From: Eledone cirrhosa
Lineage: Eukaryota
DNA: 64,000 nucleotides
Direction: 5' to 3'
Assembly (NCBI GenBank): GCA_964016885.1
Contig: OZ024744.1
Coordinates: 59,768,001 to 59,832,000 of the forward strand
Shown here: one piece after another, positions 1 to 64,000 of the stretch
Numbering within the stretch: the stretch's first letter is position 1
How the letters are laid out: every line of letters starts with the position of its first letter
Notes under the pieces: model-generated
Databases searched by the model: none
Seen by the model: only the letters and a program-made list of their open reading frames with translations
What the model was told of the DNA's origin: nothing
Translations under genes and position numbers: made by a program

Positions 1-525
1 GTGGTGGTGGTGATGTGATCGTAGCACTGTAGTGATGGTGTTGAAGTTGAGGCAACTTGACCAGAGTTTTTAGCGTGGTAGTGGTGGTGGTGTTGGTGGT
101 GAAATTATCTTCTCTGTCCACTTAGCTATTTAGCTATTTAGCTAACTATTTAGTCATTTTGCCATTTCCTCCTTTTCGCCTCTAACATTCCTGATCCAAA
201 ATTAAATATTAATATTGTTTATTAATATTGTCTAGTGATACCGCCACCTTCCCCTTTCGTAAGTTAACAGAAGGTAATGGGGGGAATAGCGGTGGTAGCA
301 ATGAAGGAGTGGTGGCGGCGGTGATGGGATAGTGGTAGCAATGATGGATGGGTTGGTGGCGGCGGTGACTGTATCGATGGCGTTGTCGTTACTGACTTTT
401 GTTGAATAGACTGTAGTTTGTTTGTTTGATCGGCGAATCTATGCGGTTAGTCGCGTATGTTTAATATATGTGTTGACATATTTTTCTTAATATTGGAATT
501 AAACCTTTTGTGAAAACTTGAGACA
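1..525 (-). mobile_element. Possible 5' end/ORF1 start of a Tx1-like LINE running off the window edge
   Basis: On the minus strand, (TTA)n is followed by a short A-rich leader, an ATG (MSTHILNIRD*) and Thr/Pro/Asn low-complexity sequence like the other Tx1 ORF1 N-termini here. No diagnostic motif. Confidence 0.3.
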
Positions 526-574
526 ATAATAATAATAATTATTATTATTATACTTGGATTGGTTATTATTATTA

Positions 575-1996
575 TTTGGGACGAGGTAACGAGCAGAGTA
601 GTCAGTCTCACCCAAAAATGGGCTGGGAGGAAGCTATCACTGAAAGGTCGCGCGGAGGTGGCGAATGCGTACATCGCGTCCGTCATCTACTACCGCCTAA
701 CCGTCGTGCCTTGCCCCCGTCCGCGCCTCGTCAAGTTGGAACGGCTCCTCTTCAAATTCTTGTGGAGGAGACAAGTTCCGTTGGTGAGGCGGTCCATCTG
801 CTGCCAGCACCCTCTACGCGGAGGGCTGGGCATGCCGTGGCTAATGATGCGCAGACATGCGTTGAGGCTGCGACATCTCCAGATATTCTGCCTCAACGGT
901 GAACAGGTGTGGTCGCCGTTTATCAGACGGGCCTTTCCGCAGCTCATTTCTTTGACTGAGCTGCAGTCCTGGGTCAAGAAGAGACCGAGACTGGGTGACT
1001 GGCACCTGGAATGTTGCCAGGCACTCACTGCCCTCTACCAAGCGGGCAATGCGATCAGTGGAACTTCCACTCTCGAGTTCTATGGAGGAATAGTGGTGGG
1101 CAAGTGCGATGACGCACTCGGAGAAGCTTTGGGCCTCGACGAAGTCGAACTGACCAGTCTGTACCGGAGGACTTTTGAGCCGGGGACGATGGACAATTTC
1201 CAGAAATTCCTCGCTTGGCAGTGTTACCGGGGGGGGGGGGGGGGGGGGGGCACTGCCGGTTCGGTATAAACTCTACAGGCACGGAAGTGCTGTCAGACGG
1301 ACCTGCCCAAGATGCGCACAGAACGACGAAACCGTTCTGCACGCACTTGTCCAATGTCCGTGCATTACTGACTTGTGGAGTTATGTCGAACAGCTACTGT
1401 CGCGTGTGGAACGAATCCGGCTATCGGCCGAGTCCATAGTGAAGATCGATCCACCACCTTCCTTAGGTCAGGAAGAGCAGGACATTTTCCTCTGTCTGGT
1501 GGCAGTTGCGAAAGAGATTATATGGTGGACCAGGTTGAAAGGACTAAAGACAGACACTTTTCTCTTCGGCCAATCCCTCATCAACTTCTCCAAATTTCAC
1601 CTGTAAAGGAGGGTGAGGGTGGAGAGAGAAGTGCTGCCCCCCAGTACATTTGCTAAAAGGTGGGTGAATGTGGCGAGAATGGCTCGTGTGAATGGGCCTA
1701 CTCTGACCATGCGCCTATAGGATGGCTAACTTGAGGAGAGGGGTGCTCTCCTGGGTGCCCTAGAAGCGCAGGGTGGTTCAGGATTGGTGGGGTACCCGAA
1801 TCACCCCAGGGTCGTCCACCCCCTATCGGGGAATTTATTTTGTTATATTTATGCATAGTTTATTTTATATTTTTATATTTTCATTGTTAAATTAGTCTTG
1901 CCATTGTGCACTTTTACTCGACCTTATTGTAAACCCCCACTGTCTCTGTCTTTGTATTGTCCCCTACATGTCGGCCCTTGTGGCTAATAAATGAAA

Positions 1997-1998
<2 letters not shown>
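575..1998 (+). mobile_element. Tx1/L1-clade LINE, 5'-truncated (ORF2 post-RT region, zinc finger, 3'UTR)
   Basis: ORFs 559-1269 and 1175-1606 contain W..RKLSLKGR, GGLGMP and CPRC...ETVLHALVQC. It is homologous to 20.7-21.8 kb, ends in AATAAATGAAATC and has (TTA)n on both sides. A G-run at ~1228-1250 shifts the frame. Confidence 0.9.
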
Positions 1999-2088
<90 letters not shown>

Positions 2089-2095
2089 GTTATTA
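1999..2095. repeat. (ATT)n microsatellite shared by the tail-to-tail Tx1 (+) and R4/Dong (-) 3' ends
   Basis: Direct reading. Confidence 0.95.
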
Positions 2096-5000
2096 CTCTT
2101 TGAGTCTCAGTCATTGATGTTAGTTAACTGGAAAGTTTGTTGAAATGAATATCAAGCCACTACCTGCAGCCTCAGATATTCAGGACGTATTGGAGGGTTC
2201 TTGCTGTTCCCAGCAAGCATGCCTTTTGAAGCGTTCCAAAAAGCGTGAAGGGGCCAATTTTCTTTAACCATCCCTGGAAACTTTTTGAGATAGTCCCTAA
2301 TGCGCCTATGACAATCGGGATCACTTTGACTTTATGGCAGTTCCAAATCCTTTTTACCTCCCAGTGTAAGTCCTGGTATCAGTTAATTGTCTCCCCCTCC
2401 TTCTCTTGCACTCTCGTGTCGAATGGGCAGGCCACATCCACAATCAGGCACGATTTTTTTTCTTTGTCCAAAACCACCAGGTCAGGTCTATTGTGTTCCA
2501 GTTTCTTGTCCGTCTGTATCCTAAAATCCCACAGCACCTTCACCTAATCGTTTTCTATCACCGCCTCTGGCTTATGCTCATACCACTTCTCAGAATGTGG
2601 TAAATTGTTTACTTTGCATAGGTGCCAGTGGATCACCCTGCCCATCACATCATGTCTCCAGCCTTTATAGTGAGTCTGGGCTAGGTGTTTACACTCGGAT
2701 ACAATGTGAGCCACAGTCTCCTCTCTCCACAGATCCTGCACAGTGGGCTAGCCGCCTCCTTGTAAATGTGGTATTTCAGCCACTTCGTTTTGAGGGCCTG
2801 CTCCTGCGCAGCCATTAACATTCCCTCTGTAGCCTTTTTAAGGTCTCCTCTTTTCAACCAGTTCCATGTCTGTGGATCTCTAAATTCAGTTTTCTCAAAG
2901 AAGGTACTATGAAGGGATTTTTACTGAAGGCTGCTCTATCTCCTTGATGTTATTTCCTCCTTGGACATCCCCTGGCCTATTGTCCCCTCCTTCAGTACAG
3001 TTCTGAGCATTGGCTCCTTACTATCAGTCACGTATTTGTGTAGGTTGTTCTTCTCCATCTGAACACAGTCCTCTATGCTGATAAGACCTCTTCCACCTTC
3101 AGATCTCCCTAAGTAGAGTCTATCGACATCACTCCTCTTGTGGAACATGTTGTAGATAGTCAATAGCTTCCTAGTCTTCCTATTCATTTCTTTTTGTTCA
3201 GCAACATTCCATCTCAGAATTCCCGCACTGTACCTAATAATAGACACAGCTCGGGAATTTACTGCAGTTATGTAATTCCTACTGTTCAGATGTGACTTTA
3301 ATACGCTCCTTACTCTCCGAAGGTATTCAGTTCTTATCAATTCCTTCATTTCTTTGTTCTTGATGTCATCAGCCTCCAGAACGCCCAAATACTTGTATCC
3401 TTCCTCAGAGTCAATTTCCTTTATCATCTCACCTGTTGGTATCTGGATTCCGTTGCTTCTGCTCAACCTACCCCTCCTCATCACAATGACTCCACACTTA
3501 CTAATACCAAATTGCATACATATATCATTGCTGAAAATACGGACAGTGTCAACAAGCACATCCAACTCCTTCTCACTCTTCCCGAAGAGCTTAAGATCGT
3601 CCATGAAGAGGAGGTGATTGATGGTAAACTCTCCCTTTCCCAACTTGTATCCTGCTCTCACTTTTCGCAGTATAATGGTCAGGGGGATCAGGGCAAGGAC
3701 AAACAGCAGAGGGGACAGTCTATCTCCCTGGAAGATACCTCTCTTGATCCTCCGCCTCCCAAAGATTCTCCACTCGATTATTAACTCTGTTTTCCAGTAC
3801 TTCATACTCTTGCTCAACAACTGTCTGATGTTATCTGCCACCTTGAAGATCTCCAGGCTTTTGGTTATCCAAGAATGAGGTTCCATGTCGAATGCCTTTT
3901 TGTCGTCTATCCATCCCATGGCAAGACCAGTGTGTCTCCTCCTGCAATTCTTCATTACCATCTTATCAATAAGTAACTGGTCCTTTGTACCACGGGACTT
4001 CTTTCGGCATCCTTTCTGTTCGTCCGGTAACAAGTTGTTTGTGTGGAGGTGATGGTAGATTTCCTCAGACACAATGCTTGTTAACAGTTTCCACATTACG
4101 GACAGACATGCGATAGGTCTATAGTTGGTAACATCATTACTCTTGCTTCGGTCTTTCATGACCAGAACTGTAGTACCTTTTGTCAACCACTCTGGTACCT
4201 CACTTGACATCAAGCAGTCATTGAACATGGTTGTCAGTTTCGGGTGGAGGGATGTTATATTTTTAATCAAATACCCTGCACACCATCTGGGCCTGGTGAT
4301 TCCCAGTTGGTTGTTTCCTCTCGATTTTATGCAAAGTAATTTCCTCACCGCATTTGCGTTTGCTTTGAGGATATTGTTGCACTGGTCAAGGTTCCTCGCC
4401 TCAAGGTATGGGATGACTTTGTTTACCTTAGCTGTTGTCTCTTTTAACTTTTTCCTGTCTACAAATCTTAGGTTCATAGGTTTCCCACTATCATTGTTCA
4501 TTTCATCTACCACTTAGTTTAGGATATCAACCAAATCTTGTCCTAGCCCGTCAGCATTCATCTCCTCAGTGGCCGTATCTTTGTTCCAGGTATTATTTAT
4601 TTCAGCATTCAGATCATTGTCTGCTTCGAATGCTTCCTCCGTTCTCTCAACCTCTTCACCTTCATCTCCCACTGGCTAGTTTGCCTGGCATACTCCACTC
4701 TCCATTTCCAATCTAATCTCTCTGCTGAGTTCCCCCAGTTCCAGCTCGCTTATCCACCCATTAGTTCTTATTACCCGAGCCTGCCCGGCCAATTTTTGTT
4801 CATCTAATTTAAATAGACCAATCTCGTTCCAGATGATATGCATCCGTTTCCTATAGCCTTTCTCCTTGGGGTTACTCTTCAGGTAACATTGCATAACAGT
4901 TCTATTCAATTCTTTCGTCTAGTTGGTTCTGGGCCCTTTCCTTCTTCTTCTTCCTCCGACACCAGCAGTATTTGGTTGACAGCCAGGTCCCTGCTGTTGA

Positions 5001-5357
5001 GCCAGGGAGCACCTGTTTGGTGAGAGTCTGTCACATGACATTCTTGTCCCCATTTCACCGTTATTCGAACTGTTTAGGTTCGACATTTAAACACTCTTAT
5101 CGAGGATTGGCGAATGTATGGTTACATAACCACCAGTGAATTACTTGTCTCCGGTGGTTTCGTCACTCCACGTGACTTTTGTGTGGCATTATCACGCTGT
5201 AGACGAACCCAAATAAACAAACAAACAAACAGGCAGAAAAAACCCCCAAAATGAATAAGCATAAATTTCATTGTAATGTAGTGTTTGAATGTCTGACTTA
5301 GTTTTCCCTTCCCTTCTCTGTCCGTCCGTTTGTTTTTCTCTTCATTTTTTAATTTTT
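2096..5357 (-). mobile_element. R4/Dong-type RLE non-LTR retrotransposon (TAA family), near full-length, internally deleted and degenerate
   Basis: N-terminal CY..SNP...GYRKRM..IW, RT (RGIFQGD, LLFMDD), CCHC (ETVAHIVSEC) and RLE (RPDLVV...DVACP, IPIVIGALG). (AAT)n follows the 3' end and (TTA)n lies at ~5358-5378. The 5' boundary is approximate. Confidence 0.88.
2936..4513 (-). pseudogene. Reverse transcriptase part of the R4/Dong ORF (disrupted)
   Basis: The 525-aa frame has NYRPIACL, EQKGC, KAFD, IFQGD and FMDD. There is a deletion/frameshift near 4290 and a premature stop at 2936. Confidence 0.88.
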
Positions 5358-5378
5358 TATTATTATTATTATTATTAT

Positions 5379-6596
5379 TGAATGCTATAGTTGACGGAGG
5401 CTCGGCTCTGTAAGGTATTGTAAATTTTGAACGCTATAACAATTGTAAATTGTTTAAAACTTTAACCAACTAGTAGACAAAAACACCCTCCTCCTCGTGA
5501 GAGGGGTCTTTCTGCCCGTTATTTGGCCCTTCGGGGTTAAATAACTGCTTATTGGGCTTTTGTGCTCAATATTTATTTTAAACAAAAAAAACAACATGGC
5601 TACGAAAAAGAATTTTCATAGGTCACTCCCACTCATTCCGTCTTCTTCTTCCTCAATCGTCACTACAGCAGAGAGAGGATTGTCTCTCTCCATCCCTTCT
5701 TTAAATGTGTCTCTCTCCCTCCCTTCTCTTTCGCAAGCGACGACAGAAAAGAAAAGTCTCGTGCAAAGCGTGCAAGATTTCTCCACGACGACAACGACGA
5801 AACAGGTGTGCGGGAAATACGAAAACCCATTTCATTCGTCTGACCTCAGGAATAATAGCAGTAGCAGCCGTAATAACAACAGCAACAGTGACAATGAAAA
5901 CAACAGTAGCAGCCGCAACAGCATCAGCAGCAGCATAAACAACAACAGCATTAGCAGCAGCAGCAACAACAACAACAACCACAGCAACAGCGGCAGTAGT
6001 CGTAGTACTTGCAGCAACAACAAAAGTAACAGCAGCTCTGACGACAACAACAACAACAACACCAGCAAAGAAGAACCCATCTCGTTTGCAGATATCGCGA
6101 AGAACCTGGAAACAATCCTCATAACAAATGAGGAATTAGAGGAAGCGAAGAAGATGGTGACAAAAACCGGACACCGAGCAATCTGCAAGGCAGCGGAAAA
6201 ATTTTTCGAAACCCAACAGCACTGTACGGTCACGTACCGTACAGTAAGTACAAAATCCCGTAGGGTTGAAAGAACCACAGAGGCTCAAATACAAAAAGCC
6301 TTGGGGTCTGTGTGGCAGCGGAAAACGCACATCACCCGAGGCAAGAAATATGCCACCGTAGACGTACTTTTTGCTACACCCCAGGAGGCGAAGGCTCAAT
6401 CCGTAGTGACCCTAAGGAGCGAGGAAATGGTGTTGGTGCCCTCCTACTGCGGGCAAAAAATTGTGAGGGTCAAACTGACCCACGTCTCCCCCGGGATGGC
6501 CCCTTCTTGGCTGACCGCGTCTGTCCTCGTCGGAATCAAGGACAAAACAACTGTACTGCAAGTACAGAAAAAAGTAAGAGAAGATTGGGTCGCCAC
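5379..6596 (+). mobile_element. Tx1-like LINE 5' portion (5'UTR plus ORF1 N-terminal half, ATG ~5596), 3' part lost
   Basis: Near-identical to the 5' end of the 20431-26533 copy (MATKKNFHRSLP...). It begins immediately after (TTA)n and breaks after EDWV into a Dong fragment. Confidence 0.88.
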
Positions 6597-7281
6597 CTCC
6601 AAAAAGCGTGAAGGGGCCAATTTTCTTTAACCATCCCTGGAAACTCTTTGAGATAGTCCCTAGTGCGCCTATGACAATCGGGATCACTTTGACTTCATGG
6701 CAGTTCCAAATCCTTTTTACCTCCCACTTTAAGTCCTGGTATCGGTTAATTTTCTCCCCTCCTTCTCTTGCACTCTCGTGTCGAATGGGCAGGCCACATC
6801 CACAATCAGACACGATCTTTTTTCTTTGTCCAAAACCACCAGGTCAGGTCTATTGTGTTCCAGTTTCTTGTCCGTCTGTATCCTAAAATCCCACAGCACA
6901 TTCACCTGATCGTTTTCTATCACCGCCTCTGGCTTATGCTCACACTACTTCTCAGAATGTGGTAAATTGTTTACTTTGCATAGGTGCCAGTGGATCACCC
7001 TGCCCATCACATCATGTCTCCAGCCCTTATAGTGAGTCTGGGCTAGGTGTTTACACTCGGATATAATGTGAGCCACAGTCTCCTCTCTCTCTCTCCACAG
7101 ATCCTGCACAGTGGGCTAGCCGCCTCCTTGTAAATGTTGTGTTTCAACCACTTCGTTTTGAGGGCCTGCTCCTGCGCAGCCATTAACATTCCTTCTGTAC
7201 CCTTTTTTAAGGTCTCCTCTTTTCAACCAGTTCCATGTCTGTGGATCTCTAAATTCAGTTTTCTCAAAGAAGGTACTATGG
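6597..7281 (-). mobile_element. R4/Dong (TAA family) CCHC-RLE fragment
   Basis: Near-identical to 2236-2910 (RPDLVVLD, DVACPFD). (TAA)n lies at its 5' junction. Confidence 0.88.
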
Positions 7282-7303
7282 TATTATTATTATTATTGTT
7301 ATT

Positions 7304-7620
<317 letters not shown>

Positions 7621-8835
7621 CGCGACCTACGTAGAAAATCGTATCATTGTGAGCTCCGCAAAGGTTTGTTGTTTTTTTTTTTGTTTAAAATTGCCATTTA
7701 TGGAAAATTTTTGTTGTTAACTGTTTATAAAGTCACAAAATTTGCTTTCGGAAAAGGACACTCAAAAAGATTGGGGCCTTGAGCCCAAAATTTAAACTTT
7801 TATAATTATCAAACAAAAAATTTCTTTGAAAATTCATGGACGACTCACAGCTACACGAAGCAGCTGAGAGCCTTCCTCACAAACTAACACCTCATACCAA
7901 CACCACCATTGTAAATATTACTACGTTTGCCAACACTAAAAATATAAGCAGTAGCAATAATTTAAATTTGTCTCATGCAGACATTCATTTCCCGCCATTA
8001 CCAATGACTGCAGGTGTTGAAGCCGCCACCCCCACCACCACAGCGACAACAGAAACAAAAGAAAAAATAAATTATCTCGTTACATCGAAATGGACTGACG
8101 CAGAATGGACTCTTCCACACCAAACAACACTGACGCCACCATGACCACAACTGAAACTAAAAATAACAATAACAAAAATAACAATAACAACAACAGCAAC
8201 AACAACAATGAGAATAAAACCGTGTCGTTTGCCAAAGCAGCCAAAAAATGCGAAACAATCCAGGTAACTCAGGAGGAATTAGATGAAGCCAAGAGAATGG
8301 TAAAGAAAGATGGGTACAGGGTCAGCCCCCTCACCACCACCAAATAAAATGGAACATCGGCTCCTATGCACCGTGTCTTATCGGACGATTAACATAAAAT
8401 CGCGCCGAGTGGAACGGGCATCCTAGTCCCAAATCCAAAAATCTTTGGGACATGTGTGGGCAAAAAAATCCCACATCAGACGTGGACAGAAATATGGAAC
8501 TGTGGACGTGCTCTTTGGAACACCACAGGAGACCACAGAGCACCCCATGGCCCCATTAAGAAGCGACGACTTCACACTCGTCCCAAGCTATTGTCGCCAG
8601 AGACTCGTAAAGATCAGGGTGACCCACGTTCCACCGGCCATCGAAATTCACTGGTTAATGGCTGCCGTCCTCGCCGGCATCGAGGCCAACACCAAAATAA
8701 TCGAAATAGCAAAAGAAAAGCAGGAGAACTGGTCCGAACTGCTCCTGATCCAAGGGAACCAAAAAAACATTGAGGAGATCCCAGAGGTAATAGACCTGAC
8801 TGACAGTAGCCACCTCACCGTAATTGTCGAGGGTA
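7621..8835 (+). mobile_element. Second Tx1-like subfamily, 5'UTR plus degenerate ORF1
   Basis: Starts right after (ATT)n. The peptides SFAKAAK..ETIQVT.EEL.EAK, RGQKYGTVDVLF and LVPSYC are homologous to ORF1 at 5596 and 26319. Contains stops and frameshifts. Confidence 0.8.
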
Positions 8836-10207
8836 GCATATTTAACATCAGCGCTTTGCTGCAAAAACAAAAGTATTTACATTAATCATAAGAGACCTCT
8901 TGTATGCAGATGATTGCGATCTTGTAGCGCACACAGAGAGTGATATGCAGCACATTTTGAATGCATTTTCTGATGCTTGAACTGCCCTAGGATTGACTGT
9001 GAGTCTCAAGAAAACCGTTGTCATGTACCAACCTGCTCCTGGTAGACAGTACAGTGAACCAAATATCTATGTGTATCGTAAACGACTTGGAGTGTTTGAT
9101 CAGTTTGTCTACCTGGGAAGCACTGTCAATCGATACAGCAACCTTGATAATGAAATCCCACTTAGGATTAGGAAAGCAAGTGATGCTTTCGGAAAGCTAG
9201 AAAGGCGACTCTGGGGTCGGCGAGAGATATGCAAGAAGACAAAGGTAAAGGTGTACAAGGCATGTGTGCTCTCTTCTCTTCTTTATGCCTGCGAGACCTG
9301 GGTCACATATCGACACCACCTTAAGCAATTGGAGCGTTTCCATCAGATGTGTCTCAGACGGATCCATGGCGTTCACTGGAGGGATCACATCTCTGTGTGA
9401 CAGTATAGAAGCTCTTGTATTTAAGCAACGACTCCGTTGGAGTGGTCACTTTGCCAGGATGAAGGATTCTAGAACAAAACAACTCTTTTATGGAGAGTTA
9501 GTTAAAGGAAAATGACAGCCACATAAACCAAAAAAAAGGTATAAGGATTCCCTGAAAACATCTTTGAAAGACGCTAAGATCTCTGCTGATACATGGGAAA
9601 ATGTTGCTGCTGATCGAAATAAATGGAGAAAGACTGTATATGATGGGAAAGTTGCCTTTGAGGCATCTCGAATCACTTACGAGAAAGTAAAGCGGGATGT
9701 GAGGAAGGGCATTGCCAGACGGCGAAGGTCCTCCTATGGCGCTGACATGCAGCGTCTGTGCGAGACTCTGCCTAAGCAAAGCTGGACTCGAAAGTCATCT
9801 TCGCAGTCATAAAGTAAGACCAGTGGTTGACTACCAGGCTGCTATTGGAGATGCTACTCATCATGCTTGTCAAACATGTGGTAGAGAATGTAAATCAGCA
9901 GGAGGGCTCAAGCGACATGCAAAAGTACACGAACTCCAACCACAGCCGGCTATTCCCAGTGAATGTTTTGGTTGCCGACTCTGTGCAAAACATTTTAGAT
10001 CATTGGTCAGCCACATTCGATAGCAGCGCTGTTAATTGCTATCGTGTGTGTGTGTGTAGATATGTTTATGTGTGCGTGCGTGTCTGTATATATATATATG
10101 TTTATTATTATTGTTGTTGTTGTTGTCGTTATTATTATTGTTGTTATTATGGGGTTTTTTTCTCGTGCAAAGGTCATACTCGATAACGAGGGGGCAGCCA
10201 TCATCAT
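8832..10207 (+). mobile_element. RTE-clade LINE, 5'-truncated, with three C-terminal C2H2 fingers
   Basis: Motifs LYADDC, FVYLGS, LLYACETW, RLRWSGH, LFYGEL, then CSVC..ESHLRSH, CQTC..KRHAKVH and CRLC..SHIR. The 3' end ...GCAGCCATCATC is followed by (GTAT)n. Confidence 0.88.
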
Positions 10208-10262
10208 GTATGTATGTATGTATGTATGTATGTATGTATGTATGTATGTATGTATGTATGTA

Positions 10263-11654
10263 TGTTCTTCTGGTTTTATAATTTCACAAAGTTTTACCAA
10301 TAGAGAGAGAGTCGGTTCCTAATATAGACACAAGACTCTCTCATTGGAATTTACACATCAACTAGGTAGATATGTATGTATGCATGCATGTGTAGATATG
10401 GATGTTATTGTATGTGTGGATGTGTATATTTTGAGTTGTATGTGTGCATGTGTATATGCAGTTATTAGATGAAACATTTTTGGAATGTTTGACATATTTT
10501 TACTGTTCCATTAATGGATTGTACTTGTAGTTTTCTAACTAGTTGTGTTCTTTCTGTTCCTGTGAAGCCTAGCTTCTCAAGATTTGTATTGAGGCAGTTA
10601 CTAACATACCTCAGTGCCCATTTTTTCATCCATGGATTCACTGCGATACTGCTGAGCGACATCCCTGGGTGTGAGTTTTTGATTATCACACAGGGAATAT
10701 CTCTCAAGGAGTTCCTTCCCAACTTTCATGATCTTATCTGTTTCATGCAGATAGACTTACTCGAGAAGCGGGCTCCTACGCTTCGAGGTTCGTAGATGTT
10801 GTCGGAGAGATATGATGCGACATTCAAATGTTGTCTGGACTGATGTTAGGCCTCTGCCTCCCTGCTTACGTTTCAAGTAAAGGAGGTCTATGTCACTGTT
10901 GATGTGGAAGTTTCCGGTGTTGTTCAGTATTTTTCGAGTTCCAACATCAACTGCTCGGATTTCGTCTATCATCCAATTGAGTATTCCAAACGTTGGTGTT
11001 AGGACAGGCACAGCAAACACATTGTGAGCCACTGTTTTGTTTTGCGCAGAGAGTTCCGATGACCAGATCTTTCTTAATCGGGTGTAGTATTCCCTGGTTA
11101 CGCGTTCTTTATTACAGATACCATTATAGGATATGTTCTCATCTATCCCCAGGTATCTGTAGCAGTCCTCATCAGATATCGGTGAAACAGTTAGGCCATT
11201 GATGACAATGTTGCTAGATTGGGTTGTTGTTTTTCCCCGCTTTACAGTCATGTATGAGCATTTATCTTGGCCAAACTCCATTCCTATATCCTTTGAGAAC
11301 GTTGTAACGTTGTAAGATTTTTCTTCATCCCATCCATGTTCTTGGCATAGAGTTTCAGATCGTCCATAAAGAAGTTATGGGTTAGGTTCGTATTTCTGTC
11401 CTCCTGTGAGCCAATGATGTACCCCTCACATTTTTTGAGCAGAAAGGACAAGGGTTTAATGACAAGATGAATAATATCACAGAGAGACTGTTCCCCTTTA
11501 TTAGTGAAAATAGAGTCCCCCCTCTCTGTCTTTAACCTTAGGATAGTAGCCCAAGAAGAAGACAGCTTCTCTATGGCTCTGACAATAATGTCTGGGACTT
11601 TAGCAAGTTGGAGGGCCTCTATCATCCAAGAGTGGGGAACAGAATCGAAAGCTT
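10263..11654 (-). mobile_element. R4/Dong-type TACA family B, 5'-truncated with internal deletions
   Basis: AFDSVPHSW, FFMDDLKLY and GGRGL motifs. Homologous to 60158-62385 and flanked by (TACA)n on both sides in sense orientation. Confidence 0.88.
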
Positions 11655-11749
11655 GTATGTATGTATGTATGTATGTATGTATGTATGTATGTATGTATGT
11701 ATGTATGTATGTATGTATGTATGTATGTATGTATGTTTTACACATTCTA

Positions 11750-11990
11750 TTGTTAATCATGCGATTCCGGGTTCCATATTACTACCTGGTACCTCGGGTC
11801 GAGTCAAGGCTTGTGAATAAAATTTGTTAGACAGAAACTGTTTGGAGGCCCGTCGGATGGACTGTTCCTGTAATTGAAAGGGTCGGCCTTGTCAAATAGT
11901 ATCAAGCTGAATCTCTTTCAGAATTAAACGTATCTGTGGAATACTCAGACACTTGAACGTTAATCTAATGAGGAGACCGCTTCAGTAATC
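11750..11990 (+). mobile_element. Degenerate CORE-type SINE
   Basis: B-box-like GGGTTC followed by a CAAGGCTTGTGAATAAAATTTG segment similar to the reverse complement of 41480-41520. Confidence 0.45.
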
Positions 11991-12087
11991 GAGCAACTCA
12001 TCACCGAAATCAACAGATCCATTTTTACATGTATGCATACATGTATGCATTTATATAACCATGTATATATATATATATATATATATA

Positions 12088-12444
12088 CAATGTACCCCCG
12101 GCATTCGCGATCCGGTTATTCGCAGGGTTTCCTTAGAACCTAACTAATAATTGATCGCGGAAACCACCACATATTCGCGGAATCGGAAATATCTTCCGCG
12201 ATTTTTTATAGCTTTTTACGTGGCAACATATATTTTTTTAACGCTAAATTATTAATAACAATATACCGTATTAGCCGGTCTATTGGACGCTCCTTCATAT
12301 AAGACGCTCCTTCTTTTTTTATTATATTTTACGTTATATTTTGACATTTATAAGCATTTTATGGACCACGTCCAATATTCGCAGTTTTTCACTTTTCGCG
12401 GGTGCTCTGGGAACGTAAATCCTGCGAATACCGAGGGACAACTG
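12088..12444. mobile_element. Non-autonomous Tc1/mariner (pogo/Tigger-like) MITE
   Basis: Imperfect TIRs CAATGTACCCCCGGCATTCGCG and TGCGAATACCGAGGGACAACTG, with TA on both sides. Confidence 0.7.
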
Positions 12445-12895
12445 TACATGTAAAAATAAAAATTGAAGTAAAAATATTAAATACTACTATACCGTTTTCT
12501 CCTTCAGAATAAGTGTGCGACGTATACGCCGGAGTCTCTTATAACCGAAAATACAGTAGTTATTTTATTACATTTTTAGTCAATAACTATAATAATCTCG
12601 TGTGTAAATGTTGGACTTCCGTCTGTTCCGACGTTCAGTTGTTTGATCAATGAAACAGCCAGCTCATGAAATGAACGTGCAAATTGCTGAGCAGTCTACT
12701 CTCGCGTGTACCATTAACATAATTATCAGGGAGATTCAGCATGACACGGTGTATGATAAAGTTACGGGTATTACAATGTAAGTGACTGAACACTCCACAG
12801 TTATGTTTAACTTTGACGTTGTTCTCAGGAAGATTCAGCTTCACAAAGTGTGTTACAAGGCTAATCCCAGAAGTAATTAATGGACTAGAATAATA

Positions 12896-13110
12896 ATTTC
12901 TAGTATAGGCACAAGGCCAGTAATTTGGGGGGAGGGGAAAGTCGATTAAATTGACTCCAGTACGTTACTGGTACTTTATTTTATCGACTCTGTAAGGATG
13001 AAAGGCAAAGTTAACTTCTGCGGGATTTGAACTCAGACCGTAAAGGGCCGTAGCTTTATGCTGCAAAGCATGGTGTTCGACTCCCTACCGATACTGCCAA
13101 TCCACCACCC
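12896..13110 (-). mobile_element. tRNA-derived SINE
   Basis: A-box TGGCAGTATCGG, B-box GAGTTCAAATCC, core CTTTGCCTTTCATCC..GTCGATAAAATAAAGTACCAG. Seven copies occur in the window. Confidence 0.85.
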
Positions 13111-13387
13111 TCAGTGGAATAGAATAACGCGAAATAAAAAAATTTTGCTTAAGGACACAACGCACCTCCGGTAATCGAACTCACGAACGTAAGCGGAAAA
13201 CCCTAACCACTAAGACACGCACCTTCCTTATAATTTAACGTAGTAATTAAATCTGAGTTAATTAACATTCTTCTATATAATTAGTATTCTAAGAATGGAT
13301 TTCTATTGGTGGCCGAAAGAAAAAAAACCCTATTATAAAAATAAAAATATATTAATGTTTATCTCCCACCCACTCTCTCTCTCTCTT

Positions 13388-13431
<44 letters not shown>

Positions 13432-13724
13432 TTGCTTCTCACGTTTTCGCACATTTACAGTCATATTTTTATAACATATTTTCGCAAAATATTCGACATT
13501 TCTTAACACTTCAATCCATCTTGATTAAATTTCTGTCTTACTTTTTCTCGGTCTTTCCCCTCCCCCCTCACTCTCTCTTTCACTGTCTCCCCTTTCTCCC
13601 TTTCTGTACTTATTTTCCAGTATTTTTTCTTCCATCTTAATTCTGATCTTATCTTTTTATCTCTCTTCCCTTTCCCTTCTATTCTCTCTGTCCGCCATTC
13701 TCTTACCCTTCACCCTCTACATCT

Positions 13725-13963
<239 letters not shown>

Positions 13964-13990
13964 GTATGTATATGTGTGTGTGTGTGTGTG

Positions 13991-15842
13991 TCACCTGGAA
14001 GGGATGGACTGAGTGCTGAGACTTTCAAGCTGGTGATAACTTCTTAAACCGCCTCACTGATCTCTTTGTGATGTTTGGAATGAAGAAGATGTGCCACAGG
14101 ATTGGAAAGATGCATTGATGGTGGTACTTTACAAAGGAAAGGGAGCTAAAGATGACTGTGGCAACTACAGAGGTATTTCACTGCTATCTGTGGCTGGGAA
14201 GATCTTGTGCAGGATATTGTTGGACAGATTGATACAGCACATTGCTTTTGAGGTACTTCCTGAGTCGCGATGTGGCTTTAGGAATGGCAGAGGCACTGTT
14301 GACATGATCTTCTCGGCCACACAACTTCATGAGCAGCGCATGGACTTATATCAAGTTTTTGTCGATCTGACCAAGGCATTTGACACCGTTAATCGGAAGG
14401 CTTTGTGGGTTATTTTGGAGAGATTGGGCTGTCCTGAAAAGTTTGTGAACATTCTGAAACTCTTCCATGAGGACATGCAGGCATGGGTGAATGGAGGTAA
14501 ACTGTCTGAGCTAATCTCGGTTGAAAATGGTGTGAAGCAGGGTGATATACCTGCACCAACTTTGTTTGCCTTGTATTTCGCAATGGTGTTCTTCATGGCC
14601 TTCAAGGATTGTCAACACGGTGTCTATCTCAGATATCGCACTTCTGGCAAGCTGTTTAACCTTAGGTATTAAGTACCTTGATCAGAGAATTTTTATATGC
14701 AGATGATTGTGATCTCTTTGCACACTCCCAGAGTGACATGCAACACCTTATGGATTCTTTTTCCAATGCGTGCAGTGCTTTGGGACTGACAATCAGTCTA
14801 AAGAAGACTGTCGCCATGTGCCAACCTGCTCCGGATAAAGTTTTCAATGAACCCTCCACGGTCAAAAGCTGAAGGCTGCTGACACATTTGTGTATTTGGA
14901 GAGTACTCTGAGTGTGACATGCTTTTTGGATGCAGAAGTTGGTCTACGTGTTAGTAAGGCAAGTGAGTCATTTGGAAGGCTCAATGACCGTCTTTGGTGC
15001 AGGCGAGGAATCACAATGAGGACCAAGGTGAGAGTGTATGCTGCATGTCTACTGTCAGCTTTGCTGTATGCATGTGAGACATGGGTTGCCTACAAACGGC
15101 ATATCCACAGACTGGAACGGTTTCACCAGCAGTGTCTCAGAAAGATGCTCGGTATCAAGTGGCAGATGCATGTGAGTGATGTTGAGGTCCTTGAGAGAAG
15201 TGAGTGTCGGAACATTGAGAGTATCATCCACCAACGTCGTTTGCGATGGACCGGACACCTCTGTAGAATGGAGGATGATCGAATCCCAAAACAACTCTTG
15301 TATGGCGAGCTTTGTGAGGGTAAGAGACCACCTCACGAGCCAAGGCTCCGATTCAAGGATTGTGTAAAGACTCGTTGAAAAAAACTGGTTTGATGATGGC
15401 TGACTGGGAGATAGAAGCTCTTGAAAAAGAAACTTGGCGTGGAATGGTGAATGATGGGGTCCTTAATTTTGAGGACAGACGCATAGAGCACGAGAAGATC
15501 AAACGGGATGTGCGTAAGCAATGCCCTGGTGTATCTCTAAACAATCGGTGTCTCCATTGAATTGAAGTGCTCTGAGTGTGGAAAAATTTGCTTGAGAAAA
15601 TCTGGTCTCAGGAGCCAGAGTCGCAGCCATGTTCAAAGAGAACCAGTGAACTATGATCTCCACGGTGTAGTGAGGGTTCACGGGCAACCTGATGCAGGAC
15701 CTCAAGCCAGGGAGATCCATAGTTGTCGTCAGTATGTGAAGGAGTGCAAGTCTCTAGCAGGCTTGAAAAGCCATATCCGAGCGACCCACATCTGAATCTG
15801 ACAAGCGATTGCAATACTCTTGGCAGAGTTTGCAGCCATCAT
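13991..15842 (+). mobile_element. RTE-clade LINE, 5'-truncated at the start of RT, with C-terminal C2H2 fingers
   Basis: Motifs SPGRDG, NYRGISLL, VDLTKAFD, GVKQGD, LYADDC, LLYACETW, CSECGK and KSLAGLKSH. The 3' end ...GCAGCCATCAT is followed by ATGTATGT. Several stops and frameshifts. Confidence 0.9.
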
Positions 15843-15849
15843 ATGTATG

Positions 15850-15974
<125 letters not shown>

Positions 15975-16025
15975 AAAAGGTGAACGGAAAACAATAGCCA
16001 AAGGATACAGTACAATGAAGATATA

Positions 16026-16600
16026 CAATAATCCCCCGTTTGTAGCGGGGCATACGTTCCAGAATCAACCACGATAAGTGAACATCCGCGATATAGAGAA
16101 ACCATAACGACAACCGTTGTTTTCATAGTTTAAGCCTTAAAATGCCTCTTCTACACGCTTTAAGTACATATAAACTCATTAAAACACACTTTTGTATTTA
16201 AATACCAAAAACAGTCAGTAACGATCGTATAGAAACTACCACCAACCATCATGCCACTAGTTACCAATGAGGACCATTGCCAGCCACGTTAGCCGCTGGG
16301 TTAATACACTGCATATCTCCCATCAATCTATGAAGGGTTTGTAGTAGATTAGAGAAAAACACAATCAGTAAAACAGTAATGGAATGAAAATTAGAAACAT
16401 CTATATAGTTAAAACCGTAAGATGACCCTTCCTTACACTATACACTTCAATCACATCGAAACTTAGTTAATAAGTTTAAATTTTAAACACTTATTATTCA
16501 GACGTACGTACCGCGATAGGATAATCGATACGTCTCAAAGAAAAATCCGCGATGTAGCGGGACCGCGAAAAGTGAACCGCGATATAGCGGGGGATTACTG
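16026..16600. mobile_element. Tigger/pogo-like MITE
   Basis: TIRs CAATAATCCCCCG and CGGGGGATTACTG with TA flanks, plus subterminal CCGCGA repeats. Confidence 0.75.
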
Positions 16601-16755
16601 TATATTAATTTGACACTTTATATAGTAAGGAAAGAGTCTTAACGTTTCGGACTTTAATTCCTTCATCGCAGGATAGAATAACTAAAAGAAGAAATAGAAA
16701 GATAGGGGAGAATAAGATGAAGAAAAAAAAGAAGAAAATGGGGGTGGAGGTGGGG

Positions 16756-18430
16756 ATAAATATATTACGATGTTTCATATTTATAATATAATAAATATAT
16801 TAGGATGTTTCATATTTATAATATAATAAATATATTAGGATGTTTCATATTTATAATATAATAAATATATTAGGATGTTTCATATTTATAATATAATAAA
16901 TATATTAGGATGTTTCATATTTATAATATAATAAATATATTAGGATGTTTCATATTTATAATATAATAAATATATTAGGATGTTTCATATTTATAATATA
17001 ATAAATATATTACGATGTTTCATATTTATAATATAATAAATATATTACGATGTTTCATATTTATAATATAATAAATATATTAGGATGTTTCATATTTATA
17101 ATATAATAAATATATTAGGATGTTTCATATTTATAATATAATAAATATATTACGATGTTTCATATTTATAATATAATAAATATATTACGATGTTTCATAT
17201 TTATAATATAATAAATATATTAGGATGTTTCATATTTATAATATAATAAATATATTACGATGTTTCATATTTATAATATAATAAATATATTAGGATGTTT
17301 CATATTTATAATATAATAAATATATTAGGATGTTTCATATTTATAATATAATAAATATATTAGGATGTTTCATATTTATAATATAATAAATATATTACGA
17401 TGTTTCATATTTATAATATAATAAATATATTACGATGTTTCATATTTATAATATAATAAATATATTAGGATGTTTCATATTTATAATATAATAAATATAT
17501 TAGGATGTTTCATATTTATAATATAATAAATATATTAGGATGTTTCATATTTATAATATAATAAATATATTACGATGTTTCATATTTATAATATAATAAA
17601 TATATTAGGATGTTTCATATTTATAATATAATAAATATATTAGGATGTTTCATATTTATAATATAATAAATATATTACGATGTTTCATATTTATAATATA
17701 ATAAATATATTACGATGTTTCATATTTATAATATAATAAATATATTACGATGTTTCATATTTATAATATAATAAATATATTACGATGTTTCATATTTATA
17801 ATATAATAAATATATTACGATGTTTCATATTTATAATATAATAAATATATTACGATGTTTCATATTTATAATATAATAAATATATTAGGATGTTTCATAT
17901 TTATAATATAATAAATATATTACGATGTTTCATATTTATAATATAATAAATATATTACGATGTTTCATATTTATAATATAATAAATATATTACGATGTTT
18001 CATATTTATAATATAATAAATATATTAGGATGTTTCATATTTATAATATAATAAATATATTACGATGTTTCATATTTATAATATAATAAATATATTACGA
18101 TGTTTCATATTTATAATATAATAAATATATTACGATGTTTCATATTTATAATATAATAAATATATTAGGATGTTTCATATTTATAATATAATAAATATAT
18201 TACGATGTTTCATATTTATAATATAATAAATATATTACGATGTTTCATATTTATAATATAATAAATATATTACGATGTTTCATATTTATAATATAATAAA
18301 TATATTACGATGTTTCATATTTATAATATAATAAATATATTACGATGTTTCATATTTATAATATAATAAATATATTACGATGTTTCATATTTATAATATA
18401 ATAAATATATTAGGATGTTTCATATTTATA
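16756..18430. repeat. 35-bp minisatellite, ~48 copies
   Basis: Unit TATATTA[C/G]GATGTTTCATATTTATAATATAATAAA. Only one position varies. Confidence 0.95.
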
Positions 18431-19559
18431 AACATCTGTCAATTACAAGTAACACTTGAAATATTGATCCAGATGCAGTATCCGTGGACTACGCATTAGT
18501 TAGGCACACATGTTTTCTATGTATGTACTTGGTAGGGATTTCTTTTTCCTGGATTGCATTGAGGTATCCTTCAAGGTGGGATGTTAGGGACTTGTCAGGA
18601 CTCCTGGCGAAACTTTTAGTATGGTTTATCCCCTCAATGTAGCTGTTTAGATAATACGCACGCCTTCAGTTTCGTCTCAAGTACCCCTGTACAACCTTCT
18701 CAGACATGACATCCTTAATTTAATTTTGGTTACATATACGGCTCTTTAATTGTTGAGCTTACTCAGTTGAAAGGACTTGGCTGCTATTTCTAGCTGTCGA
18801 TAATCCTATTCACGCCACTGGGATGACGTTGGTACGATGTGAGTATTTTTAAAGAAAATGCAACACGTGCTTCAAGTCATTCACAGATTTGCATTTGGTG
18901 TGTAAACTCAGACAGTTAAATCTTCTCCTTTGCTGAAGATACGGATTTGACTATTGTGATTTACCGATTTAATGAAATATATACAAAGGATTTATTGAAA
19001 TATATATGTGAAGTTCTTGTTAAATTTTAATTAGTTACCTATGTAACTATATGTGTTTACACTCTTTACAAATTATCCCCTGTGATTGTTTGATGTGTTT
19101 ATTTTATATATATATATGTCAATCGATTTTTAATTGAATGCTTATATATATAAAAGATCGGAGGCCATATTCAGTTGATTCAGGTTTATTTAAAACTCCG
19201 TTATACATATTTCACTGAAGACTATCAATTATGATAGCCTGAGCTCTTAAGACGGCAAATCTAAAATAAACACAGAATGTTCCTAAGAAACCTTTAAATT
19301 TGGAAAAAATCTAAGAATTTCACCGAAAAAAGGTTTTCTTTTCAAGATACTGGGGCCCCGCCGGCTCTTGTATGACACCAAGAGTTTTGGTGGAAGTGCT
19401 GGTCTGTTTAGGAAGTAACAAAAACGGTTGGTAGTCCTTCTACCTCCCCTCCCTATCATTATCTGTTGTAGTAGTAGTCTCAACAGCTGCTATAACAGTA
19501 GTGGCAACCAACGCCCTCCCATCTCCATATTTTCCACAGGTCTGCAATAACTGAATATT

Positions 19560-19695
19560 ATAGAGTTACGCCCCTTTCTGATCTGAGTTCAAATCCTGCC
19601 GTGGTTAACTTTGCCTTTCATCCTTACGGGGGTTGATAAAATAACCAGTAATGCACTGGGATAATTGCTGGCTTTGTTCCAAAAGTAGAAACAAT
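19560..19695 (+). mobile_element. Partial tRNA-derived SINE
   Basis: Contains GAGTTCAAATCC and the CTTTGCCTTTCATCC core. Confidence 0.75.
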
Positions 19696-20680
19696 TATAA
19701 CTGATATCAAAATTAACTATATACGAAATAGATTAAAATACAATAAATAAACTAAGTAATTAATTAATCAAGAACAAAAGGAAAGCTTATATTAAAGGTG
19801 ATAGATATGTGGGAAAGAGAAGAGTATAATTATAATGAAAACATTTTAGAATTAAAAGGTAAGGAGCAGCTGCCTGTATGCCTAAGCCACAGACCAGAGT
19901 GTATAGCGTAGATGTTGTATAGTTATAGTTTAACTGGTTCTAAATTGTTGGCAACATGATAGCCGTACTCCTCGCTAGCTCCACGTTTGATCAAGCTCAC
20001 AGGTTACATCCAAATGTCCAATTCTCCGCCGGAGTTTCAATCATTAGATATATTTACATATATATATCAAATTAAAAAACGGAGTTAAAAACTCACATTA
20101 ATCCCCTATATTTTAATGAGCTCAAGGGATAGACCTGGGCTCCTTGTAAGAGAGAAAAGTACACAAAGAGATGTGTGTTCAATTATAGGGGACATATAAC
20201 ACCAGAGTGAAATCATATAATCTACGAACAGAATGGAAAATACACAAGAATTGAAAGGATAAATTAAAGGGCACAGACCATTGTTTATAACTATATCTCC
20301 TGAACACGCTGAAAGCATGTTGCGTACTTTCATCGTGTCCAGAAGATAGAGTTATACACAATGGTCTGTACACTTTTATTTATAAATATATTAATAATAA
20401 TAATAATTATAATAATAATAATAATAATAAAGATTTCTTTATTAACCACAAGGGTTTACATAAAGTAGACATTAAGGACAGTGCAGGACAATACAGGACG
20501 GTACAAATGGGCATTTCTGCGTGTAAAAACCAAAAACAGAGGATGTAACAAAAAATAACAATGAAAAATTCCCCAATAGGGGGGAGACTTCGGAGGGACA
20601 TTTGTGGAGAAAGCCCAATAAAAGGCCACAGTGACCCGACCACCAAGGCAAGTGCCCTCTCCCAGTTTTCCACCTTTAAT

Positions 20681-23600
20681 TTACAGATACGTACTCAGAG
20701 TAGGCCCATTCACTCGGGCCATTCTTGCTTCTCTCACCCATCTTTCAACAAAATGCTGGGAAGAGAGCACCTCCCTCTCTACCCTGATTTTCCTTTTCAA
20801 ATGAAATTTGAAAAAGTCAATCAGGGCATCACCGAAGAGGTAAGTGCTTGTCTTCAGCCCTTTCAAACGTGTCCACCATACTATCTCTTTCGCCATGGCC
20901 ACCAGACATAAAAACTTCCTGCCCTTCCCGGCTAAAGGAAGAGGGCGGGGCAATCCTCACGATGGACTCAGATGATAGCCGGATCCGTCCTACACGCGAC
21001 AGCAGGTGTTCGACATAAACCCACAAGTCAGCAATTTTCGGACACTGGACGAGTGCGTGCAGGACGGTTTCGTCGCCCTGCGCGCATCTCGGACATGCCC
21101 GGTGACGGTACCTCCATGCCTGTAGAGTTTATCCCGAACTGGCAAGGCTCCTCGGTAGCACTGCCAGGCCAGAGATTTCTGGAAGTTGTCCATAGGCCCT
21201 GGCCCGAAAGTTCTTCCGAAGAGATTGGCTAGTTGATTTTCGTCGACGCCTAGAGTTTCCCCAAGTACGTCATCGCTCTTCCCCTCCACTAATCCTCTAT
21301 AGAACGCCGAGGTGGAGTTTCCACCGATCACATTGCCCGATTGGTCGAGGACTGTGAGCGCCTGAAGACATTCCAGTCGCCAGGCGCCCCCTCTCAGTCT
21401 TCGCTTGACCCAGGACTGCAGCTCCGTCAAGGAAACGAGCTGGGGAAATACGTGTCTAGCAAACGGTGACCACACCTGATCACCGTCGAGGAAAAGGTGG
21501 AGATGTCCTAGCCCGAGCGCGTGTCTGCGCATCATCAGCCACGGCATTCCCAGCCCTCCACGTAGCGGGTGTTGACAGCAGATGGACCGCCTGACCATCG
21601 GAGCGCGGCCTGACCATCGGAGCGCGTCCCTTCCACAAAAAGCGAAAGAGCAAACGCTCCAGCGCATCAGGCGGGGCTTAGGACAAGGTACGATGGTCAG
21701 GCGGTAGCAGATGACAGACGCGATGTACGCGTTAGCCACCTCCGTTCGACCTTTCAGGGATAGCTTTCTCTCCGCCCATTTCTGAGTGAGAGAAGCCACC
21801 CTGCTCGTCACCTCGTCCCAGTTTTTGTCCGTCTGGAGGTCCGGACCGAACCAGACCCCTAGCAATTTAACCGGTCCGTCCATCCAGCGTCCGACGACGC
21901 TGTTGGACGGCATGGACCTGCCTCTCCAGGAGCCGAGCTGCAGGCCCACTGACTTTTCCTGGTTGATCATTGTTCCTGTCACCGCTTCGTATTCTCTTAG
22001 TGTAGTGCCGATCGCCTCGATGTGTTTGGTGTTCGACACCACTACGGTGACATTGTCCGCATATGGTGACACGGATCTTCCGCATCCTAGTTCGCGCGGG
22101 ACGCCCCACAACGTCTCCAGTTTGTGCAGTAATGGCTCGAGAGTCAATACGTACAAGAGGCACGAGAGAGGACATCCTTGGCGGACCGAGCGCATGATGT
22201 TGAACGGTTCCGAAAGGTGACTGTTCACTCTCACCACAGAGCAGATGTCGCTGTGCATGTCAGCGATCCAGCCTCTGAAGACGGGCCCAAAGCCAGCCGC
22301 CCTCAGGACTGCTGCTAGGTAACGATGGTCGACCCTATCGAAAGCTTTCGACTGATCTAAATTGATCAAGGACCCACCCGTACCAGGTTCCCTAGCTACC
22401 CTCTCTACGATGTATCGCATGAAGTGGAGGTTGTCGTGGATGGATCTGTCAGGAATGGCGCATGTCTGCGCCTCTCCTACCAGACCACCAACGACAAGCG
22501 CCAACCTCTTTGCTAGCACCTTGGTCAAAATCTTGAACTCTGTGTTTAGCAGAGTTATGGGCCTGAAATTATCTATGTTATCCCCCTTGTTCGGATCCTT
22601 TCTCAGCAGTGCCACCGCTCCTCGGCTCACAGAGCTGGGAATTCTCCCGTTCTGTTGCCAGTTGTAGTAGACGTCCGCCAAGAGACCTCCGAACAAGTCT
22701 GGCATTTGTACGTAAAGTTCATAGGGCAGACCATCCAAACCAGGCGATTTACCCCTTGTGCAGCCAGTCATTGCCTCCCGTACTTCAGCGGCTGTTATCG
22801 GCTTTTCGCAACACTCCGCCTCAGTGGCCGAGAGCCGCGGCAGTCCGTCGAGGTAGACACTAAAGTCCATCCCTCGACGCGGCCCACCGCTGCCCGCGAA
22901 CAGCTGAGCGAAGTGTCGCTGAAAAGCTTCACACATTTGCCCGGGATCGAGTACCATACGCCCGTCGTGGTCCACCAAAGACCGGATCGGGGCTTTGTTG
23001 CCACGACGCGCCTCCGCCACTCGGGCCCATTGAACGGCTTTCGTCCCCTCGTGTATGAGAGCACGCACCCTAGCTCTGACAATGCAGCCTTCGTGCTTTG
23101 CATTGAAGAATTGGTCAAGGGCCAATTTCGCCGCAAGCACGTCAGTCGCGATGCCTTTGCTAAGCGCCTCGTCTAATTTTCTAACTAGTTCTCCCTCATC
23201 TATTTTTCTCTATTGCTAAAGCCTTACTAAACCTAATCTATTCTATTCTAATCGCTCTTTTCAGAGCAAACCACCACTTGTTGTTGACGATGGCCCCCGT
23301 CAACGCCCGCTTAACTAGTTCGCTAATCCGGTCTCTGTAGGCCTTGCGCGCTGGTAAGGACGCGTTTAGCTTCCAATAGCCGGATGCTCGTCTATGAAGC
23401 CTATCTGAGTCAAGCACACAGATCACGAATTTGTGGTCCGTGTAGCTGACTATCTTGAATTGTGGACAGCCTATGCTAGACCTATCTATTTCCCTACAAA
23501 ATACTCTATCTAGATATGATCTGGATGACCCTATGCGATTTGTCCAAGTCCACATTGGCACATTCGGGAAATCCAATCGGTACCTGTCAGACAGTTCAAA

Positions 23601-24185
23601 ACGCCTGAGCAGGTTGGTGAGGCTCTTGCACCCTCCACCCCTATCCGCTAATCCCACACAGTCACAGCGTGCATCTAAGATCCTGTTCCAGTCGCCCACT
23701 AACACTAAAGAGCCGGACGTTCCAAGAAAGGTCTCCAGACGCCGGAAGAAATCAGGCCGCCCTGCTCCTGTCGGGGCATAGACGGCCATTAGCCTGAAAG
23801 ATTTCCCGTCTCCGCTGGTCACGTCCAGCACCACCAACTTACCCTCTGGGTCCAGGAAGATGGTCCGTATGGCGAGATCCAAACCTCTTCGAAAAAGCAC
23901 AGCAACTCCTCCCCCCGATCCAGGACGGCTGGGAGATGCGTACACATCGTAGCCGCCAAAGATCGGTGCGAAGGCCCGTGCTTCGGAGATTCTGGTCTCG
24001 CTGATGGCCACTACAACTATGTTTAATGACCTGAGTCGTTGAGCAGGTGACCCTGCTTCCATGACGACCCTGAGCCACGCGCATTTATGCTGCCTATTCT
24101 GAGTGAGGTCATGTTTAAAATAGAGTGGAAAAGATAGGAAAGACCACTTACCGTACTTTTCGTAGTGGAAGGATGGTTTCTCCAT
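20681..24185 (-). pseudogene. Tx1 ORF2 (AP endonuclease plus reverse transcriptase), frameshifted
   Basis: EN motifs ISET, VYAP, VGDWN, SYLDRVF, YTDH and GYWKLN. RT motifs KSPGLDG, FRPITLLN, KAFDRV, SVRQGCPLS and YADN (YADD mutated). Split over several frames. Confidence 0.9.
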
Positions 24186-26319
24186 CCCTTTTCACTTGAT
24201 CGTCTGGTGAAGGGACCGTTGAATTGTCCCTTCGGCTGGTCGTCGGCTCTTCTATGAGTATGTCCGAATATACTCTCCGGTTGAGAGTCCCTCCTAGGTC
24301 TCTGAAATCACCAACTGCGTTGGGGAATTTCGTTTTAATGTTTGTGTATTGTTTCTGTACTATTTTTAGCAGTCTTATGTTCGTTGGCGTTTTGATTGGT
24401 GCTGGTATTATGTAGTCGTGCTGTGAAATGTCTGTGTGTTCAATTATGTAAGTCATTAGTTTCTTGTTGTGTGTATTTATTGCCGTGCATTTGTTTTTCT
24501 GGGGGTGGTGTGTGGTTCTGCTATTTTCTTGTCGTTGTTGCTGGGTGTGTGTGTTTTGTTGTTGTGTTTGCGATGTTGGTGCTTGTGGTGGTGGTGTTGA
24601 AGGTGTTGTTGGTGTTGGTGATGGGGTTGTTGCCGGTGGTGATGGTGGTGCTAGTGTGGGTGGTGATGGTGTTGGTGGTGTTGCTGCTGTGAGTCTCTTT
24701 GCAGTAGCCTTTACCCTTTTTTCATTTCTTTCCTCCCTTTTCGAAGGCGACGATGAGCTGCTTCTGCGTTTATGCCTTCTTACGACCTTTTGCCATCCCT
24801 CTCCCACCTCACACTCCATGTCTGATTCTGTGAGGTCGGGGAGGGGTACCAGCTCCACTCTTTTACTTGTTGTTGTTGGTGATGTTTGCACTGGAGTCTT
24901 TGTTGCAGCTGCATTTGGTATTACTGTTGTTGTTAATACTTCCACTGCTGCTGTTCGTGATTTCCGTGGCGTGGGTATGGGTGCCACGGACCTATCGTTC
25001 CTGGTTGCCGCTTGTCCTGTTGCTGGTAGCCGTGGAGCCGGTTTCGGAAGGAGGGGGGTTTTCTCCTTTCTCAGGGTCTTCTCGTTGCAGAAGGCCCTGA
25101 GGTGAGTCTTCGATCCACAGCAAAAGCATTTCGGGCGTTTGCCCTCAACACTTATGGGCAGTTGAGTGCCGTTATCGAAGTCTATCACATCCGGTATAGC
25201 TTCGATGCACTCCTGGTTGGTTTGGATTAACATCTCAATGGAGGTGCCGACCCAATCTTCTCTTACTTTTTTCTGTACTTGCAGTACAGTTGTTTTGTCC
25301 TCGATTCCGACGAGGACAGTCGCGGCCAGCCAAGAAGGGGCCATCTCGGGGGGACGGGGGGGGGGGGGGGGGGGGGGGGGGCGTGGGTCAGTTTGATCCT
25401 CACAATTTTTTCCCCGCAGTAGGAGGGCACCAACACAATTTCCTCGCTCCTTAGGGTCACTAAGGATTGAGCCTTTGCCTCCTGGGGTGTAGCAAAAAGC
25501 ACGTCTACGGTGGCATATTTCTTGCCTCGGGTGATATGCGTTTTCCGCTGCCACACAGACCCTAAGGCTTTTTTGTATTTGAGCCTCTGTGGCTCTTTCA
25601 ACCCTACGGGATTTTTTGCTTACTGTACGGTACGTGACCGTACAGTGCTGTTGGGTTTCGAAAAATTTTTCAGCTGCCTTGCAGATTGCACGGTGTACGG
25701 TTTTCGTCACCATCTTCTTCGCTTCCTCTAATTCCTCATTTGTTATGAGGATGGTTTCCAGGTTCTTTGCGATACCTGCAAACGAGATTGGTTTTTCTTT
25801 GCTGCTGTTGTTGTTATTGTTGTTGTTGTCGTCAGAGCTGCTGTTACTTTTGTTGTTGCTGCAGGTACTACGACTACTGCCGCCGCCGCTGTTGCTGTGG
25901 TTGTTGTTGTTGTTGCTGCTGCTGCTGTTGTTGTTGTTGCTGTTGCTGCTAATGCTGTTGTTGTTTATGCTGCTGCTGATGCTGTTGCGGCTGCTACTGT
26001 TGTTTTCCTTGTCACTGTTGCTGCTGCTGCTGTTATTACGGCTGCTATTGCTATTATTCATGACGTCAGATGAATGAAATGGGTTTTCGTATTTCCCGCA
26101 CACCTTTTTCGTCGTTGTCGTCGTCGTCGTGGAGAAATGTTGCACGCTTTCTACGTGATTTTTCTTTACTGGCGTCGCTTGCGAAAGAGAAGGGAGGGAG
26201 AGAGACACATTTAGAGAAGGGAGGGAGAGAGACAATCTTCTCTCTGCTGTTGTGACGATTGAGGAAGAAGAAGACGGAATGAGTGGGAGTGACCTATGAA
26301 AATTCTTTTTCGTAGCCAT
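24148..26319 (-). pseudogene. Tx1 ORF1 (nucleic-acid binding, zinc knuckle), with compensating frameshifts
   Basis: MATKKNF start and CFCCGSKTHLRAFC knuckle. The true frame for ~25380-25570 is in ORF 25263-25601 (RGKKYATVDVLF), by comparison with the 5596 copy. Confidence 0.8.
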
Positions 26320-26534
26320 GTTTTTTTTTTGTTTAAAATAAATATTGGGCACAAAACCCCAATAGGCGGTTATTTAACCCCGAAGAGCCAAATAACGGGC
26401 AGAAAGACCCCTCTCACGAGGAGGAGGGTGTTTTTGTCTACAATTTGGTTAAAGTTTTAAACAATTTACAATTGTTATAGCGGTCAAAATTTACAATACT
26501 TTACAGAGCCGAGCCTCCGTCAACCATATCATTC

Positions 26535-26572
<38 letters not shown>

Positions 26573-26573
<1 letters not shown>

Positions 26574-26880
26574 TGAGAACTAAAACAATACCAGTGGTTG
26601 TAGGTGCTCTGGGAATGATACCTAAGGGGTCTAATGATTACATATCGCAAATCCCAGGAAACCCGCGTATAGGAGAAATACAAAAGATAGTACTAATGGG
26701 AACTGCCCATATACTAAGGAAGATTCTGTCAATATAAGTACATCACAAGTCTAAACACTAAAGATGCATGTGTGTGTATGTATGTTCTTTCTTGAACATG
26801 GCGGACCTTGTTGTCTCTTGATGTCACTGGTTGTGACTTGGTGATAACTCGTATGAACATAAAGCAAGATAAATGCAACT
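26573..26880 (+). mobile_element. R4/Dong-type 3'-end fragment (another TAA subfamily)
   Basis: Translates IPVVVGALGMIPKG...IQKIVLMGTAHILRKILSI*. (AAT)n lies on both sides. Confidence 0.8.
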
Positions 26881-26895
26881 ATGATAATAATAATG

Positions 26896-26987
<92 letters not shown>

Positions 26988-26989
<2 letters not shown>

Positions 26990-27830
26990 TTTCTTTTTTG
27001 GCCACAAGGGCTGAGATCAAGAAAAACATTACAGACGGCACAGGACGGTACAGGACGGTACGATGTGGGTTTTGTGGCCCTTGCTTTGTACTCGATGTCA
27101 CTTCCGCTGCACTTTAAAGCAGCCTCGACCTCTGCTTGGCTGACAAGTTCCACTTTGCGTGTCTGCACTGAAATGCATCGAAAGTACACCATCCTCCTTT
27201 GCATTGTTACTATTTCCTCGTCCGGGACGGTTAGGTTGGCCCAGGACTTCTCTCGTTTAATTAACCTCCACGCCTGGGCCAACTGTTGTTCCTTTCGCTA
27301 ATATCTACATTGAAGAAGCGCTTTGTCTTCGCTGCAGCCGCTGCTAAGGTGGCACCTCCGTTGTTCTTTCTGTTGGTGTTGGTGTGGTTGTTGTTGTTTT
27401 GTTTGTTGTTGCCGTTGCTACCGTTATTAGTGTTTATATTGAGGTTGTTGCTGTTATTGTCGTTGTTGTTGTGGTGGTGGTGGCGGTGGTATTGGTGGTA
27501 TTGGTGGTGATGTCATATTGAGATGGTACTGCCTGTAGCAGTAGTAGTAATCTTGGTGGGAGCTATACTGGCTGTTTTGACCTGTACGTTGTTTACCGTT
27601 TCAAGGTCGAAAATTTCCATTTCTTTTTTTGGTGGGGAAGCAATTTTTTCGAAGTTTTTAAAATAAATCTGAATATTCGGGCTTAATGCCCGAATATTGA
27701 GAGGTCTCCCATCCTTGGAACCAAGGTGGGTACCTTATGCTTCGTTATCGACTAGAAAATACAAAAAATAATACTTTAAAACAGCTTAAAATTACGAACC
27801 TTTTCTCCCGTAGACTTGTACGTCTTCACA
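26988..27830 (-). mobile_element. Internally deleted Tx1-like element (5'UTR plus ORF1 start joined to 3'UTR)
   Basis: VYFRCISVQTRKVELVSQAEVEAAL resembles the ORF1 segment VTYRTVSTKSRRVERTTEAQIQKAL. The 3' end is CCTTGTGGCCAAAAAAGAAATC(ATT)n. The 5' boundary is approximate. Confidence 0.7.
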
Positions 27831-27913
27831 TAACAAATATGAAGACCAAAATCTGGAGAGGGCTTGCTAAGGATTTCATACACATGCATATATAAACTAA
27901 TAGAGAAAATATT

Positions 27914-28033
27914 TATTATTAGTACAGATTAAAGTTTAAGCAAAGAATCGCTGCTTTCACCCTTTTACGGGATCTTCTGAGATCGCGTGAAAGCAATGAT
28001 TCTTTGCTTAAACTTTAATCTGTACTAATAATA
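27914..28033. repeat. 47-bp-arm inverted repeat next to (TA)n
   Basis: Arms at 27914-27960 and 27987-28033 with 2 mismatches. Confidence 0.9.
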
Positions 28034-28290
28034 TATATATATATATATATATATATTTAGAAACACACAGATACATGCGGACACACACACATATACATGA
28101 ATGCATCCGCACCCAACTGTGAGTTAAGGGTGCCAACTTCACCGATGTTGCTCAATGAATGACTGGGACAGACCAATTCAGTTTGAACCAGACTGAACCA
28201 GTATCAGAGTTAAAAATACATTATGAAGAGAGAAGAAACATTTAGATATAATTAGTAATAAAATGTATCATACCTAAACCGTTCCTAAAT

Positions 28291-28378
28291 TCCTCGACTA
28301 CGTAGTTTCGTGGCATAAACAAAAACAATATATCAAAGATATAGAGTCCTTGCGAGGTCTGCCGACTTATCAAGAGGA
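28291..28378 (-). ncRNA. Type I hammerhead ribozyme, U3-A8 core variant with long branched stem II
   Basis: UCCUC-UUGAUAA-GU(C)GGCA...UGCCAC-GAAA-CUACGUAG-UC-GAGGA. Confidence 0.7.
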
Positions 28379-28881
28379 TACCTCATTTTACTAGTCTCAA
28401 GAACGCGTCTACACGACGTGAGAAAGAATCCCAAAAGGCGGAGGGGGAGATAGTCACGCGATATAACGGTCGAGAAACAGAGCTAAGCCTCCTATAACCA
28501 CGAAGAAAATACCACGGAGGCGGAGGGGGTATTCATTTCGAGGCCGTAGAAGAGGTAGTGAAGAAGGCGAGAAGCATGAGTAATGGAAGCCTTCCAGTTG
28601 TCCTCACACTTCAAAGATTGCTCGACCAGAGGGAGCCATTAATATATTTAGAAACACACAGATACATGCGGACACACACACATATACATGAATGCATCCG
28701 CACCCAACTGTGAGTTAAGGGTGCCAACTTCACCGATGTTGCTCAATGAATGACTGGGACAGACCAATTCAGTTTGAACCAGACTGAACCAGTATCAGAG
28801 TTAAAAATACATTATGAAGAGAGAAGAAACATTTAGATATAATTAGTAATAAAATGTATCATACCTAAACCGTTCCTAAAT

Positions 28882-28969
28882 TCCTCGACTACGTAGTTTC
28901 GTGACATAAACAAAAACAATATATCAAAGATATAGAGTCCTTGCGAGGTCTGCCGACTTATCAAGAGGA
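28882..28969 (-). ncRNA. Second copy of the U3-A8 hammerhead, with one stem II substitution
   Basis: Same motif 591 bp downstream; the + strand reads GTGACA instead of GTGGCA. Confidence 0.6.
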
Positions 28970-29279
28970 TACCTCATTTTACTAGTCTCAAGAACGCGTC
29001 TACACGACGTGAGAAAGAATCCCAAAAGGCGGAGGGGGAGATAGTCACGCGATATAACGGTCGAGAAACAGAGCTAAGCCTCCTATAACCACGAAGAAAA
29101 TACCACGGAGGCGGAGGGGGTATTCATTTCGAGGCCGTAGAAGAGGTAGTGAAGAAGGCGAGAAGCATGAGTAATGGAAGCCTTCCAGTTGTCCTCACAC
29201 TTCAAAGATTGCTCGACCAGAGGGAGCCATTAATATATTTAGAAACACACAGATACATGCGGACACACACACATATACA

Positions 29280-30250
29280 ATCTTTGAAGTGTGAGGACAA
29301 TGTTAGAGATGTTGGAAGTGGTGGAATAAGAACATTTGATTGTATTTTTGTTAAAGATTTTACTATAGATATGTGAGGGAGGGAAGCATTTATCTAAGGC
29401 CCTAAAGAATAGTTTAGGAATATTATTAGTGATAGATAGAGAAAAAGGAGCATTATACCAAATCATATTTTTGTATCTAGGTCTTTTATTTAAGTTATTG
29501 GAGTGTTCATAATTAACTATTTTACTATAAATCCTTCGATGATTGGTTACTGTATTTAATTTTATCAAGATAGCCGGCTTTGGAAAGCGCATTATTATAG
29601 TAATTGGCATTAGCGTCGAAGATAAGTTTATTAGAGGATAGATTTGAGATTCTTTTCAATATTACTGACTACAGCATTTTTAACGTTAGTGGGGTGGTTA
29701 GATTTAAAATTAACATAATTTAGATTCTCATTGTTTTTATGGTAAGGGTAATATAGGCCAGTGTCAAGATTAAGGGATATATCCAAGAAGTTAGCTAGTT
29801 TGACGTTGTTATCAAATTCAATTTTAAGGTTATGGTGCGTAAATAGATCAAGTATATTGTTCTTAATAATATTAAGGTTAACTAAGTTACAGTTTAAGAC
29901 AGTAAAAATGGCATCGTCACGATAAATTCCACCGCGAAGTTGAGGAATTTTCTGATTTAAAGAATTCAGAATAAAGATACCAATCAAATCCATCAATTGC
30001 GATGAATCGGACGCACCCATTGTGATATCAAAATTGTTGGAAGTATCAGCTCTAGTCCAATATTCATTGTTGAATTCCAAGATAGTTTTCTTGCGGTGAG
30101 AATGATGTAAAGTTCATCTGTGGTAATGTTAGAATATTTAAATGCGAAAAATAGAGCGTAGTTGAGGAGTGAAGGCGAAAGAAATGGAAGAATAGTAACT
30201 GGCAATGTCAAACTGAATAAATTTTTGTTTGTGCTATAATAAAACTCACC
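29280..30250 (-). pseudogene. Penelope-like element reverse transcriptase fragment
   Basis: Motifs FDITMGA, GGIYRDD, NFLDISLNL, KSNHP, WYNAPFS and KIFNKNTIKCSYS. Frameshifted, with (TA)n at the 5' side. Confidence 0.8.
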
Positions 30251-30254
30251 TCCT

Positions 30255-30289
<35 letters not shown>

Positions 30290-30741
30290 GTACCACATTG
30301 GCATACGGTTGGATAATACATGTGTCCCTATATGTATTTTGCATGTAGGGATACATACTTTATTATTATTAATCTCCCCTGGTCGAGATAACATTTTGGT
30401 CGTTTTAACTGCTGTTAATTCTAGTGGCAGTAGAATGACCTTTCCGCCTCTGCCTTCTATCTTTGCACACGGCACTGGACAGAATTGCTTCACTCTCATC
30501 TCGGGAACAATTTTGAATAGCGCCAGTTCGTGATTTGAACTCGGGAATTTTATATTCTGCGAGTGAAAAGAACCCTCTGACGAGAGTCTTCCTTTTTAAT
30601 GGATATCCGCATGGATTATCCATTTATTTTGAGACTTGAAACCGTACGGTAAGGGTAATTACAGCAGGTACAGCAGGTACAGCAGGTACAGTGAACTTTT
30701 TAAAATTTATTTCAAAACTTTTTCTTATTCACTAAACCTTC

Positions 30742-30782
<41 letters not shown>

Positions 30783-30783
30783 T

Positions 30784-30915
30784 GTTTAATATAGAAATGG
30801 CTTTTACAAGACTAGAACTGTTTCATTCAAAAGAAAACATCAAGAAAACCCTTTCCTGGTGATGTCTTTTGAATGAAACAGTTCTAATCCCGTAGAAGCC
30901 ATTTCTATATTAAAC
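30784..30915. repeat. Imperfect ~55-bp-arm inverted repeat next to (TA)n
   Basis: GTTTAATATAGAAATGGCTT...TTTCATTCAAAAGA pairs with TCTTTTGAATGAAA...AAGCCATTTCTATATTAAAC. Confidence 0.8.
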
Positions 30916-31400
30916 TTGATGTTTGCACTCTACTAATGTATTGAGTACCTTACTTACTGTGGTTATCCCCGATTGAACCCGGGATTCGCATATCACATAC
31001 ACACACGTGCGCACGCGTGTGTGTTATAAAGTCATATACGTATATATACAGAGTGTTTAACCGAATCTGCACCAACGTGCATAAATATAAACGCATATCT
31101 AATGTGTAGACATGTAAACACGCCAGAAAATACAAATTTCCCTGTAAATTGAGAATAATATAAAAACCTTTAATTGATTTTCAGATCTAATTGGATCTTC
31201 ATTTCAAGATGTATACCACGTTGCTGCAGTCTTGGTTACATACTCTGTATTTATACAGATATAACTTTATCATACACTTCGGCTGCAAGTGCACATCTTA
31301 ATACACACAGAAATACACACAGACACACATACACACCCACAGACACACACACACATACACACACACACACACACATACACACACACACACAGACACACAC

Positions 31401-31494
<94 letters not shown>

Positions 31495-31819
31495 GTATAT
31501 ATATATATTTACATATACCAATGTATCCACCTTGTTATTTCTTTATTTTTCACCCTTTGTTCCTCTTTCTCTGTACCTCTCTCTGTGTTGCTCAGTTAGC
31601 CTTTTCCCCCACTCCCTTTTGTCTCTATCATCCCTTATTCCTTATCCCTATCACCCCACATTTTCCCCACCAATTTGTCTTTCTGTCGATCTCACAACCT
31701 TTTGTTTTATCACACGTTTCTATCATACAACAACAAAGGTCAGTACGGTAATTTGGAAACGGCAAGCTAATGAATTAAACATATCTTCGAACGCGTTTCC
31801 CTCGACCCACAATAGAAAC

Positions 31820-32181
31820 ACCATCAACACTACCACCACCACCACCACCAACACCAACGCCACCACCATCACCGACAGCGACACCACCACCACCAACACC
31901 AACGCCACCACCACCAACGCCACCACCACCAACAGCAACACCTCCACCACGACCACCACGACCACCACCAACACCAACAGCAACACCTCCACCACCACGA
32001 CCACCACCAACACCAACACCAACGCCACCACCACCACCAACGCCACCACCACCAACAGCAACACCTCCACCACGACCACCACGACCACCACCACCAACAC
32101 CAACACCAACACCAACACCAACGCCACCACCACCAACAGCAACACCTCCACCACCACCACCACCACCACCACCACCACCAC

Positions 32182-32273
<92 letters not shown>

Positions 32274-32350
32274 GCAGCAGCAGCAGCAGCAATAATGACG
32301 ACATTACTACCACCAGCAACAAAAACAATGACAATAACCATAACAACCAC
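31820..32350. repeat. Compound (ACC)n/(AAC)n/(AGC)n trinucleotide tract
   Basis: Direct reading. Confidence 0.9.
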
Positions 32351-32619
32351 CACACCACTACTAAACCACAATTAAGATTCACATTTATGCTAATCCCACC
32401 AATTTTACAGCCGATACATCTAACACCCACCACCCAATTATCGATACCTCTCACCCCCGACCCCCGCCAAATTATAACTAGTCCCCATACCAACACATGG
32501 CACATCTCAATACAACGGCCCCTCCACCTACTTGAAATATCAGCAAAATGTTACCTCAAATCATAAACCCTACCGTCATAAAACCCCTAAAAGTAAAAGT
32601 GAGGGAGGTGGATCCCATT

Positions 32620-32800
32620 TAATAATTGTTTCTACTTTAGGCACAAGGCCAGAATTACCCAATGCATTACTGGTACTTTATTTTATCGACCCCGTAAGGA
32701 TGAAAGGCAAAGTCAACCTCGGCGGGATTTGAACTCAGTCCGTAAAGGGACGTAACTGTGCTGCAAAGCATGGCGTCCGACCCTCTACCGATACTGCCAA
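32620..32800 (-). mobile_element. tRNA-derived SINE
   Basis: Same family as 55562-55752. Confidence 0.85.
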
Positions 32801-32904
32801 TAATAATATTGCCTTCTAGACCTTCGTCCGCCCACCCCTTAAAAATACAGGATTATCCCGATTACTGCACCTTTCATCCTATGTTTGCACAACTAAGAAT
32901 TAAA

Positions 32905-33505
32905 ACTAGGGCTAAAGTGCTGTCGGTTTCTAACTTGTGATCTGGAGCCCACATGAGGACGGACCCTGCTGAAATCATTGTGAAGATAACTCCGCAATCT
33001 TCCTTTTGGTTGGGAAGGGAAAGTAGTGTTCACCTGCCTGATGGCCATAACGCAAAATGTTACGAGGTAGACGTGATTGAAAAGGTTGAGGACAGGCACT
33101 TTCCGCTTCAGTGAAGCTCTGATTAATTTCTTCACGTCTTAATGAAAATGAAAATCAGTGGAGAGAGAGGTGCTGCCGTCCAGCCGGTTTATTGAAAGGT
33201 TGATAAAAGTAGCGATCATTATTCGAGTGAACAAGTTTGATCTAAGTATGCGTTTATAGATTGGAGGAGGACTGGTGGGAGGGTCAAACACCCTGTCACT
33301 CAGGGTGACCGTGGATTTTTGTGGGCTTTCTCCTTGGGTGATACTCAGAAGATTTCCCTCAGTGAGGAATTTTCTTTTGCTTGAATTCTTACATGTTTGT
33401 TATTTTCTATTATGACACTTTTAACACAAAAAATCCACATTGTATCCTCCTGTGACGTCTTTAATGTGTTCTTGATGTCAGCCCTAAATGGCTAATAAAA
33501 TAATA
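32905..33505 (+). mobile_element. Degenerate Tx1 3' fragment
   Basis: Similar to 1380-1998 (GGAGAGAGAGGTGCTGCC, GGCTAATAAA end). Confidence 0.65.
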
Positions 33506-34285
33506 ATTCTGCTGCTGCTATTGTTGAGTCTCTCTGTAAGTTTGTTTGTTTTCTGTAGTTGCAGGAGGTGGTCGACCTCCGCGTGCCTAATGTGGGGTTC
33601 CCGTTGGGAGGTCCCTAGGTCTGTTTGGGTTACTGGGTCCACCCTTCTTTCCCCCCACATGGTTCTGCCGGGTGCCTATATTGCCAGCTTCCGTTTGTGT
33701 GTGGTTTTTAAGTCTACCCCTATTGGTGCTAGCTATGTGCTGGGCCACATTTCGCGTGGTAGAATGAGAGCTTTACAGTGTGTCTGTTGAAGATCTTGCG
33801 GTATCTATGGTCCTTCGGGAAGCATTTATCTATATTTTTTAATATTTTATTTCTTCATTTTACTTTATCTTATTTCATTATCTGTTTGGCACCCCCACCA
33901 CGTGAAAGGGTGGTAGGATTGATGCCAACCCACACACACTCATTCTTCTAAAGACAGCAGCAGTAGAAGTAAGGCTGACCTGCCAGCTTACCCCCTAACA
34001 CCAATAAACACAAGAGAGGAGGTCAGCTGTACTTAACAAAAACAACCACAACAGATTGTCTTGTTTCAGAAAAAAATTTATATAGACTTTTGACTGAGGA
34101 ATGTTCTCACAACTGACCAATGGGAGGAGAGAGTGTCCTATGATGCCGAAATTCGATTGTTCGAATTCATATGATTCCAGTTCTTCAGAGAAATAACAAC
34201 CCAACCAGGAGCTGGACATATCGGAGTATTGACGGAGTAAAACACTTTAACAACATGTGTACCTGTCTCTACCACACCAATTCGG

Positions 34286-34340
34286 ACTGCCTGATGAGGT
34301 CACAGCCAATGATGGCTGTCACCGAAATATATATAGCAGT
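34286..34340 (+). ncRNA. Minimal type I hammerhead ribozyme
   Basis: ACUGC-CUGAUGA-GGU(C)ACAGCC-AAUGAU-GGCUGU(C)ACC-GAAA-UAUAUA-UA-GCAGU. Intact core, palindromic stem III, and AATAAA just downstream. Confidence 0.85.
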
Positions 34341-34508
34341 ATATCTTTAATAAACGAAGCCAAATTTTAAATATTTGACTTAATTACTTTATTTTACATT
34401 ACTCCGGAGTAAACAAACCAACCTTCGTACTTCGTCGAGTGCTCCAATCTGCATACTGAGGTGTCGGTAAACAACCAACATATACTCAGAATATATATAT
34501 ATATATAT

Positions 34509-36343
34509 GAAGACAAACATAGAATATTCGAAAATATTCTGTATGTTTATAATAAACATTTCGAAGACCCAATCGCTATAGAATAGAATACGTCACGTAT
34601 TACAATTTGAGATTCTCGATAAAAGCAAGGGAAGTAACCTACGCGTTTCATTCTTATTAGAAATCATCAGGATTACATATCCAGTGCTTTTATCGAGAAT
34701 GACACAGCTAGAGACTTATAGAATACTTAGCTGTGTACAGGAACTGGTTTGAAAGAGCGGTTGCCGGTCCGGCAGAAATTAGAATTTGGATATAATGCTC
34801 TGAAATAGCGAAATATATGTGAAGACAAACATAGAATATTCGAAAATATTCTGTATGTTTATAATAAACATTTCGAAGACCCAATCGCTATAGAATAGAA
34901 TACGTCACGTATTACAATTTGAGATTCTCGATAAAAGCAAGGGAAGTAACCTACGCGTTTCATTCTTATTAGAAATCATCAGGATTACATATCCAGTGCT
35001 TTTATCGAGAATGACACAGCTAGAGACTTATAGAATACTTAGCTGTGTACAGGAACTGGTTTGAAAGAGCGGTTGCCGGTCCGGCAGAAATTAGAATTTG
35101 GATATAATGCTCTGAAATAGCGATATATATGTGAAGACAAACATAGAATATTCGAAAATATTCTGTATGTTTATAATAAACATTTCGAAGACCCAATCGC
35201 TATAGAATAGAATACGTCACGTATTACAATTTGAGATTCTCGATAAAAGCAAGGGAAGTAACCTACGCGTTTCATTCTTATTAGAAATCATCAGGATTAC
35301 ATATCCAGTGCTTTTATCGAGAATGACACAGCTAGAGACTTATAGAATACTTAGCTGTGTACAGGAACTGGTTTGAAAGAGCGGTTGCCGGTCCGGCAGA
35401 AATAAGAATTTGGATATAATGCTCTGAAATAGCGAAATATATGTGAAGACAAACATAGAATATTCGAAAATATTCTGTATGTTTATAATAAACATTTCGA
35501 AGACCCAATCGCTATAGAATAGAATACGTCACGTATTACAATTTGAGATTCTCGATAAAAGCAAGGGAAGTAACCTACGCGTTTCATTCTTATTAGAAAT
35601 CATCAGGATTACATATCCAGTGCTTTTATCGAGAATGACACAGCTAGAGACTTATAGAATACTTAGCTGTGTACAGGAACTGGTTTGAAAGAGCGGTTGC
35701 CGGTCCGGCAGAAATTAGAATTTGGATATAATGCTCTGAAATAGCGATATATATGTGAAGACAAACATAGAATATTCGAAAATATTCTGTATGTTTATAA
35801 TAAACATTTCGAAGACCCAATCGCTATAGAATAGAATACGTCACGTATTACAATTTGAGATTCTCGATAAAAGCAAGGGAAGTAACCTACGCGTTTCATT
35901 CTTATTAGAAATCATCAGGATTACATATCCAGTGCTTTTATCGAGAATGACACAGCTAGAGACTTATAGAATACTTAGCTGTGTACAGGAACTGGTTTGA
36001 AAGAGCGGTTGCCGGTCCGGCAGAAATTAGAATTTGGATATAATGCTCTGAAATAGCGATATATATGTGAAGACAAACATAGAATATTCGAAAATATTCT
36101 GTATGTTTATAATAAACATTTCGAAGACCCAATCGCTATAGAATAGAATACGTCACGTATTACAATTTGAGATTCTCGATAAAAGCAAGGGAAGTAACCT
36201 ACGCGTTTCATTCTTATTAGAAATCATCAGGATTACATATCCAGTGCTTTTATCGAGAATGACACAGCTAGAGACATACAGAATATTTTCGAATATTCTA
36301 TGTTTGTCTTCACATATATATCGCTATTTCAGAGCATTATATC

Positions 36344-36348
<5 letters not shown>
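34509..36348 (-). mobile_element. 312-bp tandem array (~5.7 units) with one hammerhead per unit and an inverted terminal segment; retrozyme-like
   Basis: Units start at 34509, 34821, 35133, 35445, 35757 and 36069. 36274-36348 is the reverse complement of 36032-36106. (TA)n lies on both flanks. Confidence 0.85.
34634..34676 (-). ncRNA. Type I hammerhead ribozyme, first of six copies (also at 34946, 35258, 35570, 35882, 36194)
   Basis: GUAAUC-CUGAUGA-U-UUCU-AAUA-AGAA-U-GAAA-CGCG-UA-GGUUAC. Stem I is extended by a 16-bp helix (34612-34627 with 34685-34700). Confidence 0.8.
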
Positions 36349-36405
<57 letters not shown>

Positions 36406-36408
<3 letters not shown>

Positions 36409-36574
36409 TATTTACCGGCGTCGAACACGCTAATTTTCCCCTAAAATAAGTCTCAAAAATCTAGCATGCGTCCCAGAGGCCAAAGGTTGTTTATTATTTT
36501 TTTAAAACTTTTTGTTGTCAATATTAGGGTGCGTCCTCGAGGACGAAGCGTTTTCGGCGCGCGGGAAATACGGT
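36406..36574. mobile_element. Small Tc1/mariner-type MITE within (TA)n, with an inverted partial end at ~36685-36724
   Basis: Ends in GGGAAATACGG-TA. The downstream TACTGTATTTCCC..GCGCCGAAAACGCTTC is complementary to that end. Confidence 0.55.
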
Positions 36575-36583
36575 ATATATATA

Positions 36584-36677
<94 letters not shown>

Positions 36678-37150
36678 GTATCTATACTGTATTTCCCAGC
36701 GCCGAAAACGCTTCCTCCTCGAGGATATATATAGGATATATATATATATATAATGTATATATATATATAAATTTATAACTCTATAATGTTAACTGTCTCT
36801 AATACGTAGACATCTCAATGAAAGGACATGATATATAAATAAATTAATTATCCACTCAGAGAACTATTAAAAAATATATATAACCAGGTATAAACATATG
36901 TACATTTATACATATACACACGGGTGCGTGTGTATATATCTGTGTCTGAGAGTGCACGCGCGCGTATTATATTACCTACTTTTTATTTCACATGGTAGTA
37001 GGTTCAGTCGGGTGCACAGTCAGCTGGCCATGAAGAAACATTTTCTCTTTATGAGTGTGTGTGCGCGTATTGTCAGTGTGTGTATGTGTGCATGTGTAGG
37101 CGTGTATGATATGTCTGTGGTGTGAGTGTGTGTGTATGTGTAAATGTGCG

Positions 37151-37186
<36 letters not shown>

Positions 37187-37386
37187 TGTATGTGTGTGTT
37201 TGAATATATGGACTGTAGTCATTAGATTTGATTTATACAGCTGACAACTCTGTAATGTTACCATGTTCATCATGTTTTCCGAAAGAAACCCTTATACACT
37301 TTATTTTATTTTGCTTCTTGAGATACAAACAGATGTTTATTGTTAGGAATGCGGTTCAAGTAAATCCAATGTCGCAGACTTCAGTG

Positions 37387-37440
<54 letters not shown>

Positions 37441-37441
<1 letters not shown>

Positions 37442-39570
37442 TTCTTTTCACCTCTCTTCAACTCTTTGGTTAAACTCGTCCTTTCCAACCATTTCTATTG
37501 CATTTATACCCATATCTTCTGCTGTATATTGCAACAATTATTCGTCACTGTTTACCAAATATTCTGCAACCGTTCTCCTTTTACTACTTAGACAATGATC
37601 CCTCTGAGTACAGAGCATTTGGAAATCCCAAATTCCATACCAATGTCACTGCTGCATATCTGAACTGTTTTAACCGGTGTGTCTATTTGGTTTCCAGACT
37701 TCCCAAACAGATTTAGTCATCCAGAAACATAAGCTGGTTTACGAATGACCCTTGCTTTCCACATTGATAGTCCAGTTATATTTTTCTGAGTGTGAGTATT
37801 ATAGGTATCAGTGCTATAACAAATAGTAACAGTGAGAATGAGTCCTCTTGGAAGACACCTCTTTTAATTGCTACCTCACCCAGAAATCATTGCTTGAAGA
37901 TAACTTGGTTCTTCACTTTGGCATGCTGTTCAGCAAAAACTTTCCGATGTTGTCAGCAATGCCTCTACAGGCATTCACCAATCCAAGAATAGGGCACCAT
38001 ATCATATGCCTTCTTAAAGTCAATCCAGACCATAGACACGTTTAAGGGATATTTCTTACAATGCCCCAAAACTGTCTTATCAATAACAAGGAGATACTTG
38101 GTACCCTGGACAGCATTCCCTTTACTTCTATCTTTCATCACAAACGTTGATCTCCCTGTAACTATCCTGGTGGGGACTGCACCTCTCTGGACACATTCAT
38201 TCAAATGTGTTGTAAGTCTTTCGTGTACTACATTGCATCTTTTCAACCAAACGTCGTGAATCCCATCTGGTCCAGAGGCTTTCCAGTTTGGTATCTTGGC
38301 TACTTGATCCTTCACATCGCCTGTGTTTATGGTAATATATTCTTGTATATTTCCTCCTCACAATTCTGTCTTGATGGTGTCTATCCACTTGGCATCCTTT
38401 CTATGACTCATACTGTTTTCCCATATCCCATTCCAGAACTCCTTGGCCTTATCAACATTAGGGATAGCGTCTTTCCTATTCCCCTTATTTCCTTCCAAAC
38501 TGCAGAAGAATTGTTTTGTATTATTTTGGGACAATCGATTTTCCTCGAATTGTTTATTTCTATTTATATATCTCTTTATCTTCTGGCTTTTCAAAAGAAT
38601 TCCCTGTTTTAGCTGTATGGAATCCATTCTTCCATATTTTATGTCTTGTCTAGTCCTTCTCAATCAGCTTTTTTTTCATTTTACTTAGACCCTGCCTTAA
38701 CCTCATTATGGCATTTTCAATACGTCTTTTCCACTATGGTTCTTTTGTCTTACTCTGCTTAATGCTCGTCAGTCCCGTTTGTTCCTCTACAAACAGTGCA
38801 ACAGCTTGGATAAGGTTCCTAGTTTGTCTTCTGTCTAGTTGTGTTGTATGACAGCATTGAAATCGTTTATTTCTATTTGTAATTGAAATTACAAGAAAAT
38901 AAATTTCAATTATCATCCTCCTATCTATCCTTCATTGGGATTATTTTGGGCCATTCATCAAATCCATGAGTTGTCTACGTAACTCAAGTGACTCATCATC
39001 CAAGTGACCTCCTTTTGCATTACCATTCTCATCCTCAGTTATACCAGGTTTCAATGAATAGCACTCCTCTTCGGCAGCCCTAACAGTCCTATCACAATTC
39101 CCTGTTCCCGCGACCCATTTTCCTCTCTACCTTCAACTGCTTTAGCTTCTGCTCTAACCTCCTTTTGTTATTCATCTGCCGGTTCCGTTAAGTGTTCACT
39201 AATCCGAGATATTTCTACCTCAGTTAACCAGCCCTTCCTCCTAATATCCCTCACTTGATTCATTAGTTCACTTTCAGACATATCAAAAATTCCAGAGTAC
39301 GTCGTCCTACTCCACGACTTCCTTCCAGCTTTGTTCTTTCATGACATTCAATCAGTGTAACATACTCTTTCTTCGTCCATTTGTGTCTATCTACGCGCAC
39401 ATTTTGTTGCTGAGGACTCCAAACATGCCTGGTGAGGGACTTTGAAAGTGATTGGTTCTACCTCATTCACACCGTTAACTATTTCATTATTGTTTTCCAT
39501 CATGATATCATGAGAGTCGTTTGTAGGGCTTTCCCCTCCTCACTTGTGTTTTTATTCTGACACAGTCTCT
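37441..39570 (-). mobile_element. Old, degenerate R4/Dong-type element (5' half and RT)
   Basis: Motifs KIPNWKASGPDGIH, WIDFKKAYDMVP and EFWNGIWE, with many stops and deletions. It abuts (CTA)n at ~37387-37440. Confidence 0.8.
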
Positions 39571-39742
39571 ATATAACCTGCCTAGCCAGGCTAAAGTTTG
39601 TCTTTATTATTATCAGCACTATCTCCACCACCACCATTACCACCATCATTATCAGTACTATCATTATTATCATCATCATTATCATTATCACTGTAACTAC
39701 CATCACTGTTACCTCCACCATTGTAATTGTGGTCATGTTGTC

Positions 39743-40238
39743 TCGTGTACGATGGATCCGGGTATCAGCTGAGTCTATTGTGAAGATTGCCCTGCCGCCT
39801 TCATTTAGCCGCAAAGTGCGGACAATTTTTATCTGCATGATGACCATGGGGTAAGAGTTCGTGTAGTAGACAAATCTAAAAGGGCTGAACACAAGCTAAT
39901 ATGGTGTCGCCCTGATTAACTTTTTCAGGTTTCATTTGAAGAGGGAAATGCTACCTTCCAAGCAGTTTGTTGAAAGATTGGCGAGCATGGCCCGAGTGAA
40001 TGGGCTTGTAGATTTAAGGTGGAGAACTGGGAGAGGGCACTTGTCCTGTGAGCTTTCTCTATGTGTGACCCTCGGAAGTCACTCCTATTAGGGAATTTAC
40101 TTTGTTCGAATTTGTTTTCTATACCCCGTTATATGAACTATTTACACGCTAAAACCCACACTTTGTTCTATCCTGTTCTGTTTGTACTGTCCTTAATGTT
40201 TTCTTCGTGTAAACCCTGCGTGACTAATAAAAAAGTCA
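39743..40238 (+). mobile_element. Degenerate Tx1 3' fragment
   Basis: IRVSAESIVKI-like start. Ends CTAATAAAAAAGTC(ATT)n. Confidence 0.75.
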
Positions 40239-40247
40239 TTATTATTA

Positions 40248-40432
40248 TTTGTGGATTGGCAGTATCGGTAGCGGGTCGAACGCCATGCTTTGACTCATAG
40301 AGTTACGGCCCTGCCATTCTGAGTTCAAATCCCGCCAAGGTTAACTTTGCCTTTCATCCTTACGGGGTCGATAAAGTAAAGTACCAGTAATGTACTGGCA
40401 ATTGCTGGCCTTGTGCCAAAAGTAGAAACAAT
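40248..40432 (+). mobile_element. tRNA-derived SINE
   Basis: A and B boxes, conserved core and (TTA)n tail. Confidence 0.88.
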
Positions 40433-41082
40433 TATTATTATTAATATTGTTGGAGCAAGAGAACTACATAAGCAATATATAATATTTCGTAAGACACACA
40501 CTCTAAGCCTACCAGAAAAAATAACATTATTATATATAAATTAATTGGGCCTGCCCAAGAGGAGTAATTTTCTGTAGAGTAAAATGTCTCAAAGTATAAG
40601 AGAGAGACCCTCCTTCTCACCTAAAAGAATATGTGTTTAATTGATGTTTTAAAAGGGAATTAATTTAAAACTCATAAAAATTCCGATTTTTTGTTTATTT
40701 AAGAATATTCAAATTTTCCAGTAACAATATTTCCTGTTATCTTAAATTACACAAACAAAATAGAAGATGTAATAATCAAATTTAAGCTAACAAATATGTA
40801 ATAGACATGCTAAGAGGTGCTATCTACGTATGTTTGGTGCATTGTAATTTTTTTTTATTTTCAAGATTTGGTTCTATGTTAATATAACTATTCAGACTCC
40901 ACATGGTGGCTTTACAGTCACAGAATGATTTAACAAAACTGAAACTTATGTGTAGGTATAGAATGTTGGACGTGTTGCATATTGAACGTTGCACTGTTGA
41001 ATGGCATAGTTCAATGGTAATAAAATATAGAAACGAGTGTAAAATCAATCTAATTTTTCATCTTGTTTTGTCATCATAATAT

Positions 41083-41275
41083 TGGGTTCTGATTTAGGCA
41101 CAAGGTCAACAAGTTTTGGGAATGGGAAAGTCGATTAAATCGACGCCAGTGTATTACTGGTGCTTTATTTTATCGACCCCGTAAGGATGAAAGGCAAAGC
41201 TAACCTCGGCTGGATTTGAACTCAGATCGCAAAGGGCTGCAACTCTATGCTGCAAAGCATGTTGCCCGACGCTGT
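41083..41275 (-). mobile_element. tRNA-derived SINE
   Basis: Same conserved core on the minus strand. Confidence 0.8.
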
Positions 41276-41479
41276 CATAATATAGTAGCTTCTTAATTGT
41301 ATTTAATTATTAAATATTATAATAAATTATCTACAATTAACTATTATACACGTTTTCATATCACAATATATAAGTACATTATAGATAATGGCTAGTAGAT
41401 TAATCCATATTAGCCGATAATTCTAGGTCGATTAATCGGTAATATGCAATCGACAAATTTGCTTATCAGTAACATACGT

Positions 41480-41615
41480 GGGTTTTCTGCCTACCAAATT
41501 TCACTCACAAAGCTTTAGTTAGCCTGAGGCGATAATGGGAAACCCTTGCCCAAGGTGTTACGCAGTAGGACTGAATCAGAAGCCATGTGGTTGCGAAGCA
41601 AAACCTTCAATTTGG
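41480..41615 (-). mobile_element. CORE-type SINE fragment
   Basis: CTTGCCCAAGGTG CORE-like motif next to a reversed B-box. Followed by (CA)n at 41630-41820. Confidence 0.55.
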
Positions 41616-41616
41616 C

Positions 41617-41827
<211 letters not shown>

Positions 41828-41932
41828 TTACACCTATAACTGTGTGTATGTAAACGTGTATACGTATGTGTGCGTGTGCTTATATATATATATATATTTA
41901 AAAGAATAGAGGTGTAACACACGAGTTGTGAT

Positions 41933-42515
41933 ATATTAGTAAAAGGAAAAGAAAATGCTGACAAATTGTTCCCAGTGAAAATTAGTTTAATTAGGAATAA
42001 GTAAAAATTAGTAATAAGTATTGGTTAGTATTCAGTTTTAGTTTTAAGTTTTACCGGTTGCGCATTTCTAATGCTTTTCAATAATAATTTTGAGATAGAG
42101 CGCCCGTGATGTTTGCTCTAATCTGATTAGTTTTGGAAATTCTACCTGTTTTATGTGAAAAAAGTGGCTCCAGAGGTATTAAGATTTGGTTGGTTGTTGA
42201 ATGTCACGTGAATAAGTACTATAGTTTCGCGCCAATTCGTGTTGCAAAAATTCTTGTAGTCAAAACAATTTTGATTGGTTGGTAGAGGTCACGTGATTGT
42301 TAAAAATTGATTTTGCGCCAAATGTAGGTTTGCTGAAGAGTGTCCTTTTTCGCCTGATTGAGAAGTCACTGAAAAATAAGTCTTTTAAGACAAATATGTG
42401 TGTGTGTGTGTGTGTGTAGTAAAGAGGTTCATTGTTGTGATAATGGTCAGTAGGGATGTGTGTGTGAATTGCAGTCATGTTGAAAGGTCAACAGTTCAGG
42501 TGTCTATTAAGACAA

Positions 42516-42569
<54 letters not shown>

Positions 42570-44558
42570 CAGAGTTATTCGTGGTAGAGGGATTCGGTCA
42601 GTAGGAATGTGTCTGTACGTGTGTGGGGGATATTTTAACATGTCTTATACGGAGAACTGTGTGTGTGTATATGTCTGTTTGTATGTTAGTGTACGCGTGT
42701 GTATGTGTGTGTGTATATGTGTGTATGTGTGTGTGGGAGGACCAGTTTTTTGTGATACTGGTAAAAATGGTGTATATTATTCGATATTTTCAGTAATTTG
42801 CAAAAACGATTCTCTCAAAAGAACATCAAAAACATTAATAATAAAAGGGGTGAAATGATATATAGTATTGTCATAACACCAAGATGTGTGTGAGTGTCCA
42901 GATTCTACGTACTGCAAGGGGAATCCATTCCATTAGGCCCTGCCGTATGGGAATACTTGTGTACAAATATGTATGTGCCCATCACTGTGCAATGCATATG
43001 TGCGTCTATGTATGTGTGTGTGTCGGCACGTTTATAACTATAGACATCAAAACGTATGCAAATTTGTGAATATTTGTGTTACACCATAGAACATGTGTGT
43101 TTACGTATGTCATTGTGTTTATATGTGGATAGAGATGTATGTAGGATGTATGCTGATGTAGGTATGTATGTTGACGTGTGTATGTTGTGGTTTCATCTTA
43201 GGAAGAAGTGTTTAGACGGGGGTCCGCATTTGTTAATAAAGTGAGATTCCTTGCTGATGCGCTGGGTGTGGGTGGCATTATCTTTAAATTTGTAGAGGGG
43301 AAAGATTCTAAAGTTGGGATGATTTTGGACGGCACAGGTATCAATGTGTTCACTCAGTGGTATTTTCCTGTATTCCCGTATTTTAATTTGGGATCTATGG
43401 ACAGTCATGCGTTGGCGGAGGCTGTTTTTGGTCTGGCCTATGTATTGTTCTCGACAATCTGAGCAAGTTAATACATATATTAGGTTTTCTGATGCGCATG
43501 TGAAATTGTGTTTTACTATAAAACGTTGTCCTTCTTTGAAATAGAATTCCGAACCCTCTATTAGGTTGATGCATATGCCACAGTTGGGTCTATCGTATTT
43601 TTTTACTGTGGGTTTCGTTGTTGTGGTTGGCAGTACTTTGGCATGTGTTAGGATGTTTTTCATTGACTTAGATTGTCTTCTGCTCTTTATGATATCGTGT
43701 GTTCGAAGGATTTGGTTCATTCTATGGTCCTTTTTTAACACAGGGATGTTCTGAAGGATGGTGTCAAAGGTCTCATTGTTGAGGGGGTTCTGTGTGGAGA
43801 TGTATGGAATAGCTTTTAGTTTCGGTTGATTTACTCCTGGGTACTGAGTTTTAGGGCACGTTGGATTCCATTGTCAATTAGTGATGCAGGGTAGTCCCTG
43901 CCTATGAGTGTGTCCTTTAGTTCTTGTAGCCGTAAGTAACAGGTGTTTTTATTGGAGACTATAGTACAGATTCTCTTGGCTAAGCTGTAGAGAATATTAA
44001 TTTTAACGTGTCTAGGGTGGCAAGAGTTGAAAGGAAGATATTGCTTGGAGTCTGTGGGCTTATCCCTACTAACCATTATCACAACAATGAACACACATAT
44101 TTGTCTTAAAAGACTTATTTTTCAGTGACTTCTCAATCAGGCGAAAAAAGACACTCTTCCACAAACCTTCATTTGGCGCATAATCAATTTTTAACATGAC
44201 CTCTACCGACCAATCAAAATTGTTTTGACTACAAGAATTTTTGCAACACGAATTGGCGCGAAACTTATAGTACTCATTCACGTGACATTCAACAACCAAC
44301 CAAATCTTAATACCTCTGGAGCCACTTTTTTCACATAAAACAGGTAGAATTTCCAAAACTGATCAGATTAGAGCAAACATCACGGGCGCTCTATCTCAAA
44401 ATTATTTTTGAAAAGCATTAGAAATGCGCAACAGGTAAAAACTTAAAACTAAAACTGAATACTAACCAATACTTATTACTAATTTATACTTATTCCTAAT
44501 TAAACTATTTTTCACTGGGAACAATTTGTCAGCATTTTCTTTTTTATTTACTAATATA
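41933..44558 (-). mobile_element. 5'-truncated Penelope-like element with inverted pseudo-LTR
   Basis: 41933-42458 is an inverted copy of 44063-44558. The interior encodes an RT thumb (KPTDSKQYLPFNSCHPRH) and a GIY-YIG domain. TA-rich flanks. Confidence 0.88.
43193..43741 (-). pseudogene. Penelope GIY-YIG endonuclease domain
   Basis: NCGIC linker, then FTCASENLIYVLTCSDCREQYIGQT...LRQRM..H and a downstream E. Confidence 0.88.
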
Positions 44559-44994
44559 TATATATATATATAAAATATCAATAAGAAAATAAAAATAAAA
44601 TAAAAGTGCACTTGTTCACCACTACAGGAACTGTGTGTGGTAGAAGGAAGGTGGAGTAGGATGTTAATGAAACAACATTTATAGGGTTAGTGTATGTATA
44701 TAAATATACTAGCACGCACACTTTTACACATACACACAGGCTGTCGGATATATAAATATTTATATAAGCAAATATAGACAAAAAAAGCATGTGTACCTGT
44801 GTGGAAATATATATATACAAATACATGTGTGCGCGGAGTATCTGCACACACACACACACATACACACATATATTTATATATATATATATATAAATGAAAG
44901 TATAGAAATTATTGTGAGCGTGAAGCCAACAGTATTATATATATATATATATATATATGTATGCATGTATGTATGTGTGTATGTATATATGTAT

Positions 44995-47900
44995 GTTCTT
45001 CTGGTTTTATAATTTCACAAAGTTTTACCAATAGAGAGAGAGCCGGTTTCTAACATAGACACAAGACTCTCTCATTGGAATTTACACATCAACTAGGTAG
45101 ATATGTTTGTATGCATGCATGTGTAGATATGGATGTTATTGTATGTGTGGATGTGTATGTTTTGAGTTGTATGTGTGCATGTGTATATGCTTTGTATCTG
45201 TACATGTGTATATGCAGTTATTAGATGAAACATTTTTGGAATGTTTTACATATTTTTACTGTTCCATTAATGGATTGTACTTGTAGTTTCCTAACTAGTT
45301 GTGTTCTTTCTGTTCCTGTGAAGCCCAGCTTCTCAAGATTTGTATTGAGGCAGTTACTAACATACCCCAGTGCCCCAATAATCACAGGTATAAATCTGAA
45401 GGTGTAATCAGTGTGGAGTATCTACAGATTTCTCATCAGTTCTGCATAAATATTCTCCTTTTCACTAATTTTTGATATTATATTGGCATCTTCTGGACAG
45501 CTAACTTCCACTACTGTTCATGCATTCTTTTCCTTGTCCCATATCATAAAATCTGGTCTGTTATGCCTGCATTTTAATGGGGTTTTTACTGGAACATTCC
45601 TGCAGTACTTTTTCATATTATGTTCGTGGATGGCACAGCAAACACATTGTGAGCCACTGTTTTGTTTCTTAATCGGGTGTAGTATTCCCTGGTTACGCGT
45701 TCCTTATTACAGATACCATTATAGGATATGTTCTCATCTATTCCCTGGTATCTGTAGCAGTTAAGCCATTGATGACAATGTTGCTAGATTGGGTTGTTGT
45801 TTTCCCCCGCTTTACAGTCATGTATGAGCATTTATCTTGACCAAACTCCATTCCTAAATCCTTTGAGAACGTTGTAACCAGGTCAAGATTTTTCTTCATC
45901 CCATCCATGTTCTTGGCATAGAGTTCCAGATCGTCCACAAAGAAATTATGGGTTAGGTTCGTATTTCTGTCCTCCTGTGAGCCAATGATGTATCCATCAC
46001 ATTTCTTGAGCAGAAAGGACAAGGTGTTTAATGACAAGATGAATAATATCACAAAGAGACTGTCCCCCTGAAATATACCTCTGCGATATTTTATTTTTTC
46101 AGTGAAAATAGAGTCCTCCCTCCCTGTCTTTAACCTTAGGATAGTAGCCCAAGAAGAAGACAGCCTTTCTATGGCTCTGACAATAATGTCTGGGACTTTA
46201 GCAAGTTGGAGGGCCTATATCACCCAAGAGTGGGGAACAGAATCGAAAGCTTTCCTGTAGTCTAGCCAGACTGTAGCCATATTCCTCCTAAGTTGTTGCA
46301 CCTCCGACATCGCAGTTTTGTTGATTAGGAGTTGTTCAGCACATCCCCAAACCCCTTTCTTTCCAACTGCTTGTTCATCTGTGATGATGTTATTATTTTC
46401 ACAGTGTTCTTGGAGGAATAGGTTCAGGCAGGATGTATACATCCTATACATCAGGTTCTGGCATGCAATGGGTCGTTAGATTTTTGCCAAGTGGGTGTCT
46501 TTGTTCTTGGGGACCAGTAATGTTTGTGCTAATGTCAACCATTCTGGTATAAGTGTATCTCCCTTAAGAACTTGTTGGTAGAGGTCAGTAAGATACCTCC
46601 GACAATCATGTCTCTTCCTGGTGCTTTCTTATCTTGGAGTTTTTCTATCACAGTCTCAAGGGTACCCTCATTTATTTCGTATGTTTTTGTTGTAGTGTAG
46701 GTTTTGGGATTTCTCTTAGCCCCACTGCATCTTGGTTGAAATTCTTCTTTCCACCCCATATTTTGCTCCAAAAGGAATCTATGTCTTTCTGGGATGGGGC
46801 CTCAGTGACACTTATTACTTTGCCCTTCATATCTCTATAGACTGATGTTTGGTTTCGTCTGAATCTTTTATTAAGCACTTTTCTCTCATCTACCTTCTTC
46901 AGGTATCGGCGTTTTTCGCTAACAGCCCTCAATTCTTGTTTGAGGGTGATCAGCTTATATTGGAGAGTTCTGGTTTTACTGTTACCAAACATTGTCTCTA
47001 TTTTATTTTTCACTCGTTGTTGGTGAGGAGTGAGGTTTGTTTGTGTTTGTTTGCATGTAAGGATCATTGTCACATATCCTATGGTTTTTCGTAGGTCAGC
47101 AATTTTTTTTTCTATTTTAGTTATATGTGATGGTATTTTTGGTGGTGCTTTGTTCTTATTAATATCTCTGCTATCACCAAGATAGTGCTTCACTGTTGTT
47201 GCTAGGGCATATAAACAGGCGTTGATTTGCCAAAATGTTGGGGTTTCTATCCGTCGTAAATATTCATCCCCTATTTCGTCAATAACACGTAATATTTCAT
47301 TATTTGGTTTTTTATTAAACATTGTCGTTTTAATACGTTCAGCAAGAAAGATATTTATACATGAGTTAATTTCTCTCTGGAAGATTTCGTTTGGGGGAAA
47401 TTTCAATTGTTTATACTTTTGATTATCATTATCGATAGTATTTTCCACAACAGTCGAGGTAGACTCGGATGGTACACGTGGTGTCAAATTTCTTCGATTA
47501 TTATTATTATTTCTTCGATTATTATTATTATCGATACTGTTTTCCCCAGCATTCGAGGTAGACTTAGATGGTACAGGTAGTGTCAAGTTTCTTACAGGCA
47601 TAGTTGTTTCAAGGCGTTGTTCGACCTGGCTGCTAGGAAGTCTAGTAGCATGGCGACCTGTAGCACGTGTTGTTGATCCCATGTTCGTTGTGGGGGACTT
47701 ACAATTAATAATATTTAACTTATTTTTACGTTCAACAAACGTCGCTTGTTGGCGTAATTGTTTCGCTGTGAAATAATTTAGCTCTGGGTGCATTTCTTCC
47801 GAGTGTAGCTTCATTCTGTTCACATAGCCAATGGAGGGATTGTTTTTTGGCCATTTTATAACAATTAAATAAATCATTATTAAGTTCGCAACTCCTAGAG

Positions 47901-48229
47901 AAATGCGATTTATAATTTAGGTTTCTTCTGTAGCTACAACTGAATAAAGTTTGTTTACCTTTCTTGTTGTTTGTCTTCGATAATTCCTTAATTTTGTTGT
48001 TGATGTTGTGTTCAGCCATGCTGTTTGTAGTAAATCCTTGTAAAATGAATTATGTATTTAGTCGGATATCTCTACGAATTCGAATAAAAGGTGTCTTCAG
48101 AAGGGATAGTTAGAAGAATAACCAGTTATTCAACATGACTGTAGTTGTGGCATTACTGTCGGAGATAGTATTCATCTTAAATTTAATAAATAGTCTCCCA
48201 CGCCAAAATATGCGACTGATCGCGTTGAC
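44995..48229 (-). mobile_element. R4/Dong-type TACA family B copy retaining 5'UTR and ATG (48019), with frameshifts and internal deletions
   Basis: Motifs GYVNRMK, TAKQLRQQA, KAPGRD, WLDYRKAFD, FFVDD and RPDF. (TACA)n lies at both ends. Confidence 0.9.
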
Positions 48230-48480
48230 TGTATGTATGTATGTATGTATGTATGTATGTATGTATGTATGTATGTATGTATGTATGTATGTATGTATGT
48301 ATGTATGTATGTATGTGTATTTTATCTTCAACCCATGAAGCTGTCTCTCATCTCTAACCCTATCGTTACACCACCCCACACTCATTACACACACCTTATT
48401 CCGACCATTTCTTATCTTTGTTACTTTCTCGCGTCATATGTAAAAGCGCCTAGTTTCTTTGACAAACAAAAATATAGTGG

Positions 48481-48630
48481 GGGAGGAGGAGGAGGAGGAG
48501 GAGGAGGAGGAGGAGGAGGAGAAGGAGGAGGAGAGGAGGAGGAGAAGAAGAAGAAGAAGAAGAAGAAGAAGAAGAAGAAGAAGAAGAAGAAGAAGAAGAA
48601 GAAGAAGAAGAAGAAGAAAAAGAAGAAGAA
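48481..48630. repeat. (GGA)n(GAA)n polypurine microsatellite
   Basis: Direct reading. Confidence 0.95.
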
Positions 48631-48854
48631 GGGGTGTATTGCTGATCATAATAATTTGATAACTTGTAGACAGATCAGCTGCCTACTTTGAAGTGTTCAC
48701 TGGTGTTCACTGGTGTTTACTGGTGTTCACGGATGCAGCTATATGCATAAATAAACACGTTGACCACAAGGGCTGAATTAAAAGGAACTTGGAACCCTAT
48801 GCTAGACAACATTTGGAAGCCTCAGTAGCTTCTCAAAATCAAAAGCACATGAAT

Positions 48855-49055
48855 GTAGACAAACACATAGATGGATGGTAGACTAACACATAGATGGATG
48901 GTAGACTAACACATAGATGGATGGTAGACTAACACATAGATGGATGGTAGACTAACACATAGATGGATGGTAGACTAACACATAGATGGATGGTAGACTA
49001 ACACACAGATGGGTGGTAGACTAACACATAGATGGATGGTAGACTAACACATAGA
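48855..49055. repeat. 23-bp minisatellite, ~8.7 copies
   Basis: Unit GTAGACTAACACATAGATGGATG. Confidence 0.92.
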
Positions 49056-49496
49056 TCGTTGCTGAGATTGCTGTATCGATACATGTTGATCTCAAACAGA
49101 AGCGACACCAAAAGAGAGAACCTGATCAAAGCAATTAGAGGCGCGAGGCCAGCCAACATTTGCACACCACCCCCAGCACCTACTTACAAAAGAAATATTA
49201 ATAAAAATTAAAAGTACATAAATATACTGAGATTCCAGCATCAATATATACCGATCTCATTGGTATACTTTTAATATACTATGATTTTTTCAGCACGCTG
49301 TGTATATGTGTGTGTACGTATGTGTATGTACATGTACATCTATATATATGTATGAGTATATAAATATAAATTCCAAACACAGACACACTCATCTCTAATG
49401 TGTGATGTCATCACCCCTTCCTTTCTCAGTCATGTCTAGTGTTTGACGGAAGGACGGACGGAAGTCGCTTAAATTTACATATAGATGTTCAGATTT

Positions 49497-49712
49497 AGGG
49501 CGGTTGATTGGCAGTATCTGTAGAGCGTCGGACACCATGTTTAGCGACATATATTTATGGGCCTTTACTTTCTGAGTTCAACCGCCGAGGTTAACTTTGC
49601 CTTTCATCCTTTCGAGGTTGATAAAATAAAGTACCAGTAAGGCACTGGGTTCGATGTAATCGACTTTCTCCGCCCGAAAAATTGCTGGCCTTGGCCTAAA
49701 TCAGAAACCAAT
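49497..49712 (+). mobile_element. tRNA-derived SINE
   Basis: A and B boxes plus the conserved core. Confidence 0.85.
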
Positions 49713-50125
49713 ATATGTTCAGATATGTATGAGACCCGTGCTTACTTCATATATAAATTTCGTTTTGCTGATCACATGGTGATATGCACTACATCGTAGA
49801 AGCCACTACGGATCCCCCCGCCTCCTGGTGGTGGGAAGGCAGGAAATATTAAGGGGAGCAAAGAATTGAACGGTTACTACAGTGCTCAGAGTGACAAGGT
49901 AATTTCTTCAGTTCAACATGCATGTACGTAGCACCACAAATATTGTAACGTAGAATAGAAAAGCTCTCTGTGAGCATGCGTGACTGCATGTATAAGTGTG
50001 TCTGTATAGAAATACCCCCCCCCCCCCCCCATACACATACACATACGCATCCATGTATATCCATACATATATACATATGCAAACATATATACATATAATT
50101 ATATACATACACATAGATAGATAGA

Positions 50126-50821
50126 TAGCCCCGACAATGAACATATTAAAAGTTACAGCAATGTGGAAGACATACACATGCATAATATGAAAGAGTACTG
50201 GTGGAATGTTCCAGTCAAAACCCCCCAAAAATGCCGGCATAACAGACCAGATTTTATGATATGGGACAGGGAAAAGAAGGCATGCACAGTGGTGGAAGTT
50301 AGCTGCCCAGCAGATGCCAATATAATATCAAAGATTAGCGAAAAGGAGAATATCTATGCATAACTAATAAGAAATCTGCAGATACTCCACCCTGACTATA
50401 CCTTCAGATTTATACCTGTGATTATTGGGGCACTGGGGTATGTTAGTAACTGCCTCAATACAAATCTTGAGAAGCTAGGCTTCACAGGAACAGAAAGAAC
50501 ACAACTAGTTAGGAAATTACAAGTACAATCCATTAATGGAACAGTAAAAATATGTAAAACATTCCAAAATTGCTGTATCTAATAACTGCATATACACATG
50601 TACAGATACAAAACATATACACATGCACACACACAACTCAAAACATACACATCCACACATACAATAACATCCATATCTACACACACACATGCATGCAGAC
50701 ATGCAGACATAATCTACCTTGTTGTTGTTGTATAAATTTCAATGAGCGAGTCTTGTGTCTATGTTAGAAACCGACTCTCTCTCTATTGGCAAAAATTTGT
50801 GAAATTATAAAACCAGAAGAA
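50126..50821 (+). mobile_element. R4/Dong TACA family B 3' fragment (RLE plus 3'UTR)
   Basis: EYWWN, RHNRPDF, VEVSCP. Followed by (TACA)n. Confidence 0.88.
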
Positions 50822-51855
50822 CATACATGCATACATACATACATACATACATACATACATACATACATACATACATACATACATACATACATACATACAT
50901 ACATACATACATACATACACACACACACGTGACCTACTCTCCTACAAAATTTGAAGAACGTAACTGTTTTTGCACTTGACATCATTCGATCGTGTCTGGC
51001 ACGTGAATCTCTCAGTAAAATCTCCCCCTCCCTTCACGCATGAACTCCACCTGTCTCTCTCATCTTTTGGATCATTGGCTTCTGTCAAATCGCACAATTT
51101 TGTTGTGAGTTGATGAAAATCTCTGACCCATACTCTATCAACTGAAGTGCATCCAGCTAATGGTACTCCCCTCTCACCCTCACCCATCTCTCTCTCTCCC
51201 CCCCCCCCCCCCTCTCTCTCTCTCTCTCTCTTGTGTGCTACAAGGGTGGTTTCTGATGTCCGCATCTTTAGTTTATACACCAATGGTCTACAGTAAAGTG
51301 GCCATCACCTCCAACGGCGTCTACTTCGATGAAATATATGACGCCAATATACTTAGTTTTGATTTTCGCGCAACACATCTGGGGGCTACTTAATTTATGC
51401 ATGTTGGTCCTTAGAATATTACACACACATACACACACACACACACACGCACACACACACTCACACGTACGTGCACACACATACACACACACACATAAAC
51501 AAACACACACACACACATATATATATATATGTATACACACACATACACACATATATATATATATATGTGTACACACATGCACACATACATACACACACAC
51601 ATACATACATATACATACAAACATACACACACATACCGACATACATACATGCATTAATATATGCATTAATACCTACCTACATACATACACACATGCATAT
51701 ATATATACATTACATACATACTTTAATACATACATACATACATACATACATACATACATACATACATACTTTAATACATACATACATACATACATACATA
51801 CATACATACATACATACATACATACATACATACATACATACATACATACATACAT

Positions 51856-54800
51856 CCTTCGACCAAATCGCAATTACAACCGTTGTATACAGTGGAGCTA
51901 CGAGCTTAACAAAGAATTATATGAAGCATACAAACAATCTGAACCCCAAAAGTTCGGTTTTATGCAAAGGCTAAAAACTTTATGGAACTCCAAACACCCA
52001 GAATTAGACTTTTCTCCAAAGCATCTAAATGAACAGGCAAAACGTATCATTAGATGTAAATTGATACATCTAACGGAATCGAGTGATACTACAAATACAG
52101 CCCTTGTAGACAACCACCCCACCTCCACTGACAGACAAAGAGAATGGCCGGCTAAATCTAACAGTGAACAGCTCACCAACAATTTTGCTGAAATCCATCC
52201 CACTTCCACTGAAGAACAGCGAGAAAGGTCAGCTGACTCTAGTAGTAAGTGTCACCACATCAACAACGAGGCTGCAATTCATGACTCTACTGAACACACA
52301 GAGCACCAAAAACTTGTGGACACCCTACAAGTGATATGGAACGATATGTTTCAAGAGATACACAGCCTTAATGTGAGTGACAGACCATACAACACTAGAG
52401 TCAGTAAAGAACCCACTAAATTGGAATTGGAAGCGGTGAACGAAATAGCTGGCAATTATCTGAAGGCTATACGATCTAAAGGTGTAGAAACGACATTTGA
52501 AACGCTCAATGTTTTGTTATATGTTTCAGCTGTCACATTGCTATCATATAACACACATCTAAAACCACGCAATCAAGATACAAACAGAAAGCCTGAACCA
52601 GTGTGGATGCGAAATTTAAAAACCAAAATTTTGTCCCTGAGACGAAGTATCTCACACATCGCAGTCGTTATGAAATGCAACATAGAGAGAAACTTCACAC
52701 GACACCAGGAAGACCTAAAGAAAAAGTTAGAGAGACGATTTGGAGATACCAAATTTAAAACTTTGAACTCCAAATTACACCAGTTGAAACAACAACTCAC
52801 AGCTACAACAGAAAGACTAAAATATAAGTCAACAGCACATAAACGACAAGTGCTAAATAGATTGTTTGCCAGAGATCCTAAATCAGTTTATCGCAGCTTC
52901 GGTGGCAAAAGCTCAATCCCTGTAAACGACACCCCTTCAAAAGAACAGGTTGAGAACTACTGGAGATCTGTATGGGAAACGGATGACGGATTCAACAGAC
53001 AAGCTAATTGGCTAAAACAACTGGAACAGGACTACTGCCAACATGTCCAGACAAAACAATATGACATAGATGGGTCAATACTGGAAACAGCTCTACAGAA
53101 AATGTCGAATAGGAAATCGCCAGGCCCAGACCTCATTACAGGATACTGGTTGAAGAATTTCACTTTCTATCGGCAAGATCTCATACGGCTGTTTACAGAA
53201 ACCATTAAGGGCACACAAGAACTGCCCAGATGGTTATCAACTGCCACTACTCTCCTCATTCCCAAAAATAGCCAAACCACCCTTGCTAAAAATTACCGCC
53301 CAATTGCCTGCCAAAACATCATGTATAAATTATATACTGGGTGCCTTAACCTGTTCTTACAGGATCACTGTGCTACCAACAACATCATAACACCTGAGCA
53401 AGCTGGTGGAAAGAGGGAGGTGCGGGGTTGCATAGATCACCTACTAACTAACAAAATGATTCAGGAAAAAACAACAAAGAATCGCAGAAACATGACTGTC
53501 CTGTGGTTGGACTATCAAAAAGCATTTGATAGTGTACCTCATGGGTGGATTATTAAGGCTTTACAGTTAGCTAAAGTCCCACAACCATTAGTAGCTGCTG
53601 TTGAACGCCTGACCAAGAACTGGTACACCAATTTGATCCTTAGAGGTGAGAAGGAGCAGGTTAAGACCGATAGGATACATTACCAGAGGGGCATCTTTCA
53701 GGGTGATAGCTTGTCAGTACTACTCTTCGTTCTCTCACTGACTCCACTATCTTACCTACTCAGGAAACAAGGTGGACAAAGAAGTGGGCCCAGAAGTATC
53801 TCCCATCTTTTCTTTGTTGATGACCTGAGGTTGTATGGGCCAAATATCAATGACATCAAGAAACAATTGGACCTCATTACACAATTTTCAACCGACATCA
53901 AAATGAAATTTGGTGAGTCCAAGTGTGCATATTTGGCAGTAAAACGTGGAAGAGCTGTGCCCTCCTCTAGAAATCTAGATATGAACGGCCTGACAATACA
54001 ACCTCTGCAGTCAGGTGACAACTACAGATATCTTGGACAGGATGAGAATGTCAGATATGATGGACCCATAAATAAGGAGAGAACCAGAACTGAATACCTC
54101 AGAAGAGTAAAGAAAATATGGTCATCAGAACTGTCAGCATACAACAAATACATTGCCCACAATACCTATGCTGTGCCAATTCTAACGCCAACATTTGGCC
54201 TACTGAACTGGTCATTGCAAGAACTAAGTGAGATGGATGTTAGAACTCGTAAACTTCTCAGTGTTACTGGGAACTTTAACATCAATGGTGATGTGGATAG
54301 GCTATACTTCTCACGCAAGGAAGGTGGCCGGGGTCTAAAATCAATATTAACAACATATGAGACCCGGATAGTAACACTGAAGCAACACCTTCAACAGAGG
54401 AAAAAGGTTGGCGACCATCTTGCTCAGGTTTATGAGCATGAAAAAAGAAATATCATTAGAATAGCGACTGATCTGGAGGAGAGATATGGAATAAAGCCTG
54501 ATATAAATCTCTCACCCAGAGAAATCGGAAGATCCTATTCAATGTTCAAACAAGAAAAAAAAATTGACCAATTTACAGAGAAAGTTGTGCATGGATACTT
54601 GAGGCGTAAAACACAGACCATAGAGGGGATAAACCACTCAAAAAGCCTGGCATGGAGTTCCGACAAGTTTATGACATCACACCTTGAGGGATATCTCTAT
54701 GCAATACAGGAACAAGAACTCCCTACCAAATATCTGCTGCACAAAAGAGGAGGGCCAGCAGCTGACAATAAATGTAGGCTATGTAAAACAAAGATCGAGG

Positions 54801-55345
54801 ATGTAAGCCACATTGTTGCCAGCTGCGAAAGAATGTCATCTCGCTACTACCTCCCCATGAGACACGATGGGATAGCTAGAACTATCTGGAACGCACTTCG
54901 GAAAACAAAATTAACAACAAACGAGGAAGAATATATTGAGACAGATGGCACTAAGGAATACTGGTGGAACCTGAAAATAAAAACTGCCACCAAATTAAAG
55001 CACAACCGGCCTGATATTGTAGTTTGGGACCACACATTGAAAACGTGTTCTGTTGTGGAGATCAGCTGCCCACTTGATGTAAACGTTGTCAGAAAAATAC
55101 AGGAGAATGAGGACATCTACGGACCATTGATGAGGAGCTTACAAATCCAGTATCCAAGATACACCTTTAGCTTCATACCCATCATTATTGGTGCTACGGG
55201 TTATATACCAACCCGCTTGGACCAAAGTATGACCGAACTTGGATTTGCGGACAAAAAGCGCAGCTCCCTAAATCATAGTCTACAAATGGCTGCGATAGCT
55301 GGCACCTTCAAAATATGCAAAACATTCTTGCGATTCAAGGGATGA
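51856..55345 (+). CDS. RT-CCHC-restriction-like endonuclease polyprotein (~1160 open codons, native start missing)
   Basis: Motifs KSPGPD, NYRPIAC, WLDYQKAFD, RGIFQGDSLS, FFVDD, CRLC...SHIVASC, RHD and RPDIVV...VEISC. The first ~175 aa of the called 1338-aa ORF are microsatellite read-through. Confidence 0.9.
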
Positions 55346-55426
55346 CAATTTCTTTTCTTTTACAACCTTGCCACCAGGAAGGTGGCCGGTCAAAAAAATA
55401 TACTCGAAATTAAGAGAAAGAGAAAA
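51856..55426 (+). mobile_element. R4/Dong-type TACA family A, long young copy lacking only the 5' end
   Basis: (TACA)n on both sides, a single open frame and an ~80-bp 3'UTR. Confidence 0.93.
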
Positions 55427-55464
55427 CATACATACATACATACATACATACATACATACATACA

Positions 55465-56044
55465 TGATGGCTGCCTCCACGCCATCGAGTATGGCCATTG
55501 CACGATATATCATTATTAATAATTATTAATTAATACTATGGGTTATTTATTAATTAATTCTTGGGCGGTGAATTGGCAGTATCGGTAGAGGGTCGGACGC
55601 CATGCTTTCCAGCATAGAGTTACGGCCCTTGCCATTCTGAGTTCAAATCCCGCCGAGGTTAACTTTGCCTTTCATCCTTACGGGGTCAATAAAATAAAGT
55701 ACCAGTAATGTACTGGGTATTTGCTGGCCTTGTGCCAATAGTAGAAACAATTATTAAGTAATTCTATCGTGCAATGCCTGTGCGTGAAGATATTTTTTAA
55801 AGTGAGGAAAGACTGTGCACTGAGCCAATCCCACTCTCTGAGCGACAGTAGCTATAACCCGAAAAGAAGAAAAGATCAACATCATCGGTAACTACTGAGC
55901 CGCAGGTTTTATATCGGAGTTATCCCAGTTTCCTGAGTTGCCTTCTCCTAGAAGAATGCCCTGACAAAGGCTAGGGGTCCTTCACTCCCAGTGGTTTAAC
56001 CGCGCGATCGGGTGTCCAGCCCGACTATTTCTATGTCCCTGCGC
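55465..56044 (-). mobile_element. Short non-autonomous RTE derivative (5'UTR-like segment plus RTE 3' end), interrupted by a SINE
   Basis: Its 3' end GGCCATACTCG...GCAGCCATCAT(GTAT)n matches the RTE ends. It shares AGCCTTTGTCA..TCTAGGAGAAGG.AACTC with 56500-57095. Confidence 0.7.
55562..55752 (+). mobile_element. tRNA-derived SINE (well-preserved copy)
   Basis: TGGCAGTATCGG A-box, GAGTTCAAATCCC B-box and conserved core. Confidence 0.88.
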
Positions 56045-56107
56045 ATATATACATACATACATACACACACATACATTTATACATACATAAGTACATACAT
56101 ACATACA

Positions 56108-56411
56108 TTAGGAAATTACAAATACAATCCGTTAATGGATCAGTAAAAATATGTAAAACATTCCAAACGTTTTGCATCTAATAACTGCATATACACATGT
56201 ACAGATGCAAAGCATATACACATGCACACATACAACTCAAATCATACATATCCACACTTACAATAACATCCATATCTACACATGCAGACATGCAGACATA
56301 ATCTACCAAGTTGATGTTGTGTAAATTCCAATGAGTGAGTCTTGTGTCTATGTTAGAAACCGACTCTCTCTCTATTGGTAAAACTTTGTGAAATTATAAA
56401 ACCAGAAGAAC
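56108..56411 (+). mobile_element. R4/Dong TACA family B short 3' end
   Basis: Matches 50508-50821. (TACA)n on both sides. Confidence 0.88.
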
Positions 56412-56499
56412 ATACATACATACATACATACATACATACATACATACATACATACATACATACATACATACATACATACACACACACATACCTACATAC

Positions 56500-57095
56500 A
56501 TGGCGGCTGCCAACTCGTTTTCGAGTACGGCCACTACTTTATATGCATGTAGTAGAACCCCTACCGATGCGCTGAACGAGTGTGACTTTTTAATCCAGCC
56601 AGCGACTTGAAAACTCTGGTACAAACACTACACTTGTGACAATTATTGTCACATAGTGCTGGGCCCATGGTACCATGTGACGACAAGTGCAGAGAGATCT
56701 CCAGATATAAAGCAATCCCTGTGCCGTGAAGCTTTTATAGTAAGCAAAGGCACTGCACAAAGCCAGTCCTACTCTCTTAACCAAGATGATATTTACAAGT
56801 CAACATCATTGGATACCATCAGGGTTGCAGGTGTTATATCAGAGTTTTCCTTCTCCTAGAATTCTGCCTTGACAAAGGCTAAGGGGTCATCTCTCCCGGT
56901 GATTTAGGATGGCCATTGACTCTTAAGAGGTCCTTTGCCCTTTGACAGGTTTTGTTTTTAGTCCTGCAGGATGTCCAAAGTCACCCTCCTCACCAAGAAA
57001 CCTTGGTGGGGTTGCCAGTTCAGTCGCCAACGACACGACCATGAGTCAGGTTGTACTGGGATACATGTTACCAGTAGCACCAACTGGTGACCTGA
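56500..57095 (-). mobile_element. Internally deleted RTE (5'UTR, last zinc finger and 3'UTR)
   Basis: The minus strand encodes HKCSVC../FKSLAGLKSHTRSAHR*, like KSLAGLKSHIRATHI* at 15.75 kb. It has the RTE 3' motif and (ATGT)n at both ends. Confidence 0.78.
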
Positions 57096-57212
57096 CATAT
57101 ACACACATACATACATACATACATACATACATACATACATACATACATACATACATACATACATACATACATACATACATACATACATACATACATACAT
57201 ACATACATACAT

Positions 57213-59211
57213 ACATAGATCACCTACTAACTAACAAAATGATTCAGGAAAAAACAACAAAGAATCGCAGAAACATGACTGTCCTGTGGCTGGACTATCA
57301 AAAAGCATTTGATAGTGTACCTCATGGGTGGATTATTAAGGCTTTACAGTTAGCTAAAGTCCCACAACCATTAGTAGCTGCTGTTGAACGCCTGACCAAG
57401 AACTGGTACACCAATTTGATCCTTAGAGGTGAGAAGGAGCAGGTTAAGACTGATAGGATACATTACCAGAAGGGCATCTTTCAGGGTGATAGCTTGTCAG
57501 TACTACTCTTCGTTCTCTCACTGAATCCACTATCTTACCTACTCAGGAAACAAAGTGGACAAAGAAGTGGGCCCAGAAGTATCTCCCATCTTTTCTTTGT
57601 TGATGACCTGAGGTTGTATGGGCCAAATATCAATGACATCAAGAAACAATTGGACCTCATTACACAATTTTCAACCGACATCAAAATGAAATTTGGTGAG
57701 TCCAAGTGTGCATATTTGGCAGTAAAACGTGGAAGAGCTGTGCCCTCCTCTAGAAATCTAGAGATGAACGGCCTGACAATACAACCTCTGCAGTCAGGTG
57801 ACAACTACAGATATCTTGGACAGGATGAGAATGTCAGATATGATGGACCCATAAATAAGGAGAGAACCAGAATTGAATACCTCAGAAGAGTAAAAAAAAT
57901 ATGGTCATCAGAACTGTCAGCATACAACAAATACATTGCCCACAATACCTATGCTGTGCCAATTCTAACGCCAACATTTGGCCTACTGAACTGGTCATTG
58001 CAAGAACTAAGTGAGATGGATGTTAGAACTCGTAAACTTCTCAGTGTTACTGGGAACTTTAACATCAATGGTGATGTGGATAGGCTATACTTCTCACGCA
58101 AGGAAGGTGGCCGGGGTCTAAAATCAATATTAACAACATATGAGACCCGGATAGTAACACTGAAGCAACACCTTCAACAGAGGAAAAAGGTTGGCGACCA
58201 TCTTGCTCAGGTTTATGAGCATGAAAAAAGAAATATCATTAGAATAGCGACTGATCTGGAGGAGAGATATGGAATAAAGCCTGATATAAATCTCTCACCC
58301 AGAGAAATCGGAAGATCCTATTCAATGTTCAAACAAGAAAAAAAAATTGACCAATTTACAGAGAAAGTTGTGCATGGATACTTGAGGCGTAAAACACAGA
58401 CCATAGAGGGGATAAACCACTCAAAAAGCCTGGCATGGAGTTCCGACAAGTTTATGACATCACACCTTGAGGGATACCTCTATGCAATACAGGAACAAGA
58501 ACTCTCTACCAAATATCTGCTGCACAAAAGAGGAGGGCCAGCAGCTGACAATAAATGTAGGCTATGTAAAACAAAGATCGAGGATGTAAGCCACATTGTT
58601 GCCAGCTGCGAAAGAATGTCATCTCGCTACTACCTCCCCATGAGACACGATGGGATAGCTAGAACTATCTGGAACGCACTTCGGAAAACAAAATTAACAA
58701 CAAACGAGGAAGAATATATTGAGACAGATGGCACTAAGGAATACTGGTGGAACCTGAAAATAAAAACTGCCACCAAATTAAAGCACAACCGGCCTGATAT
58801 TGTAGTTTGGGACCACACATTGAAAACGTGTTCTGTTGTGGAGATCAGCTGCCCACTTGATGTAAACGTTGTCAGAAAAATACAGGAGAAGGAGGACATC
58901 TACGGACCATTGATGAGGAGCTTACAAATCCAGTATCCAAGATACACCTTTAGCTTCATACCCATCATTATTGGTGCTACGGGCTATATACCAACCCGCT
59001 TGGACCAAAGTATGACCGAACTTGGATTTGCGGACAAAAAGCGCAGCTCCCTAATTCATAGTCTACAAATGGCTGCGATAGCTGGCACCTTCAAAATATG
59101 CAAAACATTCTTGCGATTCAAGGGATGACAATTTCTTTTCTTTTACAACCTTGCCACCAGGAAGGTGGCCGGTCAAAAAAAAATATACTCGAAATTAAGA
59201 GAAAGAGAAAA
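57213..59211 (+). mobile_element. R4/Dong TACA family A, 5'-truncated within RT (open frame to 59128)
   Basis: Near-identical to ~53431-55426. (TACA)n on both sides. Confidence 0.93.
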
Positions 59212-59303
59212 CATACATACATGCATACATACATACATACATACATACATACATACATACATACATACATACATACATACATACATACATACATACATAC
59301 ACA

Positions 59304-60003
59304 TACCAAATATCTGCTGCACAAAAGAGGAGGGCCATCAGCTGACAATAAATGTAGGCTATGTAAAACAAAGATCGAGGATGTAAGCCACATTGTTGCC
59401 AGCTGCCAAAGAATGTCATGTCGCTACTACCTCCCCATGAGACACGATGGGATAGCTAGAACCATCTGGAACGCACTTCGGAAAACAAAATTAACAACAA
59501 ACGAGGAAGAATATATTGAGACAGATGGCACTAAGAAATACTGGTGGAACCTGAAAATAAAAACTGCCACCAAATTAAAGCACAACTGGCCTGATATTGT
59601 TGTTTGGGACCACACATTGAAAACGTGTTCTGTTGTGGACATCAGCTGCCCACTTGATGTAAACGTTGTCAGAAAATACAGGAGAATGAGGACATCTACG
59701 GACCATTGATGAGGAGTTTACAAATCCAGTATCCAAGATACACCTTTAGCTTCATACCCATCATTATTGGAGCTACGGGTTATATACCAACCCGCTTGGA
59801 CCATTGTATAATTCAACTTGGATATGCGAACAAAGAGCGCAGCTCCCTAATTCATAGTCTACAAATTGCTGCGACAGCTGGCACCTTCATAATTTGCAAA
59901 ATATTCGTGCGATTCAAGGGATGACGATTTCCTTTCTTTTACAACCTTGCCACCAGGAAGGTGGCCGGTCAAAAATATACTCGAAATTAAGAGAAAGAGA
60001 GAA
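59304..60003 (+). mobile_element. R4/Dong TACA family A 3' fragment (CCHC-RLE, frameshifted)
   Basis: Homologous to ~54724-55426. (TACA)n on both sides. Confidence 0.9.
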
Positions 60004-60157
60004 CATACATACATACGTACGTATCTACGTACGTACATACATACATACATACATACATACATACATACATACATACATACATACATACATACAAGCACAC
60101 ATACACCTTACATACGTACATACATACATGCATACATACATACACACATACATACAT

Positions 60158-62385
60158 AAGCAGCTGGAAAGAAAGGGGTTTGGGGATGTGCTGAACAACT
60201 CCTAATCAACAAAACTGCGATGTCGGAGGTGCAACAACTTAGGAGGAATATGACTACAGTCTGGCCGGACTACAAGAAAGCTTTCGATTCTGTTCCCCAC
60301 TCTTATATGATAAAGGCCCTGCAACTTGCTAAAGTCCCAGACATTATTGTCAGAGCCATAGAGAGGCTGTCTTCCTCTTGGGCTAATATCCTAAGGTTAA
60401 AGACAGAGAGGGAGGACTCTATTTTCACTGATAAAATAAAATATTGCAGGTGTATATTTCAGGGGGACAGTCTCTCTGTGATATTACTCATCTTGTCATT
60501 AAATCCCTTGTCCTTTCTGCTCAAGAAATGTGAGGGATACACCAGGAGGACAGAAATACGAACCTAACCCATAATTTCTTTGTGGACGATCTGAAACTCT
60601 ATGCCAAGAACATGGATGGGATGAAGAAAAATCTTGACCTGGTTACAACGTTCTCAAAGGATATAGGAATGGAGTTTGGCCAAGATAAATGCTCATACAT
60701 GACTGTAAAGCGGGGAAAACCAACGACCCAATCTAGCAACATTGTCATCAATGGCCTAACTGTTTCACCGATATCTGATGAGGACTGCTACAGATACCTG
60801 GGGATAGATAAGAACATATCCTATAATGGTATCTGTAATAAAGAACGCGTAACCAGGGAATACTACACCCGATTAAGAAAGATTTGGTCATCGAAACTCT
60901 CTGCGCAAAACAATACAGTGGCTCACAATGTGTTTGCTGTGTCTGTCCTAACACCAACGTTTGGAATACTCAATTGGACGATAGACGAAATCCGAGCAGT
61001 TGATGTTGGAACTCGAAAAATACTGAACAACACCGGAAACTTCCACATCAACAGTGACATAGACCGCCTTCACTTGAAACGTAAGCAGGGAGGCAGAGGC
61101 CTAACATCAGTCCAGACAGCAGTTGAATGTCGCATCGTATCTCTCCGACAACATCTACGAACCTCGAAGCGTAGGAGCCCGTTTCTCGAGCAAGTCTATC
61201 TGCATGAAACAGATAAGATAATGAGAGTTGGGAAGGAACTCCTCGAGTGATATTCCCTGTGTGATAATCAAAAACTCACACCCAAGGATGTCGCTCAGCA
61301 GTATCGCAGTGAATCCATGGATGAAAAACTGCATGCTTATCAGCAAAAAATCATGCATGGATATGTTGCCAGGAAGCTCCAGAGTGAGAGTAATATAGAT
61401 AAGGAAAGTAGTCTATCTTGAACCAACAACTGCTATATGGGCTCCCACTTTCAAGGATACGCTTTTGCAATCAAAGAACAGGAGATTAACACGAAATACC
61501 TGATTCACAAAAGAGATAGAGATGCAAGCAAAACACCTAGATGTGATAACAAGTGCAGACTCTGCAGAACTACCATCGAGGATATCACCCATGTCATCAG
61601 CAGCTGTCCAAAGATGTCATCGCGGTACTATCTACCTATGAGGCATTATGTAGTGGCCAAAACACTGTACAATGCAGTTCGTAAAAAAGATAGCCCCGAT
61701 AAAAAGCTACATTAAAAGCTACAGTGGAAGACATCCATGTACATAATATGAAAGAGTACTGGTGGAATGTTCCAGTAAAACCCCCAATAAAACCCCCAAT
61801 AAAATGCAGGCATAACAGACCAGTTATTATGATATGGGATAGGGAGAAGAAAGCATGTACAGTAGTGGAAATTAGCTGCCCAGCAGATGCCAATATAATA
61901 TTAAAGATTAGTGAAAAGGGGAATATTTATGCAGAACTGATGAGAAATCTGCAGATACTCCATCCTGATTACACCTTCAGATTTATGCCTGTGATTATTG
62001 GGGCACTGGGGTATGTTAGTAACTGCCTCAATACAAATCTTGAGAAGCTAGGCTTCACAGGAACAGAAAGAACACAACTAGTTAAGAAATTACAAGTACA
62101 ATCCATTAATGGAACAGTAAAAATATGTAAAACATTCCAAAGACTTTGCATCTAATAACTGCATATACACATGTACAGATACAAAGCATATACACATGCA
62201 CACATACATCTCAAAATTTACACATCCCCATATACAATAACATCCATGCATATCTACACATGCATACATACATATCTACCTAGTTGATGTTGTGTAAATT
62301 CCAAATGAGAGAGTCCTGTGTCTATGTTAGAAACTGACTCTCTCTCTATTGGTAAAACTTTGTCAAATTATAAAACCAGAAGAAC
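60158..62385 (+). mobile_element. R4/Dong TACA family B, 5'-truncated and degenerate
   Basis: KAFDSVPH, IFQGDSLS, VDDLKLY, CRLC..THVISSC and VEISCP, plus the family B 3'UTR. Confidence 0.9.
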
Positions 62386-62789
62386 ATTTCCACTGCTTGG
62401 TTCTGACTGTGTGTTCTCATACATACATATATACATATACACTTACATACATGTATGTGTGTGAATGTCTAAGCACTATAGAATCGTTTCCTTTTGTTTG
62501 TACGTTTTATTAATGTTATTTTTTTTTAGATGTAAAATATACTTATGCGTGGATGTTTTTGGTAAACACATTTATAATCTTGCTGCAAAAATGAAGCAAA
62601 CAGTCTTTTTAAGCCCACACAAGAGCAGGAATGGCTTAAAGGAAACTAAGTTTAACTTAGAATGTTTTTATTGGATATTGAACGTTACGGACGTTTCTCA
62701 GATGATTGGCTCAGAGTGGAAATGATTGACTATACACATCTGATGAGTGGAAACTTAGTACATATATATATATATAAGTTCACATTTTC

Positions 62790-63100
62790 GATATGAAAGG
62801 ATTAGAACCAAACCTTGGCATTAAGAGCTACGCCAATACTGCTTCATAGTGCCAAAGTTCCCACCGCTTTGCAGCTAGTGTAAGGACAACATTCTGCAAT
62901 AGCTTGGAGTTCAAATGTCTACAGCTCTTCAATAACTCGCCAAAATCCATGGGAGATCTACACGGAGAGGATGTAACCGTTTTCAAGAGGAACCTCGACA
63001 TTCTGATGTCTAAGAATCCAATGAGCATACATCACTACCAGAAACTCAAATGGAAGCAGGAGTGTCAAACTCCCCCCATTCATCCGATGGCTAACTAAAG
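62790..63100 (+). mobile_element. Degenerate CR1-like LINE 3' fragment
   Basis: Translates FCNSLEFKCLQLFNNSPKSMGDLHGEDVTVFKRNLD, resembling the CR1/L2-group ORF2 C-terminus (FN.LP...FK..LD). Confidence 0.55.
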
Positions 63101-63174
63101 AGCGAGGGTTATATAAAATGTTGGCAAAACTGGCCACTGCACAGAAGTTAAAATAGGTTAAAAGAGTAAAAGAG

Positions 63175-63244
<70 letters not shown>

Positions 63245-63391
63245 AATTAAAATACTAGAGTGTGTTGGAGTTAAACACCCTCTTCATATTATAGAAATGA
63301 CAGTATAGGATATAGCTCAATGTAATTAAACAGCCGAAGAATTATAAAAAATAAACCAAAGAAGCCTTCAATACATCAAAAGTCTTTATTA

Positions 63392-63429
63392 GCCAACAAT
63401 GTTTCGTCCTATTAAGGACTCATCATGGC
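63392..63429 (-). ncRNA. Degenerate minimal hammerhead (C3 lost)
   Basis: GCC-AUGAUGA-GUCCU-UAAU-AGGAC-GAAA-CAUUG-UU-GGC followed by AAUAAA. Confidence 0.5.
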
Positions 63430-63819
63430 AAGTAAAGCTACAAGAAGCACTATCGGCCAATACAAGCCAAAAATTCAGAAGAATATGGAGTATACATCTA
63501 TTAAAGCTTAGGAAAGATATCAAGGAAAAGTTGTCTAAGATTAAGAGTGAGCAGTTACAAACATAGATATGGACCAAATAGCAAGGAAGTGATTAACATG
63601 TTGAACCCACACTGCAAATATTGTATAATGCAAAAACTTGAAACACAAATGGTAATATAATGCGAGTATAATATAATATAATAGATGGTGATAATAAAAA
63701 GCTTAATATATGTATATATATACATATATCTCTATACATATACACATTAGTACAAATACAAACTAACACTTATTAAGTATTTAAATATATATATAGGTAT
63801 TGTTTACAGTATAATATAA

Positions 63820-64000
63820 TAAAGATAAAAATAAGAATAAAGATAAAAATAAAAATAAAAATAAAAATAAAAATAAAAATAAAAATAAAAATAAAAATAA
63901 AAATAAAAATAAAAATAAAAATAAAAATAAAAATAAAAATAAAAATAAAAATAAAAATAAAAATAAAAATAAAAATAGAAATAAAAATAAAAATAAAAAT
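63820..64000. repeat. (AAAAAT)n hexamer microsatellite
   Basis: Direct reading. Confidence 0.95.

Follow-up and report, generated by a model that had tools for sequence, protein, structure and literature searches.

The window analyzed here, a 64,000-nucleotide stretch of the Eledone cirrhosa genome, carries a tandem array of a short repeat set between two TA tracts, a piece of one Penelope-type family (PLE2) and a broken coding element of another (PLE1). The features are as follows (the dot marks features without strand).

33825-34490, plus: 3' part (pLTR) of PLE2, the second Penelope-type family, with its own hammerhead motif at 34286-34340; it hosts the TA tract
34491-34508, dot: left (TA)n target flank, (TA)9, trailing the 3' end of the older PLE2 Penelope-type pLTR
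34509-36275, minus: long arm, 5.7 units of a 312-bp monomer, hammerhead sense on minus
34634-34676, 34946-34988, 35258-35300, 35570-35612 and 35882-35924, minus: further hammerhead copies, cleavage predicted
36194-36236, minus: type I hammerhead motif with 6-bp stem I, U-U at the base of stem II, palindromic ACGCGU stem III and GUA site
36274-36275, dot: head-to-head junction, 2-nt microhomology AC
36274-36348, plus: short arm, 75 nt of monomer, sense on plus
36312-36346, plus: 35-nt tail, running from the S site to the L site, at the short-arm end only
36347-36406, dot: right target flank, (TA)30; pure TA would hide any target duplication
41898-44061, minus: PLE1 sense arm, with 5'-truncated RT end, GIY-YIG frame at 43193-43873, 3' region, and tail at 41898-41936
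44062-44553, plus: PLE1 inverted arm, no tail, (TA)n next

Elsewhere in the window, we observed a 35-bp AT-rich minisatellite (16756-18431, 48 copies, 98% alike) and diverged inverted repeats of several kb, lying about 20 kb apart (891-6492 and 20911-26560), that are likely two copies of one retroelement.

The array starts at 34509, its 5.7 units are 99% alike, and it displays one periodic variant, found in units 1 and 3. The 312-bp register is lost at 36276, the AC at 36274-36275 being common to both arms. According to the first-pass annotation, what follows repeats 36032-36106 exactly in reverse complement, shares AC (2 nt) with the array and runs into (TA)n. This holds to the base, with 75/75 bases matching, no extension on either side and (TA)30 behind. 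The match to 36032-36106 is exact but not unique: the same 75 bases fit 35096-35170 and 35720-35794 just as well, so that the source unit of the short arm cannot be named. The stretch had further been read as an inversion at a truncated 5' end. The inversion is real, but it is no cap; it is a second arm, which has a fixed 3' end of its own, and either arm can be the longer one. Indeed, the outer 3' end of the long arm lies at what we call the short (S) site, directly before the unit-internal ATATATAT, while the outer 3' end of the short arm lies at the long (L) site, its final 2 nt being common to the TA run. In both the array and the coding Penelope, the first-pass annotation had missed a one-sided tail, of 35 nt in the repeat and 36-39 in PLE1. 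Hence, 36274-36348 is the L arm of a standard two-armed insertion and not a one-off cap. Its 75 nt make it short for an arm, since only 13 of 113 insertions have an arm below 100 nt.

Based on the motif and on stem I pairing, a type I hammerhead motif is present on the minus strand in 6/6 units of the window array; Rfam returned 0 matches at gathering score. The monomer folds better than 100/100 shuffles (z -4.5); the hammerhead motif alone folds no better than shuffles (z -0.1). With 312 bp repeated 5.7 times and 109 of 312 bases being G or C, the unit falls within the range used for retrozymes (150-450 bp, GC below 50%). The sole frame of at least 90 aa in the array, a 100-aa stop-to-stop frame, crosses the junction and the TA run, as fits a non-coding repeat, and target duplications, where visible, are about 9-12 nt long (retrozymes, more than 4 bp when present). 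Across sister arrays, fixed variants avoid the conserved hammerhead core except at the free N7 position. Like the metazoan retrozymes described in PMC7229834, the repeat is made of tandem non-coding units of about 310 bp with low GC and one type I hammerhead each, and like the reported axolotl hammerhead motifs it has a weak palindromic stem III and a U-U at stem II. Judged by these sequence features, it is likely a non-LTR retrozyme with a 312-bp hammerhead-motif unit, whose self-cleavage is predicted. A pattern search found 14,355 hammerhead cores genome-wide. Compared with the window unit, a 310/311-bp subfamily (L082, L153-L242) carries a paired stem I change, U-G to U-A and A-U to G-U, with pairing kept.

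Then, we looked at the layout of other arrays in a set of 60 loci, made of the 40 best-scoring loci (the window's included) and 20 of 21 further loci taken in order of position on contig C1. Phases were counted from the predicted cleavage site, which places S at about 130 and L at about 165. First, 46/60 loci were two-armed (30/40 best-scoring and 16/20 position-ordered), in agreement with the inversions that the first-pass annotation had expected at other arrays. Second, the minus arm preceded the plus arm in 46/46 two-armed loci, which means that both RNA 3' ends always face outward. Third, 43 of these 46 had one S and one L end, the two sites being 35 nt apart, none was SS or LL, and three had an odd end. 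The diagnostic mark of the insertions is therefore the 35-nt tail on one side only. Two of the loci, L102 and L103, are one insertion event that was duplicated and in which the number of units was altered after insertion.

The same pairing was found in wider samples. Over the initial 114 Mb of C1, we counted 63 ends of L type and 67 of S type, which gave 46 outward pairs within 16 kb, all 46 of them S+L (some of these loci overlap the 60-locus set). Sixty further loci chosen by their L end gave 45 S+L pairs and 2 pairs with an odd end; 9 pairs were cut by the fetched edge, 5 loci had no pair, and one locus held two insertions. The tailed (L) arm exceeded the other in length in 55 of 113 insertions and fell short of it in 57, and both arms exceeded one unit in 83/113. 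A genome-wide pattern search that included the sister subfamilies counted 896 ends of L type and 808 of S type on the forward strand (reverse-strand counts were inflated by repeats), which leads to an estimate of about 1,700 insertions. L082, which lies outside the 60, was dropped, as was L102 from the junction, haplotype and length tests and L105 from the length tests; L054, L082 and L102 were left out of the GUG-site survey discussed below, and L192, which holds two insertions, was left out of the young-set variant count.

The TA flanks and the missing poly(A) anticipated by the same annotation were also found, with TA next to 96/104 S or L ends of the 60-locus set and a run of at least 10 A at 0/262 ends. 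About 100 of 115 complete insertions lie in pure TA, which is uninformative on target duplications. Where the target was interrupted, duplications of about 9-12 nt were visible in 5/115 (L035, L037, L054, L156 and L161; L209 is ambiguous), as expected from staggered nicks, and at 4 loci the target was interrupted on one side only. At the head-to-head junctions, 19/34 without inserted bases had an overlap of at least 2 nt (chance 0.18), and 11/45 had inserted bases. The 5' phases of paired arms were unrelated (KS p 0.96, n=45), on which ground we rejected the reading of the two arms as one broken concatemer. Also, the 5' ends were not piled at the cleavage site, neither in the 60-locus set (3/90) nor in the young set (9/170). 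Phases in the young set were non-uniform (Rayleigh p 0.0006), leaning to the part of the unit that precedes the start sites, a bias that short arms would produce, and not to the cleavage site.

As to the coding Penelope, the first-pass annotation had placed it at 41933-44558 and assigned it the same geometry. The minus sense, the inverted arm (44062-44553) and the TA flank were confirmed, but its left end lies at 41898. The element matches a GIY-YIG domain and is broken. The left end of PLE1 exceeds its right end by the 36-39 bases of the tail, which was present in 20/20 copies fetched by the left end. Among these tail-picked copies, 10/20 had an inverted tail-less arm and 0/20 an inverted tailed arm, and 5/10 loci with an intact frame were two-armed, all S+L. 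The short end of PLE1 is at an internal ATATAT, like that of the repeat. Its intact 784-aa relatives combine RT and GIY-YIG in young and numerous frames and carry the CX4CX2C linker given for Neptune and Nematis in PMC8557442. In L143 (5799-7163; also L146 and L149), which hold young intact PLE1 copies, we observed a 455-aa stop-to-stop frame, without a Pfam match, that lies upstream of the 784-aa RT/GIY-YIG frame and overlaps it; this is a two-frame, frameshift or intron arrangement.

PLE2 has the same two-armed layout with an end offset of about 96. A family 3 element in L147 (6427-7360) is likewise two-armed, with an offset of about 129. The offsets thus differ by family, and the repeat's 35-nt tail is nearest in length to that of PLE1 among the three. 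We found no BLAST similarity between the monomer and the PLE1 loci (20 + 10), apart from separate array insertions, and saw no standard hammerhead in the PLE1 3' region. Family 3 shares 26/28 hammerhead bases with the retrozyme, and no linked ORF was found for it across 30 loci. In L032 (3692), seen also as L123 (192-4486), a retrozyme S arm stands head-to-head with a full young PLE2 (pLTR-ORF-pLTR) with a 1-nt overlap, and this PLE2 copy likewise ends at the PLE2 short site. Two different RNAs may have inserted together, or a deletion may have followed; at 1/60 loci, the joint was judged insufficient to name PLE2 as the partner. Penelope coding pieces were present somewhere in the flanks of 20/149 loci, the L032 joint being the sole direct one found. 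Among the three families compared, no autonomous partner was found. As further observations, Penelope-type elements were nested in one another's terminal TA tracts (window 33825-34508; L072, L083, L147, L151 and L152), and the flanks hold at least 5 further hammerhead families.

Insertions of EN+ Penelope-like elements are described in PMC3846280 and PMC8557442 as having a head-to-head inverted 5'-truncated copy, a tail of 30-40 bp at one end, target duplications of 8-10 bp and TA microsatellite targets. The repeat resembles them in its inverted truncated copy, 35-nt tail, short target duplications, TA target and two internal start sites, and differs in having no ORF and in arms that are multimers of a short unit. 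It also differs from the Penelope tail called optional in these accounts, its own tail being on exactly one arm in 46/46 pairs. Since the layout is the published Penelope signature, the idea put forward by the first-pass annotation, that the array was mobilized in trans by Penelope machinery, is well supported; from the insertion footprint, we infer that the enzyme is a Penelope RT/GIY-YIG protein. Together, these data make it highly probable that the 75 nt are the short arm of a head-to-head retrozyme insertion, likely made in trans by a Penelope-type RT/GIY-YIG protein nicking both (TA)n strands, with one cDNA per nick.

The best reading of the insertions is double target-primed reverse transcription with one start per strand, followed by annealing of the cDNA ends. 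In a (TA)n tract, each strand would be nicked by a Penelope-type RT/GIY-YIG enzyme, and from each of the two nicks a cDNA would be primed. One primer would start at L, a site set by the protein, and the other at S, where the TA primer could base-pair with AUAUAUAU of the RNA. The two cDNAs would stop at unrelated points, and their 3' ends would anneal, each serving as template for the second strand of the other. Because the antisense strand of each arm continues a target 3' end, we infer that each can be cDNA. In the experiments of PMC11167929, cutting and extension of both strands were obtained with a purified anole Penelope protein, and copying began at two neighbouring internal sites, between which the tail lies; in vitro, the two sites served both strands alike. 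Such equal use does not alone give strict S+L pairing, and this counts against our explanation, as do the 14/60 loci in which the second arm is missing under the two-arm rule.

With regard to the RNA template, variants were compared between arms and between insertions. Paired arms had 66 shared and 22 discordant variants, versus 16 shared and 127 discordant in shuffled pairs. The young 310/311-bp subfamily showed 28 haplotypes in 82 loci with at least 3 units (about 849 units), its arrays being uniform across both arms, yet differing between insertions. Variants in this young set were mostly of two kinds, those fixed throughout an array, which almost always included both arms, and those confined to a single unit (120). 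Intermediate cases were few: once L191 and two misaligned loci are set aside, there were 7 variants each found in 2 of 14-28 units and an indel found in 3/6. About 12 changes were private to one locus yet fixed throughout it. This fixed-or-single distribution points to a bottleneck of one unit, at each insertion or close to it. Combined with 5' ends that ignore the cleavage site, the bottleneck argues for a covalently continuous template, for which a circle fits best. On this sequence evidence, the template was probably a single monomeric RNA that was copied over and over, the simplest form being a circle produced by cleavage at the hammerhead and subsequent ligation, as proposed in PMC7229834 and PMC4209133. 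In L191 (4000-4300), we observed a haplotype switch in register, with the two 3'-terminal units of one type and the rest of another; this is either a template switch or ectopic recombination. A 342-nt contig of X5 that wraps the monomer was set aside, as a tandem array gives the same.

Several observations count against a pure monomer circle, and some of them would suit a doubtful alternative, in which the same enzyme and double priming act on a linear, uncleaved multimer from a source array. Single-unit variants are common to both arms at 4 loci (L039, L103, L168 and L182), some variants, in the window array as well, follow a period of 2 or 7, and the altered unit number of L102/L103 also speaks against a pure circle. 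The GUG survey found a GUG site, predicted to be uncleavable, in 3/3 units of L066 and 5/6 units of L042. Also, 5' ends that ignore the cleavage site fit a linear template too, and in the in vitro system of PMC11167929 cleavage was not needed for insertion, uncleaved RNA being the main substrate. Gene conversion or post-ligation editing could account for these variants, and so could linear multimers. However, the linear template would need at least 28 uniform source-array haplotypes with almost no half-spread variants, and it fits poorly with the locus-private changes fixed through their array. The fixed changes, in addition, lean toward A>G (9/27 sites versus 13/120 singletons, Fisher p 0.006, the polarity of three sites having been set by hand from the older subfamily), which is unlike DNA decay. 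They recur on different backgrounds at paired sites, a combination that suits RNA editing or structural selection. We hold the ADAR reading to a hint, since A>G and T>C, at 9 versus 6 by site, show no clear bias between strands, and selection on RNA structure yields a similar pattern.

It is improbable that a single cDNA folded back, primed itself and copied itself, the tail arising by endonuclease resolution. Self-priming is the reading given in PMC3846280 and endonuclease resolution that in PMC8557442. Some junctions do lie in palindromes or in the unit's 16-bp stem (L067, L155 and L161), and the variants shared by the arms of L168 and L182 are mirrored. Fold-back cannot, however, yield L minus S arm lengths from about -277 to +35, a zone in which we found 21/113 insertions (independent arms would give 13 +/- 3), both arms being below 640 nt in 9 of the 21. 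For these 21 it is largely refuted. Nor can it build L039 and L103, and the unrelated 5' phases of the two arms likewise speak against it.

Equally improbable is the scenario of 10.64898/2026.07.22.740005, as set out in that preprint, in which a Penelope terminal repeat, inserted once per site within an ordinary element, grew to an array by DNA-level amplification. Such growth is compatible with the changed unit number of L102/L103 and with internal duplications in the long arrays L165 and L168. Against it, no locus had the monomer running in sense into a Penelope frame, and both arms exceed one unit in most insertions, with one haplotype common to both. The family itself may have descended from a pLTR in the distant past.

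In L1 twin priming, both target strands prime, and inversions with microhomology result. When LINEs mobilize SINEs in this way, there is a single 3' end with poly(A) or a simple tail, and the first cDNA stops at the second primer. Twin priming of this type by an L1-, RTE- or CR1-like enzyme would explain an inversion with microhomology, and LINE-like RT frames are present in the window. But the repeat lacks poly(A), its second site is fixed and not variable, its two outward 3' ends copy overlapping template sequence, and the 5' ends of L arms do not gather at S (Rayleigh p 0.15, n=41), so that we consider this reading highly unlikely.

Palindromes are an assembly hazard, and no contig of runs X1, X2, X3 and X18 (fragmented, from other samples) bridges the window junction, but an assembly or long-read fold-back artefact, which would give perfect mirror copies, is very improbable given arms that differ in fixed ends, outer flanks and junction phases and given X1 and X2 contigs that join both fixed ends to TA and include a few joints matching strand switches (20-nt sides, weak).

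Retrozymes and their Penelope link have already been proposed in print, and the parts of the system are all of known kinds. Cervera and de la Pena (2020, PMC7229834) described metazoan non-LTR retrozymes, with Penelope proposed as mobilizer and circular RNA as template. Li, Clavereau and Pollet (2026, 10.64898/2026.07.22.740005) argued from co-occurrence and pLTR similarity that retrozymes are non-autonomous Penelope derivatives. In these sources, the case for the link is built from shared ribozymes, co-occurrence and pLTR similarity, with no account of two-armed insertions that have a one-sided tail; here, in contrast, it comes from just such insertions, and no pLTR similarity to a coding family was found. 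The repeat also recalls Chlamys MRC1, for which PMC8557442 reports non-coding head-to-tail multicopy insertions attributed to Penelope-type machinery. In that account, MRC1-type elements resemble the 3' end of their autonomous partner and are without a canonical hammerhead, whereas the repeat carries a hammerhead motif and no similarity to a partner was found for it. In open-licence PMC articles and the main texts of bioRxiv preprints, we found no description of this insertion footprint on retrozymes.

Both the enzyme that spreads animal retrozymes and the circular template have been proposed since 2020 on indirect grounds. Here, about 1,700 insertions by our estimate bear a footprint specific to Penelope, in which both start sites are located to single-base precision, and the finding makes partner and template testable. 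As young intact 784-aa Penelope frames lie in the same genome, the published in vitro assay is directly applicable. Moreover, the strict S+L pairing and the arm-length test constrain how Penelope elements form inverted ends. We tentatively suggest, as somewhat short of an even chance, that two Penelope RTs roll round one monomeric hammerhead circle from two fixed sites, one per strand, and thereby write RNA-level changes into every unit of both arms. If true, A-to-I edits, even a post-ligation edit of the cleavage site, would be recorded in all units of both arms, and the arrays would be direct genomic evidence of a viroid-like circle as a germline retrotransposition intermediate in an animal.

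Follow-up and report, generated by a model that had tools for sequence, protein, structure and literature searches.

Why do retrotransposons of two families stand one behind another in a 12-kb train in the genome of Eledone cirrhosa, with tracts of (TACA)n between them? The window, by which we mean the whole stretch of 64,000 nt that was analysed in the assembly of this species (3.0 Gb genome, 1796 contigs), had been read in an initial annotation as a case of two RLE families that target a tetranucleotide repeat. In this study, we consider whether the repeat is a target that the element's protein recognizes, a sequence that the element's RNA finds or lays down, or simply a place where copies survive.

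Organization of the train

Copies were placed by comparing the window with itself and with natural full-length copies. Both approaches recovered all eight of the copies that had been claimed, three of family A and five of family B, and in all eight the TACA motif lies on the sense strand, as had been stated. From 50126 to 62383, the units of the train follow in the order B, spacer, A, C, B, D, A, A, B, and TACA tracts separate them. The A and B copies are in place, but the noncoding units C and D and a spacer of non-element sequence had not been listed earlier. The features of the train are as follows.

50126..50820, + strand: family B, 5′-truncated, last ~690 nt (RLE end and 3′ UTR), 91% identical to the full-length B copy in locus L173
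50821..50919, + strand: (TACA)n tract
50920-51725: non-element spacer, ~800 bp
51726..51855, + strand: (TACA)n tract, the flank upstream of the first A copy
51856..55425, + strand: family A, 5′-truncated (starts at ~nt 652 of 4222), with the frame open as far as a stop at 55345, 99.5% identical to the intact copy in locus L124
55426..55465, + strand: (TACA)n tract
55466..56045, no strand assigned (presumed minus polarity): noncoding repeat C with an inserted SINE-like repeat (~55540-55756)
56046..56107, + strand: degenerate (TACA)n tract
56108..56409, + strand: family B, 5′-truncated, last ~300 nt
56410..56499, + strand: (TACA)n tract
~56500..57095, no strand assigned (presumed minus polarity): noncoding repeat D, left end fixed, right end variable, TACA at both
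57096..57213, + strand: (TACA)n tract
57214..59210, + strand: family A, 5′-truncated (nt 2228-4222), open frame from residue 533, 99.4% identical to an intact copy
59211..59303, + strand: (TACA)n tract common to two A copies
59304..60000, + strand: family A, older, 5′-truncated (nt 3521-4220), frameshifted, 95.6% identity
60001..60157, + strand: compound (TACA)n tract
60158..62383, + strand: family B, 5′-truncated from ~nt 1891, ORF broken, 3′ flank just ACAT

Four further features lie outside the train.

44997..48229, − strand: family B, both ends present, internal deletions, TACA on each side (read as TGTA at 48230-48316 on the + strand)
10266..11654, − strand: family B, 5′-truncated, TACA on each side
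26571-26878: fragment of family E between TAA runs
~2089-5356: F, another TAA-flanked relative, between TAA runs

Flanks were scored by a fixed rule, under which a 5′ junction carries TACA when at least 14 of 16 positions match within 12 bp upstream and a 3′ junction when at least 10 of 12 match within 4 bp downstream. The earlier statement that nearly all copies have the repeat at both ends holds by this rule for six of the eight; the 5′ and the 3′ junctions taken separately score 7/8 each, and the exceptions are the 5′ flank of the B copy at 50126, which is degenerate ATAC/ATAG, and the 3′ flank of the B copy at 60158. Variable 5′ truncation, which had been described earlier, is found in all but the minus-strand B copy at 44997-48229, which retains both full-length ends and is shortened by its internal deletions.

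Trains are a genome-wide feature. A neighbour belonging to A, B, C or D lies within 400 bp of 97 of 128 insertions, as against 12 of 300 random windows, in a sample that came in part from searches favouring families A to D and not their neighbours, and the neighbours are oriented as in the window in 166 cases and differently in 11. Beyond the right end of unit D, TACA was found in 38/43 full and 33/46 truncated copies; the contrast between this variable right end and the fixed left one suggests that D has the opposite polarity and is moved by another mobilizer. An autonomous partner of C and D was looked for and not found. An RTE family with TATG tails was considered as a seeder of the tracts and found no support, the RTE beside locus L138 having a (GAT)n tail.

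Anatomy and age of families A and B

Family A (4.2 kb) and family B (4.1 kb) are R4/Dong-type retrotransposons with one ORF, which encodes an RT, a zinc knuckle and an RLE. Full-length A measures 4222 bp and has a 5′ UTR of ~630 nt and an ORF of 1169 aa, whose product matches the Pfam families RVT_1 and zf-RVT and no APE family. The protein fits the R4 layout of RT, CX2CX8HX4C knuckle and C-terminal RLE (RH, PD, E, catalytic K, Y), without APE. An intact ORF was found at 17 of the 40 A loci fetched at 7 kb, with pairwise identities of 99.6-100%, and D662, C980/C983/H992/C997, R1009/H1010, P1059/D1060, E1075, K1091 and Y1095 are kept in 17/17 of these. K1091 corresponds to the first lysine of the KX2KY motif, which has been named as catalytic (PMC5678591). 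Full-length B (~4.1 kb) is older, at 85-98% identity to the L173 copy, and of 19 full-length starts among 20 B loci, not one leads into an intact ORF, the longest being 638 aa.

The proposal that A is a young family with a possible active master agrees with the intact young copies found elsewhere in the genome. It does not extend to the two young copies of the window, because both are 5′-truncated and the one at 51856 has no start codon and carries Asn in place of the catalytic RLE lysine K1091.

In an AlphaFold model of the A protein (mean pLDDT 88.9, 100-row alignment), three helices form an N-terminal domain, which is followed by a disordered linker and then by the RT, the knuckle and the RLE. 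The three-helix domain, at residues 22-74, is confidently modelled, and there is no trace of a zinc finger in the N-terminal sequence. R4 elements are not known to carry N-terminal zinc fingers and have a helical, Myb-like N-terminus. For the N-terminal domain of A, the Atlas gave a lead to the Myb domain of Rap1 (score 0.85), and a fold search with a low-confidence model of the isolated domain gave no match. The best fold matches of the whole model are TPRT structures of R2, which with the best PDB sequence matches comprise 9nl3, 9dou, 9nl2 and 8gh6, and R2 also supplies the model of mechanism. However, R2 is only 15-20% identical to A, has N-terminal zinc fingers and targets 28S rDNA.

A 5′ HDV-like self-cleaving ribozyme is known from R4 and Dong (for Dong, PMC3774820), whereas none was found in A or B by a descriptor of our own applied without a positive control; the same descriptor found none in the relatives L221-L223 described below and none that was convincing in four TAA-type loci. 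An Rfam search for ribozymes gave no match in three loci, and an alignment of A, B and L221-L223 was not convincing as to a shared 5′ motif.

Target choice and the competing explanations

The loci used for genome-wide counts were the best 30-40 of 896-5544 BLAST candidates per search (964 for the 3′ part and 896 for the 5′ part of A; 5544 and 1810 for B), and the sample therefore favours young copies. Duplicate loci were removed before counting and misses were kept, several of the B misses being internal breaks. By the fixed rule, TACA was found at 78/84 of the 5′ and 67/70 of the 3′ junctions of A, and at 69/87 and 64/67 of those of B; some of the 18 failing B 5′ junctions (18/87) are breaks by other insertions. 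At random points in twenty 10-kb stretches of the genome, the rule is satisfied by chance at rates of 0.8% (5′), 2.3% (3′) and 0.3% (both). TACA could have been merely a 3′ tail, a concern that the initial annotation itself had raised; the 5′ flanks carry it too, including those of 5′-truncated copies counted alone (A 49/54, B 34/49). Only one B copy in the random stretches is clearly old (80% identity); its 3′ end carries TACA and its 5′ end does not.

The junctions also have a phase. In young A copies, 53/53 of the 3′ flanks begin with ACA and 51/53 with ACAT; in B, the second position is C in 64/65 flanks; and CA precedes full-length A in 26-27 of 29 cases. Perfect runs of (AT)n occupy 4.0% of 200 kb of random genome, (AC)n 0.9%, (ACAT)n 0.26% and (AAT)n 0.08%. 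Because (AT)n and (AC)n are far commoner than (ACAT)n, the choice of target is not a reflection of repeat abundance.

A control is available within the same genome. Family E, a canonical Dong-type family that was found by searching the genome with a protein of the TAA branch, encodes an intact protein of 1216 aa that is 29% identical to A. Its junctions carry TAA in 30/30 cases at the 3′ side and 26/30 at the 5′ side, and TACA in none and one, respectively. Conversely, TAA was found at 0/84 of the 5′ and 0/70 of the 3′ junctions of A, and at 2/87 and 0/67 of those of B. The coexistence of TACA families and a TAA family in one genome suggests that each family's own protein likely picks the repeat. 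The control is nevertheless compatible with both recognition by a protein and annealing of an RNA tail, and does not separate the two.

Whether the tract preceded the insertion can be judged from imperfections in the repeat. In young A (n = 54), the non-pure 6-mers common to both flanks number 152, compared with 35 ± 15 in shuffled pairings (p = 0.0002), and in B (n = 61) they number 64 compared with 36 ± 11 (p = 0.01). Where A lies in a compound tract (L091, L094, L096, L097, L109, L110, L112), pure TACA lasts for 5-9 nt of the 3′ flank, which then takes up the local variant seen upstream. Because the two flanks of a copy share local repeat variants, the tract predates the insertion and is not a tail.

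The perfect run beside young A is longer upstream than downstream (median 51 vs 23.5 bp, p = 9e-7), in full-length (49 vs 20, n = 21) as well as truncated copies (51 vs 25, n = 33). No such difference was seen in B (17 vs 15, p = 0.14), and that in family E is weak (41 vs 24.5, p = 0.07). The asymmetry of A could be accounted for by a footprint of the protein on the upstream side, and also by a duplication of varying size within the repeat. A target-site duplication of 21-25 bp fits 3/25 sites (0.8 expected, p = 0.03) in a repeat that masks duplications, and several sites allow 7-12 bp at most. Microhomology at truncated 5′ junctions is modestly raised (mean 1.8 vs 0.8 nt), as scored in 31 of 38 junctions with a bias from alignment ends.

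The most credible account of these observations, and one that we regard as probable, is that the A and B proteins recognize (TACA)n in pre-existing tracts, place a nick in the TGTA strand at a constant phase and insert by TPRT. It draws on the observed domain anatomy, the identity of the flanks, the ACA(T) phase, the variable 5′ truncation, the pre-existence of the tracts, the family-specific repeat and the intact young copies. Targeting of a tetranucleotide repeat by both families, as originally proposed, is thus supported by the genome-wide 5′ flanks and by the behaviour of the pre-existing tracts. The single protein of each element would recognize the tract; by analogy with R2 biochemistry, its RLE would then nick the TGTA strand and target-primed reverse transcription would follow. 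The putative reader of the repeat is the N-terminal three-helix (Myb-like) domain, the RLE or both, in contact largely with sequence upstream of the nick. Every insertion would leave two usable tracts, so that later copies would land beside earlier ones and co-oriented trains would arise.

Homology between RNA and target could achieve a similar result, and this seems to us the less likely explanation, yet one that deserves attention. Read-through transcripts ending in ACAU would pair with the TGTA strand where it had been loosely nicked and would prime at that point, with the result that each family would perpetuate its own repeat. The ACA that is invariant at the 3′ junction and the TACA that lies downstream of every donor copy agree with such a guide, which predicts the split between E and A/B equally well, and the unrelated noncoding units C and D do share the same tracts. 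The departure from TACA after 5-9 nt in compound tracts, in favour of the local variant, argues that little RNA-derived repeat is laid down. Moreover, the target tracks the protein tree across hosts, and RLE elements are described as generally site-specific through their protein (PMC5678591, PMC3636483).

That the elements make their own TACA, through a reverse-transcribed tail and a 5′ duplication or repeat addition at nearly random sites, we consider improbable. Most of the 27 background runs, which span 12-72 bp and usually 12-20 bp, are indeed shorter than the runs beside young A, and the three possible duplications of 21-25 bp offer a weak hint in the same direction. However, site-specific variants are common to both flanks, the higher-order tracts at L109 and L112 contain no added pure run, and many copies lie in tracts several hundred bp long. 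Less probable still is that copies insert anywhere and survive, or are misjoined in assembly, at repeats. Microsatellites do abound in this genome and are places where contigs break, but this explanation is largely contradicted by a single strand, phase and repeat type per family in copies that are 99.6-100% identical; furthermore, (AT)n and (AC)n, although far commoner, do not serve alone as targets, and E picks the rarer TAA.

Relatives, known systems and a probable change of target

The nearest named relative of A is a protein of Argonauta hians, at 56% identity over the protein and 66% in the RT. Further relatives come from metagenomes, where 80 loci out of at least 422 confirmed matches were used, with ends inspected in 35 and the rest labelled automatically; a search of 50% protein clusters added no named relatives. 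Locus L221, 45% identical to A, is full length with TACA at both ends and has, like A and B, a purine-rich end followed by ACAT. The relatives at 43-44% identity to A are flanked by (TACT)n instead, at both ends in L223, at the 5′ end in L222 and at the 3′ end in L227 and L230. These are separate families, with identities of 43-65%. Each is known from one probably collapsed contig, and the TACT contigs, which derive from three records with near-adjacent identifiers, may have a common host. Five other members of the clade (L224, L225, L226, L231, L241) show no repeat because their contigs end before the flank. Among the loci whose identity is near 30%, those with a visible 3′ end mostly have (TAA)n; L256 and L261 have (CT)n and L262 (AG)n.

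An RT tree was built with the quick mode of IQ-TREE from 32 rows chosen from 123, plus E and an outgroup, and support values are SH-aLRT or SH-like only. The trees exclude loci L230, L291, L292, L293 and L164, in which too little of the RT is covered, and L102 and L084 are outside the 121-row tree. One clade of 12 rows (SH-aLRT 99) unites A, B, L221-L223, L227, the Argonauta protein and five proteins without names. Its sister is a TAA-flanked locus, and the 23 labelled rows can be explained by two changes of target class. FastTree recovered the same split in 121 rows, with 43 rows at support 99, in a tree whose root is invalid. The A/B group falls among TAA-flanked elements and an unnamed Bombyx mori protein, which was matched at an E-value of 7e-151, compared with 5e-29 for the best R2 in a different database. 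As judged from these sequences, the A/B sub-lineage likely moved from (TAA)n to the four-letter repeats (TACA)n and (TACT)n; the direction is likely rather than proven, because the tree contains no named R4, Dong or Rex6 sequences and its root is a single long RTE branch. The target of Rex6 is (CTA)n.

Several known systems invite comparison. The R4-clade elements Dong, DongAg and DongBg target TAA (PMC3812793). A and B resemble Dong in their single ORF with RT, CCHC knuckle and RLE and in the microsatellite on both sides, and A is 30% identical to the unnamed B. mori protein (P0076) over 98% of its length; they differ in targeting (TACA)n and in forming a separate RT clade. A and B work like Dong and yet stand outside Dong proper, as their target is not (TAA)n. 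The Waldo elements (WaldoAg1, WaldoAg2 and WaldoFs1) of the APE-type R1 clade target ACAY microsatellites (PMC3812793), a definition that includes the ACAT matched by the A/B flanks. However, Waldo belongs to an unrelated lineage with an APE endonuclease, while A and B have an RLE and no APE domain, and the common target would be convergent. Other RLE elements that reside in microsatellites, namely the NeSL-related Togen in (TG)n and some HERO families (PMC4640811), belong to other clades, and the target of Togen is a dinucleotide repeat.

Elements of this kind are already catalogued in octopus. For Octopus vulgaris, 51 Dong-R4 consensus sequences covering 92.7 Mb have been reported, together with five recently active Dong-R4 families with 1129 insertions of ~4.2 kb on average (PMC13282606), and the repeat library of O. 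bimaculoides includes a full-length Dong (PMC9115989). A and B are probably orthologous to some of these octopus families. No target site of octopus Dong-R4 is stated in the accessible text of PMC9115989 or in that of PMC13282606 and its supplement, where the word "target" has no match. Searches of open full texts gave no TACA or TACT target for any R4 element, although Repbase, Dfam, Kojima and Fujiwara 2004 or Fell et al. 2025 may describe one. The idea that the specificity was undescribed therefore survives in part: we found no R4 or RLE element with a tetranucleotide target, but ACAY was known for Waldo and Dong-R4 had been catalogued in octopus. A and B represent a new target within the known R4/Dong kind, not a new type of system. 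Their targeting is real and element-specific, and it is wider than first seen, spanning a clade with two four-letter targets.

The broadest reading places A and B in a hitherto undescribed sub-lineage of R4/Dong elements that occurs in several unrelated hosts. This sub-lineage would have switched from TAA to a four-letter repeat and then changed between TACA and TACT by a single base through the repeat reader of its protein, with A currently active and TAA and TACA sisters coexisting. We believe that this reading has about an even chance of being correct. If it is true, the coexisting sisters would form a natural series in which to map how the target of an RLE element changes, a long-standing question that has been studied almost only in R2. 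Because intact proteins with simple and differing targets are at hand (A, E and the TACT relatives), domain swaps on synthetic repeats make such a change testable. A compact enzyme of 1169 aa that inserts into a noncoding, multicopy repeat could also widen the set of site-specific insertion tools. For the genome itself, part of the layout is explained: thousands of copies are stacked as co-oriented trains in one class of microsatellite.

Repeats within TACA tracts and other repeats

Two non-coding repeats lie inside the 12-kb train of families A and B, the R4/Dong-type elements located in (TACA)n:

55466-56045, putative minus polarity: repeat C, with loci within L301-L340
56500-57095, putative minus polarity: repeat D, with loci within L301-L340

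The genome search returned 2258 candidates for C and 3251 for D, and L301-L340 are the loci fetched. TACA tracts are common to both repeats, in the window and in these loci, and C and D apparently lie in these tracts with a polarity opposite to that of A and B. On the minus strand they probably carry an RTE-like 5′ UTR; a search for an autonomous partner of C and D found none.

A third TACA-flanked family, with DNA ~70% identical to A, occurs at 2070-2925 of locus L019 and in the upstream flank of L084. The upstream flank of L085 carries the last ~150 nt of B in three head-to-tail repeats with TACA spacers between them.

The window also contains the following repeats:

577-1706: partial copy of the RTE-type element at 20990-26373
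20990-26373 (-): RTE-type element with APE and RT, a long low-complexity ORF upstream, and TAA runs close to both ends
16756-18431: tandem array, 35 bp x 48, units 98-99% identical
34499-36285: tandem array, 312 bp x 5.7, units 98-99% identical

TAA-flanked Dong-type families

2089-5356 (-) and 6598-7280 (-): family F, Dong-type, broken, (TAA)n at both ends
26571-26878 (+): family E fragment, Dong-type, with further copies at L341-L370

Family F provides a control within the window. Family E, an intact element of 1216 aa, is specific to TAA and builds trains of its own; its copies are ~99% identical to each other. In the TAA-type metagenome relatives L228, L244, L247, L259 and L263, a tRNA-like head, identified by eye, directly follows the repeat at the 5′ end, whereas A and B are without this feature.

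R4-type relatives near other microsatellites

Three R4-type relatives (L256, L261 and L262), which fall into separate small clades, have (CT)n or (AG)n after the 3′ end, the side that was read. The window holds a further R4-type sequence:

37606-38663 (-): decayed piece of an R4-type RT, with 22-46% identity to families A and E

This fragment ends close to positions 37387-37440, where a stretch of (TAG)n/(CTA)n possibly represents a third target class.
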